Shown here: positions 1-64,000 of the stretch, in pieces | How the letters are laid out: each line of letters begins with the position of its first letter | Numbering within the stretch: position 1 is the stretch's first letter | Source: Escherichia phage nepoznato | Length of the DNA: 64,000 nucleotides | Sequence record: NC_052658.1 | Strand: one strand, 5' to 3' | Made by a program: the position numbers and the translations under genes | The notes under the pieces: model-generated | Told to the model about the DNA's origin: nothing | The model's database searches: none | The model's input: the letters and a program-made list of their open reading frames with translations, nothing else

Positions 1-225
1 CTCATGCCAACATAGCGACAAGGTGGGCCACTTGATTATAAATCACACAAACACTTATTTATCAATGGTTTGGCAACTTCATCATATGACGGAACATTGT
101 CAACTGATCCCGCTCATGACAAGCAGACTATTATTTATATGAGAATGATTATTATTTAAACGTTTATTAACATAAAAACTAAAATAAATCAAGATTATTC
201 TGATTTTATTTACGTTTAAGAGAAG

Positions 226-425
226 GTGCTCAACATCCTACCGGATCGCCGTTGGCAATCCTGCGGATATTTACGCCCCCATGATTAAGGTTTATCTCTT
301 TTCTTAGTGCTCAACATATCGCGTAGCGATAGTATTCGCCCCCGTGATATTTGCTCTTCTCTTAGTGCTCAACATTCCCGCCTGTGGCGGTAACATTTCG
401 CCCCCAAAATTATTGACTTTTATTC
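226..425. repeat. Three tandem direct repeats of about 60-70 bp, each with boxes GTGCTCAACAT and TTCGCCCCC flanking a variable short palindrome
   Basis: Copies start near 232, 312 and 364. Confidence 0.7.
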
Positions 426-779
426 TATTATGTGCATAGTGTGCAATGTATCGGAATGATGATAATCATCCTCCCATTGCCCCCATAATTATTGCCATGC
501 TAATTGTTTCCTTATGTAATTATCACAATGACTATTGTTATTGCGCTAATGTTATGATCTTGGTAATTACATATAATGCTAATAATAAGCCAGCGCAATA
601 AGTGTAAGCGTCATTACGCTTGCAATTATTGCAAGCTACGCAGTAACAAGAAATAACCATCACCGATGGTTATGATTGTTGGGGTGTAGTTGGCTTATTA
701 TTAGCTCGCTACGTGTCCGGCGTAGCGTGCTAATGATGAGTCTGTAAATGATTCATTGTGTAATGATTTCATTCAGGCA

Positions 780-1000
780 CTATTTTGCTAATAGTTATTA
801 TTTTAATGGTTTCGTTTGTTATTGTTCGTTAGTTGGTTGTTTTGTCGTGTTATCGTTATCTTGCTTAGTATTCATCATGGTTTGATTGTTTGTCGTTATC
901 AATCATCTTGCTATTATTCCTTTGATTATGATTAGTTTGCTTATTGTTTTATGTTGTTTGTTGGTTAGTTGTTGCGAACTATTATCAACATTATAATTAT
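780..1000. repeat. GT-rich low-complexity tract with strong strand compositional asymmetry
   Basis: Iterated GTT/TTG short motifs. Confidence 0.5.
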
Positions 1001-1249
1001 GCGCTTATATTGCATAGATAATCATGGGTAGATGATAATGGTTATCATTGCACTAGAAAGGAGGTAAAAGGGTGTTTTTGATGGTTTGTTGTTGGTTGTT
1101 GATCGATTTTAACCGCTCTAAATGGCTCTCTAACAGCCTGTAACCCTGGGAGGTATGGTTATTCGTTTGCTGGTTGATTAGCTCGATACCGCGATTTATT
1201 CAGTTTTGTTCTGTGTCGGTTTTTCATAGGCGGAAGCTATCAATATTGT

Positions 1250-1283
1250 TCGGGCAAAAATAAAGGGCGCTTAGTGCGCCCCT
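1250..1283 (-). terminator. Rho-independent terminator after leftward gene 1293-1661
   Basis: GGGCGC-loop-GCGCCC hairpin followed by T-run on minus strand. Confidence 0.6.
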
Positions 1284-1292
1284 TGTATAATC

Positions 1293-1661
1293 TTACTTTG
1301 TGCTGTTGTAAACGTTATCGCGTTCAACCATCACCGCAAGGCGGATCAGTTGATCAGTTGTATCGCGTAAATTGTCGGGCCATGTTTTACTGTTCCAGCT
1401 ATCCAGGTTTGATTGTATATAGGTTTCAATGGCTTGATCCATATTATCAAACAAGTTTTCCTCCAGGCTCTCGGCTGTTTCACACTGGAAAGCATTAGCG
1501 ACACTATTAATCAATAAGCAAGCCAGTAAATCAGCGTTGCGCCAATTTTTACGGATAGTTTCATCTGTCAGATAACCAACGAGATTAACCTTTGCGCCAG
1601 TGGTGGACGTTGCGATCACTTCTTGCGCTTTTTCAACTGCTTTAATTGCTGATTTGCTCAT
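1293..1661 (-). CDS. Hypothetical early protein (about 122 aa); start moved to internal Met
   Basis: Conserved leader element lies inside the ORF-track N-terminus; RBS AGAGGAAAAG before ATG at 1661. Confidence 0.55.
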   Translation of the reverse strand: MSKSAIKAVEKAQEVIATSTTGAKVNLVGYLTDETIRKNWRNADLLACLLINSVANAFQCETAESLEENLFDNMDQAIETYIQSNLDSWNSKTWPDNLRDTTDQLIRLAVMVERDNVYNSTK

Positions 1662-1690
1662 CTTCTTTTCCTCTTTGTGGGCTTGCTGTA

Positions 1691-1737
1691 TTGCTCGCCC
1701 TACGTGATAAATAATAATATAAGGGTGATCCCGTGTC
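1691..1737 (-). promoter_or_regulatory. Early promoter (TTGACA / TATTAT) plus conserved leader box
   Basis: Reverse complement reads TTGACA-N17-TATTAT-TTATCACGTAGGGCG. Confidence 0.55.
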
Positions 1738-1913
1738 AATAGGTAGAATTGTAAAGATTTGATAGTTTATCTCTTTGATGCTTTGTTGTTTGATAGATGT
1801 TAGCTATCAATATATAGCGGGGTCGTCCGGTGATTATCTTCCCTGTTTCCAGTGCCGCCCGTTCAATAAGCATAACAAAAAACAGGACAAAAACAAGCCC
1901 TGTTTTGTAAAGA

Positions 1914-2147
1914 TTAGATGATCTGCATATCTTCCACGATAATTTCTAATTTCCAAACAAGATGATCTAAGCTCCCTGATAAAAATGATTCCGATACATA
2001 ACCGCCATCGGACACCGTAGCAAGGATCTCGCCATTTGCTTGCTCTTTGATTTGAACATCCAGGCGGTTAGCCTTTGCTTTGTTCAGGACGGCGATCAGG
2101 CGGTTAGCTGTAGTCATGATGTTTCTCTCTTCTGTTGTGAGCGGCAC
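1914..2147 (-). CDS. Hypothetical early protein (77 aa)
   Basis: ORF with RBS; own promoter upstream. Confidence 0.6.
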   Translation of the reverse strand: MPLTTEERNIMTTANRLIAVLNKAKANRLDVQIKEQANGEILATVSDGGYVSESFLSGSLDHLVWKLEIIVEDMQII

Positions 2148-2198
2148 TATTGCCGCCCTACGTGATAAACTTTACTACCTGTTGCGCCTGCTGTCAAA
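2143..2198 (-). promoter_or_regulatory. Early promoter TTGACA-N-TAAAGT plus conserved leader stem-loop
   Basis: -35 near 2193-2198, -10 near 2169-2174, hairpin GGCGGCA/TGCCGCT. Confidence 0.6.
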
Positions 2199-2313
2199 CT
2201 ATTTTTTCTTTGCTTCCATTCGTCTAAGGTTACGGCTTGACTTGTTACGCAAGGCGCTCAAATCATCATAACCTTTAAAAGGTTGCATATTGTTCGGATT
2301 CATGCTACGCCCC

Positions 2314-2592
2314 TTAACGGTTATAAACGTCGTGAATAGTGATAAAGGCGCTACGACCATAAGCCGCCAAATCGGGATTGATCCAAGTGTTATCTAACAG
2401 TGTTTCAAGGACGATAGAATCATCATGAATAGCATCATAGAAATCAGGATGTATGATCGTTTCAATATCGTCCGGTGTTAGTTCCCAATTAAGGTTGCAA
2501 ACCGCTAAAACGTCTACCAATAACTTCCAATCTTGCAAATTAGTGGTTAATACTGTTTTCATTTCTTCGGTAGTGAGTTTAACGATGGTCAT
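2314..2592 (-). CDS. Hypothetical early protein (92 aa)
   Basis: ORF; promoter TTGCAA-N-TATAAT upstream. Confidence 0.6.
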   Translation of the reverse strand: MTIVKLTTEEMKTVLTTNLQDWKLLVDVLAVCNLNWELTPDDIETIIHPDFYDAIHDDSIVLETLLDNTWINPDLAAYGRSAFITIHDVYNR

Positions 2593-2599
2593 GATATTT

Positions 2600-2680
2600 T
2601 CTCTTTTTGATGAGGCGGAAAGTGTTCCCGCTCTCGATGTGAAACATTATACAACACTAAAAACTGATTGCAAGTGTTTT
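2600..2680 (-). promoter_or_regulatory. Early promoter (TTGCAA-N-TATAAT) plus leader stem-loop
   Basis: Direct reading of reverse complement. Confidence 0.6.
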
Positions 2681-2683
2681 TAA

Positions 2684-3013
2684 TTATCGCTTGCTATTCT
2701 CTTTCTCTACTTCCCCGATAGCATCGCAAAATTGATTGATAACATCAGGGTGAACGTCAATAGCGTCAAACAATCCGCTATTAGTTGCATTTTGTAAAGC
2801 AATAGACAATTCAGCCAGGGCGTTCAATTGTTTTACACGGAATTGATCGCGGATTGAATCCATATATTCCATCACTGCACTTTCCAGTGTTTCCCATGTA
2901 GTCGCTGCACCTTCGCCTACAGTTACATCCCACAAATTAGACTCGATTTGAGTCAGTACTACAGTTGGGCGACCAGCAACAACACTGCGGGCTAATTCGA
3001 TTTCATTAAACAT
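2684..3013 (-). CDS. Hypothetical early protein (109 aa)
   Basis: ORF; leader hairpin at about 3031-3050. Confidence 0.55.
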   Translation of the reverse strand: MFNEIELARSVVAGRPTVVLTQIESNLWDVTVGEGAATTWETLESAVMEYMDSIRDQFRVKQLNALAELSIALQNATNSGLFDAIDVHPDVINQFCDAIGEVEKENSKR

Positions 3014-3089
3014 TTTATTTTCCTCTTTGTGGGGAGAACTATTCTCCCCTTCATGTAAAACAGTCTACAGGTTTATTTCTCAATGTCAA

Positions 3090-3269
3090 CTATTTATTAT
3101 CGGGATTGTAAGCCAGGACCGCGCCACTTGCTTTCACCGCCCCAGCCTCATAGCTGCGTAAATCTTCCTCGGTGATATTCATTGCGATCACTTCCTCGAC
3201 CTCTACGCCAGTAGCAAGGGCGATCTCTTTGATGATATTTGATGTTTTGATAATGTCGATAGTTTTCAT
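3090..3269 (-). CDS. Hypothetical small protein (about 59 aa); start moved to MKTID
   Basis: RBS AAGGGG before ATG at 3269. Confidence 0.5.
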   Translation of the reverse strand: MKTIDIIKTSNIIKEIALATGVEVEEVIAMNITEEDLRSYEAGAVKASGAVLAYNPDNK

Positions 3270-3279
3270 AGTAAGCCCC

Positions 3280-3399
3280 TTACAGAAGAATAGCCGCGAT
3301 GGTTGAAATGAAAGCAATAACAGCGACGATGATCATCATGTTTTTACCTTCGGTTACTGCTACGTTTTCGGTGCTGTATTCTACGGTATATTTGCTCAT
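3280..3399 (-). CDS. Small hydrophobic (transmembrane) peptide, about 39 aa
   Basis: RBS GAGGG; hydrophobic C-terminus MMIIVAVIAFISTIAAILL. Confidence 0.45.
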   Translation of the reverse strand: MSKYTVEYSTENVAVTEGKNMMIIVAVIAFISTIAAILL

Positions 3400-3488
3400 C
3401 TTTCTACCCTCGTTTGTGGTTGGCTGTTGTCGCCGCCCTATGTATTTAATATACACTACCACGGCAGCATTGCAAGTTTATTTTGCAA

Positions 3489-3779
3489 TTATTTTTCTTC
3501 TGTAAAAAGCCCATCATTAACAACGGCGGCGATGATTTCACGGGCCATTGATTCGGGAAACGGTAGGCTATAATCCTGGCTTGTTTCATCTTCGCAAGAT
3601 ACCCAATGATAAGCTAATGAATAATACCCCTTAGAAACGGTTTTCAGGCTAACAATGATCACGGTGTTTTGTTCGTTGGTAAACGTCGCCGTGATGGTCT
3701 GGTCGTTTTGCACCATATCCATCAAACGGGCGTTATCATTTACCAGGGAAAACATTAGCACGGTGTTAGCTTTACTCAT
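3489..3779 (-). CDS. Hypothetical early protein (about 96 aa)
   Basis: Start set at MSKAN after the leader hairpin. Confidence 0.55.
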   Translation of the reverse strand: MSKANTVLMFSLVNDNARLMDMVQNDQTITATFTNEQNTVIIVSLKTVSKGYYSLAYHWVSCEDETSQDYSLPFPESMAREIIAAVVNDGLFTEEK

Positions 3780-3850
3780 GATTGCATCCTCAAAGGGGCG
3801 CGGCACCATTGCCGCCCTACACGATAACTATAACACAATGTAAAACAGGA

Positions 3851-4057
3851 TCAACCTTTATTTTTCCACGGTGTCAGCTTGTTAATCATTGGTGATAAAT
3901 AGCGTTTACCAACGTAAAACAGTACGCCAACTGATGCAACGGCGGCGACCTCATGCATAGCCGACGGGAAACGGGTATCATAATAAGATCCAATAATAGC
4001 GATAGCGGCAACGGCTGCAACGTCGATAATGATTTTTTCTTGTTTTGCGGTGATCAT
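3851..4057 (-). CDS. Small membrane protein (68 aa)
   Basis: Two hydrophobic segments. Confidence 0.55.
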   Translation of the reverse strand: MITAKQEKIIIDVAAVAAIAIIGSYYDTRFPSAMHEVAAVASVGVLFYVGKRYLSPMINKLTPWKNKG

Positions 4058-4142
4058 AATATTTACCTTTTTGTATGGTGGGGAACTATTCCCCGCCTGA
4101 TGTAATACAGTTTAACAGGTCCGGTTATGGTGTCAACCGTTT

Positions 4143-4328
4143 TTAAAGATATTTTATGCTAATAACGTTTTCCGGTTTAACCTTGTTATAATGTGCATCA
4201 ACATAGATCAAACCATCGTCAGAAAAGCCCAGGATCACGCCCTGCGCAATAAAACCGTATTCGTCACGGTAACGCACGGCTATTTTTAATGTTGCGCTGT
4301 ACGCTGTTTTAAGCTCGTTTAAAGTCAT
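4143..4328 (-). CDS. Hypothetical small protein (61 aa)
   Basis: ORF with RBS GAGGATAAA. Confidence 0.55.
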   Translation of the reverse strand: MTLNELKTAYSATLKIAVRYRDEYGFIAQGVILGFSDDGLIYVDAHYNKVKPENVISIKYL

Positions 4329-4348
4329 TTTTGTTTATCCTCTACATG

Positions 4349-4377
4349 TAAAAAGAAAGGGCGCTTGGTGCGCCCTT
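4349..4377 (-). terminator. Hairpin GGGCGC-TTGGT-GCGCCC with T-run (terminator or processing element)
   Basis: Close copy of the hairpin at 1262-1283. Confidence 0.45.
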
Positions 4378-4383
4378 GTTATG

Positions 4384-4530
4384 TTAATCCTCTAAATCCA
4401 TCCAATTATATTTGTCACTCTTCCCGCGCTTTGTTTTATTACGCTTGTCGCCTTTGCGGATCACTTCCTCGTTCCAGGCCTTGCGGATCTTGGAAGATTG
4501 AATTTTTTCTGCGCGATTAGATGTATTCAT
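4384..4530 (-). CDS. Lys/Arg-rich small protein, about 48 aa, not in the ORF track
   Basis: ATG with RBS GAAGAGGAAA; fills the gap between a leader element and the terminator. Confidence 0.45.
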   Translation of the reverse strand: MNTSNRAEKIQSSKIRKAWNEEVIRKGDKRNKTKRGKSDKYNWMDLED

Positions 4531-4609
4531 TTTGTTTCCTCTTCATATGAGCGGCACCATTGCCGCTATATTGTTAATTTAAACTGTTTTGTAAAATTGT
4601 CAAGGTTTA

Positions 4610-4960
4610 TCATTCATAAGAGCAAGCAAGGATCACGCCTGCAATATAAAGCCAATAATTTTCCCTTTCTCGTTGGATTTTATCATCGCGGCTATTCTCT
4701 TTAATGTATCCCCAGGATGTTAACAGGCGATCAATTTCCCAATATTCGAAAGCGATATTGATATCTGATGGCAAACCTTGTAACCAACTTGCCAGGGCGC
4801 GGACTATTGATCCGTTATATCGTTTTTGATTATCAGGGTACCAGTACTCTGATTCAAAGCGGCGCATCAGTTCGGCTATCTTCTCTTTTTCGCCAGTGAT
4901 GCCATAGTCGATTGATGCTAGGATGTAACCTTTAATTTCGTTTTGTGCTTTCATGGTCAA
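4610..4960 (-). CDS. Hypothetical early protein (116 aa)
   Basis: ORF in promoter-led array. Confidence 0.6.
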   Translation of the reverse strand: MTMKAQNEIKGYILASIDYGITGEKEKIAELMRRFESEYWYPDNQKRYNGSIVRALASWLQGLPSDINIAFEYWEIDRLLTSWGYIKENSRDDKIQRERENYWLYIAGVILACSYE

Positions 4961-4966
4961 TCTCTC

Positions 4967-5188
4967 TTATTTACTTACAACCAGTTGATAACCGTTTTCT
5001 ACATTGCTAAACACTGTTAGCCCGTCGTCGCGCTCACTCATCAACAAGCAAGGCGATAACATGCGTTCGGCAGCTTTACACTCATTATAAGCGGCAGTGA
5101 TGTCTCCTGCTGCCTTGTCTTCTGTAGTAAATGTCTCGTTTACGTAAACCTGACCAGCAACAACGGCGACAATAGCAAAAGTAATCAT
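4967..5188 (-). CDS. Hypothetical early protein (73 aa)
   Basis: ORF; TTGACT-N-TATAAT promoter at about 5231-5262. Confidence 0.55.
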   Translation of the reverse strand: MITFAIVAVVAGQVYVNETFTTEDKAAGDITAAYNECKAAERMLSPCLLMSERDDGLTVFSNVENGYQLVVSK

Positions 5189-5262
5189 GATGTTTCCTTG
5201 TTAATAGTGGTTTCTCTTCTCTATAGCGCCCATTATAAAGCGCTATAACGAAAAGTCAACGA

Positions 5263-5430
5263 TTATTTTTTAAGGCTTAAAGTACCTAACTTGTCAGCAT
5301 GACGCAGACCAGGGAAGATCCATTTGCCTGATTCATCTTTTACCGGAGCTTTAAGCGTAGCGCCCAGGTTGGCGGCGTTAACTTTACGTGCAACGTTGCG
5401 AGCGGCTTCACGGGTAGCGCAAGTGATCAT
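5263..5430 (-). CDS. Hypothetical small protein, about 55 aa, not in the ORF track
   Basis: ATG downstream of leader hairpin 5457-5477. Confidence 0.45.
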   Translation of the reverse strand: MITCATREAARNVARKVNAANLGATLKAPVKDESGKWIFPGLRHADKLGTLSLKK

Positions 5431-5526
5431 GATGTTTTCCTCTTCTCTTTGTTAGGCGGTGGACCATTCCGCCGCCTTGATGTAATACAGTTTACTCTTT
5501 TTCTTTCCGGTGTCAACAATCTTTTT

Positions 5527-5754
5527 TCAGATTAATTCATCCAGGCATAACAGGCGATCAACGTTGAGATCGGTTAGGCTGATGGTTGGCACCTGGTAGG
5601 ATTCGATGTACTCAACGCTCGACCATTGCCCGAAGTTAGCGACCGCCCAGCTATTCAAGGAAGAGTGAAGATCATCCCCTTTCTTCTCGGTGATAACTGC
5701 TACTACCTGGGAAGTGCCAACGGTGCCGGATACGCGAACAATATTGATAGCCAT
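5527..5754 (-). CDS. Hypothetical early protein (75 aa)
   Basis: ORF with own promoter. Confidence 0.6.
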   Translation of the reverse strand: MAINIVRVSGTVGTSQVVAVITEKKGDDLHSSLNSWAVANFGQWSSVEYIESYQVPTISLTDLNVDRLLCLDELI

Positions 5755-5769
5755 GATTTTTCTCTCTTC

Positions 5770-5834
5770 TGTTAGGCGGGGCGCTTGTCGCCCCTATGTG
5801 ATACATCTTACACTAATTTTAAACGTTGTCAAAT
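5770..5834 (-). promoter_or_regulatory. Early promoter plus leader stem-loop (GGCGGGGCG/CGCCCC stem)
   Basis: TTGACA near 5829-5834; hairpin 5772-5790. Confidence 0.55.
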
Positions 5835-5927
5835 TATTTTCTATTTCTTCCGTAATAGCCCAATTTATGATCTAAGCTAAAACGTTTTGTTAGATAGGTA
5901 GAACGATGTTTCATTTTTATATCTCCT

Positions 5928-6167
5928 TTACATTCCAACCATCGCGGCGCGGATCGCTGTAGTGCTATACTTGAAACCGTCTGGAGTTTTATCTTGTCCA
6001 GTTTGTTCCAGGAATAACATCATATCACGGGCAGCATCATTACGATTAGTATTAGCGGCGATAAATTCTTTCGCCAACCGATATAACGATTCATCGTTAT
6101 TAATCCAAAGGCTTACATTCCAATGAGTTTTATTTTTGTGACCTAAGAACATTTTTGATTTAGCCAT
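5928..6167 (-). CDS. Hypothetical early protein (79 aa)
   Basis: ORF; leader element 6188-6225. Confidence 0.6.
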   Translation of the reverse strand: MAKSKMFLGHKNKTHWNVSLWINNDESLYRLAKEFIAANTNRNDAARDMMLFLEQTGQDKTPDGFKYSTTAIRAAMVGM

Positions 6168-6257
6168 GATGTTAATCTCTTTTTTCAGTGAGGCGGGAAG
6201 TGTTCCCGCTCTCTATGTAATACAGTTTACTCTTTTTATTCGTGCTGTCAATGCTTT

Positions 6258-6623
6258 TTATAAATCTTTTTTACGTTTAACATCGCTCGCATGACTGTAT
6301 ACAGTGATCCCATTATCACGGCAAAAACGGGAAAGATACGCGCCGCGTGAAAACTCTTTACCTTCCATATTAATAACCTTGCTAAATTCTTCCAGGGCGA
6401 CGGTATCAAAATGATCACCATAACCATATTGAAACGGAACGTTAACCACCTCGATCAGTTTACCGCCGATCTCAACGTCAACCATTAAAGAAAAATATGT
6501 ATTACCGTAGGACTGTTGAAACCAACGACGGGCGCTAATATGCACCGCCTCAATGCTGGATAGTTCAATTTTAGCCGTGTCAGCCAGGGTAGCATAAGAG
6601 GAAACATTAATATTAATAGCCAT
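6258..6623 (-). CDS. Hypothetical early protein (121 aa)
   Basis: ORF with own promoter. Confidence 0.6.
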   Translation of the reverse strand: MAININVSSYATLADTAKIELSSIEAVHISARRWFQQSYGNTYFSLMVDVEIGGKLIEVVNVPFQYGYGDHFDTVALEEFSKVINMEGKEFSRGAYLSRFCRDNGITVYSHASDVKRKKDL

Positions 6624-6641
6624 GATGATAACCTTTTTATT

Positions 6642-6701
6642 GTTGGCGGCACCATTGCCGCCCTACGTGATAAACTATAACAGAATTTTAAACAATGTCA
6701 A
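6642..6701 (-). promoter_or_regulatory. Early promoter (TTGACA-N17-TATAGT) plus conserved leader TTATCACGTAGGGCGGCAATGGTGCCGCC
   Basis: -35 at 6696-6701, -10 at 6674-6679. Confidence 0.65.
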
Positions 6702-6711
6702 ACGTTTTTTC

Positions 6712-6957
6712 TTAGTTTGCGAAATATGGCGCGGCGGCTGATGCCGTTAAGCTCCAAGTGATTTGACTATCGATCAAGTATTCTTCATTCTTGATCCGCA
6801 CGGTATCAATCGAGAAGTTACTAAAAGGTTTACTTTTAATTTTACGAACAACCGTTACACGACGGTTATTTTTCATCTCTTTTAACTGAATCCAGGCGAA
6901 ACCTTTTTCATTAACGAAAATTTCATTGTGGTTAGTGATAGATGATAAGTGTTTCAT
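6712..6957 (-). CDS. Hypothetical early protein (about 81 aa); start moved to MKHLSS
   Basis: ORF-track N-terminus (MYHVGR...) is a read-through of the leader element. Confidence 0.55.
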   Translation of the reverse strand: MKHLSSITNHNEIFVNEKGFAWIQLKEMKNNRRVTVVRKIKSKPFSNFSIDTVRIKNEEYLIDSQITWSLTASAAAPYFAN

Positions 6958-7049
6958 GATTTTTCTCTCTTCTGTTTTGAGCGGTGGACCATTCCGCCGC
7001 CCTACGTGATACATATTACTACTTTTTCAAACGTTGTCAACAATCTTTT

Positions 7050-7331
7050 TCAACTATATGATCCGCACCGTTCGCAATAGTGATCTTCTTCCTCTTCCAC
7101 TACTTGACCGACAAAATGATCAACCTTTGATTTCAGGCTTTTATAATTACTTTCTACTTCCTGTAGTCGTCGTTGGTAGTATTCCAGGGCTTGCACATAT
7201 GCCGCTTGTTCTGTTTTAGCTTGCATCGCTAAATTCATGCCGCGCGTGTCATCATACAACCAATAACCATCATTGCATTCACTGATTGACAGTGTGGGGC
7301 TTAGTTTTTCGTGACGGATAACCTTGCTCAT
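7050..7331 (-). CDS. Hypothetical early protein (about 93 aa), C-terminal CxxC
   Basis: Start set at MSKVIRHEK. Confidence 0.5.
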   Translation of the reverse strand: MSKVIRHEKLSPTLSISECNDGYWLYDDTRGMNLAMQAKTEQAAYVQALEYYQRRLQEVESNYKSLKSKVDHFVGQVVEEEEDHYCERCGSYS

Positions 7332-7341
7332 AGTGTGCGCC

Positions 7342-7446
7342 TTATAGAATGATTGAAACAACAATTGCTACAGTGATCCACACTGGAACGGCTAACAAAA
7401 TAGCGTTAATCGTTCCAACCGTCAAGCTATTTCCTTTATTAATCAT
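7342..7446 (-). CDS. 34-aa hydrophobic peptide MINKGNSLTVGTINAILLAVPVWITVAIVVSIIL, not in the ORF track
   Basis: ATG after RBS AGAGG, directly downstream of a promoter/leader. Confidence 0.4.
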   Translation of the reverse strand: MINKGNSLTVGTINAILLAVPVWITVAIVVSIIL

Positions 7447-7469
7447 TGTAAGCCTCTTGCATAATTTCA

Positions 7470-7532
7470 CTATGAGCGGCACCATTGCCGCCCTACGTGG
7501 TAAATATTATGCCAGTGGCGGCGATATGTCAA
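7470..7532 (-). promoter_or_regulatory. Early promoter (TTGACA-N17-TAATAT) plus leader stem-loop
   Basis: -35 at 7527-7532, -10 at 7504-7509. Confidence 0.65.
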
Positions 7533-8095
7533 AGACTATTTTCAAAGTTTTCTAGGGCGATCCTTTTTTCTTCCTCTGTCGGCTGATAATCAGGAAAAGC
7601 ATCAGCACACAACAACGGCGGGATCTCTTCGTACTCTTCCTCTTCCGTTGTCTCCTCGTCTTCCTCCTGGGCTATGGCTGCAATTTTGGCTAATTTTCTT
7701 TCAGCTTGAATCAATTTACCATCAAGTACGTTTTTTGCCATGTTGTAAGCGGTCCAGGTGATGCGCTTACTTTCCAGGGCCTGATCGAGCGCCGCTATCT
7801 TGCTGGGGTATTCATCCAGGACACGAAAAGCCGGATCAACTTTGTACAAAGGATTATCTTTCGCGCCGTCGCTCGCATCTTCCGCACTGGATAAATCAGC
7901 GTTACCATTTGCCAGCCAGCCAGGGCGCACATAACGCGCTTTTATGTTGCCGTTACTACGTGCTAACCTGTTACCTATTTGCTCACCGCTATATCCCGTG
8001 GATTCATCGATAAGATGATCGGGAATGATGCGCGGATCATCTGCTTCATGTTTTACCCAAGACTGGATCACATATTCGCGGCCCATATTAACCAC
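7529..8095 (-). CDS. Hypothetical protein (188 aa) with acidic C-terminal tract
   Basis: ORF. Confidence 0.55.
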   Translation of the reverse strand: MVNMGREYVIQSWVKHEADDPRIIPDHLIDESTGYSGEQIGNRLARSNGNIKARYVRPGWLANGNADLSSAEDASDGAKDNPLYKVDPAFRVLDEYPSKIAALDQALESKRITWTAYNMAKNVLDGKLIQAERKLAKIAAIAQEEDEETTEEEEYEEIPPLLCADAFPDYQPTEEEKRIALENFENSL

Positions 8096-8345
8096 CTTTT
8101 TTCAACAATCGGCATACTTTAAAAAGACTTGCTGAATCCTTGCAAGGGTAGAAAGATGTACGATAATCACGTACGCCAACCTTGCGGATCTCGATGTTTT
8201 CGCATGTTGTTTGATCAAAGATATTTATTTCATCACGCCCCCTTATATAAACATAGTGGGGATGTATTAACGCATATTTTGCTAATCTGTAAAAAGCGTT
8301 ATCTTTGAACGCGATCACGTGACCTTTTAATTTGATGTAAAACAT
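8088..8345 (-). CDS. Hypothetical protein (85 aa)
   Basis: ORF; leader element 8355-8385. Confidence 0.55.
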   Translation of the reverse strand: MFYIKLKGHVIAFKDNAFYRLAKYALIHPHYVYIRGRDEINIFDQTTCENIEIRKVGVRDYRTSFYPCKDSASLFKVCRLLKKGG

Positions 8346-8421
8346 TCTACCACCTTACAAATAGCGGGAACTATTCCCGCTTTATGTAACATATTAACAA
8401 ATTAGTCGTTAATGTCAAGCC

Positions 8422-8694
8422 TTAAAGCAAAAACGCTACATCTTGCGCTTTTAATGTAGTGTCAACCATTTTTGGGCTTTTATAATCAACAAAACGCGCG
8501 GTTTTTTCAATAGCAAAACCGAGATAATCTTGTTTATTGAATTTACATTCTTTCTTAAATGTTTCCCGCGCCACGGTGATCGCTGCGTCCAGGGATAAAC
8601 GCCCGTCAATGTTGATATTTGCGAAAGATCCGCCACCGCTCATAGGTTTACCAGTGGTGCCAGCTACGATCATTGTTGCGCTATATGATGCCAT
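8422..8694 (-). CDS. Hypothetical protein (about 91 aa); start moved to MASYS
   Basis: ORF-track N-terminus spans the leader element. Confidence 0.55.
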   Translation of the reverse strand: MASYSATMIVAGTTGKPMSGGGSFANINIDGRLSLDAAITVARETFKKECKFNKQDYLGFAIEKTARFVDYKSPKMVDTTLKAQDVAFLL

Positions 8695-8786
8695 GATTAT
8701 AATCTCTCTTCTGTTGTGAGCGGCTGAACCATTCCGCCGCCCTATGTGATACATCTTATCAGGTTGTTGGTTGTTGTCAATACTTT

Positions 8787-8984
8787 TTATTCTATTCCTG
8801 CAATCTGATTAACGCGTTTGCATTTTGTAGCGTGCTGGTCTTCTGTAATTACTCCCATTTCTAACAGTGAATCAATGAAAGATAAAACCGTTTCATGATC
8901 ATCCTGGGGATGACTGAACTCAGTAAAACCGTTTACTACCACGTTTATTTGTCCAGCTTTCGCCACAATGTGCAATGTTGCCAT
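8787..8984 (-). CDS. Hypothetical protein (about 66 aa); start moved to MATLH
   Basis: RBS GGAG before ATG at 8984. Confidence 0.5.
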   Translation of the reverse strand: MATLHIVAKAGQINVVVNGFTEFSHPQDDHETVLSFIDSLLEMGVITEDQHATKCKRVNQIAGIE

Positions 8985-8996
8985 GATTTTAACTCC

Positions 8997-9060
8997 AAAT
9001 AATGAGCGGCACCATTGCCGCCCTACGTGGTAAATATTATGCCGCCACCTGGCGAACGTC
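8997..9060 (-). promoter_or_regulatory. Early promoter (TTGACG-N-TAATAT) plus leader stem-loop
   Basis: Near-identical to element at 7470-7532. Confidence 0.6.
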
Positions 9061-9171
9061 AATCACTTTTTCAATCTTTTTTATTTTCTTTTTGCTTGCT
9101 ATATATAAAAGAAAGGGCTATCATCTTTCTACCGCGCCAACCTGGGCGCACATCAAAGAAAGGGCGATACC

Positions 9172-9438
9172 ATGACAAATACTACATTACACCTTATGCA
9201 CTCATTGGGCTGGCAAGGCGGCACGGTGCACCAGGTAGCAAGCGCAACGGGCTTAAAGGTTGAAACCGTTCTCAACCTATCAGATTATAAGGTCGAGGAT
9301 AGTTATCAATTACAAAGTTACACGGGCGGTTTTACCTGGGCGCGTGAAGGTGGGAAAGAAAGCAATATACCACATTGGGGAAAAGGTGATATTCATTTTT
9401 GGCTAGGTGTCCTGACCTGGCAAGAAAACAAAAAATAA
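9172..9438 (+). CDS. Small helix-turn-helix protein, putative transcriptional regulator (88 aa)
   Basis: Segment GGTVHQVASATGLKVETVLNLS resembles an HTH. Confidence 0.45.
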   Translation: MTNTTLHLMHSLGWQGGTVHQVASATGLKVETVLNLSDYKVEDSYQLQSYTGGFTWAREGGKESNIPHWGKGDIHFWLGVLTWQENKK

Positions 9439-9442
9439 TCTT

Positions 9443-9471
9443 GACAAGCCCAGGGATCGGGCTTATACTGT
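9443..9471 (+). promoter_or_regulatory. TTGACA-N17-TATACT promoter whose spacer contains hairpin AAGCCC/GGGCTT; promoter versus weak terminator is ambiguous
   Basis: Direct reading. Confidence 0.4.
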
Positions 9472-9690
9472 TTTACATACAGAAGAGGAAGCGCCACCCC
9501 CACGGCGTAAAGGCGGGGCTAACATACCAGGGGCACTGGTTGGAAGGTTGATCGCCGGTAGGCTGGGCGCTATATATTTGTAAAGAAATGTAAAGATAAA
9601 ATAATCGCTTGCTTTCCTGGCTGGATCTGTTATTCTTATTACATGGCGAGGGGACACGGGAGCGCGAGACAAACACCGCCCCTGCGCGTC
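9472..9690 (+). ncRNA. Candidate structured non-coding RNA: GC-rich island with nested complementary segments and no plausible ORF
   Basis: Compositional outlier downstream of the promoter-like element. Confidence 0.25.
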
Positions 9691-9694
9691 ATTC

Positions 9695-9800
9695 TCTAAA
9701 TGAGAATGATTATCATTTACTTTATTAAATAAGAATCAATCTCATTTATAAACCTAAATGCGAATCATTATCATTTGCATTTCCACATGAGAACTCTTCT
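9695..9800. repeat. Four iterated palindromic sites of about 19 bp (AATGATTATCATT; ATGAGAA-CTC-TTCTCAT), Fur-box-like
   Basis: Direct reading; related motifs at 141-160, 455-475, 1014-1045. Confidence 0.5.
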
Positions 9801-9825
9801 CATTCCCATCTGCATAAATTTTTGT

Positions 9826-10030
9826 AAACTTTAAATTTTGCTTTTGTACTTTCATTTTTGTAAAAGCAAAAAAACTTTAAATACTGTGGGCGCGCAAAAT
9901 TTTTAAAATTTTCCTTGACTTTTGAGTTTTGTTTTGTATCTGACATTTTAAGATAATTTTCCTAAACTTTAAATTTTGGTTTTCAACTTTCACTTTTGTA
10001 AATTCTTAAAAAGTTTAAATAATTTGAGGG
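9826..10030. repeat. Two copies of a direct repeat of about 56 bp (AAACTTTAAATTTTG...TTTTGTAAA...TTTAAATA)
   Basis: Copies at about 9826-9885 and 9961-10018. Confidence 0.6.
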
Positions 10031-10162
10031 ATTTTTGAGATAATGGATAGTGGGAATTTGATATAACCTTTAATCTTATTAGTAGACCTTCAGGAACCCA
10101 CCTAGATCGAATCCTGGTGATGCAAACTGAAAAAGACAAGGGTTTGTATAGGACAAAATAAT

Positions 10163-10198
10163 AGGCTCTCTACGGTGCTGTAGGAGCCTTATTTCTGT
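10163..10198. terminator. Bidirectional hairpin terminator (AGGCTC...GAGCCT) with T-rich flanks on both strands
   Basis: Direct reading. Confidence 0.5.
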
Positions 10199-10244
10199 GC
10201 TACAAAGTGACACCTTTGTTCTAAAAATGAAAAAAGTTAAAATA

Positions 10245-10787
10245 TCACAAATATCGTCTTTGCGGTATTTTGTCTGGGAAAAGTATTTCGATCAGTTTGT
10301 TATGATATTTACCTAAAAGATTTTGCCCTTTCCAGTTGACCGGATTTAGCACCCCTGGTTCATACATCCCCATTCCAATTCCGTAAACCTTATCGTAGGG
10401 GCTTGCTTCAACAAACGTTTTGTATTGGTAAAGGTGTAAGTCTGCATACAAATCTGGATTCTGTACATATTTCAAGCATAAACCTCGCATAACAATACGC
10501 TCACGGTTCTCTTCCCATACGTTGTTATCAAAATCCGACACTGCCCTACCCATACGTTTGTAATAAGCTTGGATCTTCTCATCTTTCCGTATCAAACTAT
10601 GAGTCAGAATAGCCTGTGCAGTGTTGTGGTCATTAAAAAGCAAAGCTTTACGCCACATCATATATTGTTCGACACAATTAAATGTTTGATTGTAACCTGG
10701 TTCGGTTTCTGTAAAGGGTGCAATATACCAATTACTAAACACATCTTTATGTGAAAAGAAGAATACATAATCATCAGTTATTCGCAT
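10245..10787 (-). CDS. NADAR (YbiA-like, DUF1768) family protein
   Basis: Recalled YbiA blocks FSNF/FSNW, EHYFQAQKF-like, MGR, and LVEASP-D-WG-G-like C-terminal half. Confidence 0.8.
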   Translation of the reverse strand: MRITDDYVFFFSHKDVFSNWYIAPFTETEPGYNQTFNCVEQYMMWRKALLFNDHNTAQAILTHSLIRKDEKIQAYYKRMGRAVSDFDNNVWEENRERIVMRGLCLKYVQNPDLYADLHLYQYKTFVEASPYDKVYGIGMGMYEPGVLNPVNWKGQNLLGKYHNKLIEILFPDKIPQRRYL

Positions 10788-10998
10788 TTTTCATACTCTC
10801 CAAAATTTCACGTTGCCCTTTCTGATAGGCTTTCATCAGGACCACTTTAAGGTTTGTCTCCAAAAGATCTTCATTGTAGTTATACCGCTCCACAACATAT
10901 GTCAATTCATCATAAAGATCAAGAACGGGGTAGAATACAGGGTTATCTGCTAAACGTGCCATAGTTTCTCCTTTGTTAGTCCATCCACCAGTAGCCAT
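10774..10998 (-). CDS. Hypothetical protein (74 aa)
   Basis: ORF in overlapping operon. Confidence 0.5.
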   Translation of the reverse strand: MATGGWTNKGETMARLADNPVFYPVLDLYDELTYVVERYNYNEDLLETNLKVVLMKAYQKGQREILESMKNANN

Positions 10999-11341
10999 AA
11001 ACTGCGTCTGCGTCGATGAGTTTGTGTTTGTTGTTCCGCATGTAGTCTAAGATAAGTAGACGTTTATTGTATCTGGAGAGATTATGACCCTCTTTTCCGC
11101 CATAGTCAAAATATTTTGCAAGATCTTTACACTCAAACAAAATCAGTTCGGGAGTTTCTTCACACTGGTCTGTCTGGTACACTTGACGAATGATCATGTA
11201 TACATCATCGTCTTCCGCTAAATGCTCTACTGGTCCACATCCAGCAGGAACAAATTCATAGTCCCATCGGATCAGATGTTTCTCTACTGCTTCAAAGAAA
11301 TCCATCCTTTCGTTGCGCATAATTTGAACGTCAACTAACAT
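10976..11341 (-). CDS. Hypothetical protein (121 aa)
   Basis: ORF. Confidence 0.5.
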   Translation of the reverse strand: MLVDVQIMRNERMDFFEAVEKHLIRWDYEFVPAGCGPVEHLAEDDDVYMIIRQVYQTDQCEETPELILFECKDLAKYFDYGGKEGHNLSRYNKRLLILDYMRNNKHKLIDADAVYGYWWMD

Positions 11342-12519
11342 GTTTCCTCCTGTAATGTTCCACCATAAAGTTTATAAATGTTTTGTATTGATGCCATGCA
11401 AGATAACTCCGCTGTCTCTGTGTAGCCATCTGGCATAGCATATTTGCTCACTGCTTCCGTGTGAAGGACACGCTTACAACGCTTTTCTGCATCTTTGCAT
11501 TGCTTCACAGTAGGGAAGTGCCACACTTGGCCCTGTTTCATAGTAAACACATTACGACTATTTTGTTCTTTGATACGGCGATTACTATTATTAGCAATAC
11601 CAAACTTCAGTGCACAGATAATATCTTGCTCATCGTAAATATAATTAATGTAGGCTTGTTGTTGATTTTTGTTAGCACACTGCGGACAACCTTGTCCTAT
11701 GTTTAAAAGGTTGTTTGCAGTTCCTTTTTGTTCCCCATGACTCTTACATACATATTTAAACTTACCTATAGAAGATGGTTTGGTAATCCATCCTATCCAA
11801 ACATACCCTTTCTTTTCTATTTTCTTTCTTACTTTATACGTAATCTGTTCCGCTGTATACCTATAAGATGCAGAGCAACGGCAGGGTAAGTGTCCATATT
11901 TAAGATTGCTACGCGTCATATAAAACTTACCATCACATAGTCCAGCTTTAACATATTCATCATGAGAACAAACAGGACACTGAACCATCCATACCGGATC
12001 ACACCCTTTACGTTCCCCCGTGTTGGTGAAAATAGTGCCTTCCTTAAACTTCCCTGTAGAAAAGAAATCTGCAATATGTTGATCGTCGGGTATTGTTTGT
12101 GACCTCCTTGTGTTCTCATACCTACATATAAGACAACCACTGCCATGTTTAAAACTATCAAAACTACATGTATTCCATTCATGACCATACCTACAACGTA
12201 GCATCATTTTCGTACGCGCACCTTTAAACGGTTCTACGATACCTATGATGGTAATCCCCTTAGCTTCCGCTATTGGTTTACATTCAGTAAGGTATGTTTT
12301 TAAATCTTTAATTTGACCTGCACACATAGGACAACCACTACCACGTTTAAAACTGTTAATACTTGTAGTATCCCATTTATAACCACAATGACACAACAAA
12401 TCAAGTTTTGTATTAACCCCTTTCCATTCTCCCGTCCATCCTAAGATTTGGATTTGCTTACTCTCTGCTATGGGTTGACACTCTTCTTTATATTGTTCCC
12501 ATGATTTTGGTGCTGCCAT
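11335..12519 (-). CDS. Multi-zinc-ribbon protein with C-terminal T5orf172/GIY-YIG-like domain (putative DNA-binding/nuclease)
   Basis: At least four repeats of a Cys-containing module ending GSGCPxC; C-terminal YIYDEQ...KFGIANN. Confidence 0.5.
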   Translation of the reverse strand: MAAPKSWEQYKEECQPIAESKQIQILGWTGEWKGVNTKLDLLCHCGYKWDTTSINSFKRGSGCPMCAGQIKDLKTYLTECKPIAEAKGITIIGIVEPFKGARTKMMLRCRYGHEWNTCSFDSFKHGSGCLICRYENTRRSQTIPDDQHIADFFSTGKFKEGTIFTNTGERKGCDPVWMVQCPVCSHDEYVKAGLCDGKFYMTRSNLKYGHLPCRCSASYRYTAEQITYKVRKKIEKKGYVWIGWITKPSSIGKFKYVCKSHGEQKGTANNLLNIGQGCPQCANKNQQQAYINYIYDEQDIICALKFGIANNSNRRIKEQNSRNVFTMKQGQVWHFPTVKQCKDAEKRCKRVLHTEAVSKYAMPDGYTETAELSCMASIQNIYKLYGGTLQEETC

Positions 12520-12549
12520 CTGTTGCTCCTCTTATTAATCTGATATCCA

Positions 12550-12580
12550 TACAAGAGAAAACCCGCCGAAGCGGGTTTAA
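12550..12580 (-). terminator. Hairpin AAACCCGC-CGAA-GCGGGTTT with T-rich tail on minus strand
   Basis: Direct reading. Confidence 0.55.
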
Positions 12581-12594
12581 TAAATCTCAACTTA

Positions 12595-13734
12595 TTAGAA
12601 CACGCTACCTAATGTGGTGGAACGTTGTGTTACAGGCTCCAGCACCACTCGCAGAGTGTTTCCTGGTGTAGTGCTCATCACCAGAATCTTACCACCTTCA
12701 ATCAGATCACAAGTTAGACCATCAGCAGTTGCACACAGATCAATATGTGGGTCGCCATCTTCATCCAGGATAACATAACTGTTGGTTTCCATTGCTTCCA
12801 CTTCATCATCTTTCAAACTTTGCAGATAGATGTTCAGGGAACAAGCACCCGACAAAAACTTAGTAGGGGTGAAGTCGTGCCAGTTATTGATCCAATTCAC
12901 CTTCAGGGTTTTGCCATTAGCTACGATAGAAGCCACATTCCATTTAGCATCGTTGCCTAAAGAAATACCCATCATTTCCAGACATTCTTTAAAAGTCATT
13001 TTTGGATAGAAATTCAATTCTTCTACAATACCTTGAATAACATCAAAAGACAACTCTGTGCTAACATCCCATAAACGTTGGAAGTTATCTACGTGTTTTT
13101 TATTTACCAAGTTCTTATCCAAGTAATCTAACATAGTTTCACTAGACAGTTTATCGTAATTGAAACTGTAATAGATACGACTAGGACGGTTTACAAAATA
13201 TTCCGAGATATAGCCACTATTTTTAGTGAGGATGTAAAGTTTATTTCCACTTCCTGTTCCATCCAACAAGGTCAACAGTGCTTCCTGATCTTCTTTCTTA
13301 GCGTACACTTTATCAAATTCGTCAAATAAAACAACAGCACGATCTGTAATTTTACTCATAAATTCTAAGAAGCCAGCATCTGTGTAAGGCTGTGTAACCA
13401 AAATGGTTGGAATACCTAAACCTTCTGTGGACATTAGAGACATGCTAATCAGTTTAGCTAACATCGTCTTACCACTGCCCTTTGTCCCTGTCAGTAACAC
13501 CCCAGTATTTTTACCTTCTTTACTACGACGAGCAAATGTTTTAATAACATGTGCGGCGCGGTCTTTAGTTTCCCCATAAAGAGTGTTCGGAAGAGAGAAA
13601 CTTTCGCCACGCACTAAAGAGTAGTTACCGTGCGGATCGCAGTTGACAACCCAAACTCCAGCAGGAAGTTTATTAGCTTCAACACCATATTCCTTATTTA
13701 CAACAGCCACATCTCCAAAAATAGTGTATTTCAT
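12595..13734 (-). CDS. P-loop NTPase (AAA-type ATPase-like)
   Basis: Walker A GTKGSGKT; Walker B VVLFDEFD. Confidence 0.65.
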   Translation of the reverse strand: MKYTIFGDVAVVNKEYGVEANKLPAGVWVVNCDPHGNYSLVRGESFSLPNTLYGETKDRAAHVIKTFARRSKEGKNTGVLLTGTKGSGKTMLAKLISMSLMSTEGLGIPTILVTQPYTDAGFLEFMSKITDRAVVLFDEFDKVYAKKEDQEALLTLLDGTGSGNKLYILTKNSGYISEYFVNRPSRIYYSFNYDKLSSETMLDYLDKNLVNKKHVDNFQRLWDVSTELSFDVIQGIVEELNFYPKMTFKECLEMMGISLGNDAKWNVASIVANGKTLKVNWINNWHDFTPTKFLSGACSLNIYLQSLKDDEVEAMETNSYVILDEDGDPHIDLCATADGLTCDLIEGGKILVMSTTPGNTLRVVLEPVTQRSTTLGSVF

Positions 13735-14090
13735 TAGAACGTTTCTCCTTTTAAAATAATTACTGTAAACTTTGCAGTTTTTTCACTCTTAATATTCTTG
13801 ATTAATAAGTACTCTCCTCCAGGTGCATCTTTGTATTGTTTAATAGCTACTATTTCATTTTTGCAAGTAGCTATAATCGAATAAAAAGGACGTTCCGTGT
13901 TATCTTCTTTTCCTGTATATGCCTCAACATCTTTGCACTCTTCTAGAACACCATTCCCAGGTGTATAGTAAAACTTGTTGCCTGTGATCACAACATCTTT
14001 ACCAATATCCGTTTTAACTGCTACAAATTTTTGAGCGTAAGTGGTGAAGCTTACGGTAGCCAGCAATGTGGCTAAGATTAATTTTTTCAT
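13734..14090 (-). CDS. Secreted protein with N-terminal signal peptide (about 118 aa)
   Basis: MKKLILATLLATVSFTTYA; RBS AGGAGGGAAG. Confidence 0.6.
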   Translation of the reverse strand: MKKLILATLLATVSFTTYAQKFVAVKTDIGKDVVITGNKFYYTPGNGVLEECKDVEAYTGKEDNTERPFYSIIATCKNEIVAIKQYKDAPGGEYLLIKNIKSEKTAKFTVIILKGETF

Positions 14091-14101
14091 AAACTTCCCT
14101 C

Positions 14102-14266
14102 CTATTCCCACAACATACAAATCGCAGCGACAAACATGTTAGCAACAGCCGCACCAAGAACTATAAACATCGCCAGTTCAGAAAAATATTCACCAACCAG
14201 AGGGGATACTATTGCACAGAGTAGTCCCAATGTCAAACACAAGTTGATGATGAAGTTTAAAATCAT
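14102..14266 (-). CDS. Small hydrophobic membrane peptide, about 54 aa, not in the ORF track
   Basis: ATG after RBS GGAGAGAAT; two hydrophobic segments. Confidence 0.4.
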   Translation of the reverse strand: MILNFIINLCLTLGLLCAIVSPLVGEYFSELAMFIVLGAAVANMFVAAICMLWE

Positions 14267-14275
14267 ATTCTCTCC

Positions 14276-14467
14276 TTACAACCAACCCTTTGCCTGGTAG
14301 CCTTTAGAAAATCCATCTTCCCATTCTTCGAATTCCTTTTTGTGTGTCTTTGGACAATATGGATTTACTTTATTAAACATACCAAACTTGAACCCTGCGG
14401 TATACCCCTTCTTAAAAGCTATTGATTCTAAAGAGATCATATTCTTTCTCCTCTTAGAACTCGACAA
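14276..14467 (-). CDS. Hypothetical protein (63 aa)
   Basis: ORF. Confidence 0.5.
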   Translation of the reverse strand: MSSSKRRKNMISLESIAFKKGYTAGFKFGMFNKVNPYCPKTHKKEFEEWEDGFSKGYQAKGWL

Positions 14468-14705
14468 TGATTTTGTCTAAGTGTTCTGCTTCAACTTGGG
14501 ATAATGTTAACACCTGCACCAAACCTCTGTCAATACCAATTTTAATGACTTGCAAATAATCACCAAAAAGATCTGATAAAGAAATAGCATGTTCCGTAAC
14601 TACAATAACTTCATTACCTTTAGTGTATTCTTTCCACACCCGACCACATTTATAAATGTAATCTTTTTGATCTTCAGTAATCATTTTAGGTTTGATACTT
14701 AGCAT
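14454..14705 (-). CDS. Hypothetical protein (83 aa)
   Basis: ORF with overlapping stop/start. Confidence 0.55.
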   Translation of the reverse strand: MLSIKPKMITEDQKDYIYKCGRVWKEYTKGNEVIVVTEHAISLSDLFGDYLQVIKIGIDRGLVQVLTLSQVEAEHLDKIIVEF

Positions 14706-15043
14706 TAAAGACTCCCGTATTCTGGTTCAATATTATGTTTACGACAAATAGTATCCCAACGTTCATTACCAAAACTTCTTCCATGTAGAGCGTTAAATGC
14801 GAAATGCTCTGCCAACCACAATACTACATCATCAGGATCTGTGTCAAGTGGAATCCTAAACTCTCGGTCATAACGCATACGCAGAATAAAATCCTTATCA
14901 TCTTCAAGGAGATACATGTGGCTTTTAGCCCGTGATGCCAAATCAAAGAAAGGAGGCTCATCTTTCCAAATGTGACGCTCAACTTCAACACCATGATCAA
15001 CTACCAGAGTAGCGATCACCTCTCTCATCTCTTTACTAAACAT
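14705..15043 (-). CDS. Hypothetical protein (112 aa)
   Basis: ORF. Confidence 0.55.
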   Translation of the reverse strand: MFSKEMREVIATLVVDHGVEVERHIWKDEPPFFDLASRAKSHMYLLEDDKDFILRMRYDREFRIPLDTDPDDVVLWLAEHFAFNALHGRSFGNERWDTICRKHNIEPEYGSL

Positions 15044-15044
15044 A

Positions 15045-15296
15045 TTAAAGCCCTCCTAATTTAATGGTCCACTCGACACCTGTTGGGTAACTTCCACGGC
15101 AAATCTTACCATCAGAATGCCAGTTGATACTGTCAGGAAAGGTGTGGTTGACTACTTTTTCATGTGGAAGCCAAGCCGTAGGCTTCTCTCCGCCGTTGAT
15201 CCACACAAAACCTGCATCTTCGAGAAGTTCAAGTGCAAATTCCATATCTTTTGCGTCGTATACCGTCATCTTTTGACCTTTTTGGAACTGAATCAT
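15045..15296 (-). CDS. Hypothetical protein (83 aa)
   Basis: ORF. Confidence 0.55.
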   Translation of the reverse strand: MIQFQKGQKMTVYDAKDMEFALELLEDAGFVWINGGEKPTAWLPHEKVVNHTFPDSINWHSDGKICRGSYPTGVEWTIKLGGL

Positions 15297-15308
15297 ATTA
15301 CCCCCCTA

Positions 15309-15497
15309 TTAACCAATTAGTTCAACTGCTTTGCAGATGTAGATCCAAACCGGAGTGAGCATAAGAGCTATACCAAATACACAATTCCACTTGATTCCCA
15401 TTTCCTCTATTAGAGACATGATTAAGCCAACAGCACTAATAATCAGATAGATCCCTAAGAAAGCCATTGTGAAGAATTCAGACATATTTAGCTCCAA
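15309..15497 (-). CDS. Small membrane protein (62 aa)
   Basis: Two hydrophobic helices. Confidence 0.5.
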   Translation of the reverse strand: MELNMSEFFTMAFLGIYLIISAVGLIMSLIEEMGIKWNCVFGIALMLTPVWIYICKAVELIG

Positions 15498-15847
15498 AGA
15501 TTATCAAAATAACTAGCGAATAAAAGACGGCCCTCTAACCGTGCCTTCCTTTGATCTTCAGCATACACGATTTCTGGATTACCACTATCAATAAAAGCAT
15601 TCTCCATCTTTTCTAAAATATTTAACCACTCTCTTCTACCTGTCTCCTCTTCTTCATCTGTATACGGCGCACTTCTATTTGGATACAAAACACGCATCAG
15701 TTTAGTGGGGATCATGACAAACGTGCTATTGTTTGCCTTCTCACGGAAGGCTTTAATTCCTGCATAGATTACCTTCCCCAAAACTGCATCCAAATCCATC
15801 AAGTCACTTTCTTCTATTTGAATTTCGTCGTGTACAATTTTCATCAT
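15488..15847 (-). CDS. Hypothetical protein (119 aa)
   Basis: ORF. Confidence 0.55.
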   Translation of the reverse strand: MMKIVHDEIQIEESDLMDLDAVLGKVIYAGIKAFREKANNSTFVMIPTKLMRVLYPNRSAPYTDEEEETGRREWLNILEKMENAFIDSGNPEIVYAEDQRKARLEGRLLFASYFDNLWS

Positions 15848-16128
15848 GCCTTCTCCCGATCTGCATCTAATTTCGACAAGAAAGCTGTATACTCTTCCGA
15901 ACCTTGGTGTAAAAACATGCGATAAGAGCTTACCAGTTTCTTGGTCGTTGTATAACGTTCCATTTCCCCAACAACACCTCCACCTAGTGTGTAGAGCACA
16001 ATACCTTCAACTCCAACATGGGTTACTACTTCAACCAAATCTGTGTTATCCCAATGGTAGTTAGGTGACACAATAAGATCGCCAACTGTCAGTTTAATGT
16101 TTGCTGCTTCGTCTTGTGAATAATACAT
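15844..16128 (-). CDS. Hypothetical protein (94 aa)
   Basis: ORF. Confidence 0.55.
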   Translation of the reverse strand: MYYSQDEAANIKLTVGDLIVSPNYHWDNTDLVEVVTHVGVEGIVLYTLGGGVVGEMERYTTTKKLVSSYRMFLHQGSEEYTAFLSKLDADREKA

Positions 16129-16140
16129 TTTGTTCTCCTC

Positions 16141-16434
16141 TCACATTAAGACACGTTTTGTATCGATGGGTGCATTATCAAACATGTTAAGAACATTGTC
16201 AAGCAGTTTTACTAATTCATTTGTAATTTGTTCTTTTGAACGGGAGGAAGTGAGCACTTTGCTTTCACCAACGATATGCATAACTTTTATAGGGGCATCT
16301 AAAATAATGTTGTGTTGACGATCCTCTTCAAAAGAAGCCAACCATTTCTCATTGTTACCGTGCAAGGCTACAATCACACCAAAACCGTTAATTGTTTCAG
16401 AAATATTCTTAGTTGCTAAAGTAATGTTCATCAT
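16141..16434 (-). CDS. Hypothetical protein (97 aa), first gene of leftward operon
   Basis: ORF. Confidence 0.55.
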   Translation of the reverse strand: MMNITLATKNISETINGFGVIVALHGNNEKWLASFEEDRQHNIILDAPIKVMHIVGESKVLTSSRSKEQITNELVKLLDNVLNMFDNAPIDTKRVLM

Positions 16435-16439
16435 CTACC

Positions 16440-16530
16440 TCTCTTGTTAATGTTCATACATGATACCTGAAAATAATTTCAGATCAAGTATTGACATACT
16501 TTTTAATCTTGTTAAGATCAACTCCTACCA
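16440..16530. promoter_or_regulatory. Divergent promoter region: TTGACA-N16-TAAGAT rightward, TTGATC-N16-TATCAT leftward
   Basis: Direct reading. Confidence 0.5.
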
Positions 16531-16548
16531 AACAAAAGGAGAAAACAA

Positions 16549-16992
16549 ATGCAAAACATCCAAAACATCAAACTAACTTGGCCCGAAGCTAAAGAAGCAA
16601 TGAAGGAAGGTAGACGTGTTGAGCACCGCCATTTTTGTGGTGGCGAATGGTTTGAGATGCGAGATGGTGTTATTCTCGACGAACAAGGTTATAACATGGA
16701 AACTTGGTTCAGAGGGGAAGCTTGGCAGGAAGAGGGTTGGTCTGTAATTGAAAAAGAAGACAGTAAGGAAGAAGGCGTGTTGTCTAATGTAGAACGCAAG
16801 ATGAGGGAAACAAAGATACCTGCTTTGGATTTTGTATACCTGGAAGAACTTGTGGCAGCATCTTTTGTAGCAGGAAATCTTTGGAATACACCTGTTAGCC
16901 GACTGGAGAACCAAAATAACCCATCTGCTCGTAATCACAAGCTTTATAAGGGTAAAGGTCACAACAAATTAAAGAAAGGAAAGAAGAAATGA
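16549..16992 (+). CDS. Hypothetical protein (147 aa) with Lys-rich C-terminus
   Basis: ORF with RBS AAAGGAGAA. Confidence 0.6.
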   Translation: MQNIQNIKLTWPEAKEAMKEGRRVEHRHFCGGEWFEMRDGVILDEQGYNMETWFRGEAWQEEGWSVIEKEDSKEEGVLSNVERKMRETKIPALDFVYLEELVAASFVAGNLWNTPVSRLENQNNPSARNHKLYKGKGHNKLKKGKKK

Positions 16993-17138
16993 TCTACAAA
17001 AACAAGTTCACTGGTTGTCTCCGTAAATTTATCAATAAGAAAGGGTATGTTTCTCTTGACAAGGGTGTTACGTGGGTGCAAAATGGCACTTCAGAACAAC
17101 TGATCAAGGCTTTACCTTACTATGAGGAGGTTTTATGA
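16989..17138 (+). CDS. Hypothetical small protein, about 49 aa, not in the ORF track
   Basis: ATGA overlaps at both ends. Confidence 0.45.
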   Translation: MIYKNKFTGCLRKFINKKGYVSLDKGVTWVQNGTSEQLIKALPYYEEVL

Positions 17139-17395
17139 CACTTTATCACGTAACTACAGAAGGCGACTGTGAAGGCCGCACTACAAAAGATTTGGGGTAT
17201 GTTGAAGCAGATTCACCTGAACATGCTATCAAATACCTGCATTCCATTGGGAAGTATGCGGGTTATGAGTATACTATCTACGAGGTTGAAATTATTAACC
17301 TTATACAAGTGGCAACTCCTATGGCAGAGTTGAAACATCTTAAGGCAAAAGTAAGACCTGGTATAGTGTCCGATTACAAAGGGGAAGTAAAGTGA
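17135..17395 (+). CDS. Hypothetical protein (86 aa)
   Basis: RBS GAGGAGG. Confidence 0.6.
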   Translation: MTLYHVTTEGDCEGRTTKDLGYVEADSPEHAIKYLHSIGKYAGYEYTIYEVEIINLIQVATPMAELKHLKAKVRPGIVSDYKGEVK

Positions 17396-17604
17396 GTGGA
17401 TGGATTAAAGTATCTGGTACCGAGGATGTTCCTATCGGAGAGTGGCTTGTAATCATGGCAAACGGCAAGAAGGGATTCTGTGAAGTTAACAAAACACGCA
17501 ATGGCACGATAGCTGTTATCAATGGTCATTTTTATTTTGACTTGGCACCTGTGATCGCATACCATGCACTACCAACATATGAAGAGGAGATTAACAATGG
17601 CTAA
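17392..17604 (+). CDS. Hypothetical protein (70 aa)
   Basis: ORF. Confidence 0.55.
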   Translation: MSGWIKVSGTEDVPIGEWLVIMANGKKGFCEVNKTRNGTIAVINGHFYFDLAPVIAYHALPTYEEEINNG

Positions 17605-17914
17605 CAAAGAACCACATGTATATACTGCACTGGTAAAGCACTTGAACAAAGAACGTAACAGGATCATTGCAGATTATCGTAAATTTAAACGTAGTAGTCT
17701 AAATCGTAAATACATGCCACATGCAGCTTTTGACGCTACACGTGCAGTATTTCGTGCAAAGATTGCGGAAATGGATAATCTGCTTAAGCTTGCACGATTA
17801 TCTATTCATGCATCCAAAGTAACAGGAGTCACTCACTTCTTTGACTTCGATACTAAAGCACTATATGCACCAGAAGCAGGTGAACAATTGATTTATCTAC
17901 TTACCAAAAAATAA
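17597..17914 (+). CDS. Hypothetical basic protein (about 105 aa); start moved to MANKE
   Basis: RBS GAGGAG before ATG. Confidence 0.55.
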   Translation: MANKEPHVYTALVKHLNKERNRIIADYRKFKRSSLNRKYMPHAAFDATRAVFRAKIAEMDNLLKLARLSIHASKVTGVTHFFDFDTKALYAPEAGEQLIYLLTKK

Positions 17915-18090
17915 GTGTTGACTTTTTTCAAAAAATATGCTACCCTAACCCCGAAGGGTCGAGCGATAGCGAGTATAGATTATGTAATAGATTAATCTCT
18001 ATCGTTAGATGTTCGAAGAACAGAGATTTAAGTACTTGTTCTTATCGGTAGATGATCGTAAGATCAAGAACAATAATAGGAGAGTGTGTT

Positions 18091-18288
18091 ATGTTAGTCA
18101 GTGAAATACTACCTGACTCTAATGGTAATCAGATCACTATTGATTGGTTTCCTGGTACTGGTACACTAGATCTAACTGCTGAATGGTCTGGTGATATTTA
18201 TGGAGAAGGTGTATTATCATTGTCTACAGAACAAATGATCATCCTTCGTGACTTCTTAATTAGTTTAGATCTAGGAGAAAACAAATGA
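18091..18288 (+). CDS. Hypothetical protein (about 65 aa); start moved to MLVSE
   Basis: RBS AGGAGAG. Confidence 0.5.
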   Translation: MLVSEILPDSNGNQITIDWFPGTGTLDLTAEWSGDIYGEGVLSLSTEQMIILRDFLISLDLGENK

Positions 18289-18554
18289 GTAAGACTTCTA
18301 TCGAGTTTATCGAGAAATCCCCTGTTCCAAAATTATATCGTTTAGATGAAATTGAACCTATGTCTGTTTTCTACTACTACGATTCAGAAGTAAGTGAACA
18401 AGAACGGGACTACTACTTAGCTACAGATACAGGTGCAGTGTGCTTAACAGGTTCTCGTGCAGGAGAATACATTGTGACTAGTCGTTTTAATGAAGCAGAC
18501 TACTGTTGGGCTAAGGTTGAAACTAAGATTGTCATCAACATCACCAATCATTAA
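18285..18554 (+). CDS. Hypothetical protein (89 aa)
   Basis: ORF. Confidence 0.55.
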   Translation: MSKTSIEFIEKSPVPKLYRLDEIEPMSVFYYYDSEVSEQERDYYLATDTGAVCLTGSRAGEYIVTSRFNEADYCWAKVETKIVINITNH

Positions 18555-18636
18555 GACTAATCTGATAAAGAGCTACTTGACATGTGCAAAGCTCTTTGTG
18601 TAGAATAAAGATTCACTTACTAAGGAGATTTTATAA

Positions 18637-18834
18637 ATGGCTACAAAGAAACAGAAAATGAAATGTCTTACTCTCACTGAACTGGGTCAAGCTTCCAACT
18701 GCGTTACTGTTGGTAAGATTTATTCTACAGTTCTTGATAAAGACAACAACAGTTTTACTTTCAAAGATGATAACGGAAACCCTCAAGTTGGAATCTACCC
18801 TTCCTGTGCTTTTGGTACTTGGGAAAAAGTGTAA
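18637..18834 (+). CDS. Hypothetical protein (65 aa)
   Basis: RBS AAGGAG. Confidence 0.55.
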   Translation: MATKKQKMKCLTLTELGQASNCVTVGKIYSTVLDKDNNSFTFKDDNGNPQVGIYPSCAFGTWEKV

Positions 18835-18877
18835 CTAATTAGAGGGTATACTTGTAAATAAGATTAAGGAGGCATTT

Positions 18878-19051
18878 ATGGGAGATAAACAAAGTAACAT
18901 CCGTTACGCTCTTTATGGAAGAATGGGTGCAGATTGTGAATGGATGCTTCTGTCGCAACGTATACCCTCTTACAAAGAGGCTCTTGCGAAAAGAGAACAC
19001 TACAAGCAAACTTGGCGTTTGGTCATCTGTAAGGCTTATGAGGAGGCATAA
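18878..19051 (+). CDS. Hypothetical small protein, about 57 aa, not in the ORF track
   Basis: RBS TAAGGAGG before ATG. Confidence 0.5.
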   Translation: MGDKQSNIRYALYGRMGADCEWMLLSQRIPSYKEALAKREHYKQTWRLVICKAYEEA

Positions 19052-19359
19052 TGAGCACATTAACGAAAGCAGTGGAAGTTCACCAGGCATACGAAGAAGC
19101 TGTTAAGGATCATCCAAACCCTTCTTCACTGGTATTTGAAGACTTAAGCCAATACAAGTGGTGTGAAACTCATGATGAAGTCTACTTTTGGAATCCTCCT
19201 AGTTGCGAAGGTAATGTTCATCTGTATAGCTACGAATTGGAATACCGACATGCTGTAGATGAAGATGATAACTACATCATGTTCTACATCAACGATGGGT
19301 GTGGTAGCCAGTGGCACGTTGTCTTCGACAAAAACAAAAAGTCTGACGAGGAGATGTAA
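19051..19359 (+). CDS. Hypothetical protein (102 aa)
   Basis: RBS GAGGAGG. Confidence 0.6.
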   Translation: MSTLTKAVEVHQAYEEAVKDHPNPSSLVFEDLSQYKWCETHDEVYFWNPPSCEGNVHLYSYELEYRHAVDEDDNYIMFYINDGCGSQWHVVFDKNKKSDEEM

Positions 19360-19718
19360 TGAAAAAGTTGCTATTTGTCCTAATGTTGGCGGTGTCTGTC
19401 AGTGCTTCTGCTCGTGACGGCTTCAAGGTTGGGGCAGATCGCACTAAATTCTTCACATGGTTCGGAGGTGAAGCACTTTACCAAGATGGTAAAGATAAAA
19501 TAAAATGTAAGTATGTAGAAACATTAAAAGGTGTGGATGATTGGGGTGATGCTTATCAAGCAACAGGCTTCTCTTGTAAGAAACACCTTTACATTGTAGT
19601 AAAAGAGTTTCAAGATATAAATAAACAACTTTTTATTTTAGTAGATCCTAGCAAATTTGATGAACGGACAGCTTATGAAGTTGACATGTTCTTAGAATAC
19701 AAGAAGGAGGAAAAATGA
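19359..19718 (+). CDS. Secreted protein with signal peptide (119 aa)
   Basis: MKKLLFVLMLAVSVSASA. Confidence 0.6.
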   Translation: MKKLLFVLMLAVSVSASARDGFKVGADRTKFFTWFGGEALYQDGKDKIKCKYVETLKGVDDWGDAYQATGFSCKKHLYIVVKEFQDINKQLFILVDPSKFDERTAYEVDMFLEYKKEEK

Positions 19719-20077
19719 GAGAAACGATTGTAGATGTTGTTATTAATGGTCAACGTTATGTGCCTGTTGTAGAGAAAGCTGAACCAGACGCTTTAGATGT
19801 TGTTTTTGAAGACGATGATCTTGGAACTGTTACTGTGCGTGAATATTTCAGACGACTGCTCTCTACACTTTGGGAAGAAGAAGACAGTTTCAGTGGAAAA
19901 CGCCCTTTCGGTAACTCTTGCTGGCAGTTCGATTTGATTATTGGTTTGATCGATGCTGGGTACCTGGAAGGTAAAGTTTATCGTGACGAAGATGGTGGTA
20001 TAGAAGATACCGACTATGATCGTGAAGAAGCAGATAAACTCATCCAGGGTCTGATCGCACGTATGTGTTTAGGTTAA
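19715..20077 (+). CDS. Hypothetical acidic protein (120 aa)
   Basis: ORF; high Asp/Glu content. Confidence 0.55.
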   Translation: MRETIVDVVINGQRYVPVVEKAEPDALDVVFEDDDLGTVTVREYFRRLLSTLWEEEDSFSGKRPFGNSCWQFDLIIGLIDAGYLEGKVYRDEDGGIEDTDYDREEADKLIQGLIARMCLG

Positions 20078-20190
20078 ATAGTGAAGGGTATAGTCATGCA
20101 GGGATTGGTAAGGTTCTAAACAGATCTCGCAACTCTGTATCCCACAGGTTAATGCGAAATAAGGTCAACACAAAATAAGAGGAGAATTTT

Positions 20191-20544
20191 TTGAAAAATA
20201 TTATTGATGTAGATGTGTTTGGTATCACAACACTACAAGACAAACAAGCAACATTGTATTACCATAAAAAAGAGGACCAAGCTTACATCTACATCGGGGC
20301 AGAAAAGTTTGGTGTCGGAGATATGGTTTTAAATGTCGAAGGAGATCTTCCTTTAGAACAAAAGTTGAAAGTTTTTCGTTTCACAGGAGATGTTAAACTA
20401 GACGGCGTTATCGCAATCCTACAAGAAGACCATTATTACATGGTAACTTTCGTTACTCCTGCTTTCTCTGGCCTTAATGGAGAAGAAGCTCTTAACGATG
20501 TTATTATCTTAAAGATTGGTAATGCTCTAAACGATGTAAACTAA
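20191..20544 (+). CDS. Hypothetical protein (117 aa), probable TTG start
   Basis: RBS AAGAGGAGAA. Confidence 0.5.
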   Translation: MKNIIDVDVFGITTLQDKQATLYYHKKEDQAYIYIGAEKFGVGDMVLNVEGDLPLEQKLKVFRFTGDVKLDGVIAILQEDHYYMVTFVTPAFSGLNGEEALNDVIILKIGNALNDVN

Positions 20545-20551
20545 AGGGGGA

Positions 20552-21067
20552 GTGAGTATGTTCTTTGATGCAAATTCTCTTTTTGTATCTACAGCAGGGC
20601 AGTCTGCTGTTAATGCAGAATTTGAGGAAAGAGAAGAATGGATTGATAATCACAACTACGATCCAAGTAATTTAAACTGGTGCAGTTTGGATGTTGGTAA
20701 TCTTAGTCGAGATAATGCACTTAGAGCATACTACTCTGTATATACTGTTGACAATCTTTATCAATACTACGTGTTTCGTAGTCTTATTGTTAATCTTAAT
20801 TTAGCTGGACGTTTAAAGAACAATAAGGCATTCACATTGGGACATTATATTCCCTTCCGTAAAGGTGGTGTGCATTTTCCATGTAATTGGATTATTCAAA
20901 CACGAAAAGAAAACAGTTTAGCAGGAGACACCATGCCAAGATTTAAAGATAAGTGGACATGGGAAAAACAAATGGGATACATTAATGCACATTTGCCACC
21001 TAATCTAAAAGAACCTTACGCCAGCAGAGCTAAGGAAATGATGAGGATTGTCAAGAGTTTTTATTAA
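20552..21067 (+). CDS. Hypothetical protein (171 aa)
   Basis: ORF. Confidence 0.55.
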   Translation: MSMFFDANSLFVSTAGQSAVNAEFEEREEWIDNHNYDPSNLNWCSLDVGNLSRDNALRAYYSVYTVDNLYQYYVFRSLIVNLNLAGRLKNNKAFTLGHYIPFRKGGVHFPCNWIIQTRKENSLAGDTMPRFKDKWTWEKQMGYINAHLPPNLKEPYASRAKEMMRIVKSFY

Positions 21068-21081
21068 GAGAGGAGAAATAC

Positions 21082-22674
21082 GTGTCTACACAATTGAGTT
21101 TTACACCTACCGACGAACAATACGCTATTGAAAGTGGGTATCAAGAAAATCGTTTCGTTACAATTCAAGCTAAATCTGGATCAGGTAAAACGTCAACGCT
21201 GTATATGTTGGCTAATGGCACAAATGATAGTATTCTATACTTAGCATTTAACAAAAGTATGGCAGAGGAAGCTCGACGTAAAATGCCGCCCAATGTTATG
21301 TGCCGAACGCTACATTCTATCTGTTACCAGCGTCTTCCACAAAACCTTCGACACAAATTATCTCGTCCAGAAGGTCAATATGTTAACGTAGCTGGCACTG
21401 GTAGTGAGATTGCCAAGAAATTCAAGATTCAGAACTTGATCGATAAGAATGGTAAAGTGCTACTGACTCGTGCAATGATCGGGTTAATGGTAAAACAAAC
21501 TTTAGCTAAATATGAGTTTTCTGACGATGAACATATCGGACATAAACATTTTCCTAAAGTGCACATGTCAGACTTAAAACGTAAAAACATCAACGAACAA
21601 AAACTTATTAACGAAGTTGTTAAATATGCGAAGCAACTTTGGCGTGAGCGTATTGATCCTAAATCAGAAACCATTATGACTCATGACACCTACGTGAAAC
21701 TCTTTGAATTGAGCAAAGAAGACTTAGGATACGATATTATTTTTGGAGATGAATTCCAGGATGTTAACCCTGCATTCCTGTCTATCCTTCGCAATGCTAA
21801 ATCGGCTAAACGTATTGTTGTTGTGGGTGATGAATTTCAGAGTATTTATCAGTTCCGTGGAAGCCAGAACATGATGAAGCAAACGGCTACATATGGGGTT
21901 GAGTTGCCTCTGACAGCTTGTTTTCGCTTTGGTCCTAAAGTTGCGGACATTGCTAATGCGATCCTTTCTGATCGCTCACCTCTGAAGCATCCGCTGGTAG
22001 GCAAAGGTTATGATACTGTCACTGGAAGTTTTCATTCCGATGTGGTAGATTATAGTAAACCTTACACCATTATTTTCCGTAAGAATTTGACCCTGTTGCT
22101 CGAAGCTATGGACCGAATCGCTAACGGAGAAGAGATTATTATTAACGTAGATACCAAAGATTTCATTTCTATGGTCGATAGTGTTAATGCTTTACGTAGA
22201 GGTGATTTGGACAAAGTTAAGCATGAGACAGTTCTACCTTACACTTCTTGGGAAGAATTTGTAGAGTGTGCAGAATCAGATCCTGATGCAAAACGACTTT
22301 TAAACATTGTTGTTTCTGGTAAAGCTAATAATATTGCATACACTTTACGTATGCACCGTAACTCTCCAACGGCTAAAGTTACTTTAACTACAGCCCACAA
22401 ATCAAAAGGTTTGGAATGGGATCAGGTTATTGTTGCAAATGACTTCCCTTCTAATTATGATAAGAAGGGTGAGTGGGTAGGTCTTGAAGAATCAGAACGA
22501 AATCTTCTGTATGTTGCACATACACGTTGTATTAAATGTCTGCAATGGAACCGGACTGTTCAAGAGATTTTAGACATGCATCGTTTAGGTAAGAGCACGG
22601 CTCCTGTATCTGAAGAAGATAAGCTTATAGCTGCCCTTGCTCGTAAGATTAATCAAATCAGAGAGGATCGTTAA
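21082..22674 (+). CDS. Superfamily 1 DNA helicase (UvrD/Rep-like)
   Basis: Walker A AKSGSGKT; Walker B GDEFQD. Confidence 0.7.
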   Translation: MSTQLSFTPTDEQYAIESGYQENRFVTIQAKSGSGKTSTLYMLANGTNDSILYLAFNKSMAEEARRKMPPNVMCRTLHSICYQRLPQNLRHKLSRPEGQYVNVAGTGSEIAKKFKIQNLIDKNGKVLLTRAMIGLMVKQTLAKYEFSDDEHIGHKHFPKVHMSDLKRKNINEQKLINEVVKYAKQLWRERIDPKSETIMTHDTYVKLFELSKEDLGYDIIFGDEFQDVNPAFLSILRNAKSAKRIVVVGDEFQSIYQFRGSQNMMKQTATYGVELPLTACFRFGPKVADIANAILSDRSPLKHPLVGKGYDTVTGSFHSDVVDYSKPYTIIFRKNLTLLLEAMDRIANGEEIIINVDTKDFISMVDSVNALRRGDLDKVKHETVLPYTSWEEFVECAESDPDAKRLLNIVVSGKANNIAYTLRMHRNSPTAKVTLTTAHKSKGLEWDQVIVANDFPSNYDKKGEWVGLEESERNLLYVAHTRCIKCLQWNRTVQEILDMHRLGKSTAPVSEEDKLIAALARKINQIREDR

Positions 22675-22926
22675 ATGGCAGGGTATCACATAACAAATAT
22701 TAAGAAGCAACCTTATGGCAGCATAGAAAAGATTAAAGAGGAAGTAGAAGAACTTTTTGATGCTGTTGAACAGGATTGCAAAATAATGCAACTTGTTGAA
22801 TTATCAGATATTATAGGTGCTGTCGAGGGAGTTTTAGAACAACAGTTCCCAGATATGACTTTACAAGATTTGATCATTATGTCAAACATTACTAAACGCG
22901 CTTTCCGCACAGGAGGAAGATCATGA
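22675..22926 (+). CDS. Hypothetical protein (83 aa)
   Basis: ORF. Confidence 0.55.
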   Translation: MAGYHITNIKKQPYGSIEKIKEEVEELFDAVEQDCKIMQLVELSDIIGAVEGVLEQQFPDMTLQDLIIMSNITKRAFRTGGRS

Positions 22927-23480
22927 ACGTAGCTGTTATTGCTCAAGCTATTGATTACTATGGACGGTTTGCGGAGATGTTGGAAGTCCCTTATCTTGTA
23001 GATGCAGATATCCTTGCATATACATTACCAGAAGGTAAAGAGGATCGCCCCTTGGGGCATCCTAATGGGAAGTTTTATGTTGCCAGTGCCGAGCAATCAT
23101 TCTTGCAAATGGAAAAGGATGGCTACGAGTTTATCGCTGGTCATCCCTACATGGCCCTGACACCATGTTACCGCACAGAGGAAGTGTTGGATGATTCTCA
23201 CTTCAACATCTTCTTGAAGCTGGAGTTGATTGAGTTCTATCCCAGCTTTGGTGAAGTGAAAGAGTATGCCGAAGAAATGCGATACTTCTTCTGGACCTAC
23301 TACAAAGTCCAAACAAGAATTGTAGAAACAGAAATAGGGCTTGACGTGGAAGACATGAATGGTTTAGAATTAGGGTCATTCGGAACAAGATTGTCCCCAC
23401 AAGATCATCCATATATTTATGCAACAGCCATAGCCGAACCTCGTGCATCTATGGCAATTAACAGGAGGAATCATGATTAA
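22923..23480 (+). CDS. Hypothetical protein (185 aa)
   Basis: ORF. Confidence 0.55.
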   Translation: MNVAVIAQAIDYYGRFAEMLEVPYLVDADILAYTLPEGKEDRPLGHPNGKFYVASAEQSFLQMEKDGYEFIAGHPYMALTPCYRTEEVLDDSHFNIFLKLELIEFYPSFGEVKEYAEEMRYFFWTYYKVQTRIVETEIGLDVEDMNGLELGSFGTRLSPQDHPYIYATAIAEPRASMAINRRNHD

Positions 23481-24858
23481 TAAATTTGCCCGTAAACAGG
23501 AAGTTGCTGAAGCAGCACGTCGCGCTGGTGTGTATGACAAATTGTGTGAAGGTATTGTGAAGGTGTATGGCTGGGAGGGAGAAGATGATCCAACCTGTTC
23601 AGGTGATTTTGCAATGAACGATATGACCTTCCCATATATTTCCTACAATGTCTCCACTGGTGAAATAAACGGTGTAACCAGCACCAGTGTTGATCGTTAT
23701 CCAGACGCAGAACAAACCACAGGAGGTTACATGTTAGATTTGATTCTTAAGAAATCAGGGTTATTGGGAATCGAAGACGTTTTCGTAGATGCAGATAGTT
23801 TATCATTAGGAGATGTTGTTAAACTACTGGTAGACTTTAGGTTTGCAACAGGTAAAAGCTTCTGGAAGCCAGAAGATGCTGAACGTTTGAAGACAATCGA
23901 TCCAAGTATGTATGAACTGCCACAATATAAAGATAAACAATTCCGCAAGGTTATCTTCTTTGATCGTCAAGCAGGCTTAGATGCAATGCATATTGAAGTT
24001 GGGGATTTACCACGCCCACACTCTGCTGCTACTGGTGATCGCGGCCTTGTAGAAGTCACGGCTCAAGAATTTAAAAATATGTTTGCTGCGAAATACGATG
24101 AAGCTGCGCCTGTGCCAAGTATTGAGGAGCAAGAGGAAGAACAGTTTGTAGCGGAAGATACTGCATTTGAATATCTGCCGAACACAGGTGTTATGCCTTC
24201 GGAAGATTTCGTGCAGGTTCGCTTCAACAATGGTCAAACAGATGTTGCTAAGGGAACAGTGTTCACTTGGAATATCGACAATCTGGAAGAGTGGGCGATT
24301 AAAGAATACTTCATTCTCCCGCGCACGGCAAAATACAACTATAATAATGGTGGACACCGCCCTTGTGGTGGTCACGTAGAAGTTCTCTTTCGTGACGGAA
24401 CTACGGATAGTGGATCGGCTACGCATTTCACTTGGGGTCATGTTGGATATGATCGGGATATTGTTGGTTGGCTTCCAACTAACAACCCTAAACCACGTTA
24501 CCGTAAGCCTCGTAAGAAGCCTCCGGTAGGTAAGAAGAGTGTCGTTCGTGTCCTCTACACTACGCAACAGACCTACACATTTAAAAATGTGGTAGACGTG
24601 CAAGTAACCGAGGAGCGAGTTTATATCCAATATGATCGTGAAGTTACAGAGGGTATCAAAGAATCGGTTACTACCGAAATTGAAAATAAGCTTGTTATGG
24701 CAATCATTGTGGAAGAAAGTAAAGTAGAGAACGGTAAAGCCTATACTGTTCGTGATAGCTTCTTGCGTAATATCGATGGAACCTGGGATTACAATGGACA
24801 CGATGGGACCGCTGTGAAGAACGGTAAGATCATGGGAAGACAATTCCTCTCCAAATGA
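23473..24858 (+). CDS. Hypothetical protein (about 461 aa); start moved to MINKF
   Basis: RBS AGGAGG before ATG at 23473. Confidence 0.55.
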   Translation: MINKFARKQEVAEAARRAGVYDKLCEGIVKVYGWEGEDDPTCSGDFAMNDMTFPYISYNVSTGEINGVTSTSVDRYPDAEQTTGGYMLDLILKKSGLLGIEDVFVDADSLSLGDVVKLLVDFRFATGKSFWKPEDAERLKTIDPSMYELPQYKDKQFRKVIFFDRQAGLDAMHIEVGDLPRPHSAATGDRGLVEVTAQEFKNMFAAKYDEAAPVPSIEEQEEEQFVAEDTAFEYLPNTGVMPSEDFVQVRFNNGQTDVAKGTVFTWNIDNLEEWAIKEYFILPRTAKYNYNNGGHRPCGGHVEVLFRDGTTDSGSATHFTWGHVGYDRDIVGWLPTNNPKPRYRKPRKKPPVGKKSVVRVLYTTQQTYTFKNVVDVQVTEERVYIQYDREVTEGIKESVTTEIENKLVMAIIVEESKVENGKAYTVRDSFLRNIDGTWDYNGHDGTAVKNGKIMGRQFLSK

Positions 24859-24866
24859 TAAAACTT

Positions 24867-24893
24867 AAAGGCGCACTTTGCGCCTTTTTTGAT
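24867..24893 (+). terminator. Rho-independent terminator AAAGGCGCA-CTTT-GCGCCTTTTTT
   Basis: Direct reading. Confidence 0.7.
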
Positions 24894-24961
24894 TTCCCTC
24901 AAAGCTTTTTTCGGTTGAAAGAGGTAGAATAATAGTTCTACTCACAAAATAAGGATTAATA

Positions 24962-25843
24962 ATGAAAGATTTGTACCAAGATGTTTTTTCTTTTTTAGAT
25001 CGCACTTCAGAAACATACACTAGAGAGAATGCAAACAAACCTTCCCACCTTGTTAACACGCACAGGGATCTCTTGGCGGGGATTTTAAGCAAACATATGG
25101 CAATGACACAGATACTGCCAAAAAACTTGTCAGAATGGCATACAGAAGGTTTTGGACATATTCACGACTTGGATTATCTGCTCTCTCCTCTTACAAACTG
25201 TTGTCTTGTTAATTATCAAGATATGTTAGAGAATGGTTTTAAGATCGGTGCTGCACAGATAGAAAAACCAAAATCTATTGGAGTAGCTACTACAGTGCTA
25301 ACTCAAATCATCCAAGCTGTTGCCTCCAGTCAGTATGGAGGTCAGACGTGTGCGCACATTGATAAAGGTCTTAGTCCTTATGTTGAAGCCAGTTTCCTTA
25401 AAAACATGGAGATAACCAAACGTCGCTACGGTTGTTATGCAAGGAAAGAAGCCCTAGAAATGACCGAACAAGATGTATATGACGCTATGCAAACTCTTTT
25501 GTATCAGGTTAACACTTTAATGAGTGTTAATGGACAATCTCCTTTTATTACAATCAGTATGGGTCTGGATACCTCTGTTTTTGGCAGAATGATCACAGCT
25601 AACTATCTTAAAGTGCATAGTAACGGTCTAGGTAAAGATCATGTAACGCCTGTATTCCCTAAAGTTATTTTCTTTTTACAAGAAGGTGTTAACATGAAAC
25701 CTAGTGATCCTAACTACGACCTTAAGCAACAAGCTTTGGCATGTTGTGCTGATCGTATTTATCCAGATTTTATTTCTGTTCCTTTGAACAAAGAAGTTAC
25801 GGGATCAGCAGATGGTACCGTTACGAGTATGGGTAAACTATAA
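24962..25843 (+). CDS. nrdD: Anaerobic ribonucleoside-triphosphate reductase, N-terminal portion
   Basis: Continuity with 26575-27546, which carries the glycyl-radical C-terminus; combined length about 616 aa. Confidence 0.65.
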   Translation: MKDLYQDVFSFLDRTSETYTRENANKPSHLVNTHRDLLAGILSKHMAMTQILPKNLSEWHTEGFGHIHDLDYLLSPLTNCCLVNYQDMLENGFKIGAAQIEKPKSIGVATTVLTQIIQAVASSQYGGQTCAHIDKGLSPYVEASFLKNMEITKRRYGCYARKEALEMTEQDVYDAMQTLLYQVNTLMSVNGQSPFITISMGLDTSVFGRMITANYLKVHSNGLGKDHVTPVFPKVIFFLQEGVNMKPSDPNYDLKQQALACCADRIYPDFISVPLNKEVTGSADGTVTSMGKL

Positions 25844-26574
25844 CTGCTCATGTAAAATCTGCCTAAACGGGGGAACTCTCAACAGAGACAATCCCGTGCT
25901 AAACGTAACAGAACTCCCAACACAGAAGAAGGGGGTACTGATATGAGAAAACAAATTCGTGATTTTGAAGGGTATGAAATTGACGAGCTTGGAAATGTTT
26001 ATTGTACCAGGTATAAGGATGAAAGAATCCTTCGCTCGTGGGAAGAAATAAACACAGGATACCAACTTGTCAGAATACGTAAAAACAAGAAAACTGTTTG
26101 CTTTCGGGTGCACAGACTTGTAGCTGAAGCGTTTTTACCCAATCCAGACAATTTACCTTATGTGAAGCATAAAGGTGACAATAGGAAAGACAACAGTGTA
26201 TACAATCTTGAGTGGGGATCTTGTCCAGACAACACGCAAGAGGGTTACGATAATAACTGTTATGCTTTCTACACAAGGTGTCACAGTGTAAAAGCTACTC
26301 ATAAGGCTACTGGTGAAGTTTTTTACTTTAAAAGTCTGAGATGTTGTGCTGACGCTTTAGGGTTGGACAGAAAAAGAATATCTGCAATCTTAAAACAAGG
26401 AGCACCAAATAATTATGATTATGAGTTCTGTTACGAAATGCCTAACGACTAGCTGTGATGAATGTAGCAGCGTAGGGTGTAAGCCTATGACACCCCAAAT
26501 GGTAGACATGCTTTAAGCATGAAGATATAGTCTGATCTGCATGGTGACATGCAGCAGCACGTAATGGTGCGGGA
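25844..26574 (+). mobile_element. Intervening element splitting nrdD, carrying a homing endonuclease gene; probable group I intron (splice sites not determined)
   Basis: Endonuclease ORF sits between the two nrdD halves. Confidence 0.5.
25943..26452 (+). CDS. HNH homing endonuclease
   Basis: YEIDELGNVY, VHRLVAEAF, KHKGDNRKDNSVYNLEW, C-terminal DNA-binding module. Confidence 0.8.
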   Translation: MRKQIRDFEGYEIDELGNVYCTRYKDERILRSWEEINTGYQLVRIRKNKKTVCFRVHRLVAEAFLPNPDNLPYVKHKGDNRKDNSVYNLEWGSCPDNTQEGYDNNCYAFYTRCHSVKATHKATGEVFYFKSLRCCADALGLDRKRISAILKQGAPNNYDYEFCYEMPND

Positions 26575-27546
26575 GTGGCCTTGCGAGCCACTTTGAACAT
26601 AATGTGTAGAAGTTTCTTGTCATACTATGCAACAGAGCAAGGAGAAAAATATGATGGACGATTCAACCTTGGAGTAGTTTCTATCAACTTGCCTCTGATT
26701 GCTGCGGAAGCGAGAAGTAAAGGAGAATCTTTCACCGATCTTCTTAATAAACATATGGAGATAGCCTACGATGCTCACATGCTACGTGTAAACCGTATCA
26801 GACATACCAAAGCATCTGAAAACCCTATTCTTTTCATGGAAGGGGCTTTAGCGCGTTTAAATGCCAATGATGAAATTGGTGTTTTGTTTGAAGGTGGTTA
26901 TGCTTCTATTAGTATTGGTTATGTAGGTCTTGCCGAAGCTTTGGAAATCCTTTATCCAGAAGAAAAAGATAAAAAGGAACTTGGTAAAAACATTCTGCAA
27001 CATATGAAAGATGTGTGTGCTGTGTTTAAAGAGCGATCTAAGCTGGCATTTAGTCTCTATGGAACTCCAGCAGAATCTTTGTGCTATAAGTTTGCAACAG
27101 CTTTAAATGAAAAATACCCAGGTTTGGTAGAAAGAGACTATCTTACTAACTCTTTTCATCAACCTGTATGGTTGGTAACAAATCCTTTTGAAAAATGGGA
27201 TTATGAAGCAGGTTTTGCACAGATTAGTAATGGTGGTAACATAAGTTATGTCGAAACACCAAACTTAAAGAATAACTTAGAAGCTTTGGAGACTTTAGTA
27301 GACTACGCTTATGAACATATTCACTATTTTGGTATTAATCAGCCCGTGGATCAATGCTTTAAGTGTGGTTTTCATGGAGAATTTAAGGCAACGGCTAAAG
27401 GGTTTGAGTGTCCTGATTGTGGCAACCATGAAGAAGAAACTATTTCTGTAGTTAGACGTGTATCAGGGTATCTTTCTGCTCCTAATTCACGGCCTTATAA
27501 CAAAGGTAAAATGCAGGAAGTTTTGCAAAGGGAGAAACATCTTTGA
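26575..27546 (+). CDS. nrdD: Anaerobic ribonucleoside-triphosphate reductase, C-terminal portion (true exon start uncertain)
   Basis: CxxC...CxxC zinc site and glycyl-radical motif RVSGYL. Confidence 0.75.
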   Translation: MALRATLNIMCRSFLSYYATEQGEKYDGRFNLGVVSINLPLIAAEARSKGESFTDLLNKHMEIAYDAHMLRVNRIRHTKASENPILFMEGALARLNANDEIGVLFEGGYASISIGYVGLAEALEILYPEEKDKKELGKNILQHMKDVCAVFKERSKLAFSLYGTPAESLCYKFATALNEKYPGLVERDYLTNSFHQPVWLVTNPFEKWDYEAGFAQISNGGNISYVETPNLKNNLEALETLVDYAYEHIHYFGINQPVDQCFKCGFHGEFKATAKGFECPDCGNHEEETISVVRRVSGYLSAPNSRPYNKGKMQEVLQREKHL

Positions 27547-28013
27547 ATTTTGCAGGATATGAACCTGTAGATCTTATTAATGGTGAGGGAGTTAGGTGCT
27601 CCCTCTGGGTTAGTGGTTGTAGCCACGGTTGTCGTGGCTGTTTTAACCAGAAAGCCTGGTCTTATTCTTACGGGGAACCGTTTACTCACGAAAATGTAGA
27701 GCAAGTTTTAAAAGATTTGTCAAGACCGTTTGTAAAAGGTTTAACAATTTTAGGAGGAGAACCATTAGATCCGCAGAATATTTACAATGTTAAAAGCCTT
27801 ATAGAAAAGGTTAGAGACGTTTATGGGTCAAGCAAAGATATAATGGTGTATACAGGATATACTTTTGAGGAAGTGCCTTTATATATTAAAAATCTTGTTG
27901 ACATTATTGTAGACGGAAAGTATGAAATAAACAATCCAACTACAAAACCTTTCAGAGGGTCAGATAATCAAAGATTATGGACCAAAACGGCAAGTGGTTG
28001 GCAATCAGATTAA
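27543..28013 (+). CDS. nrdG: Anaerobic ribonucleotide reductase activating protein (radical SAM)
   Basis: CSHGCRGC motif; directly follows nrdD. Confidence 0.75.
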   Translation: MNFAGYEPVDLINGEGVRCSLWVSGCSHGCRGCFNQKAWSYSYGEPFTHENVEQVLKDLSRPFVKGLTILGGEPLDPQNIYNVKSLIEKVRDVYGSSKDIMVYTGYTFEEVPLYIKNLVDIIVDGKYEINNPTTKPFRGSDNQRLWTKTASGWQSD

Positions 28014-28026
28014 CTTAGGAGGTTTC

Positions 28027-28218
28027 ATGGTTACATATTTTGCTGTAGGAGATAGAGTAGGGACGGCAGGAGAACTGTTGAAGAACAGTGATCGGGACGT
28101 TAAGGAGATTCTTGCAACCCTTGTGGATATTTTACAAAGAAAAGAGTTGCTTTCTGATCGAGATGTTGCTAAATTACTTGATATCGGAGGAGATGAACTT
28201 CAAAGACTTCCATTTTAA
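28027..28218 (+). CDS. Hypothetical protein (about 63 aa)
   Basis: RBS TAGGAGG. Confidence 0.5.
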   Translation: MVTYFAVGDRVGTAGELLKNSDRDVKEILATLVDILQRKELLSDRDVAKLLDIGGDELQRLPF

Positions 28219-28233
28219 GTGAGGAGATAAGTA

Positions 28234-28839
28234 ATGCAACATAGTGTAGTAGTCAACATGCCGAATAGTGGGGATAAATCTTTTGGTGTCCCTGCTAAAA
28301 AAGTGTGGAAAGCCCATTTTCATCTTACTTTATCTAACGTTAGTTCTGAAGAGTTGATGAAAGCAGCTAAGATTATTGGTGCCAAATGCACAACAATTGA
28401 TTTACATCGGGATACAAAGTCTCAACGTGATCGTATGTTAACAAAGTATCAAAGCGATCTCGACACTACTTTAATGTTGCAGTGTGTAGAAAAACTTGAG
28501 AATGCAGGTTTCAATGTTGTTCGTTACAAACTGGAACGAATGTTTAAACATGTTGCCTGTGTTCTTTTCATGGATCTAAGTAAAGAAAATTATGGAGAAG
28601 TTCACATTAAGACTTCAGCAAGTGATCCCGAAGTAGAAACAAACTTCTTCCGTATTTCTTCTAATGCTGAAGAAATTGATTACCGATTTTATAATGCTCG
28701 CTTATATTCCGCAGAAGATAAGTTGCGTTTCAATGAAGCGTATGATATGCTCTTGAACAGTGGGATACAGATAAAAGGCTACCACATAGAACAAGTGGTA
28801 GTGGACAGTAATCTTAACTTAGACGCATGGTGGGCTTAA
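28234..28839 (+). CDS. Hypothetical protein (201 aa); single H-x-T-x motif (HLTL), possible 2H-phosphoesterase-like
   Basis: Weak motif only; gene context. Confidence 0.3.
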   Translation: MQHSVVVNMPNSGDKSFGVPAKKVWKAHFHLTLSNVSSEELMKAAKIIGAKCTTIDLHRDTKSQRDRMLTKYQSDLDTTLMLQCVEKLENAGFNVVRYKLERMFKHVACVLFMDLSKENYGEVHIKTSASDPEVETNFFRISSNAEEIDYRFYNARLYSAEDKLRFNEAYDMLLNSGIQIKGYHIEQVVVDSNLNLDAWWA

Positions 28840-28840
28840 T

Positions 28841-29497
28841 ATGACTATTAAACATATCTCTTTTGATGTATGGAACACACTGATCACAGCAAACTCCAAT
28901 TACGCAGACATGCGAGCCTGGACTATCGCAAAATATGGAGATATTACGGAAGTGGAAGCAAGAGCAGCTTATAAGAAGATCAAAAAGGAACTGGATAATG
29001 CAGCACTTCAAGGCAAAGCCGAGTGTGCAGCATACGCCTGGGAAAGACTTGGTTCTGAACTTGGGATAACACCTTGGAAGTCTGCAAAGCTTCGTTTCGA
29101 GTGTGAACAGTGGTTCCTTAAGTTTCCACCACACGTAGCCGTGGATCTGCCGATGTACTTGCTGTATCTTTCGGGACGTTATGATTTGAGTATTAAGAGC
29201 AATACCAACTTTATATCAGGGGATATCCTGCGTCGTGCTTGTAAGTTTGATAGTTGGAATTGTTTTGAGTTCACCCATTTCTCGGATGAAGCTTTACTTT
29301 GTAAACCAGATCCGCGATTCTTTGCTCGCACGCTCACATATTCTCCGATCCCTCTGTTAGGGCACGAAGTATTGCACGTAGGCGATAGTGAAGAATATGA
29401 TGGAAAATGTGTTGACTTAGGATTTAACTTCTGTCATATTAAGAACCCTAACGACTTACTAGAGAAACTTAAAAGAGGAGAAATTGTAAATGCGTAA
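28841..29497 (+). CDS. HAD-superfamily hydrolase-like protein
   Basis: N-terminal FDVWNTL resembles HAD motif I variant. Confidence 0.4.
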   Translation: MTIKHISFDVWNTLITANSNYADMRAWTIAKYGDITEVEARAAYKKIKKELDNAALQGKAECAAYAWERLGSELGITPWKSAKLRFECEQWFLKFPPHVAVDLPMYLLYLSGRYDLSIKSNTNFISGDILRRACKFDSWNCFEFTHFSDEALLCKPDPRFFARTLTYSPIPLLGHEVLHVGDSEEYDGKCVDLGFNFCHIKNPNDLLEKLKRGEIVNA

Positions 29498-30317
29498 TCA
29501 AACTCAAATTTTTGCAAATAAATTTGATGACCTGGAAACTGCTACTTTTGATATCCAAGATTATTCAAAATTGAAATTTGGTAGTAACCAAGCCGCGCGT
29601 CGTATGGGTAAAGAATTGGCACTTCAGTTTTTTGCTCAAGTGGCAATGAAACATATTGGGGAACAATTTGTTATCATTCCTTCTCCTTACAACCATGTGC
29701 ATAATGCTGCAACAATGATGACAGATCATTTTATTAATTACTTTAACATGTTGCAATCACAATATAATCAAGGTCGTTCAGCAGAACTGGACATTATTCA
29801 TCGTAAAGTTAGCTATATCAACGATTATGGTTTCTTGGATAAAGCTAGTCGTAAGAAACTTATTGATGGGGATACATTCTACTGCAACAAAGAATTCTGG
29901 GGTGATAAGAAGCTTGTATTCATTGATGATGTAAATATCACTGGAACGCATGAAGACAAACTGATTGAGATTCTTGATGAAAATCAAGTTAAAAATGATG
30001 TTTACTTCCTGTATTTTGCAAAATATGAAGGTAATCAAGCAGATACCGAAGCTAAACTGAATTTTAACTACATTAATACACCAGAAGCGTTTGTTAAAAT
30101 GATTAATGAAGAACGTGATGCACAGTGTCTTGTTCGTCCTATTAAATATCTTATGGGCCAAAATCATGAAGACTTCAAAATCATTCTTAGCCAATTGCCA
30201 CACTACTATGTAGAGCAACTTTTCTTCGGCTGTTTAGCTGAAGGCTACAATCGAATTGCAAAGTATACTGAAAACTTTGAATTCTTGGATCGTTACACAA
30301 AACAACACATTCTGTAA
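29490..30317 (+). CDS. Type I phosphoribosyltransferase (PRTase) fold protein
   Basis: PRPP-binding motif LVFIDDVNITGT. Confidence 0.6.
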   Translation: MRNQTQIFANKFDDLETATFDIQDYSKLKFGSNQAARRMGKELALQFFAQVAMKHIGEQFVIIPSPYNHVHNAATMMTDHFINYFNMLQSQYNQGRSAELDIIHRKVSYINDYGFLDKASRKKLIDGDTFYCNKEFWGDKKLVFIDDVNITGTHEDKLIEILDENQVKNDVYFLYFAKYEGNQADTEAKLNFNYINTPEAFVKMINEERDAQCLVRPIKYLMGQNHEDFKIILSQLPHYYVEQLFFGCLAEGYNRIAKYTENFEFLDRYTKQHIL

Positions 30318-30331
30318 TAAGGAGCTAAAAA

Positions 30332-30805
30332 ATGCTTAAAATGAAAACAGGTAATCTTATTGATGCCGCTAAAGCAGGTGAAGTAACTGTTATTGCTCAT
30401 TGTTGCAATTGTATGTGTAATATGGGGGCAGGAATTGCTCCGCAAATTAAACGAGCATTCCCTTATGCATATGCGGCGGATTTAGACACAATGGCTGGTG
30501 ATCAGAGTAAGTTAGGTTCTTTTAGTTTAGGGGTGCCAGACGAACAATCAGACCCTTTGGTATATAATCTATACGGGCAATACCGTTACGGATATAATGC
30601 TAAAGGTCGTCAGTTGGACTATGATGCCCTATACGATGCACTAATAGCTATGGCTAATGATTTGCTTCTCCGTGACCAAAAATGTAAGATCGGTTTACCT
30701 ATGATTGGAGCGGGACATGCCGGAGGTAATTGGGCTATCATCCAAGTGATGATTGAAGAAACTTTAGTAAAAACAGGTCACGATGTGACTATTTATAAAC
30801 TTTAA
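30332..30805 (+). CDS. Macro domain protein (ADP-ribose binding/hydrolase family)
   Basis: Gly-rich blocks IAHCCNCMCNMGAGIA and LPMIGAGHAGG. Confidence 0.55.
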   Translation: MLKMKTGNLIDAAKAGEVTVIAHCCNCMCNMGAGIAPQIKRAFPYAYAADLDTMAGDQSKLGSFSLGVPDEQSDPLVYNLYGQYRYGYNAKGRQLDYDALYDALIAMANDLLLRDQKCKIGLPMIGAGHAGGNWAIIQVMIEETLVKTGHDVTIYKL

Positions 30806-30817
30806 GAGGAGATTAGT

Positions 30818-31039
30818 ATGGGTGTTTTTGCAGGTATTGTTGCAGTGGTAAGCTTTTTTGTTATTGCTTTTATGCTTAGTTTGATTCCAGCTTGGTTACT
30901 GTTGCTGGCTTACAACTATGTTGCTGAAGTTATGGGTCATGCAGATATCACTGTCCCAGTAACCTTCTGGACCGTGGTTTGTGTTTCGTTTATTCTGGCT
31001 GTATTACGAGGAATCTTTTCCTCTCATTCAACAAAATAA
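30818..31039 (+). CDS. Small membrane protein (73 aa)
   Basis: Two hydrophobic helices. Confidence 0.55.
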   Translation: MGVFAGIVAVVSFFVIAFMLSLIPAWLLLLAYNYVAEVMGHADITVPVTFWTVVCVSFILAVLRGIFSSHSTK

Positions 31040-31100
31040 GTGTTGACATAGTTCTTAAAAAGAGTAAGATATATCACATGAAGCGGGGAATAGTTCCCCG
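31038..31100 (+). promoter_or_regulatory. Early-type promoter (TTGACA) plus conserved leader TATCACATGAAG and hairpin CGGGGAA-TAG-TTCCCCG, plus-strand copy
   Basis: Same architecture as the leftward early promoters. Confidence 0.55.
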
Positions 31101-31118
31101 CAAAGAGAGGAGAAAAGA

Positions 31119-32093
31119 ATGCAACTCGGTTTCCCAATTATTGATGTAGTTGTTTTAGTTGGTATTTTGGCATTGTCTATTGGTATCGATTTCTTTGGTC
31201 ATAAAGAGAATAAAGAAATTGGAATTAAATCTGCTTTGCTTTGGTCTATTTTTTGGATTGCTTTAGCTTTAGGATATTACGCATTCATTTGGGTAGAACA
31301 TGGTAAAGAGTTTGCCGCGCTTTTCCTAAGTGGCTATGTGTTGGAAAAGAGTCTTTCTGTAGATAACCTGATGGTGTTCATGGCAATTTTTGCAAGCTTT
31401 GGAATTAAGAGCACACATCTCCAACATAAGATTTTACTTTGGGGGATTGCAGGAGCCATTGTCTTCCGAGGTATTTTTGTTGCAGCAGGCACCGCTTTGT
31501 TTAACCTTCATTGGTCGGTACAAGTGTTGTTCGGTTTGATTGTAGCTTGGTCTGCCGTAGCTATCATCAAAGGTGGTGACGAAGAAGAGGATATTGATTA
31601 CTCTAAGCATTGGGCTGTTCGTTTAGTAGGTAAAGTTCTGCCTGTGCACAATGCACTGGATGGTGAAAAGTTCATTACCATTAAGAATGGTATTAAATAT
31701 GCAACTCCTGCTCTTCTTTGTGTGTTTGTTATTGAGCTTACAGATATTGTCTTCTCTTTTGATTCAGTTCCGGCTGTGATCGGTGTGACACAAGAACCTC
31801 TGCTGGTTTATTCTGCAATGCTGATGGCTGTTCTTGGTTTACGTGCGCTTTTCTTTGTGTTAAGTGTAGCTGTGAAATATCTGGTTCACTTAGAGAAAGC
31901 TGTTGCTGTGGTTCTGGTGTTTGTTGGTGTTAAACTTATGTATCACCCGTTCGGTGAAACACTTCATGCCAAGTGGTCATTCCTCCCGCATGATATTTCC
32001 CCTAACGTAAGTCTGATGATTGTTCTAGGCACATTAGCTCTTGGTGTTATTGCAAGCTTTATCTTCCCTGAAAAAGAAGAAGCTGCTGTTTAA
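31119..32093 (+). CDS. terC: TerC-family integral membrane protein
   Basis: EKSLSVDNLMVF and ELTDIVFSFDSVPA; multiple TM helices. Confidence 0.75.
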   Translation: MQLGFPIIDVVVLVGILALSIGIDFFGHKENKEIGIKSALLWSIFWIALALGYYAFIWVEHGKEFAALFLSGYVLEKSLSVDNLMVFMAIFASFGIKSTHLQHKILLWGIAGAIVFRGIFVAAGTALFNLHWSVQVLFGLIVAWSAVAIIKGGDEEEDIDYSKHWAVRLVGKVLPVHNALDGEKFITIKNGIKYATPALLCVFVIELTDIVFSFDSVPAVIGVTQEPLLVYSAMLMAVLGLRALFFVLSVAVKYLVHLEKAVAVVLVFVGVKLMYHPFGETLHAKWSFLPHDISPNVSLMIVLGTLALGVIASFIFPEKEEAAV

Positions 32094-32100
32094 TAGATGA

Positions 32101-32125
32101 GCCTCCTTCGGGAGGCTATTTTATA
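32101..32125 (+). terminator. Rho-independent terminator AGCCTCC-TTCG-GGAGGCT + T-run
   Basis: Direct reading. Confidence 0.7.
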
Positions 32126-32135
32126 GGAGAGACTT

Positions 32136-32486
32136 ATGAATAATTTTGATGAAATTCAAGAACTTGTTTGGGATTTATCTGGTGATGTGGATTACATTTC
32201 AGATTATCTTTCAAAAGTTTACCCTGGGGTAAGCGTTATGATTGTGACCAAAGATCCGATTAATTTGCCTCCTAATGTGGTAGCTTGTTGTGGAAGTGGT
32301 TCAGGAGAAGTAGAGCCTGTATCTCGTTGGGAATTAACTAAAGCTGTTTCAAAACGAAACGGTGAAGTTTTGAATATTGATATTGAACAAATATGGACTT
32401 CTCCAGCAGCCAAATGGAATGATCCGAATGGTTGGGATTTGTTCTTCTGGGATAATGAAACTGATGATGAGGTATTTTTAAAATGA
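32136..32486 (+). CDS. Hypothetical protein (116 aa)
   Basis: ORF. Confidence 0.55.
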   Translation: MNNFDEIQELVWDLSGDVDYISDYLSKVYPGVSVMIVTKDPINLPPNVVACCGSGSGEVEPVSRWELTKAVSKRNGEVLNIDIEQIWTSPAAKWNDPNGWDLFFWDNETDDEVFLK

Positions 32487-32728
32487 AATACTTGTTGGTT
32501 GTGTTTGAAAATATCTGTTTTGCAATAGGGTTGTTTGTTGTAATTTTTGTATTGACAAGCGTAATCAACGGCAGTAAAGTGAGTTTATACCGAGATGGAG
32601 AGCAAATTTATTGCTTCTCTGGAGATTTCAAACACAGATGTATTAATAGTCAAAATGAGGAAAGCAAATATGAAAAAACTAGCCCTGATTTTAATTGGTT
32701 GTATCTTTTTAACAGCTTGCGAGGATGA
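32483..32728 (+). CDS. Small membrane protein (81 aa); overlaps next gene by about 58 nt
   Basis: Hydrophobic N-terminus. Confidence 0.4.
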   Translation: MKYLLVVFENICFAIGLFVVIFVLTSVINGSKVSLYRDGEQIYCFSGDFKHRCINSQNEESKYEKTSPDFNWLYLFNSLRG

Positions 32729-33107
32729 AACAAATCCTGCACAATACCAACAACCTCCTCAACAATACGCCCAACAAGGATCTGATGGAGATACAACTAT
32801 TATCAACAATGGTGGCGGTTCTAGTAGTAGCGGTGTTGGTGAGTTTGCTACAGGTATGTTGTTAGGGCATATGATGAGCGGTGGTAGTAATCGTAGTGGC
32901 GGGGATTATAACGATAACAGAACAATTATTAATAAACATTATAACACACCTAAACCGAAGACTAATTTTTATGGTAAGCCTAAACAAGAGACAAAAACTT
33001 ATGAAAAGCCGAGACAAACTTTTAAAACAAATAGTAGCTATACAACTCGTAAATCTTACAATAGCCCTTTAAGTAAAAAGAGTTCATCTCGTAGCAAGCG
33101 ACGTTAA
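32670..33107 (+). CDS. Lipoprotein with Gly/Ser-rich and Lys-rich tracts (about 145 aa)
   Basis: Signal peptide plus lipobox LTAC. Confidence 0.6.
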   Translation: MKKLALILIGCIFLTACEDETNPAQYQQPPQQYAQQGSDGDTTIINNGGGSSSSGVGEFATGMLLGHMMSGGSNRSGGDYNDNRTIINKHYNTPKPKTNFYGKPKQETKTYEKPRQTFKTNSSYTTRKSYNSPLSKKSSSRSKRR

Positions 33108-33122
33108 TAAGGAGAAAAAACA

Positions 33123-33566
33123 ATGACAATTTCTATCCGTACTTCCATTACAGGTGTTAAAAGTTTGCCTAATGCTTTGCAAATTACACGCGCTTTGAGG
33201 GATACGTTCTCCGCTGTGGATGAGCATAAGATGCTTGATAATCTCTCAAATTGGCCTTATTTTCATTATTTTAAAAATGAAGACGACGAGTTTATAGATG
33301 CTGTTTCTTATGGTTATGATTTCGGTAAGGAGGTTTCTCCTGAAGAATTTGTAGCTATGGTGTTCCCAAACGGTTTGCCTACTCGCAGTAAACGTAAAAA
33401 AGGACCAAAAAACAAGAAACGTGCTACTAACAAAGCTACCATTTTCTTTACTGATGGCACACAATATACGATTAAAGATTTTGAAGAGGTATCTTATACA
33501 GCAGGTGGGAATCTTTCTTTCTACACCATCAAAAAAACAAAACCCTACGTTCAGCCATGTTTCTAA
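33123..33566 (+). CDS. Hypothetical protein (147 aa)
   Basis: RBS AAGGAGAAAA. Confidence 0.55.
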   Translation: MTISIRTSITGVKSLPNALQITRALRDTFSAVDEHKMLDNLSNWPYFHYFKNEDDEFIDAVSYGYDFGKEVSPEEFVAMVFPNGLPTRSKRKKGPKNKKRATNKATIFFTDGTQYTIKDFEEVSYTAGGNLSFYTIKKTKPYVQPCF

Positions 33567-33720
33567 CATGATTGAAATGTTAGTAGAAGATATTGAAAGC
33601 GTGGCTGTGTTAGGTATGCATAAAAGCTTTTTAATTACAAATATTTCAGATTTCAGTGCACGTTTATCTGGCCCTGATTTTGAAGCCACGACCACGCATT
33701 TCACTTTTAAGGTGTAAGTT

Positions 33721-34311
33721 ATGCATACCGAGAGAGACTTGCAACTCTTGTGGTGGGAAGTGATGCAGGAAATAAAAGAAGATTTTCCTGTTTACTACAA
33801 CATGTTACGTGAAGCAGGATATAAAGCTTGCGTTAGAAACAAAGTGAATAACTCTTTTGGTTGGTGCAATTACCGAGATAAGATTGTTGTTGTAAATTGG
33901 CACTTGCATAAGAACTCCACAAGAGATATGATCGTGGATACAATGAAGCACGAAATTGCTCACGCTATTGATGGTTGTATGGGTAAGTTTAGTAGGCATG
34001 GTGCTCATTGGCAAAAACTGGCAGCAGAATTAGGGGCTAATCCTAAAGCCACTTCCAAAGAGCCGTTGAACCACGAATATAAATATGTTCTTGTTCTGGT
34101 AGATAGGTTTGCGACAAGATGTGTTAGAGGTTATAATCGTAAACCTAATCGCATGTACCCAGGTAAGCAACCTAACATGTGGTTGAAATCAGATAAAGAA
34201 GGAACTGAAGGAAAATTATGGTTGTATAAATGGGATGATTGGGTTAAAGTAGCTAAAGAGTACGGTGTTTCACCATATATAAGAGATGCAGAAGAGGAGA
34301 ATGAAGAATGA
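33721..34311 (+). CDS. SprT-like zinc metallopeptidase domain protein
   Basis: HEIAH (HExxH) in SprT-like context. Confidence 0.55.
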   Translation: MHTERDLQLLWWEVMQEIKEDFPVYYNMLREAGYKACVRNKVNNSFGWCNYRDKIVVVNWHLHKNSTRDMIVDTMKHEIAHAIDGCMGKFSRHGAHWQKLAAELGANPKATSKEPLNHEYKYVLVLVDRFATRCVRGYNRKPNRMYPGKQPNMWLKSDKEGTEGKLWLYKWDDWVKVAKEYGVSPYIRDAEEENEE

Positions 34312-35420
34312 CAAGTCCATTTTTAAAAGCAGCTACTGGTGGTCAGAAGAAGTCTGAAATGAGTGTATTCGCTGCAACAACAGATGCAAGTAAATCTGTA
34401 TTCGCTCCAAGTGTGTTAGATGCCAGTCCTGTTTATGCACCAGCAGCACCGCAAGAAGTTCCAGTTTTGCCTGCTATGACCCGACAAGAGATCGAAGAGA
34501 TTGGGGCAGAGGCAGGAACAACCTTGCGTTCCTTGAATGCCGAGGTATTAAAACATCAACGTAGTAATCAAGGCGATCAGATGAGTGAACGACTCACAGC
34601 TTTGATTAAACAGGCAAAACAACTTGATCCAAATTCTATTAAACAAAGCAAGGGTATTACTAAACTCATTAAAAAAGTTATGGGTATGAAAGAAGACCTG
34701 TTCGGGGAGTTTGATAATGTTAATAACCGTATTGAAGAGTTGGTAAAGAACCTTCAAATGGATATTCGCAAAGAAGAAGATTCCTTGGTATATCTTGAAA
34801 AGCTACATCAAGCTATTGGACAATATGCTGCAAGTTTGAACCGAGATATGCAGCTTCTAACAGCAACCTATGAAAAAGAAGAACAAGCTTTGGCTGCTCT
34901 TCCAGAAGATGCAGTAGAACAGCGACAAGTGATCCGAGATACTTTGGATCTTCTGGAGATTCGTATTGCAGATTTAAAAGCATTGCGCCTACTGTGTGTC
35001 CAAATGGGACCGCGTGTACAAGGTATGCAAAAAGTTTCTGCAAGCTTAATGCGATCTGCGCGTAACATAGTAAATAATGTTATTCCTGCTTACTCTGCTA
35101 ACTTCTCAATGTATATCGAGAGTTTACGTCAAATGAAAGCAGCAGAGACGCAGAATAACGTTCTTGATGAATTTAACCTGGCAATTAAACTGGGTAGCGA
35201 TCTTGCCACACAGAATCAGATCGAAGCAGCAGCACTGGCTAACCGTCAAGTGTTGGATATTGAAACTCTGCGTCACGATCAGGAAAACTTGGTTAAGATG
35301 TTGGAAGAAACTAACCGCATCAATACGGAAGCCCGTGCTGCTCGTGTTGATTATATTAATGAAGTTCAATCTCTGGAAGACGGGATGGTAGCTGCTGTGA
35401 AACGAGGGCTTGGTAAATGA
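34308..35420 (+). CDS. telA: TelA-like (toxic anion resistance family) protein
   Basis: N-terminal GDQMSERLTALIKQAKQLDPN resembles the TelA/YaaN region; coiled-coil rich; Ter context. Confidence 0.55.
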   Translation: MTSPFLKAATGGQKKSEMSVFAATTDASKSVFAPSVLDASPVYAPAAPQEVPVLPAMTRQEIEEIGAEAGTTLRSLNAEVLKHQRSNQGDQMSERLTALIKQAKQLDPNSIKQSKGITKLIKKVMGMKEDLFGEFDNVNNRIEELVKNLQMDIRKEEDSLVYLEKLHQAIGQYAASLNRDMQLLTATYEKEEQALAALPEDAVEQRQVIRDTLDLLEIRIADLKALRLLCVQMGPRVQGMQKVSASLMRSARNIVNNVIPAYSANFSMYIESLRQMKAAETQNNVLDEFNLAIKLGSDLATQNQIEAAALANRQVLDIETLRHDQENLVKMLEETNRINTEARAARVDYINEVQSLEDGMVAAVKRGLGK

Positions 35421-35614
35421 GAATCCGTATCTATATAATTGATGAAGACATTGGTGTCCGTTATGATGACGAAAAACGATTCGCACCGATGGGAGGCATA
35501 TATCCCCCAAGTGTTCTAGCAGTTTGTCGTGATTGTTATATTTATGAAGGTTGTCGTAACTTCCGTAAATTCCAACTACTTGCAGATATTGACTTCAACG
35601 AGGAGGAGGAGTAA
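35417..35614 (+). CDS. Hypothetical protein (65 aa)
   Basis: ORF. Confidence 0.5.
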   Translation: MRIRIYIIDEDIGVRYDDEKRFAPMGGIYPPSVLAVCRDCYIYEGCRNFRKFQLLADIDFNEEEE

Positions 35615-35787
35615 TGAAAATATTACGAGTGAATATTGAAACTGCTTGGTGTGGATGCAATGAGGTTGTGGATATCGAAATTGAAGATGATATGTCTCAA
35701 GAGGATATAGAAGATCTTGCACACGAAACCTTTCAGGACTATTGTAATTACGGGTTTCATATTTTAGAGGAGGAAGAAGATGTTTAA
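35614..35787 (+). CDS. Hypothetical acidic small protein, about 57 aa, not in the ORF track
   Basis: TAATG overlap; RBS GAGGAGG. Confidence 0.45.
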   Translation: MKILRVNIETAWCGCNEVVDIEIEDDMSQEDIEDLAHETFQDYCNYGFHILEEEEDV

Positions 35788-35983
35788 CTACGATAACGAT
35801 CCTAATATTATCCAGTTAACCCGACAAGAACTGATCACAATCATTGAAGATGCTTTTATTGATGGTTGGAATACACAAGATAATGATTGGGGTGGACCCG
35901 AAGCTTTTCTGGAACATCATAAAACGTATGGAGACTTTTGTGAAACCACTGTAGCTCTTGATAATCTGAAGGAGGGTTTGTAA
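35780..35983 (+). CDS. Hypothetical protein (67 aa)
   Basis: RBS GAGGAGGAAG. Confidence 0.55.
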   Translation: MFNYDNDPNIIQLTRQELITIIEDAFIDGWNTQDNDWGGPEAFLEHHKTYGDFCETTVALDNLKEGL

Positions 35984-36543
35984 TGGGTTGTTTTAGTTTT
36001 TTGTGTAAGGAATCTGGAAAAGCTGCCCTTTCTACTTCTTTCGACGGATCACCTTGTTATCTCTTTCTTTTGAAGGACGGTGTTGTTATTGAAGAGATGT
36101 ATGGCAACTATGATAGTTATGGTTGTGTTTTCTCTGGAAAGGAGGATGAAAATGGCGTTCGTGAACGGTTCGAATGGGCTATGGATTGGGGTAAGGTTTG
36201 TGATTTAATGCATTCCTCAAATCCAAGGGACGGTATTGCTATGGTGCTGGAAGAGTACTTTACAGGTGAAATCCCTACAGAACAATCTGACGGAGATCCT
36301 AATCAAGGTTGGGGTGATGGTGAAGAAGATCCAGATTGTTTTTTCAGCACAGAAAAGAATAAGTTTAAACGTGTTGACAACCCTTATCACAAAGTGCATA
36401 ATACTCTCATTGAAACAGAAGATGACAAGATGGAAATTGAAGAAGATCCTCTTGTAACACTTCCTATAAGTGAGTTACAAAAGATCACTAAGGAAGCTTA
36501 CGATTTGGGCTTCAAAATTGGTAGAGGAGGTATGCGTGTTTAG
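35983..36543 (+). CDS. Hypothetical protein (186 aa), acidic
   Basis: ORF. Confidence 0.55.
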   Translation: MGCFSFLCKESGKAALSTSFDGSPCYLFLLKDGVVIEEMYGNYDSYGCVFSGKEDENGVRERFEWAMDWGKVCDLMHSSNPRDGIAMVLEEYFTGEIPTEQSDGDPNQGWGDGEEDPDCFFSTEKNKFKRVDNPYHKVHNTLIETEDDKMEIEEDPLVTLPISELQKITKEAYDLGFKIGRGGMRV

Positions 36544-36814
36544 ATTCAATATTCAAGAAGAAAAGTGTCAGGATTTACCTATTGCTTTCGAAGATCTTGG
36601 CATAGGGGCCACATTCATGTATTATGATGCCTATGAAGACGCAGGGTTGGATACATACCGTAACTTGGTGTTCATTAAAAATTCCACAAACAGTGCGATC
36701 TGTATTAATGGATCACTAGCACAACGAGGCTATACTCATTGCATCCCGCCAGATACAAATATGGTGGAAGTAGATTTAGAAGTTACCAACATTACACTTA
36801 AGAAGGAGAAATAA
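36536..36814 (+). CDS. Small protein, paralog of 37836-38105; probable GTG start
   Basis: RBS AGGAGG 5 nt before GTG; shared F-I-E...DL-G-TF-Y...E-GLD...VT-ITLK pattern. Confidence 0.45.
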   Translation: MFRFNIQEEKCQDLPIAFEDLGIGATFMYYDAYEDAGLDTYRNLVFIKNSTNSAICINGSLAQRGYTHCIPPDTNMVEVDLEVTNITLKKEK

Positions 36815-36815
36815 T

Positions 36816-37610
36816 ATGTCCGAGAAAATCAGCCTGAAAAAACGTCAAGAAAACCTTGCTTTCTCTCTGAAAAAGAATAAGAACCTGAATGAAGGTAAGA
36901 TTGTTCTTCGTGTAGCATGTGCTCTAGATATTTCTGGTAGTATGCATGGTCTATATTCTAGTGGGGTAGTGAGTGATTTTGTAGGTAAACTGCTTCCTTT
37001 TGGTATGCTGTTCGACGATAATCAACAAATTGATATGTGGGCCTTCAATACGAGTTCCCAAGAGCTTACTCCAGCAACAGCAGATGTTTACGATGACTAT
37101 GTTGGTAAATGTATGCGTAATGTTCGTATCGGAGGTGGAACAAATTACGCCCCTGTAATGGCGGATATCTACGATGAGTATTTTGGCACTGTTACTAAAT
37201 ATATTACCACTAAACAAGTGGTACAAGAGGAGGCTCCAAAGAAAGGCTTCTTTAATCGTCTGCTTGGTAAAACTGAAACAGTGTCTGTAGAGCGTGAAAA
37301 AGTTGTAGCTGTATCTGAACCAGGTGCTGACGTTACCCCTGGTGTTGTATTCTTCCAGACGGATGGTGAGAATGGTGATCCTAGTGCTGTTCGTCGTCTT
37401 ATCGAAGAGAATAAGAATAAACCTATTTATTGGTTCATGGTTGGCGTTGGTAATGAGAAGTTCGGCTTCCTGAAAGAACTGGCAAATGCTTATGATAATG
37501 TTGGTTTTATTGGCATTAAAGATTTAGACTTGACAGATTCAGAGCTTTATGACAAACTCTTATCTGAAGAGTTCGGAGAGTGGGTTGTTAAAGTAGGTGC
37601 TAAAAAATGA
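36816..37610 (+). CDS. von Willebrand factor A domain protein (TerY-like)
   Basis: MIDAS motifs DISGSM, GGTNYA, TDGENGD; N-terminal ISLKK as in TerD. Confidence 0.65.
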   Translation: MSEKISLKKRQENLAFSLKKNKNLNEGKIVLRVACALDISGSMHGLYSSGVVSDFVGKLLPFGMLFDDNQQIDMWAFNTSSQELTPATADVYDDYVGKCMRNVRIGGGTNYAPVMADIYDEYFGTVTKYITTKQVVQEEAPKKGFFNRLLGKTETVSVEREKVVAVSEPGADVTPGVVFFQTDGENGDPSAVRRLIEENKNKPIYWFMVGVGNEKFGFLKELANAYDNVGFIGIKDLDLTDSELYDKLLSEEFGEWVVKVGAKK

Positions 37611-37855
37611 TCGACGAGCTTGCCTCTCAAGTCATAGAAAATTATTGGCGCGAGAGAGAAGCTTTCATTATGCGCAGTCTCAAAGAGTATTTCATTGGGA
37701 CTGTGCGAATGGAAGATATTGTAAGTAGAGTAGAGATTCATGTATGGCCCGATTATGAAGAATGGGTTGACAAAGAAAATGAAAATGCTATAATTCTTCG
37801 TATATACAAACCGGAGATAACATTAGGAGGAAGAAGTGTTAAACTTCGAAATTGA
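37607..37855 (+). CDS. Hypothetical protein (82 aa)
   Basis: ORF. Confidence 0.5.
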   Translation: MIDELASQVIENYWREREAFIMRSLKEYFIGTVRMEDIVSRVEIHVWPDYEEWVDKENENAIILRIYKPEITLGGRSVKLRN

Positions 37856-38105
37856 TGAGCAAAAAGTAAATAAACGATGCCTTACCATTAAAGATTTGGA
37901 TGTAGGAGATACTTTCGTCTATGAAAATGCATTTGACGAAAATGGTTTAGACCTTAGTGAAATCATTGTTTATTTAAAAGTAGATGATGGGGAAAATGAT
38001 TGTTCTGCTGTAGAACTAAACCATCATGCACAATTAGTATCAATCCAAAACACATCTAAGCTTTTGGAAGTAGAATTGACTGTAACTGGTATTACACTTA
38101 AATAA
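37836..38105 (+). CDS. Small protein, paralog of 36536-36814; GTG start
   Basis: RBS AGGAGGAAG; paralogy. Confidence 0.5.
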   Translation: MLNFEIDEQKVNKRCLTIKDLDVGDTFVYENAFDENGLDLSEIIVYLKVDDGENDCSAVELNHHAQLVSIQNTSKLLEVELTVTGITLK

Positions 38106-38120
38106 TAGAGGAGACAAAAG

Positions 38121-38723
38121 ATGACTGATAAAATTTCCCTGAAAAAAGGCTCTAGCGAAAAAATTTCCCTGAAGAAAGTTGCTCCGGCTCTGAAAGAACT
38201 GCGCCTGGAATTCTCTTGGAAATCTGATTCTAAACTGGATCTGGATGTAAGTGCACTGGTTTGTCGTCACAATGCCGCTGGCAATCCTGAAATGCTGTCT
38301 GCACGTCACCTGGTTTGCTATGCTAACAAGTTTGATCCTGAACGTTCTACCTTCGCTGGTGACGATGTTCGTGATGGAACTGGCAGCATGGAGCAGATTG
38401 ATATTACTCTGGCTAAAATCTCTCCTGATGCACAAGAGATTGCCTTTGTTCTGACCATTGATGATGATACAGGTCTGAAACGTTTTGGTCATGCTTCTGA
38501 AGGTATGCTTAAAATCTTTGACTCCGAGCGCAATGTGGAAATTCTGGATTTTGACTTCCTGGCTCCTGAAGTAGCTGGCAACACAATCTGCCACGTGGCT
38601 TCCTTGGTTCGTGAAGATGGGGAATGGAAGCTGAAAGCATATGGTGTAGGTAAAGCTGGTCTGGATATTTGTGATGTGGTCATGGCCTTCGGTGGTAAAA
38701 AAGAATGGTATGAATGTCCATAA
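38121..38723 (+). CDS. terD: TerD-family protein
   Basis: Repeated KISLKK N-terminus; GEWKLKAYGVGKAGLD as in E. coli TerD GEWKFRAVGQGYAGGL. Confidence 0.85.
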   Translation: MTDKISLKKGSSEKISLKKVAPALKELRLEFSWKSDSKLDLDVSALVCRHNAAGNPEMLSARHLVCYANKFDPERSTFAGDDVRDGTGSMEQIDITLAKISPDAQEIAFVLTIDDDTGLKRFGHASEGMLKIFDSERNVEILDFDFLAPEVAGNTICHVASLVREDGEWKLKAYGVGKAGLDICDVVMAFGGKKEWYECP

Positions 38724-38741
38724 TAATTAACAAATGATTTT

Positions 38742-38761
38742 GAGGGGGAGAAATCCCCCTC
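38742..38761 (+). terminator. Hairpin GAGGGGGA-GAAA-TCCCCCTC after terD
   Basis: Direct reading; T-run weak. Confidence 0.45.
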
Positions 38762-38790
38762 TTGCAATAAAGCCTCTATCGTGTTATACT
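38762..38790 (+). promoter_or_regulatory. Promoter TTGCAA-N17-TATACT with TG extension
   Basis: Direct reading. Confidence 0.5.
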
Positions 38791-38822
38791 AGAAATTCGT
38801 TAACTTAAAAAGGAGGCAAAAT

Positions 38823-39344
38823 TTGCTGATAAAAAACTTTGTAACAGTTGCGTTACTATCCTTAACTGCTTTTACATTTACACCTGTTGTGGCGAAAGCC
38901 GAAGCTGCAAACGTAAAAACCGCTAAAGTAGTTCACAAATGTACAAAGCAATATAATGATAAAATTCTATTAGCTTGTGCAATTTACGCAGAAGGTCGCG
39001 GTCTGGGTAAAAAAGGAATGAATGCCGTTGGGAATGTGGTAATCAACAGAAGAAATGATACCTACTTCCCTAACACAGTCAGAGGAGTCTTGTTCCAGAA
39101 AGGACAATTCTCATATGCGAAAACTTTTAACGTAACAGAGAAAGATAAGTGGCAGGAAGCAAAAGCAATAGCGGAGCGTTTACTTTATCTAGAGAAACAT
39201 TTTCCTGAATTGCGGTCTGTTTTAGATGTTACTAAAGGTGCTCTATACTTCAAGAAACGGAATATAAAGACACACTGGGAACGTGATATGCGTCTTGTTT
39301 ATCGAGATAAAGTGCATGGTTTCTATCTACCAAAGGGGAGTTAA
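38823..39344 (+). CDS. Secreted SleB-like (Hydrolase_2) cell wall hydrolase; TTG start
   Basis: Signal peptide; block CAIYAEGRG...VGNVVINRR...FPNTV...VLFQKGQF. Confidence 0.65.
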   Translation: MLIKNFVTVALLSLTAFTFTPVVAKAEAANVKTAKVVHKCTKQYNDKILLACAIYAEGRGLGKKGMNAVGNVVINRRNDTYFPNTVRGVLFQKGQFSYAKTFNVTEKDKWQEAKAIAERLLYLEKHFPELRSVLDVTKGALYFKKRNIKTHWERDMRLVYRDKVHGFYLPKGS

Positions 39345-39345
39345 A

Positions 39346-39630
39346 ATGCAAGAAGATAATACTGTTGTTGTAGCAAGTTACCTGGTTGTCGGTCTTACCG
39401 AAGAGGATGTATACTACACCCGTAAGCATTTAGAAGCATACGCTACTTTGTTTATGGAAGATGAAAAGGATGTAGATAAATATAGCATTGATATGATCAA
39501 CGACAGTATTTATCCTTGTATGGTTCTTAAAGTAGATGCTGTGTTGTGGGAGCGTTTTGCAAGGACTCATGATGCTGTAGAATGCTCCGCAGTAATGTCT
39601 CAAAACAACATTTTAGGGGAGATTCATTGA
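39346..39630 (+). CDS. Hypothetical protein (about 94 aa)
   Basis: RBS AAGGGGAG. Confidence 0.5.
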   Translation: MQEDNTVVVASYLVVGLTEEDVYYTRKHLEAYATLFMEDEKDVDKYSIDMINDSIYPCMVLKVDAVLWERFARTHDAVECSAVMSQNNILGEIH

Positions 39631-39860
39631 TGGGAGAAGTCATTGAAGTCAATTTTCGCACTAAACAGAAAGTGCAAAAATATGTCGTTATTAAAAACAT
39701 TTGCGTTGTCTGCTTCAATACAGTAATATACGACTCACGACGCGGAGAAAACGAAAATGAACCTTACATTGAAATTTCTAAGAACAAAGGTCAATGTATT
39801 TGTAAGAACTGTGCAGTAGCTATTAAGGAGGTTGTAAATGAAAACGCTTGGGACCAATGA
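39630..39860 (+). CDS. Small zinc-ribbon protein (about 76 aa)
   Basis: CxxC...CxxC; TGATG overlap. Confidence 0.5.
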   Translation: MGEVIEVNFRTKQKVQKYVVIKNICVVCFNTVIYDSRRGENENEPYIEISKNKGQCICKNCAVAIKEVVNENAWDQ

Positions 39861-40029
39861 AACTGGCGAAATCTCTCTTCAAGAAGTGACAAACGACAAA
39901 CTGATTAAGCTACGAGACGTAGCTCGTGACCATCTTCAAGAATCTTTTAAAGAATACATGGAAGCACGAGATCGTGTCATCCAAATCCAACAGGAAATGA
40001 TTAAACGTGGGATTGTAGCCGACAGTTAA
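39838..40029 (+). CDS. Hypothetical protein (63 aa)
   Basis: ORF. Confidence 0.5.
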   Translation: MKTLGTNETGEISLQEVTNDKLIKLRDVARDHLQESFKEYMEARDRVIQIQQEMIKRGIVADS

Positions 40030-40045
40030 TATAACGGAGGGGAGA

Positions 40046-40609
40046 ATGATTTATTATATTACTCCCTATCTGACAGGAAATATCGGCAAGGCTATCAATG
40101 AAGCCATTGCCGTTCTTCCAGATGATAGTTGGGTGTGTTTAAGAGATACCGATACAATGTTCCTCCTACCTGATCAACCATCTATGCTTGAAGAGCTTGT
40201 TATGTCAAACCCGCCTTTTGATGTAATAGGTGCAACTTGTAACAGGTTAGGCAGTGGTTATCAACTTTTCTCTAACCAAATTAACGATGATCCAGATATT
40301 CTAAACCATATAGAATATGCTAAGATTGCAAGAGAATATCATAAAGTGAGTGTTGAAGAAGTTCCTTTCGGAACACCTCTAGCAGGTTTCTTTTTGCTTT
40401 TTAGAAAATCCTTGTGGAATGAAATTCCTTTCGAAGAAAAATCTATCCAATTCGACTTAATTTTCTCTCGCACTTTACATGAAAAAGGAAAGAGGTTAGG
40501 ATTGATGCGGGGAATGTATCTATTTCACATTTACAGATTAGGTCAAACAAATCCTCAACGGTCTATACATCATTTATTACACTGTCACGATCACAGTAAA
40601 ACTATTTAG
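40046..40609 (+). CDS. Putative nucleotide-sugar transferase (GT-A-like)
   Basis: DxD-like LRDTDTMF; weak. Confidence 0.35.
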   Translation: MIYYITPYLTGNIGKAINEAIAVLPDDSWVCLRDTDTMFLLPDQPSMLEELVMSNPPFDVIGATCNRLGSGYQLFSNQINDDPDILNHIEYAKIAREYHKVSVEEVPFGTPLAGFFLLFRKSLWNEIPFEEKSIQFDLIFSRTLHEKGKRLGLMRGMYLFHIYRLGQTNPQRSIHHLLHCHDHSKTI

Positions 40610-40617
40610 GAGAGAAA

Positions 40618-41301
40618 ATGGAAAATATTAAAATCGGAGTGGGTGTTATCACTGTAGGTGTCCGTCCACTTAAAGACTACCTTGTAACAGATCCACGTGC
40701 AGATTTTCGAGTATTCAACGATCCAGACCGTAAAGGTGTAGCTTATGCCAGGAATGAACTTATGCACCAGTTTTATGAAGAAGGTTATGATTATTGGTTT
40801 ATTTTTGACGACGATTGTTACCCAGTCATGGAAGGATGGGAAACATACTTTGTAGATCAAGCTGTTTCTGGAGGATGGGATTTCTTTGGTATGCCGGAGT
40901 ACTTCAAAGATAAAGTTGTTGGAAGCAAAGGAGAAGTTATTCTCTGGGAACTTGCAATGTGTCAATTTGCAATGTATTCTCGTGCCGTTGTTGAAAAGAT
41001 GGGTTATTTCCGCCCTTACACTCACGGTTATGGTTTTGAAGATGCCGAATGGGGACACCGTTTGAAAGCTGCTGGTTTGAATCATGGTATTCAGGCAACA
41101 CCTTGTCCACTTCGTATCATGGCTTATATCCACCCAGACGATGTTTTTGGAAACAATCCTATGCCTTTTGCTAATCTGACAAAAGAAGAGAAAGAAGCTG
41201 CTATCGAGATTAACTGGGAAGAATATAAAGCATCTTTAGAGGATATTAAAAATGGGAAAATCCGAATTTCCTATGAGGAGGCACTAGCACATGTCAAATA
41301 A
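40618..41301 (+). CDS. Family 2-like glycosyltransferase
   Basis: N-terminal Rossmann-like segment and DDD motif. Confidence 0.5.
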   Translation: MENIKIGVGVITVGVRPLKDYLVTDPRADFRVFNDPDRKGVAYARNELMHQFYEEGYDYWFIFDDDCYPVMEGWETYFVDQAVSGGWDFFGMPEYFKDKVVGSKGEVILWELAMCQFAMYSRAVVEKMGYFRPYTHGYGFEDAEWGHRLKAAGLNHGIQATPCPLRIMAYIHPDDVFGNNPMPFANLTKEEKEAAIEINWEEYKASLEDIKNGKIRISYEEALAHVK

Positions 41302-42238
41302 AAAATGGTCTAAACTAAAAATTGATGCAAAACCTCACAGCGGTTGTGACTATCATCGTATTGTTATGCCATTTAACAACAATAATATTCAACCTAAGAA
41401 AGATGTTGTTGTGTTTAACCGTATCCATTCTAAAGGTGCAGAATACGTTTTATCTTTGAAACGTCAAGGTGTTAAGATTGTTGTAGATTTAGATGATTTC
41501 TACCAACTTAATCCAGAACATTATTTAGCAAGTCTATACGAGTCAAACACTCATGCTATTGTAGCTATGGTTAAGCTTGCTGATGTGGTTATTGTGACTA
41601 CGGAATATTTGGCATATAAGATCCGTCACTTAAATAGGAATGTTGTTGTGATCCGAAATGCGCTTCCTTTTGATAGCGGACAATTTACTTTGTCAAATGA
41701 CCGTTCATCCGGTACCCCTATTGTATGGGCTGGAGGTGCTAGTCACGAACCCGATTTACGACTAGTCTCTAACACTTTTGATGATGAACTTCTTACTATT
41801 GCGGGGTATGAAGCTTCGCAGAGTATCACAGGGCAAGAGTGGATTAAAATCCGTAGAAATTTACCAAATGCCAAATATAAAGCTGCTGTAAAAGATTTAG
41901 ATAATTACATGAGTGTTTACGAAAGTCATGCTATTGCTATAGCTCCTTTGGTAGATAATGATTTTAATAATTGTAAAAGTAATCTCAAAATCCTTGAAGC
42001 TGGGGCAAAAGGTATTCCGATTGTTTGTTCTAAGGTATTACCTTATTTTAACCCTGTAGATGCTCGCGCTGTTGCTTACGCAGAGAATAAAGCTGAATGG
42101 CATTACGAAATTGTTAAGCTTCTTCGCAATCCGAACTATCGGGAAGATCGCGGCTTGTTCTTAGCGGAACATGTTCGAACACATTATAATCTGGCAGATG
42201 CAAACGAATTGCGACGCCAGGTTATTGAAAGCTTGTAG
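41291..42238 (+). CDS. GT-B-like glycosyltransferase, paralog A
   Basis: Paralogy with next gene; low-specificity fold guess. Confidence 0.4.
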   Translation: MSNKKWSKLKIDAKPHSGCDYHRIVMPFNNNNIQPKKDVVVFNRIHSKGAEYVLSLKRQGVKIVVDLDDFYQLNPEHYLASLYESNTHAIVAMVKLADVVIVTTEYLAYKIRHLNRNVVVIRNALPFDSGQFTLSNDRSSGTPIVWAGGASHEPDLRLVSNTFDDELLTIAGYEASQSITGQEWIKIRRNLPNAKYKAAVKDLDNYMSVYESHAIAIAPLVDNDFNNCKSNLKILEAGAKGIPIVCSKVLPYFNPVDARAVAYAENKAEWHYEIVKLLRNPNYREDRGLFLAEHVRTHYNLADANELRRQVIESL

Positions 42239-42245
42239 GTGAAGT

Positions 42246-43190
42246 ATGGGACAAATAATTCTTGACAATCGTAACGGAATCAATTATAGTGTCTGCGATT
42301 TCCATAGGGTAGTGCTGCCTTACTCAAGGCAGTTCTCTTCACAACCTAAACACAACGTTTTCGTTTTTAACGGAGTGCCAACAAAAGGTAAAGAGGGCTT
42401 TTTAGCCCTTAAAAACCTAGGCTTTAAAATGGTTATGGATTTGGATGACTCTTTAGTTATTCCAAAAGGACACATGTTAGAAGGTATTTTTGAATCAGGT
42501 ATTCGTGAACATTTAAAATGGTTTTTAGAGCACAGTGATCTTGTTACAACTACGACACCTGTCTTGCAAGTTGAACTTTCACAATATAATGATAATGTGC
42601 ACATAATCCCTAATGGACTTCCTTACGATGAAGGTCAATTTGTGTTGACCCGTGATCGCTACTCCAAAACTCCATTAGTCTGGGCTGGAAGTGAAACACA
42701 TAAACAAGATTTGGCTATCTTACCCGATTTTGGTAAAGATCTTACAATATGTGGTTTTCGTAGGGATTCTGAAGTTTTAAGTAGTCGTGAATGGTCTTTA
42801 ATCAGAGAAAATGTAGCACCAACTTGTGTTTATGAAGGTGTAAGACCATATGCCAACTACATGGAATCTTACGATGGTCATCAAATCAGTCTTGCACCAT
42901 TGATCGATAACGTGTTTAATAATGCAAAAAGCAATCTTAAAATTCTTGAGGCAGGTGCTAAGGGTTTACCTTTAATCTGCTCTCCTCGTGAGAATTATCA
43001 TACACAAGAGTTTAAAGATTTGTTATTCTTTGCTGAAACACCTTCCGAGTGGAAAGATATTACGGAATACTTATTAAGTGCTCCCGATGTTTGCATGGAG
43101 AAAGGATTAGCATTAGCTAAGTATGTCAGGACTCATTATCACATTGATGTGTTGAATGAGCGTCGTAGACTTTTATTTGAGGAGCTATAA
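42246..43190 (+). CDS. GT-B-like glycosyltransferase, paralog B
   Basis: Shared blocks VWAG...H..DL and NN-KSNLKILEAGAKG-P. Confidence 0.4.
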   Translation: MGQIILDNRNGINYSVCDFHRVVLPYSRQFSSQPKHNVFVFNGVPTKGKEGFLALKNLGFKMVMDLDDSLVIPKGHMLEGIFESGIREHLKWFLEHSDLVTTTTPVLQVELSQYNDNVHIIPNGLPYDEGQFVLTRDRYSKTPLVWAGSETHKQDLAILPDFGKDLTICGFRRDSEVLSSREWSLIRENVAPTCVYEGVRPYANYMESYDGHQISLAPLIDNVFNNAKSNLKILEAGAKGLPLICSPRENYHTQEFKDLLFFAETPSEWKDITEYLLSAPDVCMEKGLALAKYVRTHYHIDVLNERRRLLFEEL

Positions 43191-43468
43191 TGATTAACAC
43201 TTTTGATTTTGAATACACCACTCGTAACGGGAAAGCCTTGGTCGTGGAGGTGGATTACTATTATGAAGAACCTAATCCACTTTCTCGTGAAAGCGATTGG
43301 GATTACCACGGAGGGCTTTTAATTGACGGTATTCGTTTTTATGAAGGATCTACAGAAGTTTTTGAAAAAGATTTAAATGTAACTGTAGCAGAAATTGCTT
43401 TCCAATTTAGAAAGCACATGGAAGAACTAGAAGCAGAATATATGATGGAGACTAACGAACCATTTTAA
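43190..43468 (+). CDS. Hypothetical protein (92 aa)
   Basis: ORF. Confidence 0.55.
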   Translation: MINTFDFEYTTRNGKALVVEVDYYYEEPNPLSRESDWDYHGGLLIDGIRFYEGSTEVFEKDLNVTVAEIAFQFRKHMEELEAEYMMETNEPF

Positions 43469-43480
43469 CAGGAGAACAAA

Positions 43481-45259
43481 GTGTCGCACATTATAACTAA
43501 ATATGGATTTGATGTTGATCTTAGCAAGGAAGGACATACAGGTTGTCCGCGCTGCATGAAAAATGGCAAGGATCGCTCTCGTAATAACCTGATGGTTTAC
43601 GGATTAGATTCTAATGGAGAGCATAAAGGTGCTAAGTGCTTTGCGTGTGAATACACTATTCCTAGCGTAGAATGGTTACGAGAAAATGGTGAAGTTTTAG
43701 AAGAAGAGGAGGAGATTGTGGGTTCGGAATTTAATAAACAGATTCATCGTAAAATTGTTCAAGAAACATCAACCAACCCACGTGGTTATCGAGGCATTAA
43801 AGAAAAAGTTTCATCTTTCTATGGTGTTCGTTATGAATACCGTCAGGAAGGGGATCAGATGGTAGTAGAAAGTTGTTTATATCCAACTACCATCGGTAAA
43901 GAATTGGTTGGTTTTAAGCGTCGTATTCATCCTAAAGATTTCAGTAAACCTATTGGTCAAGTAGGTAAAGATGTAGATCTTTTTGGACAAATTCGTTTTG
44001 CAGACCGTTCTCATACTGTTGTAATTACAGGTGGTGAACACGATGCTCTGGCAGCTTATCAAATGCTATCTGAAAACTTGGACAGTAAATATGAGCTTCC
44101 AGCCGTAGTAAGTGGCACAACTGGTGAAACCAGTATGTATAAACAAGTTCAGGCACAATATCCTTTCTTTGAAAAATTTAAGAAGATTATTGTTTGCATG
44201 GATAACGACAAAGCAGGTAACGAGGCATTTGAAAATATTGTTAAGGTGCTGCCTCGTAACAAAGTCTACCGTATGCAGATGGATCTTAAGGATGCCAATC
44301 AGTATCTGGAAGAAGGTCGTGCAAAAGATTTCGTAAAAGCTTTTTGGAGTGCTCGTCTATACACCCCAGCAGGTGTTTATGCTTCTAATGTCTTGTATGA
44401 AGCTGCATTGGAATGCTTGGAATCCAAGATGATTACCTTGCCTCCTTTTATGCGTGTTGCTGCAAATATGTTGGGTGGTGGTTTAGTAGAGGAAGAGATT
44501 ACAGTCATCCTGGCAAAGACCAGTATCGGTAAAACTTTGATGGTGAACGAGATCACCAAACATATTATTGTTGCACACCCAGAACATACCCTAGGTATTC
44601 TGTCCTTGGAAGCAACTTATAAAAAGTATTCTCGTAACCTGTTATCCTCTTTCCTACACATTCCTCTACACAGGAAAACACCAGAAGAGAAATTTCAAAT
44701 CTTGGAAGAGAATAAAGAAAAAATCCTAGATTTTTACGAAAGAGAAGATGGATCACCACGTTTTTATGTGTGTGATGATCGTGGAGCAGATGTGGAGTCT
44801 ATCAAAGAAAAAGTTTTGGAGATGATCATCTATTTTGGAGTAACAATTCTTGTTATCGACCCTTATTCTGATTTGCTTTCTGGTATGGATGTTCAAGCCC
44901 AGGAAGAGTTAGCAACATGGTTGAAGCGAATCATGAAAGAGTATGCTATAACTATTATCGTCATCTCACACGTTAAGAAGTCAGCTAACGGTGGCAATGA
45001 GCACTTAACAGAGGACGATGCAATGGGTAGTAGTTTCTTGGCTAAAGGTGCTGGTATTACCTTGGCTTTGGAACGAGATAAGGCTGCTGAAGATCCTGTA
45101 GAACGTAATACAACTCATTGCTTTATCCTAAAAAACCGTGAGTTCTCGGAGACTGGTCCAGCAGGGCAGTTTTACTATGACATTAGAACTGCAACTCTTC
45201 ACGACAAAGAGCAGTATTTTAACAACCCTGCTAACTTACCTACGGATAGCAACTACTAA
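43481..45259 (+). CDS. Bifunctional DNA primase-helicase (T7 gp4-like)
   Basis: N-terminal Cys4 zinc site, TOPRIM motifs GGEHD and DNDKAG, Walker A AKTSIGKT. Confidence 0.8.
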   Translation: MSHIITKYGFDVDLSKEGHTGCPRCMKNGKDRSRNNLMVYGLDSNGEHKGAKCFACEYTIPSVEWLRENGEVLEEEEEIVGSEFNKQIHRKIVQETSTNPRGYRGIKEKVSSFYGVRYEYRQEGDQMVVESCLYPTTIGKELVGFKRRIHPKDFSKPIGQVGKDVDLFGQIRFADRSHTVVITGGEHDALAAYQMLSENLDSKYELPAVVSGTTGETSMYKQVQAQYPFFEKFKKIIVCMDNDKAGNEAFENIVKVLPRNKVYRMQMDLKDANQYLEEGRAKDFVKAFWSARLYTPAGVYASNVLYEAALECLESKMITLPPFMRVAANMLGGGLVEEEITVILAKTSIGKTLMVNEITKHIIVAHPEHTLGILSLEATYKKYSRNLLSSFLHIPLHRKTPEEKFQILEENKEKILDFYEREDGSPRFYVCDDRGADVESIKEKVLEMIIYFGVTILVIDPYSDLLSGMDVQAQEELATWLKRIMKEYAITIIVISHVKKSANGGNEHLTEDDAMGSSFLAKGAGITLALERDKAAEDPVERNTTHCFILKNREFSETGPAGQFYYDIRTATLHDKEQYFNNPANLPTDSNY

Positions 45260-45280
45260 GGGCTTCGGCCCTTTTATTAA
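45258..45280 (+). terminator. Rho-independent terminator AAGGGC-TTCG-GCCCTT + T-run
   Basis: Direct reading. Confidence 0.7.
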
Positions 45281-45289
45281 AAATACCTG

Positions 45290-45318
45290 TTGACAACTTT
45301 GCGGAAGGGACTTATACT
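45290..45318 (+). promoter_or_regulatory. Promoter TTGACA-N17-TATACT
   Basis: Direct reading. Confidence 0.6.
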
Positions 45319-45351
45319 TGTCTCATCAACCAAACAAGAGGAGAAGTAAAA

Positions 45352-45783
45352 ATGCGTATGACAATCGATCTGAATGCAAAAGTTAAAGCTGCTGGTGCTC
45401 TAGGTGCTGGTGTTATTAAACACAAACAAGCGTTGGCATTTGCCATCCCACACATGATTGTTGAGGATCATCCTGAAGAGTTTGCTGTAAAAGTTGTTGA
45501 GAACAATGTCTCTGTTATTGAGTATATCCCAACTGGACGTTCTTACCGTGTTGTTTCTTCTAAAGGTTTCCGTTTCGATGTAAGCCCTTCTTTCACAAAA
45601 GGTGCTGGTCGTAGTAAAGTGGGTATTCTTTCTTACAAATATTATATCGATAAAGTTGCAGATGGTGTTGCATTCTGTCGTGTAAGTGAAGGTAAAGTAG
45701 ATATCATCTTTAAAAATACCAAAAACATGGTTATTTCTGATGATGGTAAAGTTGACCTCACTATTGAGTTCGCTAACAACTAA
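45352..45783 (+). CDS. Hypothetical protein (143 aa)
   Basis: RBS GAGGAGAAG. Confidence 0.55.
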   Translation: MRMTIDLNAKVKAAGALGAGVIKHKQALAFAIPHMIVEDHPEEFAVKVVENNVSVIEYIPTGRSYRVVSSKGFRFDVSPSFTKGAGRSKVGILSYKYYIDKVADGVAFCRVSEGKVDIIFKNTKNMVISDDGKVDLTIEFANN

Positions 45784-45792
45784 GGAGGACTA

Positions 45793-46587
45793 TTGAGCAA
45801 GTTGAACACACTTGATCAATATTACACTAACCCCGCTTATGCGGGGTTCTTATGTGATAAGATCAAAGAAATTTTTGGAGAGGAAGCTAACTACGTAGAA
45901 CCATCTGCGGGAGAAGGGGCTTTCTCTTCTTGTTTTAAAAACATAACTTCTTTTGATATTGACCCTAAGTTTGAAGATTGTATTGAGGCAGATTTTTTAG
46001 CTCAATCTGTTGAGTCTGTTGGCAGTGTAACTGCTTTTGTCGGTAATCCTCCGTTTGGAAAAAATGCTAGTCTTGCCATTAAGTTCTTTAACCATTGTGC
46101 TGAAATGTTGGATAACGAAGGTGGTATTTGTTTTATCTTGCCTCGCACATTTCAAAAAATCTTTTTTGCACACAAACTAAATCCCCACATGCATCTTCTT
46201 TACGAAGAAGAATGTCCAAAAGGATCTTTTATTCTTCATGGAGAACCTTGGGATGTTCCTTGTGTATTCCAGATATGGATTAAACGCAACGAGAAGCGTT
46301 CTCCCGTTGTTTTAGGAGAAAATCGACTATTCGTATTAGGCAACAGTAAAGACTACGACATAGCCGTTAGGAGAGCGGGAGCAAGTGCAGGTAAAGTGTT
46401 ATCAGAAGAGGATTCTTTATCTGAAGCATCTACCTATTTTTTAAAAGCCTTGACTTCTGATCTTAAAACGCGTATCATTGAGGCTTACCCGTTACTTAAA
46501 GCTGAAGCTAGTAAAACTGCGGGAGTAAGAAGTTTAAGTTTAAAAGAACTTCAGTGGGTTCTGGAGAACATTAGAAAGGAGGAATAG
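45793..46587 (+). CDS. DNA N6-adenine (amino) methyltransferase
   Basis: AdoMet motif EPSAGEGAF; catalytic GNPPFG. Confidence 0.7.
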   Translation: MSKLNTLDQYYTNPAYAGFLCDKIKEIFGEEANYVEPSAGEGAFSSCFKNITSFDIDPKFEDCIEADFLAQSVESVGSVTAFVGNPPFGKNASLAIKFFNHCAEMLDNEGGICFILPRTFQKIFFAHKLNPHMHLLYEEECPKGSFILHGEPWDVPCVFQIWIKRNEKRSPVVLGENRLFVLGNSKDYDIAVRRAGASAGKVLSEEDSLSEASTYFLKALTSDLKTRIIEAYPLLKAEASKTAGVRSLSLKELQWVLENIRKEE

Positions 46588-49500
46588 TGAGTAAGTTTAC
46601 ATGGGATATTGAAGCAAACGGATTGTTGAATAATGATACTATTGATTATTTAGCTAGTCCTTATCGTCTCAAAGACACATTTCAAATGCACTGTATTGTC
46701 TTAGAGAACCATGAAACAGGAGAAATAGTAGCTTTCCACGATGGCCCTAAATACATTTTTGATGGTCGTCCTTATGAAGAGTCAGATGATAAATATACAT
46801 ATGTTCTTAAAGAATATGTGGCGCAAGATTACACACATTTTCAACTAAAAGATTTCCCAGATTTTATTAATCATGAAGGTTATTTTAAAGACAAGCCTGA
46901 ATATTTGGTTGAAATGGCTGTGGCACACAACGGTATCAACTATGACTGGTTGGCTACAAAACTGTTTTATGGATTAGATTACAGTGTTAAATATAACACG
47001 TGGGGTAAAAGCAAGGTAAAACTTATTGACTCCTTAATTTTGAGTAAAGTGTTAAACCCAGATCGAAAGATTGAGGGCAAATCAGGACATAGTTTGGCAG
47101 CACTTTCTCGAAAGGCAGGCGGGGATGTAAAAATAGATTTCCGTAAAGAGATTCCAGAAGAAGATCGATTTAAGACTTTTGCTGCGGATATGCTTTATTA
47201 CTGTATCTATGATAACAAAGCCAACACAAGTGTATATAATTACCTCATGGAAGAATGGGGTGATTATGATAAATGGGAAGGTCCATTTGAACTTGAACAA
47301 CGTGTAGCAGACATTATCACGCGCCAGGAACACCGTGGGTTTGCTTTTAACATGAAGCAAGCAGAAGAGAACCTTGCTTTTTTGGATGCAGAAATGGAAC
47401 GTCTTCGTTTACTCGTTGAGCCTATTTTGCCACCTAAACCAGCAACAAAAGGTTATCTTAAAGCTTTTATTCCGCCTAAATTGCAAATTAAAAAGAACCT
47501 CGAACCAACTAACCATATGATCAATTTTGCTAAAAAACATGATGGTCATTTGGAAGAGAGGGATGGCGATTGGTGGTTAGTTATGTTGGGGAAAGAGTGG
47601 AAACTGCCAGTTGCAGCAGATGAGCCTTTGTGTGATCCTAATATCCCTGCAACATTGAACGATACAACCCATATTAAAAACTGGCTTGTAGGATTAGGTT
47701 GGGTACCGTCTGAATATAAAGATAAAGACTTGACTCTTAAATCTGGCACCAAGATTAAAAAGAGTGAGGAAGAACTTCAGAAAGGTATTCGAGCTTACAT
47801 TGAGCAAACTCTATCTTCTAATTTTTGTCAGGATCGTTGTGATCATCTGGAGTGCACACCGGAAACCTTGGAAAGGAAGATTCAAGAGCGTATAGCAAAA
47901 GGTAAAGGTCGCGGTCTTAAAGTATTGACTAACCCATGTTTTACCAAAGGTCAGGAAAAAGAAATTTGTCCTAACCTGCAAGCTTTGGGTGAGAAATTTC
48001 CTTATGCTACACAGATTGTAGAATACTTAACGTATAAACACCGTAGGAACTCTATTTTAGGTGGTGGTGCCGATTGGGAAGAAGACGAAGAAGATCAAGA
48101 ATACAACAAAGGTTTCTTGGCAGCAGTTCGTGCAGATGGACGTATACCTACGCCAGCGGCTACATGCGATGCAGCAACCTCTCGTATGAAGCATAGGTCT
48201 GTAGCCAATATTCCTCGTGTTACCTCTTTGTTTGGATGGCAGATGCGTAACCTGTTTGGTGTAGAGGTTCCTAAATACTTCCAGATTGGTTATGACTTTG
48301 ATTCATTAGAGGCGAAGATTGAGTCGCATTATACGTGGAGATATGATAATCCTGATCATGCTTACTGTAATGCACTTCTGTTAGAAAAACCAAACGATGT
48401 GCATACTATGATGGCAAAACATATTACTGATATTATTGGACGTAAGTTTGAACGTGGTCCTGCTAAGAGCGTTAAATACGGTTGTGTACCTGTAGATAAT
48501 ACGGAAGTGTTAACAAGAACGGGTTGGAAGAAACGTAAAGATCTTTTTGTAGGGGATGAAGTTTTATCTTATAATACTCACACCGCTCTTTACGAATATA
48601 CCCCTATTCTTAAGCTGTGGGACTATAACGATGCAGAAGTTGTCTCTCTCGGTAACAAGTGGTTCAAAGTAGAAGTTACTAACGATCATATGTGGATTAA
48701 CGCACAGAGAAAAACTATGCGATCAGATGGTAACAATGTTAAGTATATGCAAGTGGAGCGTAGATCTACAGAGGATTTAAACTCGGAGTCAAACATAATT
48801 GCAGCAGGGCGATCTGGTGTGGTGTCTACTCTAACAGTGGAAGAAGGTCGTTTCTTAGGCTGGCTTCTTTCGGATGGCTACTATAAGTGGTCTGGCAAAG
48901 CCAGAAATAAAGTAATGGGTATTACAGTCACGGTAGATCAAGATGAGAAAAAATTCTTAGAAGAAGCACGTGAGGCTGTGGGAGATATCTTCACATTTGA
49001 CGAGTATGTATCTGGAACGATGCATTCATTACGTCCTAATAAGAGTCAGTTTAGGGAATTTTTGACTAAATGTGGCGTTGAAGTGGGTCAAAATAAGCAC
49101 GAAGTGGACTGGTCTACATTAATTGCTAATCAAGGTCAAGCTGTGTTGGAAGCATTCTTAGAGGCATTCTGGATGGCAGATGGTCATAAGCGTCCAAACG
49201 GCAGTCTTGTTATCCGTCAAAAGAAAGGTAAGATTAGCGACGCTGTTTCTTTGGCTATCAATATGACAGGTAATATTGCGTATGGTTCTGTTCAAAAAGA
49301 TGGCATGTTAACGTTGGCAATCAATAACGGACAAACTATTTCAGGACAGAGGTTGACAAAAGCTTTTTCACGAGTAACAGATGTATTCTGTATCTCAACC
49401 AAGAATGAATCTTTTGTTATGCGTCAGAATGGTTTTATCACGTTGACAGGTAACTGCACGTACGGCGCTCAAGCAGACAAGGTTGCTAAAACAATTGGTA

Positions 49501-50156
49501 GCGATAAATACACAGGGCAACTGGTGTTCGATGCTTTCTGGGAAGCTGCATTCCCACTGGCGCGTCTTAAAGAACGTTTAAACGATTTCTGGGTTAAGAC
49601 TGGTAAACAGTATGTTTTGGGTATTGACGGTCGTAAGGTTCCTACTCGTTCTGCTCACGCGATTCTTAACTCTCTGTTCCAAAGTGGTGGGGTTATCTGT
49701 GCTAAACGTGCAATGGTTATTTATGACGACATGATCGAAGAAGAAGGGCTAAGTGTTGACTTCTTTAAAGATGACTGGAAGAATAAAGACTTCGTGCAAC
49801 AAATGATTGCATATCACGATGAAGCCCAGCTTGAAGTTTCTCGTAGCCTTGTAGAATTTAAATGGTTTTCACCTGAATCATTAGGTTGGAAGAAAGTAGA
49901 CGATCCTGAAGAACAAAAGAAAATTGATAAAGAATGCCTTGCTAAAGTTGAAGAATGGAAGCATAATAAGGAAAAAGAGACAGGGCAAATTTGGGCTAAC
50001 ATTCATGAATCTCCCAAAGGTGGATGGTTTACAGCCTATAGTCGGGCAGGTGAACTTGCTGCTTTAGCTGTTACTAAGGCTGGAGAATTTTACAATCTTA
50101 ATGTTCAGCTTACTGCCGGATATGATGTGGGTAACTCCTGGGCGAGCTGCCATTAG
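46587..50156 (+). CDS. Family A DNA polymerase with 3-prime to 5-prime exonuclease domain, interrupted by an intein
   Basis: Exo I DIEANG; motif A DFDSLEAKI; motif B PAKSVKYG/CTYG split by intein; motif C YHDE. Confidence 0.85.
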   Translation: MSKFTWDIEANGLLNNDTIDYLASPYRLKDTFQMHCIVLENHETGEIVAFHDGPKYIFDGRPYEESDDKYTYVLKEYVAQDYTHFQLKDFPDFINHEGYFKDKPEYLVEMAVAHNGINYDWLATKLFYGLDYSVKYNTWGKSKVKLIDSLILSKVLNPDRKIEGKSGHSLAALSRKAGGDVKIDFRKEIPEEDRFKTFAADMLYYCIYDNKANTSVYNYLMEEWGDYDKWEGPFELEQRVADIITRQEHRGFAFNMKQAEENLAFLDAEMERLRLLVEPILPPKPATKGYLKAFIPPKLQIKKNLEPTNHMINFAKKHDGHLEERDGDWWLVMLGKEWKLPVAADEPLCDPNIPATLNDTTHIKNWLVGLGWVPSEYKDKDLTLKSGTKIKKSEEELQKGIRAYIEQTLSSNFCQDRCDHLECTPETLERKIQERIAKGKGRGLKVLTNPCFTKGQEKEICPNLQALGEKFPYATQIVEYLTYKHRRNSILGGGADWEEDEEDQEYNKGFLAAVRADGRIPTPAATCDAATSRMKHRSVANIPRVTSLFGWQMRNLFGVEVPKYFQIGYDFDSLEAKIESHYTWRYDNPDHAYCNALLLEKPNDVHTMMAKHITDIIGRKFERGPAKSVKYGCVPVDNTEVLTRTGWKKRKDLFVGDEVLSYNTHTALYEYTPILKLWDYNDAEVVSLGNKWFKVEVTNDHMWINAQRKTMRSDGNNVKYMQVERRSTEDLNSESNIIAAGRSGVVSTLTVEEGRFLGWLLSDGYYKWSGKARNKVMGITVTVDQDEKKFLEEAREAVGDIFTFDEYVSGTMHSLRPNKSQFREFLTKCGVEVGQNKHEVDWSTLIANQGQAVLEAFLEAFWMADGHKRPNGSLVIRQKKGKISDAVSLAINMTGNIAYGSVQKDGMLTLAINNGQTISGQRLTKAFSRVTDVFCISTKNESFVMRQNGFITLTGNCTYGAQADKVAKTIGSDKYTGQLVFDAFWEAAFPLARLKERLNDFWVKTGKQYVLGIDGRKVPTRSAHAILNSLFQSGGVICAKRAMVIYDDMIEEEGLSVDFFKDDWKNKDFVQQMIAYHDEAQLEVSRSLVEFKWFSPESLGWKKVDDPEEQKKIDKECLAKVEEWKHNKEKETGQIWANIHESPKGGWFTAYSRAGELAALAVTKAGEFYNLNVQLTAGYDVGNSWASCH
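48483..49454 (+). mobile_element. Intein (about 324 aa) with LAGLIDADG homing endonuclease domain, in polymerase motif B
   Basis: Starts CVPVDNTEVLT; LGWLLSDGY and LEAFWMADGH blocks; ends TLTGN before Cys; coordinates approximate. Confidence 0.7.
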
Positions 50157-50173
50157 TTAACTCATTGTTTTAT

Positions 50174-50195
50174 AAGGGGCTTCTGCCCCTTTATA
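50174..50195 (+). terminator. Rho-independent terminator AAGGGGC-TTCT-GCCCCTT
   Basis: Direct reading. Confidence 0.65.
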
Positions 50196-50204
50196 GGAGG
50201 AGAT

Positions 50205-50396
50205 ATGCATTACGATTTAGACTGTCTTGGTATGCCTTACCTACCAGATGAATTTGAAGGTGAAGAAGAACGTGAATGGGACGATGGGGATATCCGTTGT
50301 TGGTCTTGTGGTAAAGATATGTCTTATGAACAGCATATGCACAACGATGGCTACTGCATACATTGCTATAATGAAATTGATCTGGAGGAAGATTAA
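50205..50396 (+). CDS. Small acidic zinc-ribbon protein (63 aa)
   Basis: CWSCG...CIHCY; RBS AGGAGGAG. Confidence 0.55.
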   Translation: MHYDLDCLGMPYLPDEFEGEEEREWDDGDIRCWSCGKDMSYEQHMHNDGYCIHCYNEIDLEED

Positions 50397-50563
50397 TGGG
50401 AAATGGTATCATGATTTGCTATAAAATTGTGCGTATTGTCGGAGACGAAATTACCACTCGGTATTTTATGATAGAGTCTCAAGCCGATGATGTTTACAAT
50501 GACTGGCTTGAAAAAGGTGGATACGATTTTGTATCTAAAGAAACTTTCCGTTTAGAAGTATAA
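50396..50563 (+). CDS. Hypothetical small protein, about 55 aa, not in the ORF track
   Basis: TAATG overlap; ends before RBS of next gene. Confidence 0.4.
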   Translation: MGNGIMICYKIVRIVGDEITTRYFMIESQADDVYNDWLEKGGYDFVSKETFRLEV

Positions 50564-50573
50564 GGAGAAAACA

Positions 50574-50792
50574 ATGCGTAAATTAGTGAGCTTTAATGTT
50601 TCAATTCTTGTTGATGAACAAAATGAAGATGTTATTAAAGGTCTTGCAAATAAGATTGAAGGTGGAATGACGGAAGCAGAAGTATGGGAAGAATGTGCTC
50701 GACTTTATGAGGAAGGTGTTATTGAGGTCTTGGGGGATGAGATTAATATGGACGATGTTGTAAAAGTAACTGTGGAGCGTATCCATGACTAA
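50574..50792 (+). CDS. Hypothetical acidic protein (72 aa)
   Basis: RBS AAGGAGAAAA. Confidence 0.55.
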   Translation: MRKLVSFNVSILVDEQNEDVIKGLANKIEGGMTEAEVWEECARLYEEGVIEVLGDEINMDDVVKVTVERIHD

Positions 50793-51378
50793 ATCAAAAC
50801 AAATCAATATTGCCAAAGAAATTCTTACCGTATTAAAGATTGCTGATCCTAATTCTGTCTTGGCTGGCGGCGCTGTTCGTGATTGGCGTATTCTTGATAT
50901 TGCTGGACGTGATCTGGATTTTTACACGTCTCTTCCTGCACATCGATCAGAAGAGCAAATACAAGAATTGATTGCATCTGCTTTGATGGGAACTAATGTT
51001 CGTAAATTAGGAAACAAAGAGGCTTCTGACAATTATGAGGGTGTTACTGGTCTTAAACACGTTTTTGAGTTTGAACATGATGGTCAGCTTTGCAACCTTA
51101 TGATTATGGAACCAAGCGTAATGACAACCTTTCTAAATGAGTTTGATCTGTCCATCTGCCAGGCTGCATTTGATGGGAAGGATTGCTATTATTCTAAAGA
51201 TTTTGAAACAACCTTGGAAACAGGGATCTGCTTCTTGCACAAAGATGTTAGAGAAGATGCCAAACACGTTATTAAAATTGCTACACGTTTCCCATATCTT
51301 CGTTTTGTGAAAGAGGTTAAGGTTCCACGTCCACCTCAAGTAGATACCAGATTGGAAGAAGATGATATTCCTTGGTAA
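50785..51378 (+). CDS. Nucleotidyltransferase (CCA-adding/poly(A) polymerase head-domain-like)
   Basis: GGAVRDWRILDIAGRDLDF. Confidence 0.5.
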   Translation: MTKSKQINIAKEILTVLKIADPNSVLAGGAVRDWRILDIAGRDLDFYTSLPAHRSEEQIQELIASALMGTNVRKLGNKEASDNYEGVTGLKHVFEFEHDGQLCNLMIMEPSVMTTFLNEFDLSICQAAFDGKDCYYSKDFETTLETGICFLHKDVREDAKHVIKIATRFPYLRFVKEVKVPRPPQVDTRLEEDDIPW

Positions 51379-51423
51379 TTAAAGCTTGACAATATTAAAC
51401 ATTTTATGATAGGATAGCATTCA

Positions 51424-51816
51424 ATGACTGAACGTTCTAAGATAGCTGTTGAAACTGTTTATGGAAACTACACCAGTTTGACACTAGTTGAGAAAAATGT
51501 TGTAGGTCTTGACAACTCTTTTTATTTTCAAATTTTGGTTATTCAAGGTGGAAACAAGAAGCTAACTGCTCGTGTCGAAACATCTGAAATAATTGAAACC
51601 ACTGTTACAAACAAAGAATTCATTTCACTGCAAGATACAATCCGAAACGTTATAGACGAAGAAGGCAAAGCTGCCACAATTAAACTCGGAGGTTTCCCAG
51701 TGCAAATAGTTCATTTTCCTAATGGTGAAATTGGAGTTGGAATAGGTAAAGGTAAATACCTGTTAGAGCAAGATGATATGGAAAGACTCCGCTCTTTCTG
51801 TGCAAAATTAATGTAA
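51424..51816 (+). CDS. Hypothetical protein (130 aa)
   Basis: ORF. Confidence 0.55.
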   Translation: MTERSKIAVETVYGNYTSLTLVEKNVVGLDNSFYFQILVIQGGNKKLTARVETSEIIETTVTNKEFISLQDTIRNVIDEEGKAATIKLGGFPVQIVHFPNGEIGVGIGKGKYLLEQDDMERLRSFCAKLM

Positions 51817-51832
51817 TATAGAGGAGATAATA

Positions 51833-52720
51833 ATGTCCATAATTAATACTGAAACTGATCGTAAAGGCAAAACCGTAACTTATGCAACTGGTATCGTAGA
51901 CTACGTTAAACTGGATAAATTCGCTGAACCTAAAACTTTTCATTGGGAAGGAAAAACGATTGTTTCAACTCACCGAGCTTCTCTTGTTCTGAAAGAGAAA
52001 GGTGCTAAACCAGAGGAGAAAGGTGTTTGGATTTCTCTTGGTGATATTGAACTGAAAGAAGGTTATGAAAACCTGCAAGTTAAAGAAGGTGATAACTGGA
52101 TCACTATTGAAAAAGGTGTAGAAGTAAGTATTGATATTGATCGCGTTGACAATAAAGGCGGTAAAACTTACTACAATACTAAAAAATCTCGTATTACAGT
52201 ATTGTCTACCGATGGTGTTCAGAAGTCTAACAAATCTTCTGGCAATAAGGGTTCCAACGATGCTGCTCCTAAACAGTCCTATAAAAAACGTGATACTGTA
52301 GGTCTGGAAACTGGTCACGCAGTAAATGGTGCGCTGGAACTGATTCGTAATGGTGTTAAAGGCGATGCTTTTGATATCGCTGGGGTTGTTCAATCTGCGA
52401 CTGTCACGTTGAAATCGGAAATTGCTGAATCTCGTGGCGTTGATATTAATGATTATGATCTTGGGGCAGCTGTTGGTCACGCTATTCTCAATGCTTGTAA
52501 AGACCATACCATTAAGACTGTCTCTGTAGAAGATCTGATTGATTCTGCTCGTAAAGTTCTGGCTCTGTCTGATAAAGTTGCTGCTGCCATTCGTGGTTCC
52601 GCAGAACAACCTAAGAAAGAAGAGAAGAAAGAAGTTAAAAAGCCTGAACCACAACCAGAACCAACTCCAAGCAATCAAGAAGAACCTCCAATGGACTTCG
52701 ATGATAATATTCCTTTTTGA
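51833..52720 (+). CDS. Single-stranded DNA-binding protein-like
   Basis: C-terminal acidic tail ending DFDDNIPF (E. coli SSB ends DDDIPF). Confidence 0.5.
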   Translation: MSIINTETDRKGKTVTYATGIVDYVKLDKFAEPKTFHWEGKTIVSTHRASLVLKEKGAKPEEKGVWISLGDIELKEGYENLQVKEGDNWITIEKGVEVSIDIDRVDNKGGKTYYNTKKSRITVLSTDGVQKSNKSSGNKGSNDAAPKQSYKKRDTVGLETGHAVNGALELIRNGVKGDAFDIAGVVQSATVTLKSEIAESRGVDINDYDLGAAVGHAILNACKDHTIKTVSVEDLIDSARKVLALSDKVAAAIRGSAEQPKKEEKKEVKKPEPQPEPTPSNQEEPPMDFDDNIPF

Positions 52721-53148
52721 TCAGTAAGTTATGCTCGTGTTGTGGGGCTGAAAAGCCCCTCAACATGTTCCAAGTAAGGAAGGCTTCTAAAGATGGCTAT
52801 ACGGCATCCTGTAAAGCTTGCTTAAAAGAACGTGACCGTATACGAGATCAAGACCCTAATCGTAAAGCAGCAAAAGAAAAGTATGTAAAGGGAAAAGGAA
52901 AGGATAAAGCAGACGCGGCTAAAAAACGTTGGCAAGAAAAGAATCCCAAGAAGCGTAGTGTTCACGTTTTAGTTGGCAACGCACTCCGAGATGGAAAGTT
53001 AGTAAAACAACCTTGCCAAGTGTGTGGGTCTGTTGATGTTCATGCTCATCATTGTGATTATGATAAACCGTTAGATGTTCTATGGCTGTGTCCTCTGCAC
53101 CATGAAGCTTGGCATCAAGAACATGGGGAAGGGTTGAACGCTGAATAA
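52717..53148 (+). CDS. HNH endonuclease with N-terminal zinc ribbon; probable TTG start
   Basis: CQVCGS...HAHHCDY...LWLCPLHHEAWH. Confidence 0.65.
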   Translation: MISKLCSCCGAEKPLNMFQVRKASKDGYTASCKACLKERDRIRDQDPNRKAAKEKYVKGKGKDKADAAKKRWQEKNPKKRSVHVLVGNALRDGKLVKQPCQVCGSVDVHAHHCDYDKPLDVLWLCPLHHEAWHQEHGEGLNAE

Positions 53149-53182
53149 AAGAAAGGAGCCAAATGGCTCCTTTTCTTATTTA
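53147..53182. terminator. Bidirectional terminator GGAGCC-AAAT-GGCTCC between convergent genes
   Basis: T-rich flanks on both strands. Confidence 0.7.
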
Positions 53183-55848
53183 TAATTGGAAGGAATGTTG
53201 TTATAATCAGAAAGTTTTGTGCAATACCTGAATAGGTAACTATTAGCTACTCCGCCTAATGTATTTGTTAATGTTGTTCCTGTTCCTGTAAGATTTGTGC
53301 ATCCACTAAAGAAAGAAGATAATGCTCCACGTTTACCACAAACAGTTAACCCTGGGTTGTCATTAAAGATCTTATTAAAATCTGTAAGTCCTAAACAACC
53401 TTGGAATGTAGCTGTTAAAGAGGTCACTTTCGTTGGAATATTATCAAACATTCCTGCTGGAACTTCTGCAAGAGAGGTGCAATCTTTAAAGGTGTAAGAA
53501 TATCTTGTAACTTTTGACAGATTCTTAAATAAATCTGAAGGAATAGATGTTAAAGATGTACAACCTTCAAACGTGCTTGACATTGTTGTCATTGAAGGAA
53601 ATAAAGCATCACTGAATAATCCTTCAGGGATAGCTGTCAAACTTGTGCAGCCAGAGAAGATACCGCTTATAGATGTTCCGGTGTAAGATGTGTTACTAAA
53701 ACAATCAGAAGTTATTCGTCTTAAGTTAGCACAACCTTTTAAGAATTGTGAGGCTGGGCTTGTAGAATAACTAATTCTATTACCGCCCCAAAGTTCTAAA
53801 AGACTTTGGTTTGCTTCCATAGACACTTCCACACTATTAACTACGGAAGCACTTGCAAATTCAATAGCCAGTCTGTATTCTCCTGCTGGATAACTATCCA
53901 CTGTAGAGAAAGCTTTGTTTCTAAATATTACCTTACTTGAAGGAACTACAACGTCATCCACCTTAACTACAAAGTTAGCTGGTGCGACAGTACCCGATAA
54001 AGTTGGGAACGTAATCGCCCCATCTGCCGAGTGGTTGAAATATCCGTTTAGAACCGTTAAACTACTACTCGGAGATGGAGCTAACTCCTTTCCCGCAACA
54101 GCGTTCACCGTTAAATAAGAACTATCAGAAGCGGTAACAACACCTTGATACGTAGCTGTGCAACCAATCCTACAACCACCATCACCAACACCAGTTATTA
54201 CACCAGTTGTAGGATCTACTGTAGCAACATTAGGATCTGTAGTTGTATACTCAACAACCATACCAGGTAAGCTTGCTGCTCCTGTTGGCGTTATTTCTGC
54301 TACTATTGTTTGTGTTGTTCCTACATCCATCGCAGATAAGCTAGGGGTGTAAACGCTCAATGTTGAAGCATATCCTCTAGAGGTATCTGATAAAGTTGTT
54401 CCTTCAGCGTTTAAGGCTGTCATACCTGCATCAAAACCACCTTCTGCTTGGAAAGTCATTAAGCCAGTAGATGATATTGTCATGTTTGCAGGGGCAGAAG
54501 AAGTGTATTTAATATTGAAAAGTTTACCTCCTTCTGGGCTAACAGAATGTGTCAACTGTTTAGTTCCACCTACAATACAAATTCCTAAAGAATCTGTAGT
54601 TAAGCTAGTTGCCAGCACATCACCCGTAATCACGGAGCTTGCTATTGGTGTGAATTTATTATAGTTTAGACCACTATTGAACAGATATGACGCTTTCCCA
54701 TCTTTCCAAATACCGGAATAATACATATCTCCATTATAAACGAAAAAGGTTCCTTGATAACCTAATTGGTTAGTAACATCCATATTCAGCGTATGAACGC
54801 TTGTGAGCTTGTTTATATCCCAGGCACCCACTCCTTCAGGTTTAACTGGTTTTCCCACTTGGAGTGGATCTCCGCTCGCAGAATCATACCCCAAACCTAA
54901 GTTTGCCGTATAGTTCTTACCAATAGCCCACAAGGAATTATTAATCCCAACGAAAAAAGAGTGGCGGCTTGGTGGAAACTTCCATGTTGAGAAACCTGCT
55001 GCAAAGGTATCCAGTTTAGTGTAGGTTGTTTCTGTATTAGACCTAACATATAAGTAGTTTACTGTACCCGTGCCGCCGGAGGTATCTCCTACAACTATTG
55101 TCTGGGAAACTGTATTGATGTAATCTTTGACATACACTGTTTCAGTAGCGGATATTTTGGCATTGACAAAAGCTGTTGTTGTGTTATTATTACCTGCTAA
55201 ACCTTTACTAGCTCCACAAACACGCAAGGTTCCCACATTGTTGACATAAGAGCATTGGTTGTAGCCTGCATCAAAAGCAACTGCTGCACTTGTTATCTGA
55301 CGAGGAGTAGAAACTTCGTTAGTAGTACTTGCACCTAAACTGCCTACTGTGTTTTGACCTGATCCATAAAGAACACCACTATTCATTAACCAGAGAGTGT
55401 TGTTATATCCTCCCTTAACCTCTTTAAGATTGGCTAAAGAGATAGTCCCTGTTATTACAGATGGAAAGCTGGTCCAAGTAGTTACACATGCATCCATACC
55501 ACCTGCTGCTATAGATCCTACCAACCCTGCTGTCAATCCTGAATATTGCCATCCCCCACTGTTAGTTTTAATAACAAAACAACGATCTGCGGTAAACACA
55601 TCCGCTACTACAGTAGAAGCTAAGTGGAAATTATTGAATCGTGCACTACGAGTTCCATCTGCAATCTCACCAAAAAGGTTTGCGCCTTGAGTAAACAATC
55701 TACCATCATTAAGCAAAATTGCTAAACTGCTATTAGAATTACCAGCATTATCTGGGTAATCTAAAGTGATTACTTTTTTAACAATACCTGCTGGCAGAGG
55801 AACGACACCAGTGCTGGTCATAATAGTAAATATTGGAATTGGAAACAT
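53176..55848 (-). CDS. Tail fiber/adhesin with RCC1-like repeats, Ig-like region and C-terminal BspA-type leucine-rich repeats
   Basis: Repeats GCTSLTSIPSDLF / GCTSLTAIPEGLF / DCTSLAEVPAGMF. Confidence 0.5.
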   Translation of the reverse strand: MFPIPIFTIMTSTGVVPLPAGIVKKVITLDYPDNAGNSNSSLAILLNDGRLFTQGANLFGEIADGTRSARFNNFHLASTVVADVFTADRCFVIKTNSGGWQYSGLTAGLVGSIAAGGMDACVTTWTSFPSVITGTISLANLKEVKGGYNNTLWLMNSGVLYGSGQNTVGSLGASTTNEVSTPRQITSAAVAFDAGYNQCSYVNNVGTLRVCGASKGLAGNNNTTTAFVNAKISATETVYVKDYINTVSQTIVVGDTSGGTGTVNYLYVRSNTETTYTKLDTFAAGFSTWKFPPSRHSFFVGINNSLWAIGKNYTANLGLGYDSASGDPLQVGKPVKPEGVGAWDINKLTSVHTLNMDVTNQLGYQGTFFVYNGDMYYSGIWKDGKASYLFNSGLNYNKFTPIASSVITGDVLATSLTTDSLGICIVGGTKQLTHSVSPEGGKLFNIKYTSSAPANMTISSTGLMTFQAEGGFDAGMTALNAEGTTLSDTSRGYASTLSVYTPSLSAMDVGTTQTIVAEITPTGAASLPGMVVEYTTTDPNVATVDPTTGVITGVGDGGCRIGCTATYQGVVTASDSSYLTVNAVAGKELAPSPSSSLTVLNGYFNHSADGAITFPTLSGTVAPANFVVKVDDVVVPSSKVIFRNKAFSTVDSYPAGEYRLAIEFASASVVNSVEVSMEANQSLLELWGGNRISYSTSPASQFLKGCANLRRITSDCFSNTSYTGTSISGIFSGCTSLTAIPEGLFSDALFPSMTTMSSTFEGCTSLTSIPSDLFKNLSKVTRYSYTFKDCTSLAEVPAGMFDNIPTKVTSLTATFQGCLGLTDFNKIFNDNPGLTVCGKRGALSSFFSGCTNLTGTGTTLTNTLGGVANSYLFRYCTKLSDYNNIPSNYK

Positions 55849-55865
55849 TTAAACCCTCCATAAAA

Positions 55866-55888
55866 AGAAAGCCCCTTTCGGGGCTTCT
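55866..55888 (-). terminator. Hairpin AAGCCCC-TTTC-GGGGCTT with T-rich tail on minus strand
   Basis: Direct reading. Confidence 0.55.
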
Positions 55889-55889
55889 G

Positions 55890-57914
55890 TTATCGTGTTA
55901 CAACAACCATGTCCACGATATTACCCACACCAGGATACGTTAATTGCAAAATTGTTACTGCGTTGGCAGTAGTTGCTATTTCTGTATCATTCAGTGCTCC
56001 ATAAGACGCATCTAGTGTAACCGTGTGTCCCGTTGTATCTTGAATCAAATAAATCATTGCTGAAAACGCTTTAGGCTTTGTAGAGCCAGTGACACCAGGC
56101 CATGCTCCAACTGTTAAAGCATCGGTTACTGTAACAACATACATATTGGAAGTTCCAGAAGGAGTCCAAGATGCTCCAGAGTTGGCAGTAGTTGTTTCAA
56201 GTTCCATGAAACCTGCTGTAACTCTAGTTGGTGTTATAGCTTCCGTAGGATCTGATCCTGATATTTCAATCCAGTTTCCATCAGAACGACCATAAGTCAA
56301 GCCGTCTTGAGGGGCTTCTGGTATACTAGGAAGAGTTCCTATAAGTGTCCACGTAGAAGAATCTGTTTTCTTAAATACTGCTCCAGTGGTAGTATTGAAG
56401 GCGTAATCATTGATAACACCGTCTCCTGCGACTGGATTAGTTGTTGCTACAAACCACTGTGCGCCGTCCTTACCGTTGGCCCCATCAGTACCGTTGGTTC
56501 CGTTTGTTCCAGGATCACCCTTATCTCCTTTATCCCCTTTTTCACCTTTGTCGCCCTTAATACTTCCCATGTCAACAAAAGATGCGGAATTGGTGTCTTG
56601 ATCGTAGGTATAGATGTAAAGATTACTGGTATCCTCAGTTAAGTAGGCATCACCATAGTTATTATAAACAGGGAGAGCTTCTCCGTTTGCAACATGACCT
56701 TTAGCTGTAATAGATCTGCCTCCCAAACTGCCTACATTGAGCCAAGTTTGGTTGTCATCAATCCACACATAAAGTTCATTTTTTATGATGTAGGCATCAC
56801 CGACCTCCGCTACAGAGGGTAACTCTGAAACATCTGCCAATTCTCCGTTTACAGAAAGACCTGCACCAACTGGACCTTGGATACCTTGAACACCCTGTTC
56901 ACCTTGTGGACCAGGATCTCCCTTCTCGCCCTTGTCTCCCTTTTCACCTTTTAAAGCAGCAACAAAATCTACTTCTGTCCCTTCATTACCAGCGTCCAGC
57001 CAACTTTGATATGCAGATTTCCCTTCGTCTCCATCTGTTCCATCTAGACCGTCTTTACCTGCCTCACCTTGTGGACCTTGAGGACCAACAATATTACCCA
57101 TGTTGACCCAAGCTGTCCCATTAGAGACATAAAGATTACCATTAATAGAATAAGCTTGGCTTACGTTTTCAGAGTTAGGTTGTGGTAAGTTACTTGTAGA
57201 AGGCAAATCTCCACGGTAATCAAAACCATTAGCGTTGACACCAGGTGCACCCTGTGGACCTGTAGGACCAACGTCTCCTTTATCACCTTTTATAGAGGCA
57301 AGAAAGTCATAAACAGATCCTGTATTACCATCTGCCAACCATACCTCGTAAGCTGATTTCCCTTCTGGTCCAAGAGAAGAAATAAGTTTCCAAACAGAAC
57401 CGTCCCAAGCGTAAATCACATCACCTACGATATAACCATCCCCTGCAACGTTACCTGTAGATGGTAGTTCACTAGTGCTTGCTAATGATCCTTTAATATT
57501 AAGTTGAGCACCAGTATCCCCTTTCAAAGAAGCAAGCCATTGTGCTTCTGTTCCAACAAAACCATTATCAAGTGCGATCTGATAAGCCGATTTACCAGCT
57601 TCAGGTATTGCTTCTGACAAATCATCGATCTGTTGTTGCACTGCCGTAAACTTGGCATTGATAATTGCTATATCATCAGCAGTCCCAACACTTTGCCATG
57701 CAAGGGAAGAAATACCACCTGTGGTGGCTGGCGTAGAGTTTGCTGGAACTACTTTAGGAAAAGTTCCTTTCCATTGGTAATAATTCCCTTCTGCCGCTAA
57801 CAGCAAAACTTCACGGGAATTACGTAATGTAAAACCTGCCTCAAAACTGCGACGTTTTCGATAAGTAGCTTCTACCAGATCGGCTATCGCACTATTAGGT
57901 CTTGTTAAATTCAT
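55890..57914 (-). CDS. Tail fiber protein with collagen-like G-X-Y segments
   Basis: Runs such as GDKGEKGDKGDKGDPGTNGTNGTDGANGKDG. Confidence 0.6.
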   Translation of the reverse strand: MNLTRPNSAIADLVEATYRKRRSFEAGFTLRNSREVLLLAAEGNYYQWKGTFPKVVPANSTPATTGGISSLAWQSVGTADDIAIINAKFTAVQQQIDDLSEAIPEAGKSAYQIALDNGFVGTEAQWLASLKGDTGAQLNIKGSLASTSELPSTGNVAGDGYIVGDVIYAWDGSVWKLISSLGPEGKSAYEVWLADGNTGSVYDFLASIKGDKGDVGPTGPQGAPGVNANGFDYRGDLPSTSNLPQPNSENVSQAYSINGNLYVSNGTAWVNMGNIVGPQGPQGEAGKDGLDGTDGDEGKSAYQSWLDAGNEGTEVDFVAALKGEKGDKGEKGDPGPQGEQGVQGIQGPVGAGLSVNGELADVSELPSVAEVGDAYIIKNELYVWIDDNQTWLNVGSLGGRSITAKGHVANGEALPVYNNYGDAYLTEDTSNLYIYTYDQDTNSASFVDMGSIKGDKGEKGDKGDKGDPGTNGTNGTDGANGKDGAQWFVATTNPVAGDGVINDYAFNTTTGAVFKKTDSSTWTLIGTLPSIPEAPQDGLTYGRSDGNWIEISGSDPTEAITPTRVTAGFMELETTTANSGASWTPSGTSNMYVVTVTDALTVGAWPGVTGSTKPKAFSAMIYLIQDTTGHTVTLDASYGALNDTEIATTANAVTILQLTYPGVGNIVDMVVVTR

Positions 57915-57978
57915 TTATCTCTCCTATTATTAGACCATTCTATTGGAAGAAGAGGGGGAATCCCCCTCTCTATTTCCA

Positions 57979-60900
57979 TTAGGTTGTTGGCACATCTACC
58001 ACTGGTGTTGGGCGAATAACCGCAGTATTACCTACAGAAACATTACTAGAATCGTTAGGTATGGTTTTGATTCTAACTCCAGCACTCGTAGGCGTTACAA
58101 TTGGATCTGCAATGTCTATTTTAACTGGGTTAGTCCACGTATCATTATCTTGATAAGGTGCACGAGTGATAACTGTGTCCAAATCTGCTCCACCTACACC
58201 AGCACCAGGAATACGGATACGTGTTCCTGCTGACAGAGGATAGTGATACAACCAAGAAGCGTTTGTTGCTGTCCCATTAGGAGTCAAGTTCTGGGTCAGG
58301 AAGGTATCTCCTGCTTGTGTAGCTCGAATACCGAAAGCTGGGATATCTGGAATGTATGCCCCACTTGTTGTTACAAGGAAGAACGTATTATCCGCTTTGA
58401 CTATCATATCCCCTTTGTCAAACTCCTTCCCTGTTGGGAAATGCATCCCATCAATGTTTCGGCTAGGGTTAGGCTCTAAGTAATAAACTTTGCCAGTTGT
58501 CCCTACAATAGCTCCAATACCACCTGCGATATTGGTATACATATTAGCTTCAACATTACAGTTGACACGATGAATATCCGAGTAACGGCAACGGCTCCAC
58601 TGTGGACGACCAGTAACCATCGTCTTGCCATCTGGGTAACAGTTTACGTTAACCATCTCAAGAACAGATTTTTCTCTACGGAAGAATCCATCATAAAATG
58701 TCCCTGGACCAGATTCAGGTTGACCAACACAATCGAAGATATTACAGGTGATGTTAGACATTGAAAGCCAAGAAGCTATACCGAACAACTGCAATGCGGC
58801 GCAACGAATATTTTCAAAGCTAACTCTGTTTTCATAACCTGGCCCAGCGGAAACTCCCGCAAAAACACGCCCAGTTTTGGTGTGAATGTTACGAACAGAA
58901 TAGTTAAAGCATGGATTTGAAGGTCTACCCTGTGCCGGAACTACCGGATTACCCTCTTCGTCCAGAACTGCGTTAGTTCCCCACTCCAAATAAATCATAC
59001 GGATATTACTTGCAAGTGTGCTACCGTCTGTTTTAGGCTCTCCATAAACACCATCAATCGTAAAGTCTTTACTTCCATACATTACAACTGCGCCAGTTGC
59101 CAAACCTGTCCCAACAGATACAGTTTGGTCTGGATCGCCATGAATGTTTTCGATAGAGATATTACGACCAACTTCTACGTGGACAATCTGACGACAACGT
59201 TTTGCAAAAACGTTACGAATTGTAATATTCTTGCAATATTGATCATCAGGAATTCCGTAACCATATGGTCCTTTACCAGCTACACCAATACCGATACCCC
59301 AGTTGGACAGAGGAATAGGAGCGTTAGTCCCATCGATATTAGACAGGTAAATATTCTCAATCACACAACCATCATCATAATGTTTATTGATGACGTTCAG
59401 TTCTATTGCATCACCTTGCATGTCCATGAAGGTAAGGTTACGGAAGACACCGCGTGTTACTGGTTCCCCTGTTCCTTGTTGAAGGATGCCATATAACCCG
59501 TTTTTAAAAGTACAATTATCAATTTCAAAAGTACCTGATATTGGGTTGCCTTGGAATACCAAGCTACCAACTTGACCTGCGCGAGGAGCACCGTCCCACA
59601 AACAATCGAACATGCGCACAGCACCACCCCAATACATAACACGAGAGTTACGGAAAGTTGTGCCTTCTACTGTAGCATTTTGCACACGATAGTCACGTTG
59701 ACCACGGAACACACCCCCACGCAAAGTGATACCTTGAATATCAAAAGAGCTTGTCGTGAAAGTCATATCGCAACCGTAAGCATCGAGAATCTTGCTTTTC
59801 GAAGCTTTTGCTGCTAACAGTGCCGCCTGGAAAGCTGCTTCTGGTGTGGTATAGGTAGTTGTATTGTTAGCAAATTCGGACAAGTAGACAACATCGAATA
59901 AATCGTTGTATGTTCCACCACGAGGGGTTAACAGTCCTTCTGTATTGGTCAGAACCCATGCATTTGGACCTAATCCACCGCTTGTCTCCAATGTATCAGA
60001 GGCCAAAATACTTTTTGGTAAACTTCCAGCCCAACGATAACGACCAGCACCACGTCCAATCGTCTGATTTTTAGCTGTCAGAGTTACGTTATTACCAAAG
60101 CTTGTAGGCAAATGAACAAACTGTCCACGTTCAACAGCCAGTGCAGAAAGATCTACGGACCCCCCAGAATAAGTCATTACTCCAGAAACAGATAAGGATG
60201 TTAAAGTTCCTGTGATGTTAGGAGGTAATGTGTAGGAAGACTGTGCTACTGGATCATACAGAGCTTTAATCCCTGTTAACGATTGACCTGCTGTTGCGTA
60301 AGCCACCTCATCATCTAACAAACCATATTTACGAGCAATAGTTTGCAGAGGGACTTTATCCATGCTTTCTGTTAGTTCTTCCGTTTTTGTTTCTAAACTA
60401 ACAAGACGGTTCTCTAGATTAGGATCTGTATCTGCTGAAGCTACGATTTTACCAATATAAGCAAAAAGCTTGTTTGGTAGTCCTGTTGCAGGATCGTGTC
60501 CCAAAGGTTCAGATAAAATGATTTTACTATCTTCTATGCGGAAAGCTTCTCCCAGAACCTGAATAACACCATTGATTGTAACAATAGCACTATCAAAGAT
60601 GTAGGGAGGACTGATTACTGTTTCATAACCAGTTGCACCAGAATATACCCAAGGGGTGACTTCTGTTGCTAGTTGTTCTGTCTTCAGTCCCCACAATACC
60701 CAGTTGTTATCTCCTACTGGAGTCCCTTGCATAGGAATTGGGTTTACCAGCGTAGCATTAGGCGCATAGTAATAACCACTCAACACTCCGTTCTGGAAAT
60801 AACGAAGTTGGTTAAAAACTGTTTCGTTTGTGCCTTGCGCCCAATCTAATGGACTTTTAAAGAAAAAGTTGTCAACAAGGGCTTTTCTCAGGGTTGGTAT

Positions 60901-61032
60901 CAACCCTGATTCTGTTTCAATACTCTCTGTAGCACTTCCATTAATAACATCATGGAGTTGGTTAGACGAGAAAATAACCAGATCTACGCCCTGTTCGAGA
61001 GACGTTGCTGGATATGTTGGGAATGTTGCCAT
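57979..61032 (-). CDS. Tailspike with right-handed beta-helix (pectate-lyase-like), putative polysaccharide depolymerase
   Basis: Asn/Gly-rich rungs NCTFKNG, NLTFMDMQGDAIEL, ITIRNVFAKRCRQIV, NISIENIHGD. Confidence 0.6.
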   Translation of the reverse strand: MATFPTYPATSLEQGVDLVIFSSNQLHDVINGSATESIETESGLIPTLRKALVDNFFFKSPLDWAQGTNETVFNQLRYFQNGVLSGYYYAPNATLVNPIPMQGTPVGDNNWVLWGLKTEQLATEVTPWVYSGATGYETVISPPYIFDSAIVTINGVIQVLGEAFRIEDSKIILSEPLGHDPATGLPNKLFAYIGKIVASADTDPNLENRLVSLETKTEELTESMDKVPLQTIARKYGLLDDEVAYATAGQSLTGIKALYDPVAQSSYTLPPNITGTLTSLSVSGVMTYSGGSVDLSALAVERGQFVHLPTSFGNNVTLTAKNQTIGRGAGRYRWAGSLPKSILASDTLETSGGLGPNAWVLTNTEGLLTPRGGTYNDLFDVVYLSEFANNTTTYTTPEAAFQAALLAAKASKSKILDAYGCDMTFTTSSFDIQGITLRGGVFRGQRDYRVQNATVEGTTFRNSRVMYWGGAVRMFDCLWDGAPRAGQVGSLVFQGNPISGTFEIDNCTFKNGLYGILQQGTGEPVTRGVFRNLTFMDMQGDAIELNVINKHYDDGCVIENIYLSNIDGTNAPIPLSNWGIGIGVAGKGPYGYGIPDDQYCKNITIRNVFAKRCRQIVHVEVGRNISIENIHGDPDQTVSVGTGLATGAVVMYGSKDFTIDGVYGEPKTDGSTLASNIRMIYLEWGTNAVLDEEGNPVVPAQGRPSNPCFNYSVRNIHTKTGRVFAGVSAGPGYENRVSFENIRCAALQLFGIASWLSMSNITCNIFDCVGQPESGPGTFYDGFFRREKSVLEMVNVNCYPDGKTMVTGRPQWSRCRYSDIHRVNCNVEANMYTNIAGGIGAIVGTTGKVYYLEPNPSRNIDGMHFPTGKEFDKGDMIVKADNTFFLVTTSGAYIPDIPAFGIRATQAGDTFLTQNLTPNGTATNASWLYHYPLSAGTRIRIPGAGVGGADLDTVITRAPYQDNDTWTNPVKIDIADPIVTPTSAGVRIKTIPNDSSNVSVGNTAVIRPTPVVDVPTT

Positions 61033-61035
61033 TAA

Positions 61036-61371
61036 TTACCCCTTATTCTGTGTACGTTTAACTATGTCATCTAGCATCATTTGGATAGTCGCATTCTTGA
61101 GGTCCATAATCTTTTCAATCTTTTGCTCAAGAGTGTTATTATTTGCCATTAATGTAGAGTTAATTTGATTTAGCATCTGGGTAAGTTCGGCTTTAGTTGC
61201 ATAAGTTGATTCAACAAAGACCAACTTCTTCTCTAGCTCTCGACTTTTCTCCTCCATTTCCTCAAGATCAGAGCCGAATTTATCCATTTTTTGTTTGAAA
61301 AAGAACCAGATGACTCCGATTAAAGGGATAATTGCATCCTTAGCAAGTCCCCATGCTTCTTGAAATTCCAT
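61036..61371 (-). CDS. Small protein with one N-terminal TM helix and coiled coil (111 aa)
   Basis: IIPLIGVIWFFF then heptad-like region. Confidence 0.5.
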   Translation of the reverse strand: MEFQEAWGLAKDAIIPLIGVIWFFFKQKMDKFGSDLEEMEEKSRELEKKLVFVESTYATKAELTQMLNQINSTLMANNNTLEQKIEKIMDLKNATIQMMLDDIVKRTQNKG

Positions 61372-61381
61372 ACTGTATCCC

Positions 61382-61921
61382 TTACTGAGTAGGTCTATCA
61401 GGCCACTGAATGTTGTTCAAGTCTTTCAGATCTAATAGAACTAAAGATGCTCGATATAATTTAACAGCTTTTAACCATTTTTCTTGTGTCTCTGACAAAC
61501 CTTGTAACTCTTGCAAATCTGTCAAAGCACCTATTTGGTTTCCAGCCCACGTTAATTCTGTCTCTAAGGTAGTATCCACATCTTCTTGTGTCCAAGTGTT
61601 GTGTTTTTCAAAAGTTATTCCATTATATCTCCATTGTCTTGGATATTCAGTCATACCTTTTGGAACATTATCTGTAACAACAACACGCATATTGTGGGGG
61701 AATAATCCTGCTGCGTCCTCCCCTACACCTAAAACTAAATTATCAGTGTTTAAGCTAACAAAATATGCATCAGGATACTTAGCATCCAACTCTTTCGACA
61801 AATCATACCAATCCCTGCCAGACGAATCCTTTAGAAATCCTACTCCTAAACTAATTAAAAAGAGCGTATCCTCATTAGGTTCTGGAGTATATAGTTCAAA
61901 ACCATCGTAAACAATATTCAT
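61382..61921 (-). CDS. tfa: Tail fiber assembly protein (lambda Tfa-type chaperone)
   Basis: C-terminus WLKAVKLYRASLVLLDLKDLNNIQWPDRP matches recalled Tfa end W-KYRV-LNRVD...IEWP. Confidence 0.7.
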   Translation of the reverse strand: MNIVYDGFELYTPEPNEDTLFLISLGVGFLKDSSGRDWYDLSKELDAKYPDAYFVSLNTDNLVLGVGEDAAGLFPHNMRVVVTDNVPKGMTEYPRQWRYNGITFEKHNTWTQEDVDTTLETELTWAGNQIGALTDLQELQGLSETQEKWLKAVKLYRASLVLLDLKDLNNIQWPDRPTQ

Positions 61922-61936
61922 TATTTATTCTCCTAC

Positions 61937-62968
61937 TTAATAGCTTACTGTTACCCATCCACCATTCACATAATACTGCAATGGCCCAGACCAATAAGAA
62001 GCACCACGAAGTTCTTTCTTATTACCGAAAGCCCAACCAGTCATAACGTGACCAGCATAATAAGGTGACTCTGATACACCTAATTGGATACGTCCGTTAA
62101 TACGAACTGCTGTTACACGGGCATTAACTTGATTTTGAAGTGAGTTTATTTGATTTTGTAAGCTGTTCTGCAAATTATCAATACGAGAATTTAAATTGCT
62201 GTTAACGTTATTCAAATTATTTTGAACACTGTTAATATTTGTTTGTAATGTGTTTTGAAGAGAGCTTAAACGAGAGTTCAAATAATCCAAGCGAACCAAG
62301 GCATTTCCGTTAGAAGTGTCTTGTCCATTGTTTGATCTTGGATTATCTATTAGAACATAACCTGCATCATATAAACGAACACCTGCGGCTACACCACCTG
62401 TGCTAGGATTTCTACGATAAATATAAAGTTGACCTCCACTTTGATATTCCGCAGAAATCTCTCCGTTAGTTTGTCCTGCAAAGTTCTTGAAAAACAGGGT
62501 TGCAGGATCTGTTGTGGAAGTACCGTTAACATAAACATCACCACCATAAATAGCACCACCTGCATCACGTTTTACCAACACGTTTGGTGTTACTATTGAA
62601 CTAGTAGCATCTGTAATGTTTGCCGATAAGTGATTATGACTGTTATCTTGAACTTGGATAGATAAAGTAACTTCTTTATTACCATTCCAAGTAGCCTCAC
62701 CAGTAGCATCACCTGCCATTGTAATCTTAGTTCCAACTAAAGGCAAGTAAGTATTAGGTAAAGTTGGAATAAAGTCATCCACCAAATAACGAATCCATAA
62801 ACCGATATTATTAAGAATCCAGTTCATTTCTTCGCAAGTCATGATTTGACCATAATCCATACCAACTGTGCGGATGGTTTCTTTAGGTCTAATTTTGTTT
62901 GTGTTTAAAGTTCCTGGGAGCGTTACAGTTTGTGTAGCCCAGTCAGGATAATATATTGGCTTCGCCAT
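61937..62968 (-). CDS. Tail fiber protein with Asn/Gln-rich coiled-coil repeats
   Basis: NSRLSSLQNTLQTNINSVQNNLNNVNSNLNSRIDNLQNSLQNQINSLQNQVN; followed by tfa. Confidence 0.65.
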   Translation of the reverse strand: MAKPIYYPDWATQTVTLPGTLNTNKIRPKETIRTVGMDYGQIMTCEEMNWILNNIGLWIRYLVDDFIPTLPNTYLPLVGTKITMAGDATGEATWNGNKEVTLSIQVQDNSHNHLSANITDATSSIVTPNVLVKRDAGGAIYGGDVYVNGTSTTDPATLFFKNFAGQTNGEISAEYQSGGQLYIYRRNPSTGGVAAGVRLYDAGYVLIDNPRSNNGQDTSNGNALVRLDYLNSRLSSLQNTLQTNINSVQNNLNNVNSNLNSRIDNLQNSLQNQINSLQNQVNARVTAVRINGRIQLGVSESPYYAGHVMTGWAFGNKKELRGASYWSGPLQYYVNGGWVTVSY

Positions 62969-62977
62969 TTAAACTCC

Positions 62978-63607
62978 TTAATCTATTTGCTTGAGAAGCG
63001 TACACATGCGTCCTGTTTCATCCCCAGTAGATTCCATGTACAGGGAACCTAAACCACCAATACCATGAGGCGGTTTGGTAGCATAATAAGAACTAAAACC
63101 AAAAGCTGATCCTGCTTTTGCTCCAAGACGGTAGCTGCTAATAATAGGAAAAACACTTAGCAACTGCTCTAAAGCTTGATCAGATTGAAGACACAGGTTG
63201 TAGAAAAACACGTCAAAGGTTTTATTCAAACCTACATAAGTATTAAGCGTTTCACGCTCGGTTCCTGTGAAACGGGCGAAGATATCAATTATGTCACCAC
63301 GAGTCCCCGATGAGGCTACGCGGTAAGCCCTGATTTTTAATATTGTTCTATACTCTTCATCATCAGAGCCATTACGTTCGATCCCCATTTCTTCTCCTAA
63401 GATATCTAGGTATTTGCCTGTGGCTGTGGAGATCAAGCGGTGTTTAGCAAGATAGATCATTGCCTGATCTATCTTTTGCTTTTCACTGGATACGATGTAG
63501 AGGAGCTTGACAATGTTAGGAGAAGATTTAAAATCTTCAATCAGAAGGTTTTTAACGTCTTCATTGATACTGGCCCAAGTTGTTACATGGTCAACACTCA
63601 CTGCCAT
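62978..63607 (-). CDS. Hypothetical structural protein (209 aa)
   Basis: ORF within tail gene block. Confidence 0.45.
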   Translation of the reverse strand: MAVSVDHVTTWASINEDVKNLLIEDFKSSPNIVKLLYIVSSEKQKIDQAMIYLAKHRLISTATGKYLDILGEEMGIERNGSDDEEYRTILKIRAYRVASSGTRGDIIDIFARFTGTERETLNTYVGLNKTFDVFFYNLCLQSDQALEQLLSVFPIISSYRLGAKAGSAFGFSSYYATKPPHGIGGLGSLYMESTGDETGRMCTLLKQID

Positions 63608-63609
63608 TT

Positions 63610-64000
63610 TTACACTCCATACTCGTAAGAAATGTTATCAAGGTCAAAAGAAGGGACAACATTATAAGCAGGAATTATATTATTCTCTGTATATTTACTG
63701 TCATCCTCAGTATTAAGTTTAACATAAACACGAAGAGAAGTCAAGCGTCCAAAAGCAAGTGCTGCATAAATAACACCTTTGATTTGATCGTTCGTTACTG
63801 AAGAACCTAACTCAAAGTAAGCTTGCAGGTTTTGTAAAGCTTCTACGATGTTTTGTTTTTCTGTTCCACTTAAAGTTGTTCCGTTGACAGTTTGATAAAC
63901 AAGTTTTACGGAATACATAGCAGAAGCACCAGGAGAGAAGCGAATAATTTCTTGTCCTCCATCTTCTGTTGTAACTGTTATGTTAGTTGTTCCGTGTGTC
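63610..64000 (-). CDS. Hypothetical structural protein, 5-prime partial (reading frame stays open to the window edge)
   Basis: No in-frame stop upstream of the ORF-track Met; start lies beyond 64000. Confidence 0.5.
   Translation of the reverse strand, partial: THGTTNITVTTEDGGQEIIRFSPGASAMYSVKLVYQTVNGTTLSGTEKQNIVEALQNLQAYFELGSSVTNDQIKGVIYAALAFGRLTSLRVYVKLNTEDDSKYTENNIIPAYNVVPSFDLDNISYEYGV

Follow-up and report, generated by a model that had tools for sequence, protein, structure and literature searches.

Escherichia phage nepoznato (NC_052658.1) is a phAPEC8-like member of Phapecoctavirus that shares ∼98% identity with many isolates. Within the 64 000-nucleotide stretch of its genome that was analysed (hereafter the window), positions 40046–43190 contain four closely spaced open reading frames on the plus strand, bordered by an endolysin gene on one side and by primase/helicase genes on the other.

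40046–40609, plus strand: GT1, 187 residues, soluble putative glycosyltransferase with a conserved DxD motif (Asp34/Asp36), phrog_14179 (E = 8.5 × 10−113)
40618–41301, plus strand: GT2, 227 residues, GT-A fold (GT2-like) with an invariant FDDD motif, phrog_2456
41291–42238, plus strand: GT3, 315 residues, GT-B fold (GT4-like), phrog_7162
42246–43190, plus strand: GT4, 314 residues, tandem paralog of GT3, phrog_7162 (E = 5.4 × 10−145)

The first 11 nt of GT3 are also the last 11 nt of GT2. None of the four products contains a transmembrane segment (the maximum 19-residue Kyte–Doolittle hydropathy is ≤1.65), and the hydropathy peak of the set corresponds to a buried strand within a confidently folded domain. 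An antisense open reading frame at 40606–41133 was taken as spurious. The cluster belongs to an early or middle block that also holds many host-takeover genes. A scan of 35.5–46 kb for promoters and terminators returned no more sites than expected from shuffled sequence; it recovered just the promoter annotated downstream of the primase gene and one candidate ahead of the endolysin gene, and carries no information on the timing of expression.

GT1 is the first gene of a conserved GT1-GT2-GT3 cassette, and its homologues occupy the same first position in prophages of Pseudomonas alliivorans (L013), Serratia (L015) and Enterobacter (L003). Asp34, Asp36 and Thr37 are invariant in the alignment of the GT1 family, and phrog_14179 is labelled as a glycosyltransferase by PHROG. 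Single-sequence and family-profile searches with GT1 produced no Pfam match and no PDB sequence match, a Pfam scan of all 24 family members gave just scattered sub-threshold matches to GT-A-type families, and an hhalign comparison of the GT1 and GT2 families returned a probability of 0.2%. The conserved DxD motif and the PHROG label are the basis on which GT1 is described here as a putative glycosyltransferase. Searches of single sequences against the PDB were likewise uninformative for GT2 and GT3, as was a family-profile search with GT3. The predicted structure of GT2 consists of one Rossmann-like nucleotide-sugar domain with a DxD metal-binding motif, as in GT-A enzymes. The original prediction of two GT-A-like genes stands for GT2 and, for GT1, reaches as far as the motif and the label.

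GT3 and GT4 each comprise two Rossmann-like domains with an inter-domain cleft and superpose on known GT-B enzymes. The two proteins are 41% identical (E = 5 × 10−78), in agreement with the earlier proposal of a tandem GT-B pair within a run of four glycosyltransferase genes beside the replication genes. GT4 is probably active, since it retains all 26 of the 26 positions that are invariant in the family; its donor or acceptor perhaps differs from that of GT3. Pfam matches are marginal: GT3 scores 22.7 bits against PF13692 (cut-off 27) and 20.4 bits against PF13524 (cut-off 25), and GT4 scores 25.2 bits against PF13524, barely at the cut-off of 25. Retaining enzymes of the GT4 family carry an E-x7-E motif. 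This motif is incomplete in both paralogs, in which the second glutamate (Glu236) is invariant and the residue eight positions upstream is a cysteine (GT3) or an alanine (GT4), which places them in an atypical, CgeB-like (PF13524) branch.

The closest structural neighbours of GT3 and GT2 include enzymes of lipid-linked glycan and teichoic acid synthesis (PglA/PglH-type enzymes, WaaG, WaaB, PimA, TarS/TarP and RmlT). Small-molecule GT-B enzymes (BshA, MshA, SenB and a tetrahydrobiopterin glucosyltransferase) are also present among the neighbours, as are viral glycosyltransferases from PBCV-1, STIV (A197) and mimivirus (ranks 25, 28 and 30 in one search and 25 in another). The fold searches fail to discriminate between types of acceptor. 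A structural comparison of the paralogs with known DNA glycosyltransferases, which had been proposed as a check, revealed no special affinity of the predicted folds to the T4 α- and β-glucosyltransferases (AGT and BGT). GT2 and its prophage homologues gave recurrent sub-threshold matches to phrog_842 and to the TAGT family (PF20691; 19.3–20.9 bits, cut-off 27.5); that of GT2 itself (19.3 bits) covers residues 32–68 only. A link to TAGT was rejected, the match being short (∼40 residues), below the cut-off and generic to the DxD region.

A source for the donor sugar is suggested by the full RmlABCD set of phAPEC8, which was confirmed with Pfam and lies outside the window among nucleotide-metabolism genes. 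The Stephanstirmvirinae encode a complete dTDP-rhamnose pathway, and the distribution of RmlC across Phapecoctavirus, Justusliebigvirus and related Klebsiella phages is nearly that of the glycosyltransferase cluster. The donor is probably dTDP-l-rhamnose from the phage-encoded pathway, in which case at least one enzyme of the cluster would be a rhamnosyltransferase.

The GT1-GT2-GT3 order recurs in unrelated phages, namely an HK97-like prophage of Serratia, the prophage of P. alliivorans and the prophage of Enterobacter, in which the cassette is interrupted by a gene for a sugar-nucleotide epimerase/dehydratase. A P. silvicola prophage (L002) and the metagenomic phages L009–L011 have a GT2-GT3 pair. 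GT1-GT2-GT3 is thus a portable three-gene core cassette, recognized here for the first time, in which the GT-B gene has been duplicated in the Stephanstirmvirinae of Escherichia coli to yield GT4. Relatives of the GT-B component are present on at least 576 IMG/VR contigs, and Streptomyces and Arthrobacter phages also carry the cassette, with related enzymes. Among relatives the cluster comprises two to four glycosyltransferases with or without an epimerase, a variation that would be expected of a variable glycan.

In these homologues the cassette is repeatedly found among genes for head formation and DNA packaging. It directly follows the major capsid gene in several loci (L013, L035/L046, L040 and L047) and the portal gene in another (L044), precedes a head–tail adaptor or connector gene in two (L030 and L036), and lies immediately upstream of HNH/TerS/TerL genes in others (L002, L003, L015/L029, L032/L033 and L038). 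In Streptomyces phage Zuko a UDP-glucose dehydrogenase gene and a glycosyltransferase gene immediately precede the terminase gene, and in 25 of 47 more distant aquatic loci a TerL gene is located 0.7–4.5 kb downstream. In the P. alliivorans prophage the cassette and the adjacent head genes have overlapping reading frames, an arrangement more suggestive of late co-expression than of an autonomous moron. A position beside lysis genes is observed in the window and in several prophages. Chromosomal homologues of GT3 (42–45% identity) in Burkholderia dolosa and Trinickia share a conserved operon with an adhesin of the invasin/intimin type, a hint that the acceptors may be proteins.

These observations can be accommodated if GT1–GT4 are soluble cytoplasmic enzymes that jointly build a short glycan on a macromolecule other than DNA. 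The likeliest acceptors would be proteins of the phage particle itself (those of the capsid, decoration or tail), which would receive the glycan prior to or in the course of assembly, with dTDP-l-rhamnose from RmlABCD feeding the cluster. This acceptor and this donor, like the order in which the enzymes act, are inferred. By analogy with mycobacteriophages, the glycan could shield or stabilize the particle. For a rhamnose-fed glycan on virion proteins the probability is put at roughly 0.45, on the strength of gene neighbourhood and analogy. A wider formulation, that GT1-GT2-GT3 is a widespread, horizontally mobile virion-glycosylation cassette of phages of Gram-negative hosts, that the Stephanstirmvirinae of E. 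coli, which are used in phage therapy, bear a rhamnose-glycan coat on capsid or tail and that this would be the first such case outside actinobacteriophages, is offered a little more tentatively. The original prediction left the substrate open between modified DNA bases and host surface glycans, and this caution was justified. The gene neighbourhood favours virion protein, an option that it did not include.

The nearest precedent is mycobacteriophage Che8 (with Corndog and Myrna as like systems), in which three soluble phage glycosyltransferases are also encoded in a run; glycosylation of the capsid and tail-tube proteins by this cassette (gp108–gp110) has been reported (Freeman, 2023, cited in PMC12363180 and PMC11256854). 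The Che8 genes lie just upstream of an HNH gene and of the genome end adjoining the terminase, a position that GT1-GT2-GT3 also occupies in the prophages of Serratia and Enterobacter. The nearest relatives of GT2 in cultured phages outside the subfamily are ∼360 Mycobacterium phage records (tblastn ∼10−8), and the Mycobacterium phages among the matches listed resemble Che8 in genome size and encode a glycosyltransferase close to the right end of the genome. GT2 shares 23% identity over 147 residues with the N-terminal part of Che8 gp108 (E = 6 × 10−4), a weak similarity that is generic for GT2-type GT-A domains, and no homology of GT1, GT3 or GT4 to gp109 or gp110 was detectable. Unlike Che8, nepoznato has a Gram-negative host, a cluster in the replication module and a dedicated dTDP-rhamnose pathway. 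The same logic is seen in giant viruses (PBCV-1 A064R and the fibril glycans of mimivirus), in which virus-encoded glycosyltransferases and a rhamnose pathway serve to modify virion proteins in the cytoplasm, although the similarity to these machineries is at the level of the fold, with no orthology, and the hosts of the viral systems concerned are eukaryotic or archaeal.

Several features argue against virion proteins as the acceptor. In nepoznato the cluster is among replication genes and by the endolysin gene, outside the structural module, so that the head/packaging position seen in the prophages and viral contigs is absent here. T4 keeps its DNA glucosyltransferases in such a replication or early location. 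The portability of the cassette over unrelated capsid lineages is simpler to understand if the acceptor is universal (for instance DNA, a host glycan or a lipid carrier) than if it is a specific virion protein. In temperate phages the gap between the lysis and terminase genes is also a classic moron site; the weak homology to Che8 and the lack of discrimination in the fold searches also count against virion proteins.

DNA as the acceptor, the first of the two originally proposed, now appears very unlikely. The glycosyltransferases would in this case attach rhamnose or another sugar to a hydroxylated base of the phage DNA, protecting it from restriction on the T4 paradigm. The location of the cluster among replication genes and that of the rml genes among nucleotide-metabolism genes would suit such a role, and rhamnosylation of hydroxymethylated nucleotides has been proposed by Olsen et al. 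(2020; PMC7552041). T4 AGT and BGT share the GT-B fold, and the T4 α- and β-glucosyltransferases and the arabinosyl-5hoC systems of RB69 and DLP3, the latter with a phage-encoded sugar-nucleotide supply (PMC13326640), are further phage GT-B enzymes encoded among early or replication genes. The TAGT enzymes and the T2/T6 β-glucosyl-HMC α-glucosyltransferase (the family of phrog_842) are, like GT2, small GT-A enzymes with a DxD motif, and the position of the cassette ahead of packaging genes in other phages would suit modification shortly before packaging. The similarity of GT2 to TAGT is, however, limited to the DxD region, and its distant relatives are generic Glycos_transf_2 plus Glyco_transf_7C proteins. 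Unlike the TAGT systems, phAPEC8 has no annotated TET/JBP dioxygenase or C5-methyltransferase partner, and no dNMP kinase is annotated anywhere in it. As originally noted, no thymidylate-synthase-like hydroxymethylase is present in the window; neither is a ThyA-family hydroxymethylase or a base hydroxylase found in the full annotation of phAPEC8, in which many genes are hypothetical. The sole thymidylate synthase of phAPEC8 (gp156) is of the ThyX type (PF02511), with a THRxxSRxxxSSR motif, and a comparison of it with E. coli ThyA and T4 gp42 at Asn177, Leu143 and Asp169 (PMC13326640) yields a meaningless alignment for that reason. The temperate prophages that carry the cassette have no base-modifying gene in the flanks examined.

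The behaviour of related phages and the composition of the window also speak against a modified genome. The phi92-like BASEL phages Bas61–Bas63, which carry an orthologous four-gene cluster together with Rml genes, are reported to be `exceptionally susceptible' to restriction–modification systems (PMC8594841). Bas61 and Bas62 are also targeted by Druantia III and ARMADA II, which the authors who report this consider most likely to recognize unmodified phage DNA. In the window, 6 bp palindromes containing G or C are strongly avoided (GGATCC, none observed versus 12 expected; CTGCAG, none versus 11.9; CCATGG, none versus 9; CGATCG, none versus 9.1). Six-base words at ≤25% of expectation comprise 11 of 48 palindromes and ten of 3692 non-palindromes, compared with one of 43 palindromes in T4, where such avoidance of restriction sites is absent; like the susceptibility of the BASEL phages, this depletion is an indirect indication for nepoznato itself. 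Sites for HindIII, EcoRV, NdeI and DraI do occur in the window. The literature searched contained no virion glycoproteomics, nucleoside analysis or restriction digests for phages of the Stephanstirmvirinae type.

The other acceptor originally proposed, a host surface glycan, is unlikely, and would involve the addition of sugars such as rhamnose to intermediates of the LPS core, O-unit, enterobacterial common antigen (ECA) or capsule at the cytoplasmic face of the inner membrane. The resulting masking of receptors could serve superinfection exclusion or spare the progeny from loss on cell debris. ECA and the outer core of LPS serve as receptors for phages of this group (PMC8594841; PMC12753057), and modification of surface polysaccharides has been suggested for these genes in the paper on ZCKP1 (PMC6141743). 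The lipid-linked glycan and teichoic acid enzymes among the structural neighbours, the lysis genes that adjoin the cassette here and in several prophages, and the portability that a universal host acceptor would explain are all consistent with this possibility. It fits poorly with the solubility of GT1–GT4 and with the absence of a flippase or a GtrA/B/C-like partner. Gtr proteins are membrane-embedded, act on a bactoprenol-linked sugar in the periplasm and are encoded beside int/att in temperate phages. O-antigen conversion of the GtrABC type is also phage-encoded glycosylation and alters a receptor glycan, whereas GT1–GT4 lack the membrane character of GtrA/B/C and are encoded either by a lytic myovirus or within late head operons. 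Serotype conversion by phages, as far as it is known, is a temperate trait that is expressed from the prophage; the prophage copies of the cassette, in contrast, form part of late head operons in which reading frames overlap, and a strictly lytic phage has little time for remodelling the outer surface of its host. The hosts of the Streptomyces and Arthrobacter phages that carry the cassette have no LPS.

Glycosylation of a host protein or small molecule for takeover or anti-defence, for example of a translation factor or a defence-signalling molecule by rhamnose, or production of a free or secreted glycoconjugate, is a more doubtful proposition still. It would be in keeping with the early or middle block of host-takeover genes, with the adhesin-adjacent chromosomal homologues, an indication that proteins can be substrates of this family, and with the small-molecule enzymes among the structural neighbours. 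A run of three or four glycosyltransferases that has its own donor pathway points instead to an oligosaccharide on an abundant acceptor, and the repeated placement near head and packaging genes would be unexpected for genes of host takeover.

Phapecoctavirus and Justusliebigvirus phages have a broad host range and are under development against multidrug-resistant E. coli. The ranking of virion proteins as the likeliest acceptor bears on the published speculation about DNA rhamnosylation in these phages. Should the acceptor prove to be a host glycan or another molecule, the cassette would still represent a widespread and uncharacterized phage module that is workable in E. coli K-12, a host on which Bas61 grows. 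If the particles do carry a self-made glycan coat, their recognition by antibodies, their clearance and their stability would be affected, as reported for mycobacteriophages, and phage virion glycosylation would be extended to Gram-negative hosts.

The window is a genome segment of a Phapecoctavirus (phAPEC8-like, Stephanstirmvirinae), and its 3,145-bp cluster region matches 63 phage genomes in the databases at approximately 98% identity. The cluster is syntenic with gp071-gp074 of the related complete reference genome phAPEC8, each already annotated as 'glycosyltransferase' in RefSeq. Its four reading frames (GT1-GT4) lie within a co-directional block, neighbors being spaced or overlapping by no more than 11 nt, and their coordinates (40046-43190) are exactly as originally predicted. 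The expected position directly 5' of the replication genes is also borne out, with only a 92-aa ORF between GT4 and the primase/helicase gene.

Genes of the glycosyltransferase cluster and its surroundings (window coordinates)
38823-39344: endolysin (Pfam Hydrolase_2), upstream of GT1 and followed by three small ORFs
40046-40609, + strand: GT1, 187 aa
40618-41301, + strand: GT2, 227 aa
41291-42238, + strand: GT3, 315 aa
42246-43190, + strand: GT4, 314 aa
43190-43468: 92-aa ORF downstream of GT4 (phrog_4240, function unknown)
43481-45259: primase/helicase, downstream of GT4
45793-46587: methyltransferase-like gene, downstream of GT4
46587-50156: DNA polymerase, downstream of GT4

Several features of the surroundings deserve mention. 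The 92-aa ORF is acidic; it comes after the final glycosyltransferase gene in every member of Stephanstirmvirinae examined, Klebsiella phages included, and is absent from prophage cassettes. The endolysin is SleB-like with an N-terminal hydrophobic, signal-like segment, MLIKNFVTVALLSLTAFTFTPVVAKA, suggesting that the enzyme is secreted or of the signal-anchor-release type; its gene lies amid the replication region. Just 5' of it lies a tellurite-resistance-like gene set (34308-38723) comprising a confirmed TelA (34308-35420; Pfam E = 3e-33) and candidate further members at 36816-37610, whose homologue in a Klebsiella relative is annotated 'sporulation protein', and 38121-38723. The replicative DNA polymerase gene carries a 975-bp in-frame insertion (48483-49457) that is missing from phAPEC8 (1189 versus 865 aa); with its weak LAGLIDADG_3 match, the insertion resembles an intein that includes a homing-endonuclease domain. 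A 778-bp insertion relative to phAPEC8 (25835-26612) interrupts the anaerobic ribonucleotide reductase gene nrdD and contains a 169-aa ORF (25943-26452) with HNH_3 and I-HmuI-like NUMOD domains, probably a group I intron or free-standing homing endonuclease. Phage records labelled Acinetobacter or Campylobacter (e.g. OP562383.1 and MG065650.1) show approximately 98% DNA identity to the cluster region, and the Pseudomonas-labelled OR584014.1 approximately 80% GT3 protein identity; these records are probably host mislabels or contaminants.

Pfam matches to the four proteins are weak, and their identities are settled at the level of sequence families by PHROG matches: GT1 to phrog_14179 (8.5e-113), GT2 to phrog_2456 (1e-78) and both GT3 and GT4 to phrog_7162 (about 1e-145 to 1e-149). 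GT3 and GT4 are the anticipated tandem GT-B-like paralogs of about 315 residues (41% identity, E = 5e-78), and GT4 retains 26 of 26 family-invariant residues. The prediction of two GT-A-like genes holds for GT2, which carries an invariant FDDD motif and whose predicted structure (pLDDT 89.3) adopts a GT-A fold nearest to GlfT2, chondroitin polymerase, polypeptide GalNAc-transferase, beta4GalT7, TarS/TarP and RmlT. GT1 conserves an LRDxDTMF motif, and no similarity was found by Pfam, PDB-sequence or profile-profile comparison; its assignment as a glycosyltransferase is plausible but putative. None of the four proteins contains a transmembrane segment.

The first three genes form a portable unit. 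Homologues of GT3 in bacterial genomes sit in prophages with a GT2 homologue (38-43% identity) immediately 5', and among the retrieved loci the GT1-GT2-GT3 order is complete in prophages of Serratia (L015) and Pseudomonas alliivorans (L013), while an Enterobacter prophage (L003) has an NAD-dependent epimerase/dehydratase gene between GT1 and GT2. A scan of IMG/VR found GT3 relatives encoded on at least 576 contigs, and profile searches of 79 retrieved loci placed GT2, and often GT1, next to GT3 in most of the closer ones. Within Stephanstirmvirinae the cluster also occurs as GT1 with one GT-B, GT1 and GT2 with one GT-B, GT1 with two GT-B, and GT1 and epimerase with one GT-B; such variable composition is the pattern that would be expected of a variable glycan. 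A conserved operon on the chromosomes of Trinickia symbiotica (L012, 2742-9026) and Burkholderia dolosa (L014, 3025-8440) combines genes for a GT3 homologue (42-45% identity), an inverse autotransporter of the invasin/intimin kind and a protein of 555-571 aa that matches no family. This operon may be an adhesin-glycosylation system, which hints at protein acceptors.

Outside Stephanstirmvirinae the cassette is overwhelmingly part of head and packaging modules. In a scan of 97 flanking proteins, the families annotated most often were major head protein, large terminase subunit and head maturation protease, and in 25 of 47 remoter aquatic loci TerL lies 0.7-4.5 kb downstream.

Position of the cassette in homologous loci (prophages and viral contigs)
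L035/L046, L040, L047: directly 3' of the major capsid gene (order TerL, portal, protease, capsid)
L013: 3' of the capsid gene
L044: 3' of the portal gene
L030, L036: 5' of a head-tail adaptor or connector
L002, L003, L015/L029, L032/L033, L038: immediately 5' of HNH, TerS, TerL
Streptomyces phage Zuko: UDP-glucose dehydrogenase and glycosyltransferase immediately 5' of terminase

In L013 the cassette reading frames overlap the adjoining head genes, which favors late expression together with the structural genes over a lysogenic-conversion moron.

A similar arrangement is found in mycobacteriophage Che8, in which three consecutive glycosyltransferases (gp108-110) occupy the right end of the genome just 5' of an HNH gene and adjoin terminase in the concatemer. 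Their reported glycosylation substrates are capsid and tail-tube proteins (Freeman et al., 2023, as summarized in PMC12363180 and PMC11256854). Beyond its own subfamily, GT2 has relatives only in approximately 360 Mycobacterium phage records (tblastn ∼1e-8; 50,697 phage records); in those listed, genome size resembles that of Che8 and a glycosyltransferase gene lies close to the right end. Between GT2 and the N-terminal part of gp108 there is a weak alignment (E = 6e-4), whereas GT1, GT3 and GT4 have no counterpart in gp108-110; as judged from sequence, therefore, the likeness is one of architecture and position with a single weak homology link, not Che8-family membership.

A donor is suggested by the complete phAPEC8 genome, in which RmlB, RmlA, RmlC and RmlD of the dTDP-L-rhamnose pathway are encoded consecutively (gp166-169; Pfam E 1e-66 to 1e-80); a search of the window found no Rml genes. 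The distribution of RmlC nearly matches that of the cluster (Phapecoctavirus, the phi92-like Justusliebigvirus and related Klebsiella phages), and thus at least one of the glycosyltransferases probably uses dTDP-L-rhamnose. Olsen et al. described this pathway and proposed rhamnosylated hydroxymethylated nucleotides (PMC7552041).

The composition of the window bears on that proposal. For six-base palindromes the mean log2 observed/expected is −1.07, versus −0.03 for non-palindromes (Mann-Whitney p = 1.4e-9), and of the 48 palindromes with an expectation of at least 4, 11 are strongly depleted (≤25% of expected) versus 10 of 3692 non-palindromes; in a T4 control (50 kb) the palindrome mean is −0.30, with 1 of 43 depleted. 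G/C-containing palindromes are very strongly avoided: GGATCC (12 expected), CTGCAG (11.9), CGATCG (9.1), CCATGG (9), GCATGC, GGCGCC, TCCGGA and CCGCGG do not occur. Among 4-mers, GTAC (0.27 of expectation), GGCC (0.39), CCGG (0.41) and CTAG (0.47) are under-represented, and GATC is not (0.99), consistent with Dam-type methylation protection.

Such depletion is a signature of restriction-exposed DNA, and it is one of five lines of evidence agreeing that DNA, an acceptor considered in the original prediction, is probably not glycosylated by these enzymes. Well understood phage DNA glycosylations all begin with a ThyA-family hydroxylated pyrimidine or TET-oxidized 5mC (PMC13326640). The sole thymidylate synthase of phAPEC8 is instead of the ThyX type (PF02511; ThyX motif present), and the annotation of that whole genome lists no TET/JBP, hydroxymethylase or dedicated dNMP kinase. 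The ThyX record notes similarity to rV5 and PVP-SE1 proteins; no rV5-type (Vequintavirus) records are among the GT3 hits. In the phi92-like BASEL phages Bas61-63 (EmilieFrey and relatives), the orthologous cluster of four genes has the same location and Rml genes are present too, yet the group is described as 'exceptionally susceptible' to restriction-modification systems 'despite a putative dTDP glycosylation machinery' (PMC8594841). [quoted passage not shown] Sequence comparison of the glycosyltransferases with T4 AGT and BGT found nothing significant. Assignment of GT2 to the TET/JBP-associated glycosyltransferases (PF20691) or phrog_842 (beta-glucosyl-HMC alpha-glucosyltransferase) was rejected, the matches being below cut-offs and confined to about 40 residues around the DxD, and its remoter relatives being generic Glycos_transf_2 and Glyco_transf_7C proteins. 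A sparse or unconventional DNA modification is conceivable; the DNA model as a whole is very improbable.

The reading we favor, with a probability of roughly 0.45, is that, in the cytoplasm, the cassette would furnish virion proteins with a short glycan, which in the present lineage would contain rhamnose from the phage-encoded Rml enzymes; an additional sugar or a linkage variant would come from the duplicated GT-B. The main arguments against it are that the genes here adjoin replication genes and the endolysin, away from structural genes, and that for a cassette mobile among unrelated capsid lineages a universal acceptor would be simpler. Modification of the host envelope, for example to mask receptors on LPS or ECA, follows an earlier suggestion of surface-polysaccharide modification for such genes in ZCKP1 (PMC6141743), but soluble enzymes inside late head operons and homologues in phages of Gram-positive hosts fit it poorly, making it unlikely. 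Acceptors of another kind, host proteins or small molecules, appear slightly less likely still.

The gene annotations, the idea of DNA rhamnosylation and the restriction sensitivity were already in the literature or sequence records. What is added here is a conserved, mobile GT1-GT2-GT3 cassette tied to head and packaging modules in many proteobacterial phages, its resemblance to the virion-glycosylation cassette of Che8, and evidence from sequence that speaks against hypermodified DNA. Glycosylation of the virion, if true, would concern E. coli phages in therapeutic use.

Follow-up and report, generated by a model that had tools for sequence, protein, structure and literature searches.

A predicted LAGLIDADG intein of a large phage family splits motif B of the DNA polymerase of Escherichia phage nepoznato

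Does the polymerase gene of Escherichia phage nepoznato (NC_052658.1) carry an intein able to excise itself, given that glycine stands where a penultimate histidine is usual? The locus lies in the 64,000-nucleotide stretch analysed here (the window), where an uninterrupted plus-strand ORF at 46587-50156 has a GTG start, lacks any internal stop or frameshift, and codes for a polymerase precursor of 1189 residues plus a stop codon (all features described below are likewise on the plus strand). Its GTG shares 1 nt with the stop codon of a methyltransferase-like ORF lying upstream. The host protein is a family A DNA polymerase, as the initial annotation had proposed, with a match to PHROG 17 (E = 9e-103) and each of the named motifs in place. 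The N-extein (aa 1-632; 46587-48482) contains the 3'-5' exonuclease motif Exo I (WDIEANG, 46602-46622), motif A (GYDFDSLEAKI, 48288-48320), and the first half of motif B (RGPAKSVKYG, 48453-48482), while the C-extein (aa 957-1189 and the stop codon; 49455-50156) supplies the second half (CTYGAQ, from 49455 onward) and motif C (AYHDEAQLEV, 49809-49838). Motif B is thus split after KSVKYG by an in-frame insert, just where the interruption had been placed. A 1-nt uncertainty of frame, earlier suspected near 48420, can be dismissed because the distance from 46587 to 48483 is a multiple of 3 and a single frame stays open. Moreover, deleting the insert in silico lifts the Pfam DNA_pol_A score from 30.8 to 50.8 bits and renders the match contiguous, with the insert-free polymerase above and the intact precursor below the threshold of 34.3 bits.

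The insert itself, predicted at about 324 residues, measures exactly 324 codons (48483-49454; precursor aa 633-956), and runs from CVPVDNTEV to FITLTGN, with Cys957 (49455-49457) as the next residue. Its parts comprise a HINT N-lobe (approximately intein aa 1-107), a LAGLIDADG endonuclease domain (approximately aa 108-290), and a HINT C-lobe (approximately aa 291-324). Both of the LAGLIDADG-like blocks seen earlier are genuine motifs with intact catalytic aspartates; these are FLGWLLSDGYY (48852-48884; Asp131 of the intein, predicted helix 119-129) and FLEAFWMADGH (49155-49187; Asp233, predicted helix 219-233). An AlphaFold (AF2) model of the insert has a pLDDT of 85 and a pTM of 0.86, and in a Foldseek search of the PDB its best 15 matches are all endonuclease-containing inteins, headed by TliVMA (E = 3.8e-15) and then PI-SceI, PhoVMA, PI-PfuI, and PI-PkoII, with LAGLIDADG enzymes of the I-DmoI type ranking after them. 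In sequence, a match to PI-PkoII spans both LAGLIDADG motifs (E = 1.3e-3). The restored DNA_pol_A match speaks for a removable insert, but the curated HMMs for the insert itself respond faintly or below threshold, with E = 0.09 for Pfam Hint, 18.6 bits for Pfam LAGLIDADG_3 (cut-off 22.5), and 12.4 for NCBIfam intein_Cterm (cut-off 15.6). Taken together, the sequence and the model support the prediction of an intein with a HINT and double-LAGLIDADG fold and all of the splicing nucleophiles.

A family profile retrieved 1881 database representatives at E <= 1e-3, of which 146 full-length relatives were used for the junction counts, 105 of them located in PolA motif B. The nepoznato insert is an unannotated new copy in this large phage intein family, and not a new kind of element. 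Splicing blocks A, B, F, and G, which the initial annotation had left to alignment, are all present. In block A, the N-terminal nucleophile Cys1 (48483-48485) is kept in 146/146 relatives. Block B (TNDHMW, 48678-48695) has Thr at B:7 and His at B:10 (146/146 each) and Trp at B:12 (160/163), with Met at position 11 in place of the Arg found in 140 of 163 relatives. In block F (DVFCIST, 49380-49400), the usual Asp at F:4 is replaced by Cys303 (49389-49391), a residue conserved in 160/164 relatives. Block G (ITLTGN, 49437-49454) ends in Thr322 (G:5; Thr in 156/164), penultimate Gly323 (G:6; Gly in 144/146), and terminal Asn324 (G:7; Asn in 145/146), and the +1 residue is invariably Cys, Ser, or Thr among the 146 full-length relatives. 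Both histidines that usually assist asparagine cyclisation are absent, with Gly at G:6 and apparently Glu at F:13 (as read from the block F alignment). The C-terminal junction had been called non-canonical, and the penultimate glycine bears this out, though it is no peculiarity of the nepoznato copy; the alignments indicate that Thr-Gly-Asn is the conserved C-terminus of the family. The penultimate Gly, Cys F:4, and Thr G:5 would then be a conserved active-site solution rather than a defect.

What can pass as a natural control for the splicing residues, judging from sequence, is a set of free-standing homologues (P0004, P0005, and one in Vibrio phage VP14_231) that interrupt no protein. These have retained the LAGLIDADG motifs, and have lost Cys1, the TxxH of block B, Cys F:4, and the Gly-Asn end. 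Since Cys F:4 is missing from these non-splicing proteins, it seems tied to splicing.

The missing penultimate histidine and the very weak curated HMM matches could also mean that the insert is dead, with the polymerase either a pseudogene backed by another replication enzyme or a protein that retains the 324 residues as an internal domain. We consider this very improbable. The break falls within the O-helix of motif B, after the invariant Tyr-Gly and before the next turn, and a 37-kDa domain in the O-helix of a family A polymerase is incompatible with a working fingers domain. Against it, too, are the open frame, the intact splicing residues and their conservation across more than 1800 representatives, and the propagation of carrier phages. 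In fact, the isolates nieznany, ukendt, AV126, and phiWec187 have complete-genome records, each naming an E. coli host, and therefore their polymerase must work. A six-frame translation of the 64-kb window, moreover, contains no second member of the intein family. Lastly, a family member with the same penultimate glycine, the Bethlehem RDF intein, undergoes complete splicing in E. coli, and a Gly-to-His exchange at that position slows the reaction (Kelley 2016; PMC5050341).

Trp B:12, Cys F:4, and Thr G:5 make up the triplet of class 3 inteins, here strongly conserved, and this raises the question of whether Cys303, rather than (or in addition to) Cys1, attacks the N-terminal junction to give a branched thioester that is then passed to Cys+1. 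Thr at G:5 has been described as typical of class 3 only, and the class 3 AceL NrdHF intein splices fast, also without His at F:13 and G:6 (PMC7891396); this same intein is the best PDB sequence match to the family profile (E = 4.2e-5), with the match confined to the N-terminal blocks. The loss of Cys F:4 from the free-standing homologues fits as well, and Tori et al. found Ser or Cys at position 1 in 3/37 triplet-bearing inteins, leaving their mechanism open (PMC2807308). Position 1 in class 3 is, however, non-nucleophilic and free to vary, whereas Cys1 is without exception in this family, and the block B Thr7 that is invariant here is dispensable in the class 3 prototype (PMC2807308). Scored with the family HMM, likewise, the inteins of Catera gp206 and Bethlehem gp11 (class 3) match only in part, at 26-28 bits, against 96-165 bits end to end for the RDF and Pinkcreek inteins (class 1). 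Inteins of class 1 that bear Cys F:4 have been described before and form a polyphyletic group (PMC3196547), and the related RDF intein was handled as class 1 by Kelley et al. (PMC5050341). We therefore view class 3-like or hybrid splicing as unlikely, though deserving of more weight than a dead insert; were it true, the family would represent a surviving link between classes 1 and 3.

Comparison with related phages gave a view of the same gene with and without the insert. The 865-residue polymerase of ESCO13 lacks exactly these 324 codons, in a gene about 95% identical in nucleotides, and the intein is carried by 10 of 126 related phage records (eight distinct ones once the RefSeq duplicates of nieznany and ukendt are set aside). 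A 1220-nt block (48255-49474), made up of the intein with co-converted flanks of 228 nt on the 5' side and 20 nt on the 3' side, differs from that of phiWec187, a Justusliebigvirus and so of another genus, by one mismatch at position 49360, whereas beyond the block the two polymerase genes are 60-85% identical. By these alignments, the block is a recent lateral transfer between genera. The Cys+1 codon (TGC, 49455-49457) replaces an Ile of alleles without this intein (ATC in ESCO13), and so the +1 Cys is not native to the polymerase, and is brought in by the intein; the ligated polymerase would have Cys in the O-helix at a position where Ile stands in its relatives. The coliphage copies are all near-identical, so that comparison within the clade offers no sign that the endonuclease is under purifying selection. 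A vacant second intein site, ESHY/TWRY, lies at 48332-48333 with Thr as its +1 residue; in phi92, SD2, KP13-16, and ESCO5, this site is filled by a related 245-aa intein ahead of a Cys.

Could the gene instead be interrupted at the RNA or DNA level, whether by a group I intron that contains an endonuclease ORF, a free-standing gene for a homing endonuclease, or an artefact of assembly? In Vibrio phage VPMCC14, an ORF-less group I intron does appear to occupy the same motif B codon boundary, and there are PHROG families of C-terminal polymerase fragments that begin at the insertion point. Here, though, an Rfam search of 44000-52000 returned no intron and no other RNA family, both exteins continue the reading frame of the insert, which has neither a stop nor a start of its own, HINT splicing lobes surround the endonuclease, and the same sequence recurs in all ten of the carrier records. 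This leaves such an interruption with hardly any likelihood.

We thus regard the insert as very probably a standard class 1 intein that is both functional and mobile, and infer its splicing, endonuclease activity, and target site as follows. The polymerase would be translated as the 1189-aa precursor, in which the HINT lobes (intein aa 1-107 and 291-324) fold together. With the block B residues Thr66 and His69 assisting, Cys1 would form a thioester at the KYG/C junction, the N-extein would pass to Cys+1, and cyclisation of Asn324 would release the intein, to give an 865-aa polymerase with an intact motif B (KSVKYG-C-TYGAQ). The central double-motif LAGLIDADG domain would act as a homing endonuclease that, in a mixed infection, cleaves polymerase alleles lacking the intein at or close to the junction between AAATACGGG and ATCACTTATGG. 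Repair off the intein-bearing copy would then transfer the intein with short flanks, among them the TGC codon by which an obligatory Cys takes the place of the native Ile at +1.

Of known systems, the Bethlehem RDF (phosphoesterase) intein, which is gp51 in Kelley et al. (2016) and PBI_BETHLEHEM_52 in AY500153, belongs to the same family (95.9 bits end to end with the family HMM) and aligns with the nepoznato intein over its full length at 23% identity. Common to both are Cys1, the block B TxxH, a C-terminal L-T-G-N followed by a nucleophile, and an inserted LAGLIDADG domain, which in the Bethlehem protein is toxic in E. coli (PMC5050341). The latter intein (of similar size, approximately 317 aa) has EVWC in block F (V-W-C) and ends HLTGN/S, but its host is a recombination directionality factor/phosphoesterase of an actinophage (mycobacteriophage), with Ser rather than Cys at +1 and Val rather than Trp at B:12. 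Closer in host is the phi92/SD2-type intein of the Stephanstirmvirinae (annotated in PQ821640 as 'intein-containing DNA polymerase precursor'), which resides in the same polymerase and phage subfamily and is about 33% identical. It starts CVPMD and ends ITITGN/C, though it is inserted 50 codons upstream, past motif A (ESHY/CWRY), before a Cys also present at that position in intein-less ESCO13, and at only 245 aa is without the first LAGLIDADG region. In no genome examined do this and the motif B intein occur together. PI-SceI, TliVMA, PI-PfuI, and PI-PkoII have the same split HINT with an inserted two-motif LAGLIDADG endonuclease (Foldseek E = 1e-7 to 4e-15; query-normalised TM-scores of approximately 0.6-0.66) at 8-16% sequence identity, but are archaeal or yeast inteins of V-ATPase, RNR, and family B polymerase hosts, with the canonical penultimate His and Asp at F:4. 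The class 3 inteins (MP-Be 'DnaB'/TerL, MP-Catera gp206, Msm/Mch DnaB1, and AceL NrdHF) share the triplet and a phage association, yet lack the position-1 nucleophile that is invariant here, and are located mostly in helicase and terminase P-loops. Lastly, the phage polA group I introns, as in VPMCC14, share the motif B site and have an endonuclease gene of the same family nearby, but are removed at the RNA level, and the endonuclease homologue is free-standing with all of its splicing residues lost.

The polymerase gene is a single uninterrupted ORF on the plus strand (46587-50156, GTG start, 1189 aa), and its product is a family A DNA polymerase, as judged from its Exo I and motifs A, B, and C and from an above-threshold profile match. 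This protein matches PHROG 17 (E = 9e-103), and while the unspliced translation scores only 30.8 bits against the Pfam DNA_pol_A profile, which is under the cut-off of 34.3 bits, removal of the insert in silico raises this to 50.8 bits in a single contiguous match. The insert itself (nt 48483-49454, plus strand; aa 633-956) comprises exactly 324 codons, starts with CVPVDNTEV, ends with FITLTGN, and is directly followed by Cys957. Here, translation confirmed what the initial annotation had proposed, namely, an insert of about 324 aa that comes after KYG and runs from CVPVDNTEV to TLTGN ahead of a Cys, and we could also locate in the ORF every one of its other landmarks (Exo I, motifs A, B, and C, and the two LAGLIDADG blocks). 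On the other hand, its doubt of 1 nt about coordinates and frame near 48420 was baseless, since the reading frame runs unbroken through the translated ORF. The polymerase gene of phage nieznany (Phapecoctavirus, Stephanstirmvirinae) shares 99.2% DNA identity with that of the window, and in the public records both the nieznany- and ukendt-type polymerases are annotated just as 'DNA polymerase', with the intein unmarked. Recognizing the intein corrects this annotation, in that the mature polymerase has 865 aa and not 1189. At the 5′ end of the gene, the GTG start shares one base with the stop codon of an upstream ORF (45793-46587; overlap at 46585-46589), the nieznany counterpart of which is annotated as an N6-adenine methyltransferase. 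Moreover, a GGAGG sequence is found just 5′ of this start, and its nearness to the start/stop overlap suggests translational coupling of the polymerase to the upstream ORF.

Searches of Pfam, NCBIfam, and PHROGs with the excised insert gave only sub-threshold matches to Hint, LAGLIDADG_3, and intein_Cterm, and with the curated libraries nearly silent, the identification therefore rested on structure and family searches. For this, an AlphaFold (AF2) model of the intein (pLDDT 85, pTM 0.86) was obtained from an alignment with seven relatives. The 15 top PDB matches of the model in Foldseek were all endonuclease-containing inteins, with TliVMA as the first (E = 3.8e-15), followed by PI-SceI, PhoVMA, PI-PfuI, and PI-PkoII, and the stand-alone LAGLIDADG enzymes I-DmoI, I-Tsp061I, and I-WcaI ranked below the inteins (E about 1e-4). 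PI-PkoII also gave a sequence match spanning both LAGLIDADG motifs (phmmer, E = 1.3e-3), and a profile of the intein family matches mini-inteins over blocks A and B. Taken with the model and the Foldseek matches, this profile indicates a HINT fold made up of the N- and C-terminal segments. The residues for splicing are likewise all there, and include the position-1 nucleophile Cys1 (48483-48485), Thr66 and His69 in the Thr-x-x-His of block B (TNDH, intein aa 66-69), and the terminal Asn324 followed by Cys+1. Thus, the possibility of an insert lacking splicing blocks, which the initial annotation had kept in view, is not what we found, and its reading of a LAGLIDADG intein is borne out by the predicted fold, the intein matches, and the intact splicing residues. 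The two LAGLIDADG motifs, LLSDG and WMADG, lie in helices predicted at 119-129 and 219-233, and both catalytic aspartates of the endonuclease (Asp131 and Asp233) are intact. By its motifs and fold, the insert carries a single-chain, two-motif LAGLIDADG homing endonuclease with putative cleavage and homing activities, to which its sporadic distribution (10 of 126 records) and a 1220-nt block common to two genera (see below) point indirectly.

Other types of element were also considered for the insert. A group I intron or intron-encoded endonuclease was rejected on the grounds that no match to a group I intron or any other Rfam family was found at E <= 0.1 in 44000-52000; that the method works is clear from the same search having found two introns in a Vibrio phage locus. 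A bacterial intein-like (BIL) domain was rejected as well, as Cys+1 is present and every one of the 146 full-length relatives has Cys, Ser, or Thr at +1. No further copies of the intein were found within the window.

An HMM search, which had been recommended from the outset as a check, uncovered the intein family. Run exhaustively with HMMER, it yielded 1881 representative proteins at E <= 1e-3 (636 at E <= 1e-10), compared to just seven relatives from a word-indexed protein search, and the counts out of 146 refer to the best matches that span the whole intein. Cys1 and the Thr and His of block B are invariant in these full-length relatives (146/146 for each), the last intein residue is Asn in 145 of them, and position +1 is taken by Cys (n = 69), Ser (n = 39), or Thr (n = 38). 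The C-terminal junction had been singled out initially as non-canonical, and while the replacement of the usual His by Gly holds true, its peculiar status does not, with Gly being penultimate in 144/146 relatives (Gly323 in the window copy) and the family consensus ending in I-T-I-T-G-N. Hence, the intein lacks the penultimate His (G:6) that is common though not obligatory in class 1. Splicing without this His is documented (PMC5050341; also Chen, Benner and Perler 2000, as cited in PMC5050341), and so it is not a defining feature. In the mycobacteriophage Bethlehem RDF intein, which splices completely in E. coli, a change of the penultimate Gly to His even slows splicing (Kelley et al., PMC5050341). 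This intein belongs to the same family as the one in the window (95.9 bits end to end against the family HMM), with which it shares the V-W-C block F and the L-T-G-N end, and because it splices with a penultimate Gly, the flagged junction represents a known and working variant. A large family with Thr-Gly-Asn as its normal end could then supply inteins that need no penultimate His for splicing. Another strong member (165.1 bits end to end, with an FTGN end before Ser) lies at aa about 157-498 of gp135 from Mycobacterium phage Pinkcreek, a 793-aa hypothetical protein adjoining baseplate and tail genes, and accordingly the family is not restricted to replication proteins. As a separate observation, block B position 11 (intein aa 70, 48690-48692) is Met in the window copy, Asn and Glu in its closest relatives (P0001 and P0002), and Arg in 140 of 163 family members; judged from these sequences, Met is a subgroup-specific change beside the catalytic His.

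We consider it highly probable that the insert follows standard class 1 splicing, as started by Cys1, and then homes by way of its LAGLIDADG domain. Splicing would give a ligated polymerase with the junction peptide ...SVKYGCTYGAQADK, and the endonuclease target in the ESCO13-type allele (ESCO13 being an intein-less close relative), as deduced from the empty allele, would be AAATCTGTTAAATACGGG joined at the insertion point to ATCACTTATGGTGCACAAGC. An alternative is the class 3 route, in which the block F Cys303 rather than, or besides, Cys1 attacks the N-terminal junction. For this speaks the presence of Trp71 (B:12), Cys303 (F:4), and Thr322 (G:5), which together are the defining triplet of class 3 inteins (PMC2807308, PMC7891396) and are conserved in the family (160/163, 160/164, and 156/164 relatives, respectively). 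Nevertheless, we regard the class 3 route as very unlikely, as Cys1 is invariant where class 3 inteins have no position-1 nucleophile, Thr B:7 is also invariant in the family, class 3 inteins are only remotely alike (partial matches to the family HMM of 27.7 bits for Catera gp206 and 26.2 bits for Bethlehem gp11), and Cys at F:4 already has precedents among class 1 inteins (PMC3196547). Affinity to the monophyletic class 3 clade was not seen either, given that the partial scores of 26-28 bits for Catera and Bethlehem gp11 stand against the end-to-end scores of 95.9 for the RDF intein and 165.1 for the Pinkcreek one. Triplet-bearing inteins with a position-1 nucleophile are reportedly the subject of work by Tori and Perler in 2011. 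Although the top PDB match of the family profile is the class 3 AceL NrdHF intein (E = 4e-5, blocks A and B only), class 1 mini-inteins score alike, and special kinship with class 3 was rejected as the main reading. Catera gp206 was also rejected as a Cys1-bearing member of the family because of its Ala start and THN end.

With class 1 splicing as the preferred reading, Cys F:4 may act as a substitute for Asp F:4, a relay nucleophile, or a redox switch. The combination of invariant Cys1, the class 3 triplet, and a nearly invariant penultimate Gly (144/146) also prompts an evolutionary reading, in which the family would survive from the phage-borne class 1 inteins that have been proposed as the origin of class 3, with Cys1 and/or Cys303 carrying the N-extein in a relay, and with Cys1, Cys303, and Cys+1 perhaps making polymerase maturation redox-sensitive. 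This we hold to be unlikely. Still, Cys1 alongside the class 3 triplet poses a concrete mechanistic question that a few point mutants could decide. Pertinent here are P0004, P0005, and VP14_231 (the last from Vibrio phage VPMCC14), which are stand-alone homologs and not inserts, and which have kept the LAGLIDADG motifs but are without Cys1, the block B Thr/His, the Cys of block F, and the final Gly-Asn. As all of these are lost in the three stand-alone homologs, the splicing residues are kept only where splicing is needed, and the absence of Cys F:4 from these homologs shows that it matters for splicing.

The locus in VPMCC14 (ON922990, 1-4100) has its own peculiarities. There, two group I introns, neither of which holds an ORF, divide the family A polymerase gene into three ORFs (Rfam RF00028; 92 bits at 1651-1871 and 60 bits at 2245-2465). 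The first of these, with splice sites placed by eye, appears to lie between KGITYG and IMYGA, which is the same motif B codon boundary as that of the window's intein. Directly downstream of the last polymerase ORF is the VP14_231 gene, whose product retains both LAGLIDADG motifs and looks like an intein-derived endonuclease that serves an intron site.

Motif B of family A polymerases hosts 105 of the 146 relatives, and the position used in the window, six residues past the invariant Lys, is the commonest (68 cases), with neighboring positions found at +5 (n = 21), +3 (n = 10), +2 (n = 4), and +7 (n = 2). An alternative site just after motif A is used by two relatives and by the phi92/SD2/KP13-16 coliphage group. 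Among the 126 phage records with a match to the gene, 10 carry the insert and the others align as two pieces that skip it, and after dropping two RefSeq duplicates there are eight carrier genomes (nieznany, ukendt, AV126, phiWec187, and four that are filed under Campylobacter phage). That the insertion is in frame and optional is seen from the ESCO13 polymerase (865 aa, about 95% nucleotide identity), which reads KSVKYG-I-TYGAQ versus KSVKYG-[324 aa]-C-TYGAQ in the window, and from SD2 and KP13-16, which similarly have KSVKYG-I-TYG with no insert. The four unannotated 146-kb records (MG065639, MG065656, MG065645, and MG065689; by name Campylobacter phage A150, C3, A145, and A110a) show 86% polymerase identity, as does the phi92-like coliphage phiWec187, and 99.7% protein identity in the intein; they look like phi92-like coliphage genomes and not Campylobacter phages. 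In Pseudomonas phage KIL1, the polymerase CDS (1237-4344) is annotated as a two-piece join, translates in one frame without an internal stop, and holds a family member (CLPVDSTEV to VTITGN, then Cys) at a motif B position four residues ahead of the one used in the window.

Comparison of the alleles revealed traces of recent lateral movement. The polymerase gene of phiWec187 (Justusliebigvirus) is 60-85% identical to that of the window, except for a near-identical block of 1220 nt (48255-49474, plus strand; sole mismatch at 49360) that consists of the intein together with 228 nt on its 5′ side and 20 nt on its 3′ side. ESCO13, by comparison, is 95-100% identical to the window outside the intein flanks, but only 69-86% identical over the stretch of about 400 nt that precedes the intein, and within the first 15 nt downstream there is a change of ATC to TGC at +1 along with four silent changes. 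This pattern, as read from the aligned alleles, is what would be expected for endonuclease-driven homing with flank co-conversion. More specifically, the +1 residue (49455-49457) is Cys with the intein and Ile in 3/3 intein-less polymerases (ESCO13, SD2, and KP13-16). As this Cys comes with the intein and replaces the native Ile, the spliced enzyme would be one O-helix residue off the intein-less enzymes, and if the intein were precisely lost, a Cys scar would remain at this O-helix position.

In the polymerases of Stephanstirmvirinae, inteins occupy two sites that are separated by 50 codons, and the inteins at these sites, one of 245 aa and the other of 324 aa, are related. The second site (between 48332 and 48333) lies inside the co-converted tract, which has Thr in the position of the Cys that follows the phi92-type intein. 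In phiWec187, the motif B site is filled and the motif A site is empty, the reverse is seen for its near-identical relative SD2, and none of the genomes examined has both inteins. From these few genomes, this suggests that the two inteins displace each other, and by overwriting the motif A site (+1 Cys to Thr), the co-converted flank may offer protection against, or bring about erasure of, the other intein. Right after the polymerase stop, nieznany (about 5092-5674) has an extra ~0.58 kb with a 192-aa ORF (nieznany_206) that is missing from the window (about 50177-50193) and ESCO13, and in SD2 the same place is taken by a gene annotated as an HNH endonuclease. Pfam gave no significant match for the nieznany_206 ORF, though an AP2-like segment (YKAHIKVDGRIITLGRFDTELEAH) was seen by eye, and for this reason the ORF may represent one more mobile gene for an endonuclease.

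Inteins with LAGLIDADG endonucleases, phage inteins without a penultimate His, and DNA polymerase I inteins have all been described previously (PMC5050341; PMC4760082). According to a 2024 paper, inteins were still unreported from E. coli and from the phages of this species (PMC11162368), and there is little discussion of coliphage inteins. Our literature search turned up no specific account of phage-borne inteins in family A polymerases, nor one of the Pseudomonas KIL phages, and the BASEL supplement has inteins as a column heading only. E. coli phages present two related inteins at neighboring sites of one essential gene, together with natural intein-plus and intein-minus alleles, and this is a setting that suits the measurement of homing, co-conversion, and intein competition. 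Whereas the related polymerase intein of coliphage SD2 is already annotated, the window's copy is unannotated in the public records of its closest relatives; the kinds of element are already known, and what is new is this particular copy.

Follow-up and report, generated by a model that had tools for sequence, protein, structure and literature searches.

The nucleotidyltransferase gene lies at positions 50785..51378 on the plus strand of the window (the whole 64-kb stretch of DNA that was analysed) and runs from an ATG start to a TAA stop, which is included in these coordinates, to encode a protein of 197 aa. The window comes from a phAPEC8-like E. coli myovirus (Phapecoctavirus, Stephanstirmvirinae) with 97-98% identity to phages ESCO13, ZCKP1 and AV125, and the copies of the gene in Phapecoctavirus genomes are 97-99% identical. 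A GGAG ribosome-binding site (Shine-Dalgarno), read from the sequence, is found on the same strand at 50774..50777, 7 nt 5′ of the ATG. Because the ATG overlaps the stop of the ORF at 50574..50792 (ATGA) and the first two residues, M1-T2, are invariant in the alignment of homologs, the start codon is taken to be correct. The original prediction had described a 197-aa ORF carrying GGAVRD...DxD in a window in which no tRNA genes were seen; the ORF and both motifs are present exactly as described, and ARAGORN finds no tRNA genes across the 64-kb window. Around the gene itself there are no matches to Rfam families and no excess of promoter-like sites. The protein matches PHROG 10174 'nucleotidyltransferase' (E=1e-62) and PHROG 1614 (E=6e-12, aa 4-184), and in related phages it is labelled 'nucleotidyltransferase' or 'putative tRNA nucleotidyl transferase / poly(A) polymerase', so that the interpretation first given to the gene coincides with the usual database label. 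Both the gene and this generic name are already public, and stand-alone proteins of the CCA-head type have been noticed earlier (2la3; PMC7693777).

The gene is part of a single rightward block closed by a bidirectional terminator-like hairpin at 53151..53174. The block begins with a 92-aa protein and continues with a DnaB-like primase/helicase (43481..45259, plus strand; annotated in LR597654, with homologs in a neighbour cluster matching Pfam DnaB_C), ORFs of 143 and 264 aa, a family A DNA polymerase (46587..50156, plus strand) and three small ORFs. From the nucleotidyltransferase onwards, the order is a conserved 130-aa protein (51424..51816), an SSB-like protein (51833..52720, annotated as SSB in GenBank records) and an endonuclease VII/HNH-like ORF of 143 aa (52717..53148, PHROG 2340), which overlaps the end of the SSB-like gene, all on the plus strand. 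The polymerase, four genes upstream of the nucleotidyltransferase, is annotated as DNA polymerase I in relatives and scores 30.8 bits against Pfam DNA_pol_A, under the gathering score of 34.3. Its gene contains an intein-like insert of 324 aa (polymerase aa 633-956; 48483..49454, plus strand) that has Cys as its first residue, ends in ...TGN and is followed by Cys, and the polymerase minus the insert is 98% identical to the insert-free 865-aa polymerase of phAPEC8_ev052. The 130-aa protein (PHROG 16560, of unknown function; neighbour cluster 4, position +1) invariably separates the nucleotidyltransferase from the SSB-like gene in five Stephanstirmvirinae-type lineages, which makes it a possible functional partner of one or the other. 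The hairpin at the end of the block is strong and divides it from converging tail-fibre genes.

The first half of motif A, GGAVRD at aa 28-33 (50866..50883, plus strand), aligns with the GGAVRD of solved CCA-adding enzymes, and the second half, DLD at aa 43-45 (50911..50919, plus strand), would supply two metal-binding carboxylates and aligns with the class II DVD. In an alignment of 121 family members with a mean column identity of just 19%, G28, G29, D43 and D45 are invariant and Q6, A10, A27, A30 (98%), R32 (97%), D33 (91%), W34 (99%), Y84 and K164 are at least 90% conserved, and the motif is therefore not a chance match. The protein has the full family signature (Q6, A10, D21-P22, AGGA[PV]RDW, DLD[FI]Y, Y84, K164 and F169-P170), with V31 replacing the P that is commoner in the family, and conservation of the consensus AGGA[PV]RDW...DLD[FI]Y suggests a working active site. 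Position 95 is variable, with E in 57%, N in 16% and D in 12% of the 121 sequences. A conserved element in the C-terminal helix, [HY]161-x2-K164-x3-[KR]168-F169-P170 (51265..51294, plus strand), is a candidate contact for the nucleotide or its phosphates, with conservation of 97% for K164, 95% for H/Y161, 88% for F169 and 75% for P170. The protein is read as a small nucleotide-adding enzyme of the DNA polymerase beta superfamily that is probably active.

Searched exhaustively with the family profile, 1.84 billion cluster representatives (50% identity clusters) yield 1,049 family clusters at E<=1e-3 and 334 at E<=1e-10. Members are nearly all 175-220 aa long and mostly align from position 1 to about 177, and this uniform size and end-to-end match indicate a coherent stand-alone family rather than a set of truncated CCA-adding enzymes. 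The family appears restricted to viruses, being found almost only there: it occurs in 85 viral contigs, 80 of which were kept as loci, and in 191-194 phage records, and scanning the genomes of 185,579 bacterial and archaeal species, one each, gave 6 matches, all on MAG contigs, with a pattern, [LV]AGGA[PV]RDW, that needs the core motif and would miss divergent members. No functional study of the family came up in the literature searches.

An AlphaFold model built with a deep alignment (pLDDT 92.3, pTM 0.85) defines well a folded catalytic core at aa 1-176 (50785..51312, plus strand), comprising an N-terminal helix (residues 3-20), a mixed beta-sheet and a C-terminal alpha/beta part, and loses confidence across the last ~20 residues. 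The model predicts the head-domain fold of class II CCA-adding and poly(A) enzymes, and the structures nearest to it are CCA-adding, A-adding and poly(A) enzymes rather than an unrelated fold, a better match to which the original prediction had named as grounds for rejection. The proposed check with a head-domain HMM was borne out in position and not in score, as Pfam PolyA_pol matches aa 26-74 with 15.5 bits against a cutoff of 23; in the family as a whole this model reaches E<=0.01 in only 17 of the 121 members. Scores against the NCBIfam CCA models are 12-18 bits, far under the cutoffs of 290-439, and searches with the single protein sequence against PDB, PADLOC and NCBIfam returned nothing usable. 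With the family profile, the match to solved class II enzymes is limited to positions 9-49 (E=0.003). Using head and neck sequences of 1miv, 4wbz and 6ibp rebuilt from printed alignments, hhalign aligns 42 columns covering the N-terminal helix and motif A with 86% probability, and sequence similarity ends after motif A.

The features that follow motif A in the class II enzymes are missing from the family. Motif B (RRD, for ribose recognition) and motif D (EDxxR, the amino-acid template for CTP or ATP) are both invariant in 1miv, 4wbz and 6ibp; the former is absent from the family, where a structurally later segment reads VVxxFxxSICxxW, and the latter has no conserved counterpart by hhalign or conservation. 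The segment REDAKH...RF (aa 156-169) was considered as a motif D and rejected as unsupported by either approach, the positions of E157 and D158 being unconserved in the family (W/D/N and K/G/D, respectively). The neck, body and tail domains that bind tRNA are likewise absent from the family members of 175-220 aa, which compare with 372-580 aa for the solved enzymes, and the statement that the 197-aa protein is too short for a full CCA-adding enzyme (370-580 aa in solved class II enzymes) holds. Compared with the class II enzymes of PDB entries 3aql, 4wby, 3h37, 1miv and 1ou5, the protein is about half-size, belongs to a family that looks virus-restricted, lies in replication modules and, in this phage, carries an SSB-like C-terminal peptide. 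With RRD, EDxxR and both the body and the tail domain missing, it does not qualify as a genuine CCA-adding enzyme; it has the class II catalytic head but lacks the features through which those enzymes select the sugar, the base and the tRNA. A new point is that the protein lacks most of the features that define the class named by its tRNA/poly(A) label, which suggests an over-reach from one shared motif, and the database label 'tRNA nucleotidyltransferase' is probably wrong.

Several other small nucleotidyltransferases resemble the protein to varying degrees. PDB entry 2la3 (NP_344798.1), a stand-alone protein of 191 aa from structural genomics with the name 'CCA-adding enzyme head domain', is bacterial, unlike the family described here, and does not appear among the PDB matches of the family profile, even at E values up to 10. 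Small 'tRNA nucleotidyltransferases' of T7-like phages, including Pectobacterium phages PP47, PP81 and Q19 (PMC7693777), Klebsiella phage fHe-Kpn01 (Gp22, PMC7291057) and, in BFVD, Dickeya phage Ninurta, Pectobacterium phages PP2 and DU_PP_II and Caulobacter phage Cd1, are also stand-alone proteins (165-215 aa) encoded in the DNA-metabolism region of the phage, and have along their entire length the predicted fold of the present protein (Foldseek TM 0.55-0.65, E 1e-6 to 1e-9), whereas their identity to this protein is just 15-19%. No family member is found in KP34, and tblastn with a member from a T7-like gene order matched only Vibrio, Klebsiella and Aeromonas myoviruses and podoviruses. Kinship with the nucleotidyltransferases of KP34 and T7 type, and with it the toxicity of Gp22, was accordingly dropped, since neither tblastn nor the family HMM gave a link, so that the likeness is one of fold and common membership is not established. 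The tRNA-modifying nucleotidyltransferase toxins of the MenT/AbiEii type (DUF1814) are a weaker structural match than the CCA-adding and poly(A) enzymes, and the present family is found in phages, not cells. For the protein, neither a DUF1814-type match nor an adjacent antitoxin-like gene was found, and no defence-system model matched. Linkage of the kind seen for RlaP (RNA-ligase-associated Pol-beta nucleotidyltransferases, PMC7824862) is not apparent either, with no RNA ligase cluster among the recurrent neighbours.

The surroundings of the gene recur across the family. For this survey, the 80 viral loci, whose retrieval relied on the core motif, were given mechanical ORF calls and collapsed to 48 lineages at 70% nucleotidyltransferase identity, and six genes on each side were clustered by BLAST (E<=1e-4) and named by Pfam. 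The family A DNA polymerase cluster is represented in 27 lineages, followed by DnaB-like helicase in 21, 5′-3′ exonuclease in 9 and dCMP deaminase in 3, with two SSB-like clusters and homing-endonuclease-type insertions among the remainder. A polymerase, helicase or exonuclease is found within six genes of the nucleotidyltransferase in 32 of the 48 lineages, always on the same strand. Among contigs of at least 40 kb, 13 of 29 have a polymerase neighbour against ~2.7 expected at random (p about 6e-7), an expectation that assumes one randomly placed polymerase gene per contig. The association is seen in myoviruses of 150 kb, phages of 85-90 kb and podoviruses of 45 kb; about one third of lineages have no replication neighbour. 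In one of the loci (P0011), the gene is accompanied by small early genes, TerC and sugar epimerases, and in Vibrio phage VH-8 it is ~40 kb from the polymerase and helicase in surroundings of small early-type genes. A large family that looks virus-restricted by sequence, and its statistical tie to replication genes, are both new.

Beyond the folded core, a variable low-confidence linker at aa 177-190 (51313..51354, plus strand), delimited by pLDDT and the homolog alignment, leads to an acidic tip, EEDDIPW, at aa 191-197 (51355..51375, plus strand). Mean pLDDT is 72 for residues 181-190 and 55 for residues 191-197, and the linker differs in both sequence and length among homologs of 59-83% identity. 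The ending DDIPW is kept in seven of nine aligned homologs (those of 59-65% identity), is replaced by DDSFPW at the C-terminus of an 83% identical homolog (P0003), and has no equivalent in the two most distant aligned homologs (31-33% identity). The tip resembles the bacterial SSB tip DDDIPF, from which it differs just by E for D and W for F. T7 gp4 has a tail similar to that of T7 gp2.5. Like these two tails and that of E. coli SSB, the tail of the nucleotidyltransferase has a disordered linker and, after it, an acidic peptide whose last residue is aromatic; unlike them, it sits on an enzyme and not on an ssDNA-binding protein or helicase. Tails of this kind serve to recruit partners to the replisome: in E. 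coli, the DDDIPF tip of SSB mediates contacts with genome-maintenance proteins (PMC5928155), and in T7, gp2.5 contacts the polymerase and helicase/primase through its acidic tail and terminal Phe (bioRxiv 10.64898/2026.02.22.705581).

In the window, endings of the form DD(x)IP[FW] are confined to the nucleotidyltransferase and its SSB-like neighbour. The C-terminus of the latter, EPPMDFDDNIPF, aligns near-exactly with the bacterial SSB tip EPPMDFDDDIPF (PDB 7f2n and 1eqq). Its PHROG SSB matches are confined to aa 247-295, it has no Pfam OB-fold match, and its first ~250 residues match no OB-fold or SSB model; one possibility is a non-canonical ssDNA-binding protein in which the interaction code of the host SSB has been borrowed. 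The 92-aa protein at 43190..43468, directly upstream of the primase/helicase, ends in ...YMMETNEPF, with an acidic Phe-terminated tail that is kept in distant relatives (METNESF, loci L007 and L009), and is a third tail-bearing protein within the replication block.

Across the 48 lineages, acidic base-free tails with an aromatic end are found in 17 of 519 neighbour proteins, of which six are DnaB-like helicases, six are SSB-like, two are copies of a small protein encoded immediately upstream of the helicase and three are others. In the nucleotidyltransferase family they occur in 18 of 156 representatives, or about 10 of 147 independent lineages (~7%), with DDIPW in three separate groups and SDDDF, WDEEF, FSDEW and WETPF as further examples. 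Compared with non-replisome neighbours (3 of 484), the nucleotidyltransferase lineages are enriched in such tails (odds ratio 11.7, p=5e-5). The tail does not characterise the family but is an addition in particular lineages, and at ~7% of lineages it cannot explain the general function of the family. Where present, it would by analogy be the kind of peptide by which replisome proteins find each other, and a putative replisome-type docking tail in some lineages of such an enzyme is also new.

Taken together, the data are tentatively read as those of a head-only nucleotidyltransferase that is active, needs no template and operates together with family A polymerase phage replication, in this phage probably tethered through an SSB-tip-like peptide and with a nucleic-acid 3′ end as its likely acceptor. 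In this mechanism, the GGAVRD loop would hold the triphosphate of the incoming nucleotide while D43, D45 and a third ligand, perhaps E95, bind two metal ions, and the nucleotide monophosphate would be transferred onto a 3′-hydroxyl with no template. The enzyme would partner the phage family A polymerase replication machinery, with EEDDIPW docking the mildly acidic protein onto whatever reads the tip of the SSB-like neighbour and thereby placing it at the 3′ ends of primers or DNA in intermediates of replication or repair. In its most specific form, this reading makes the family an unrecognised accessory of family A polymerase replisomes, a terminal transferase editing primer or DNA 3′ ends in replication or end repair, which is possible but fairly unlikely; the same degree of doubt attaches to its tethering by an SSB-tip-like peptide, which would apply in some lineages only. 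Action on the short RNA primers of T7-type primase-helicases is a more speculative variant. Against a replisome role, gene proximity is guilt by association and host-takeover genes also occupy phage replication blocks; at the level of sequence, the third catalytic carboxylate is variable and the 'SSB' neighbour is unrecognisable as an OB-fold protein. We know of no phage replisome that requires a template-independent nucleotidyltransferase.

An unlikely alternative in which the acceptor is tRNA would make the protein a minimal 3′-end repair enzyme that restores A76 or CCA on host or phage tRNAs that are trimmed or damaged in the course of infection, by host exonucleases or defence toxins for instance. 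The relationship to CCA-adding, A-adding and poly(A) enzymes and the class II type of motif A are in keeping with this, as are the full-length CCA-adding repair enzymes of jumbo phages (PMC7824862); set against them are the absence of motifs B and D and of the body and tail domains, and CCA-model scores in Pfam and NCBIfam that fall far under threshold. The phage type does have tRNA genes and a candidate RNA repair system: the 98% identical phage ZCKP1 encodes 10 tRNAs elsewhere in its genome together with an RNA ligase/phosphoesterase pair. However, CCA is encoded in 10 of the 10 tRNA genes, so that maturation of the phage tRNAs is independent of CCA synthesis, the host has its own Cca, and the ligase/phosphoesterase pair (32.8-34.3 kb) and the nucleotidyltransferase (83.6-84.2 kb) do not adjoin but are ~50 kb apart. 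Among Vibrio phages that carry a family member, VH-8 (87 kb) encodes two tRNAs and 1.235.O (47 kb, Zobellviridae) none. tRNA genes lie within 8 kb of the nucleotidyltransferase in 7 of 48 lineages, compared with replication genes near it in 32 of 48. The core is also mildly acidic (pI 5.6, family median 6.2), which is unusual for a free-standing tRNA binder. Of the original reading, tRNA 3′-end repair or RNA modification, the catalytic head is real and the positive grounds for the tRNA label have been removed. A link to DARNA, a tRNA-cleaving defence triggered by SSB, was also considered and dropped; DARNA cuts anticodon loops, not CCA ends, and therefore lends no support to CCA repair.

The tRNA genes that do lie near the nucleotidyltransferase include tRNA-Arg in all seven such lineages (L022, L023, L030, L039, L063, L083 and L085), and in VH-8 tRNA-Arg(TCT) and tRNA-Met are ~5.4 kb from it. 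The recurrence of tRNA-Arg may merely reflect its commonness in phages.

The acceptor could instead not be a nucleic-acid end at all but, for example, a small molecule, a nucleotide (yielding a signal or decoy) or a protein side chain, with a role in nucleotide-pool control or counter-defence, and this is considered improbable. Tailing of RNA is a decidedly improbable further rival, in which a mini poly(A)-polymerase-like enzyme would mark host or regulatory RNAs for decay and thereby serve nucleotide supply for the synthesis of phage DNA or control replication through RNA turnover, much as E. coli PAP I (pcnB) controls ColE1 plasmid replication. The RNA-binding C-terminal regions of PAP I are missing from the protein, its acidic core argues against free RNA binding, and the SSB-like tail suggests partners on the DNA side. 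The one experimental result close to the family concerns Gp22 of Klebsiella phage fHe-Kpn01, a 182-aa CCA-head-like protein that is toxic in E. coli (PMC7291057) but was not linked to the family by tblastn or the family HMM. That the protein is a catalytically dead structural or regulatory subunit, for example a decoy filling SSB-tip pockets on host proteins, is highly improbable: the tail closely mimics the host SSB tip and the third carboxylate position varies, but invariance of GG and DxD in 121 very divergent sequences is hard to explain without catalysis and the tail is absent from most family members.

The choice among these functions bears on the many genomes, numbering hundreds among the phages, in which the gene carries the label 'tRNA nucleotidyltransferase / poly(A) polymerase'. 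Should the enzyme be linked to the replisome, template-independent nucleotide addition would be a new activity in the well-studied T7-type replication toolkit, and the SSB-tip docking code would be reused for enzyme recruitment. As a reagent, too, a terminal transferase of 176 aa could be of use. If the protein instead proved to be a truly minimal enzyme of tRNA-end repair, the small amount of protein that this reaction needs would become apparent.

A few family members depart from the usual size. ICP1 phages encode a shortened member of ~137 aa whose match is confined to aa 4-127 of the protein, so that the C-terminal third of the domain is missing (ORF223 of Vibrio phage ICP1_2012_A, L005 4956..5375); this may be a degraded or split gene. 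Other members (P0077, P0071 and P0091, and also at loci L043, L046 and L055) have an N-terminal extension of 90-210 aa fused to the nucleotidyltransferase. These extensions have no Pfam match, and the longer members thus give no functional clue; that of P0077 resembles two copies of one small domain with the motif KIRV...GY.W...YF..H..EY.
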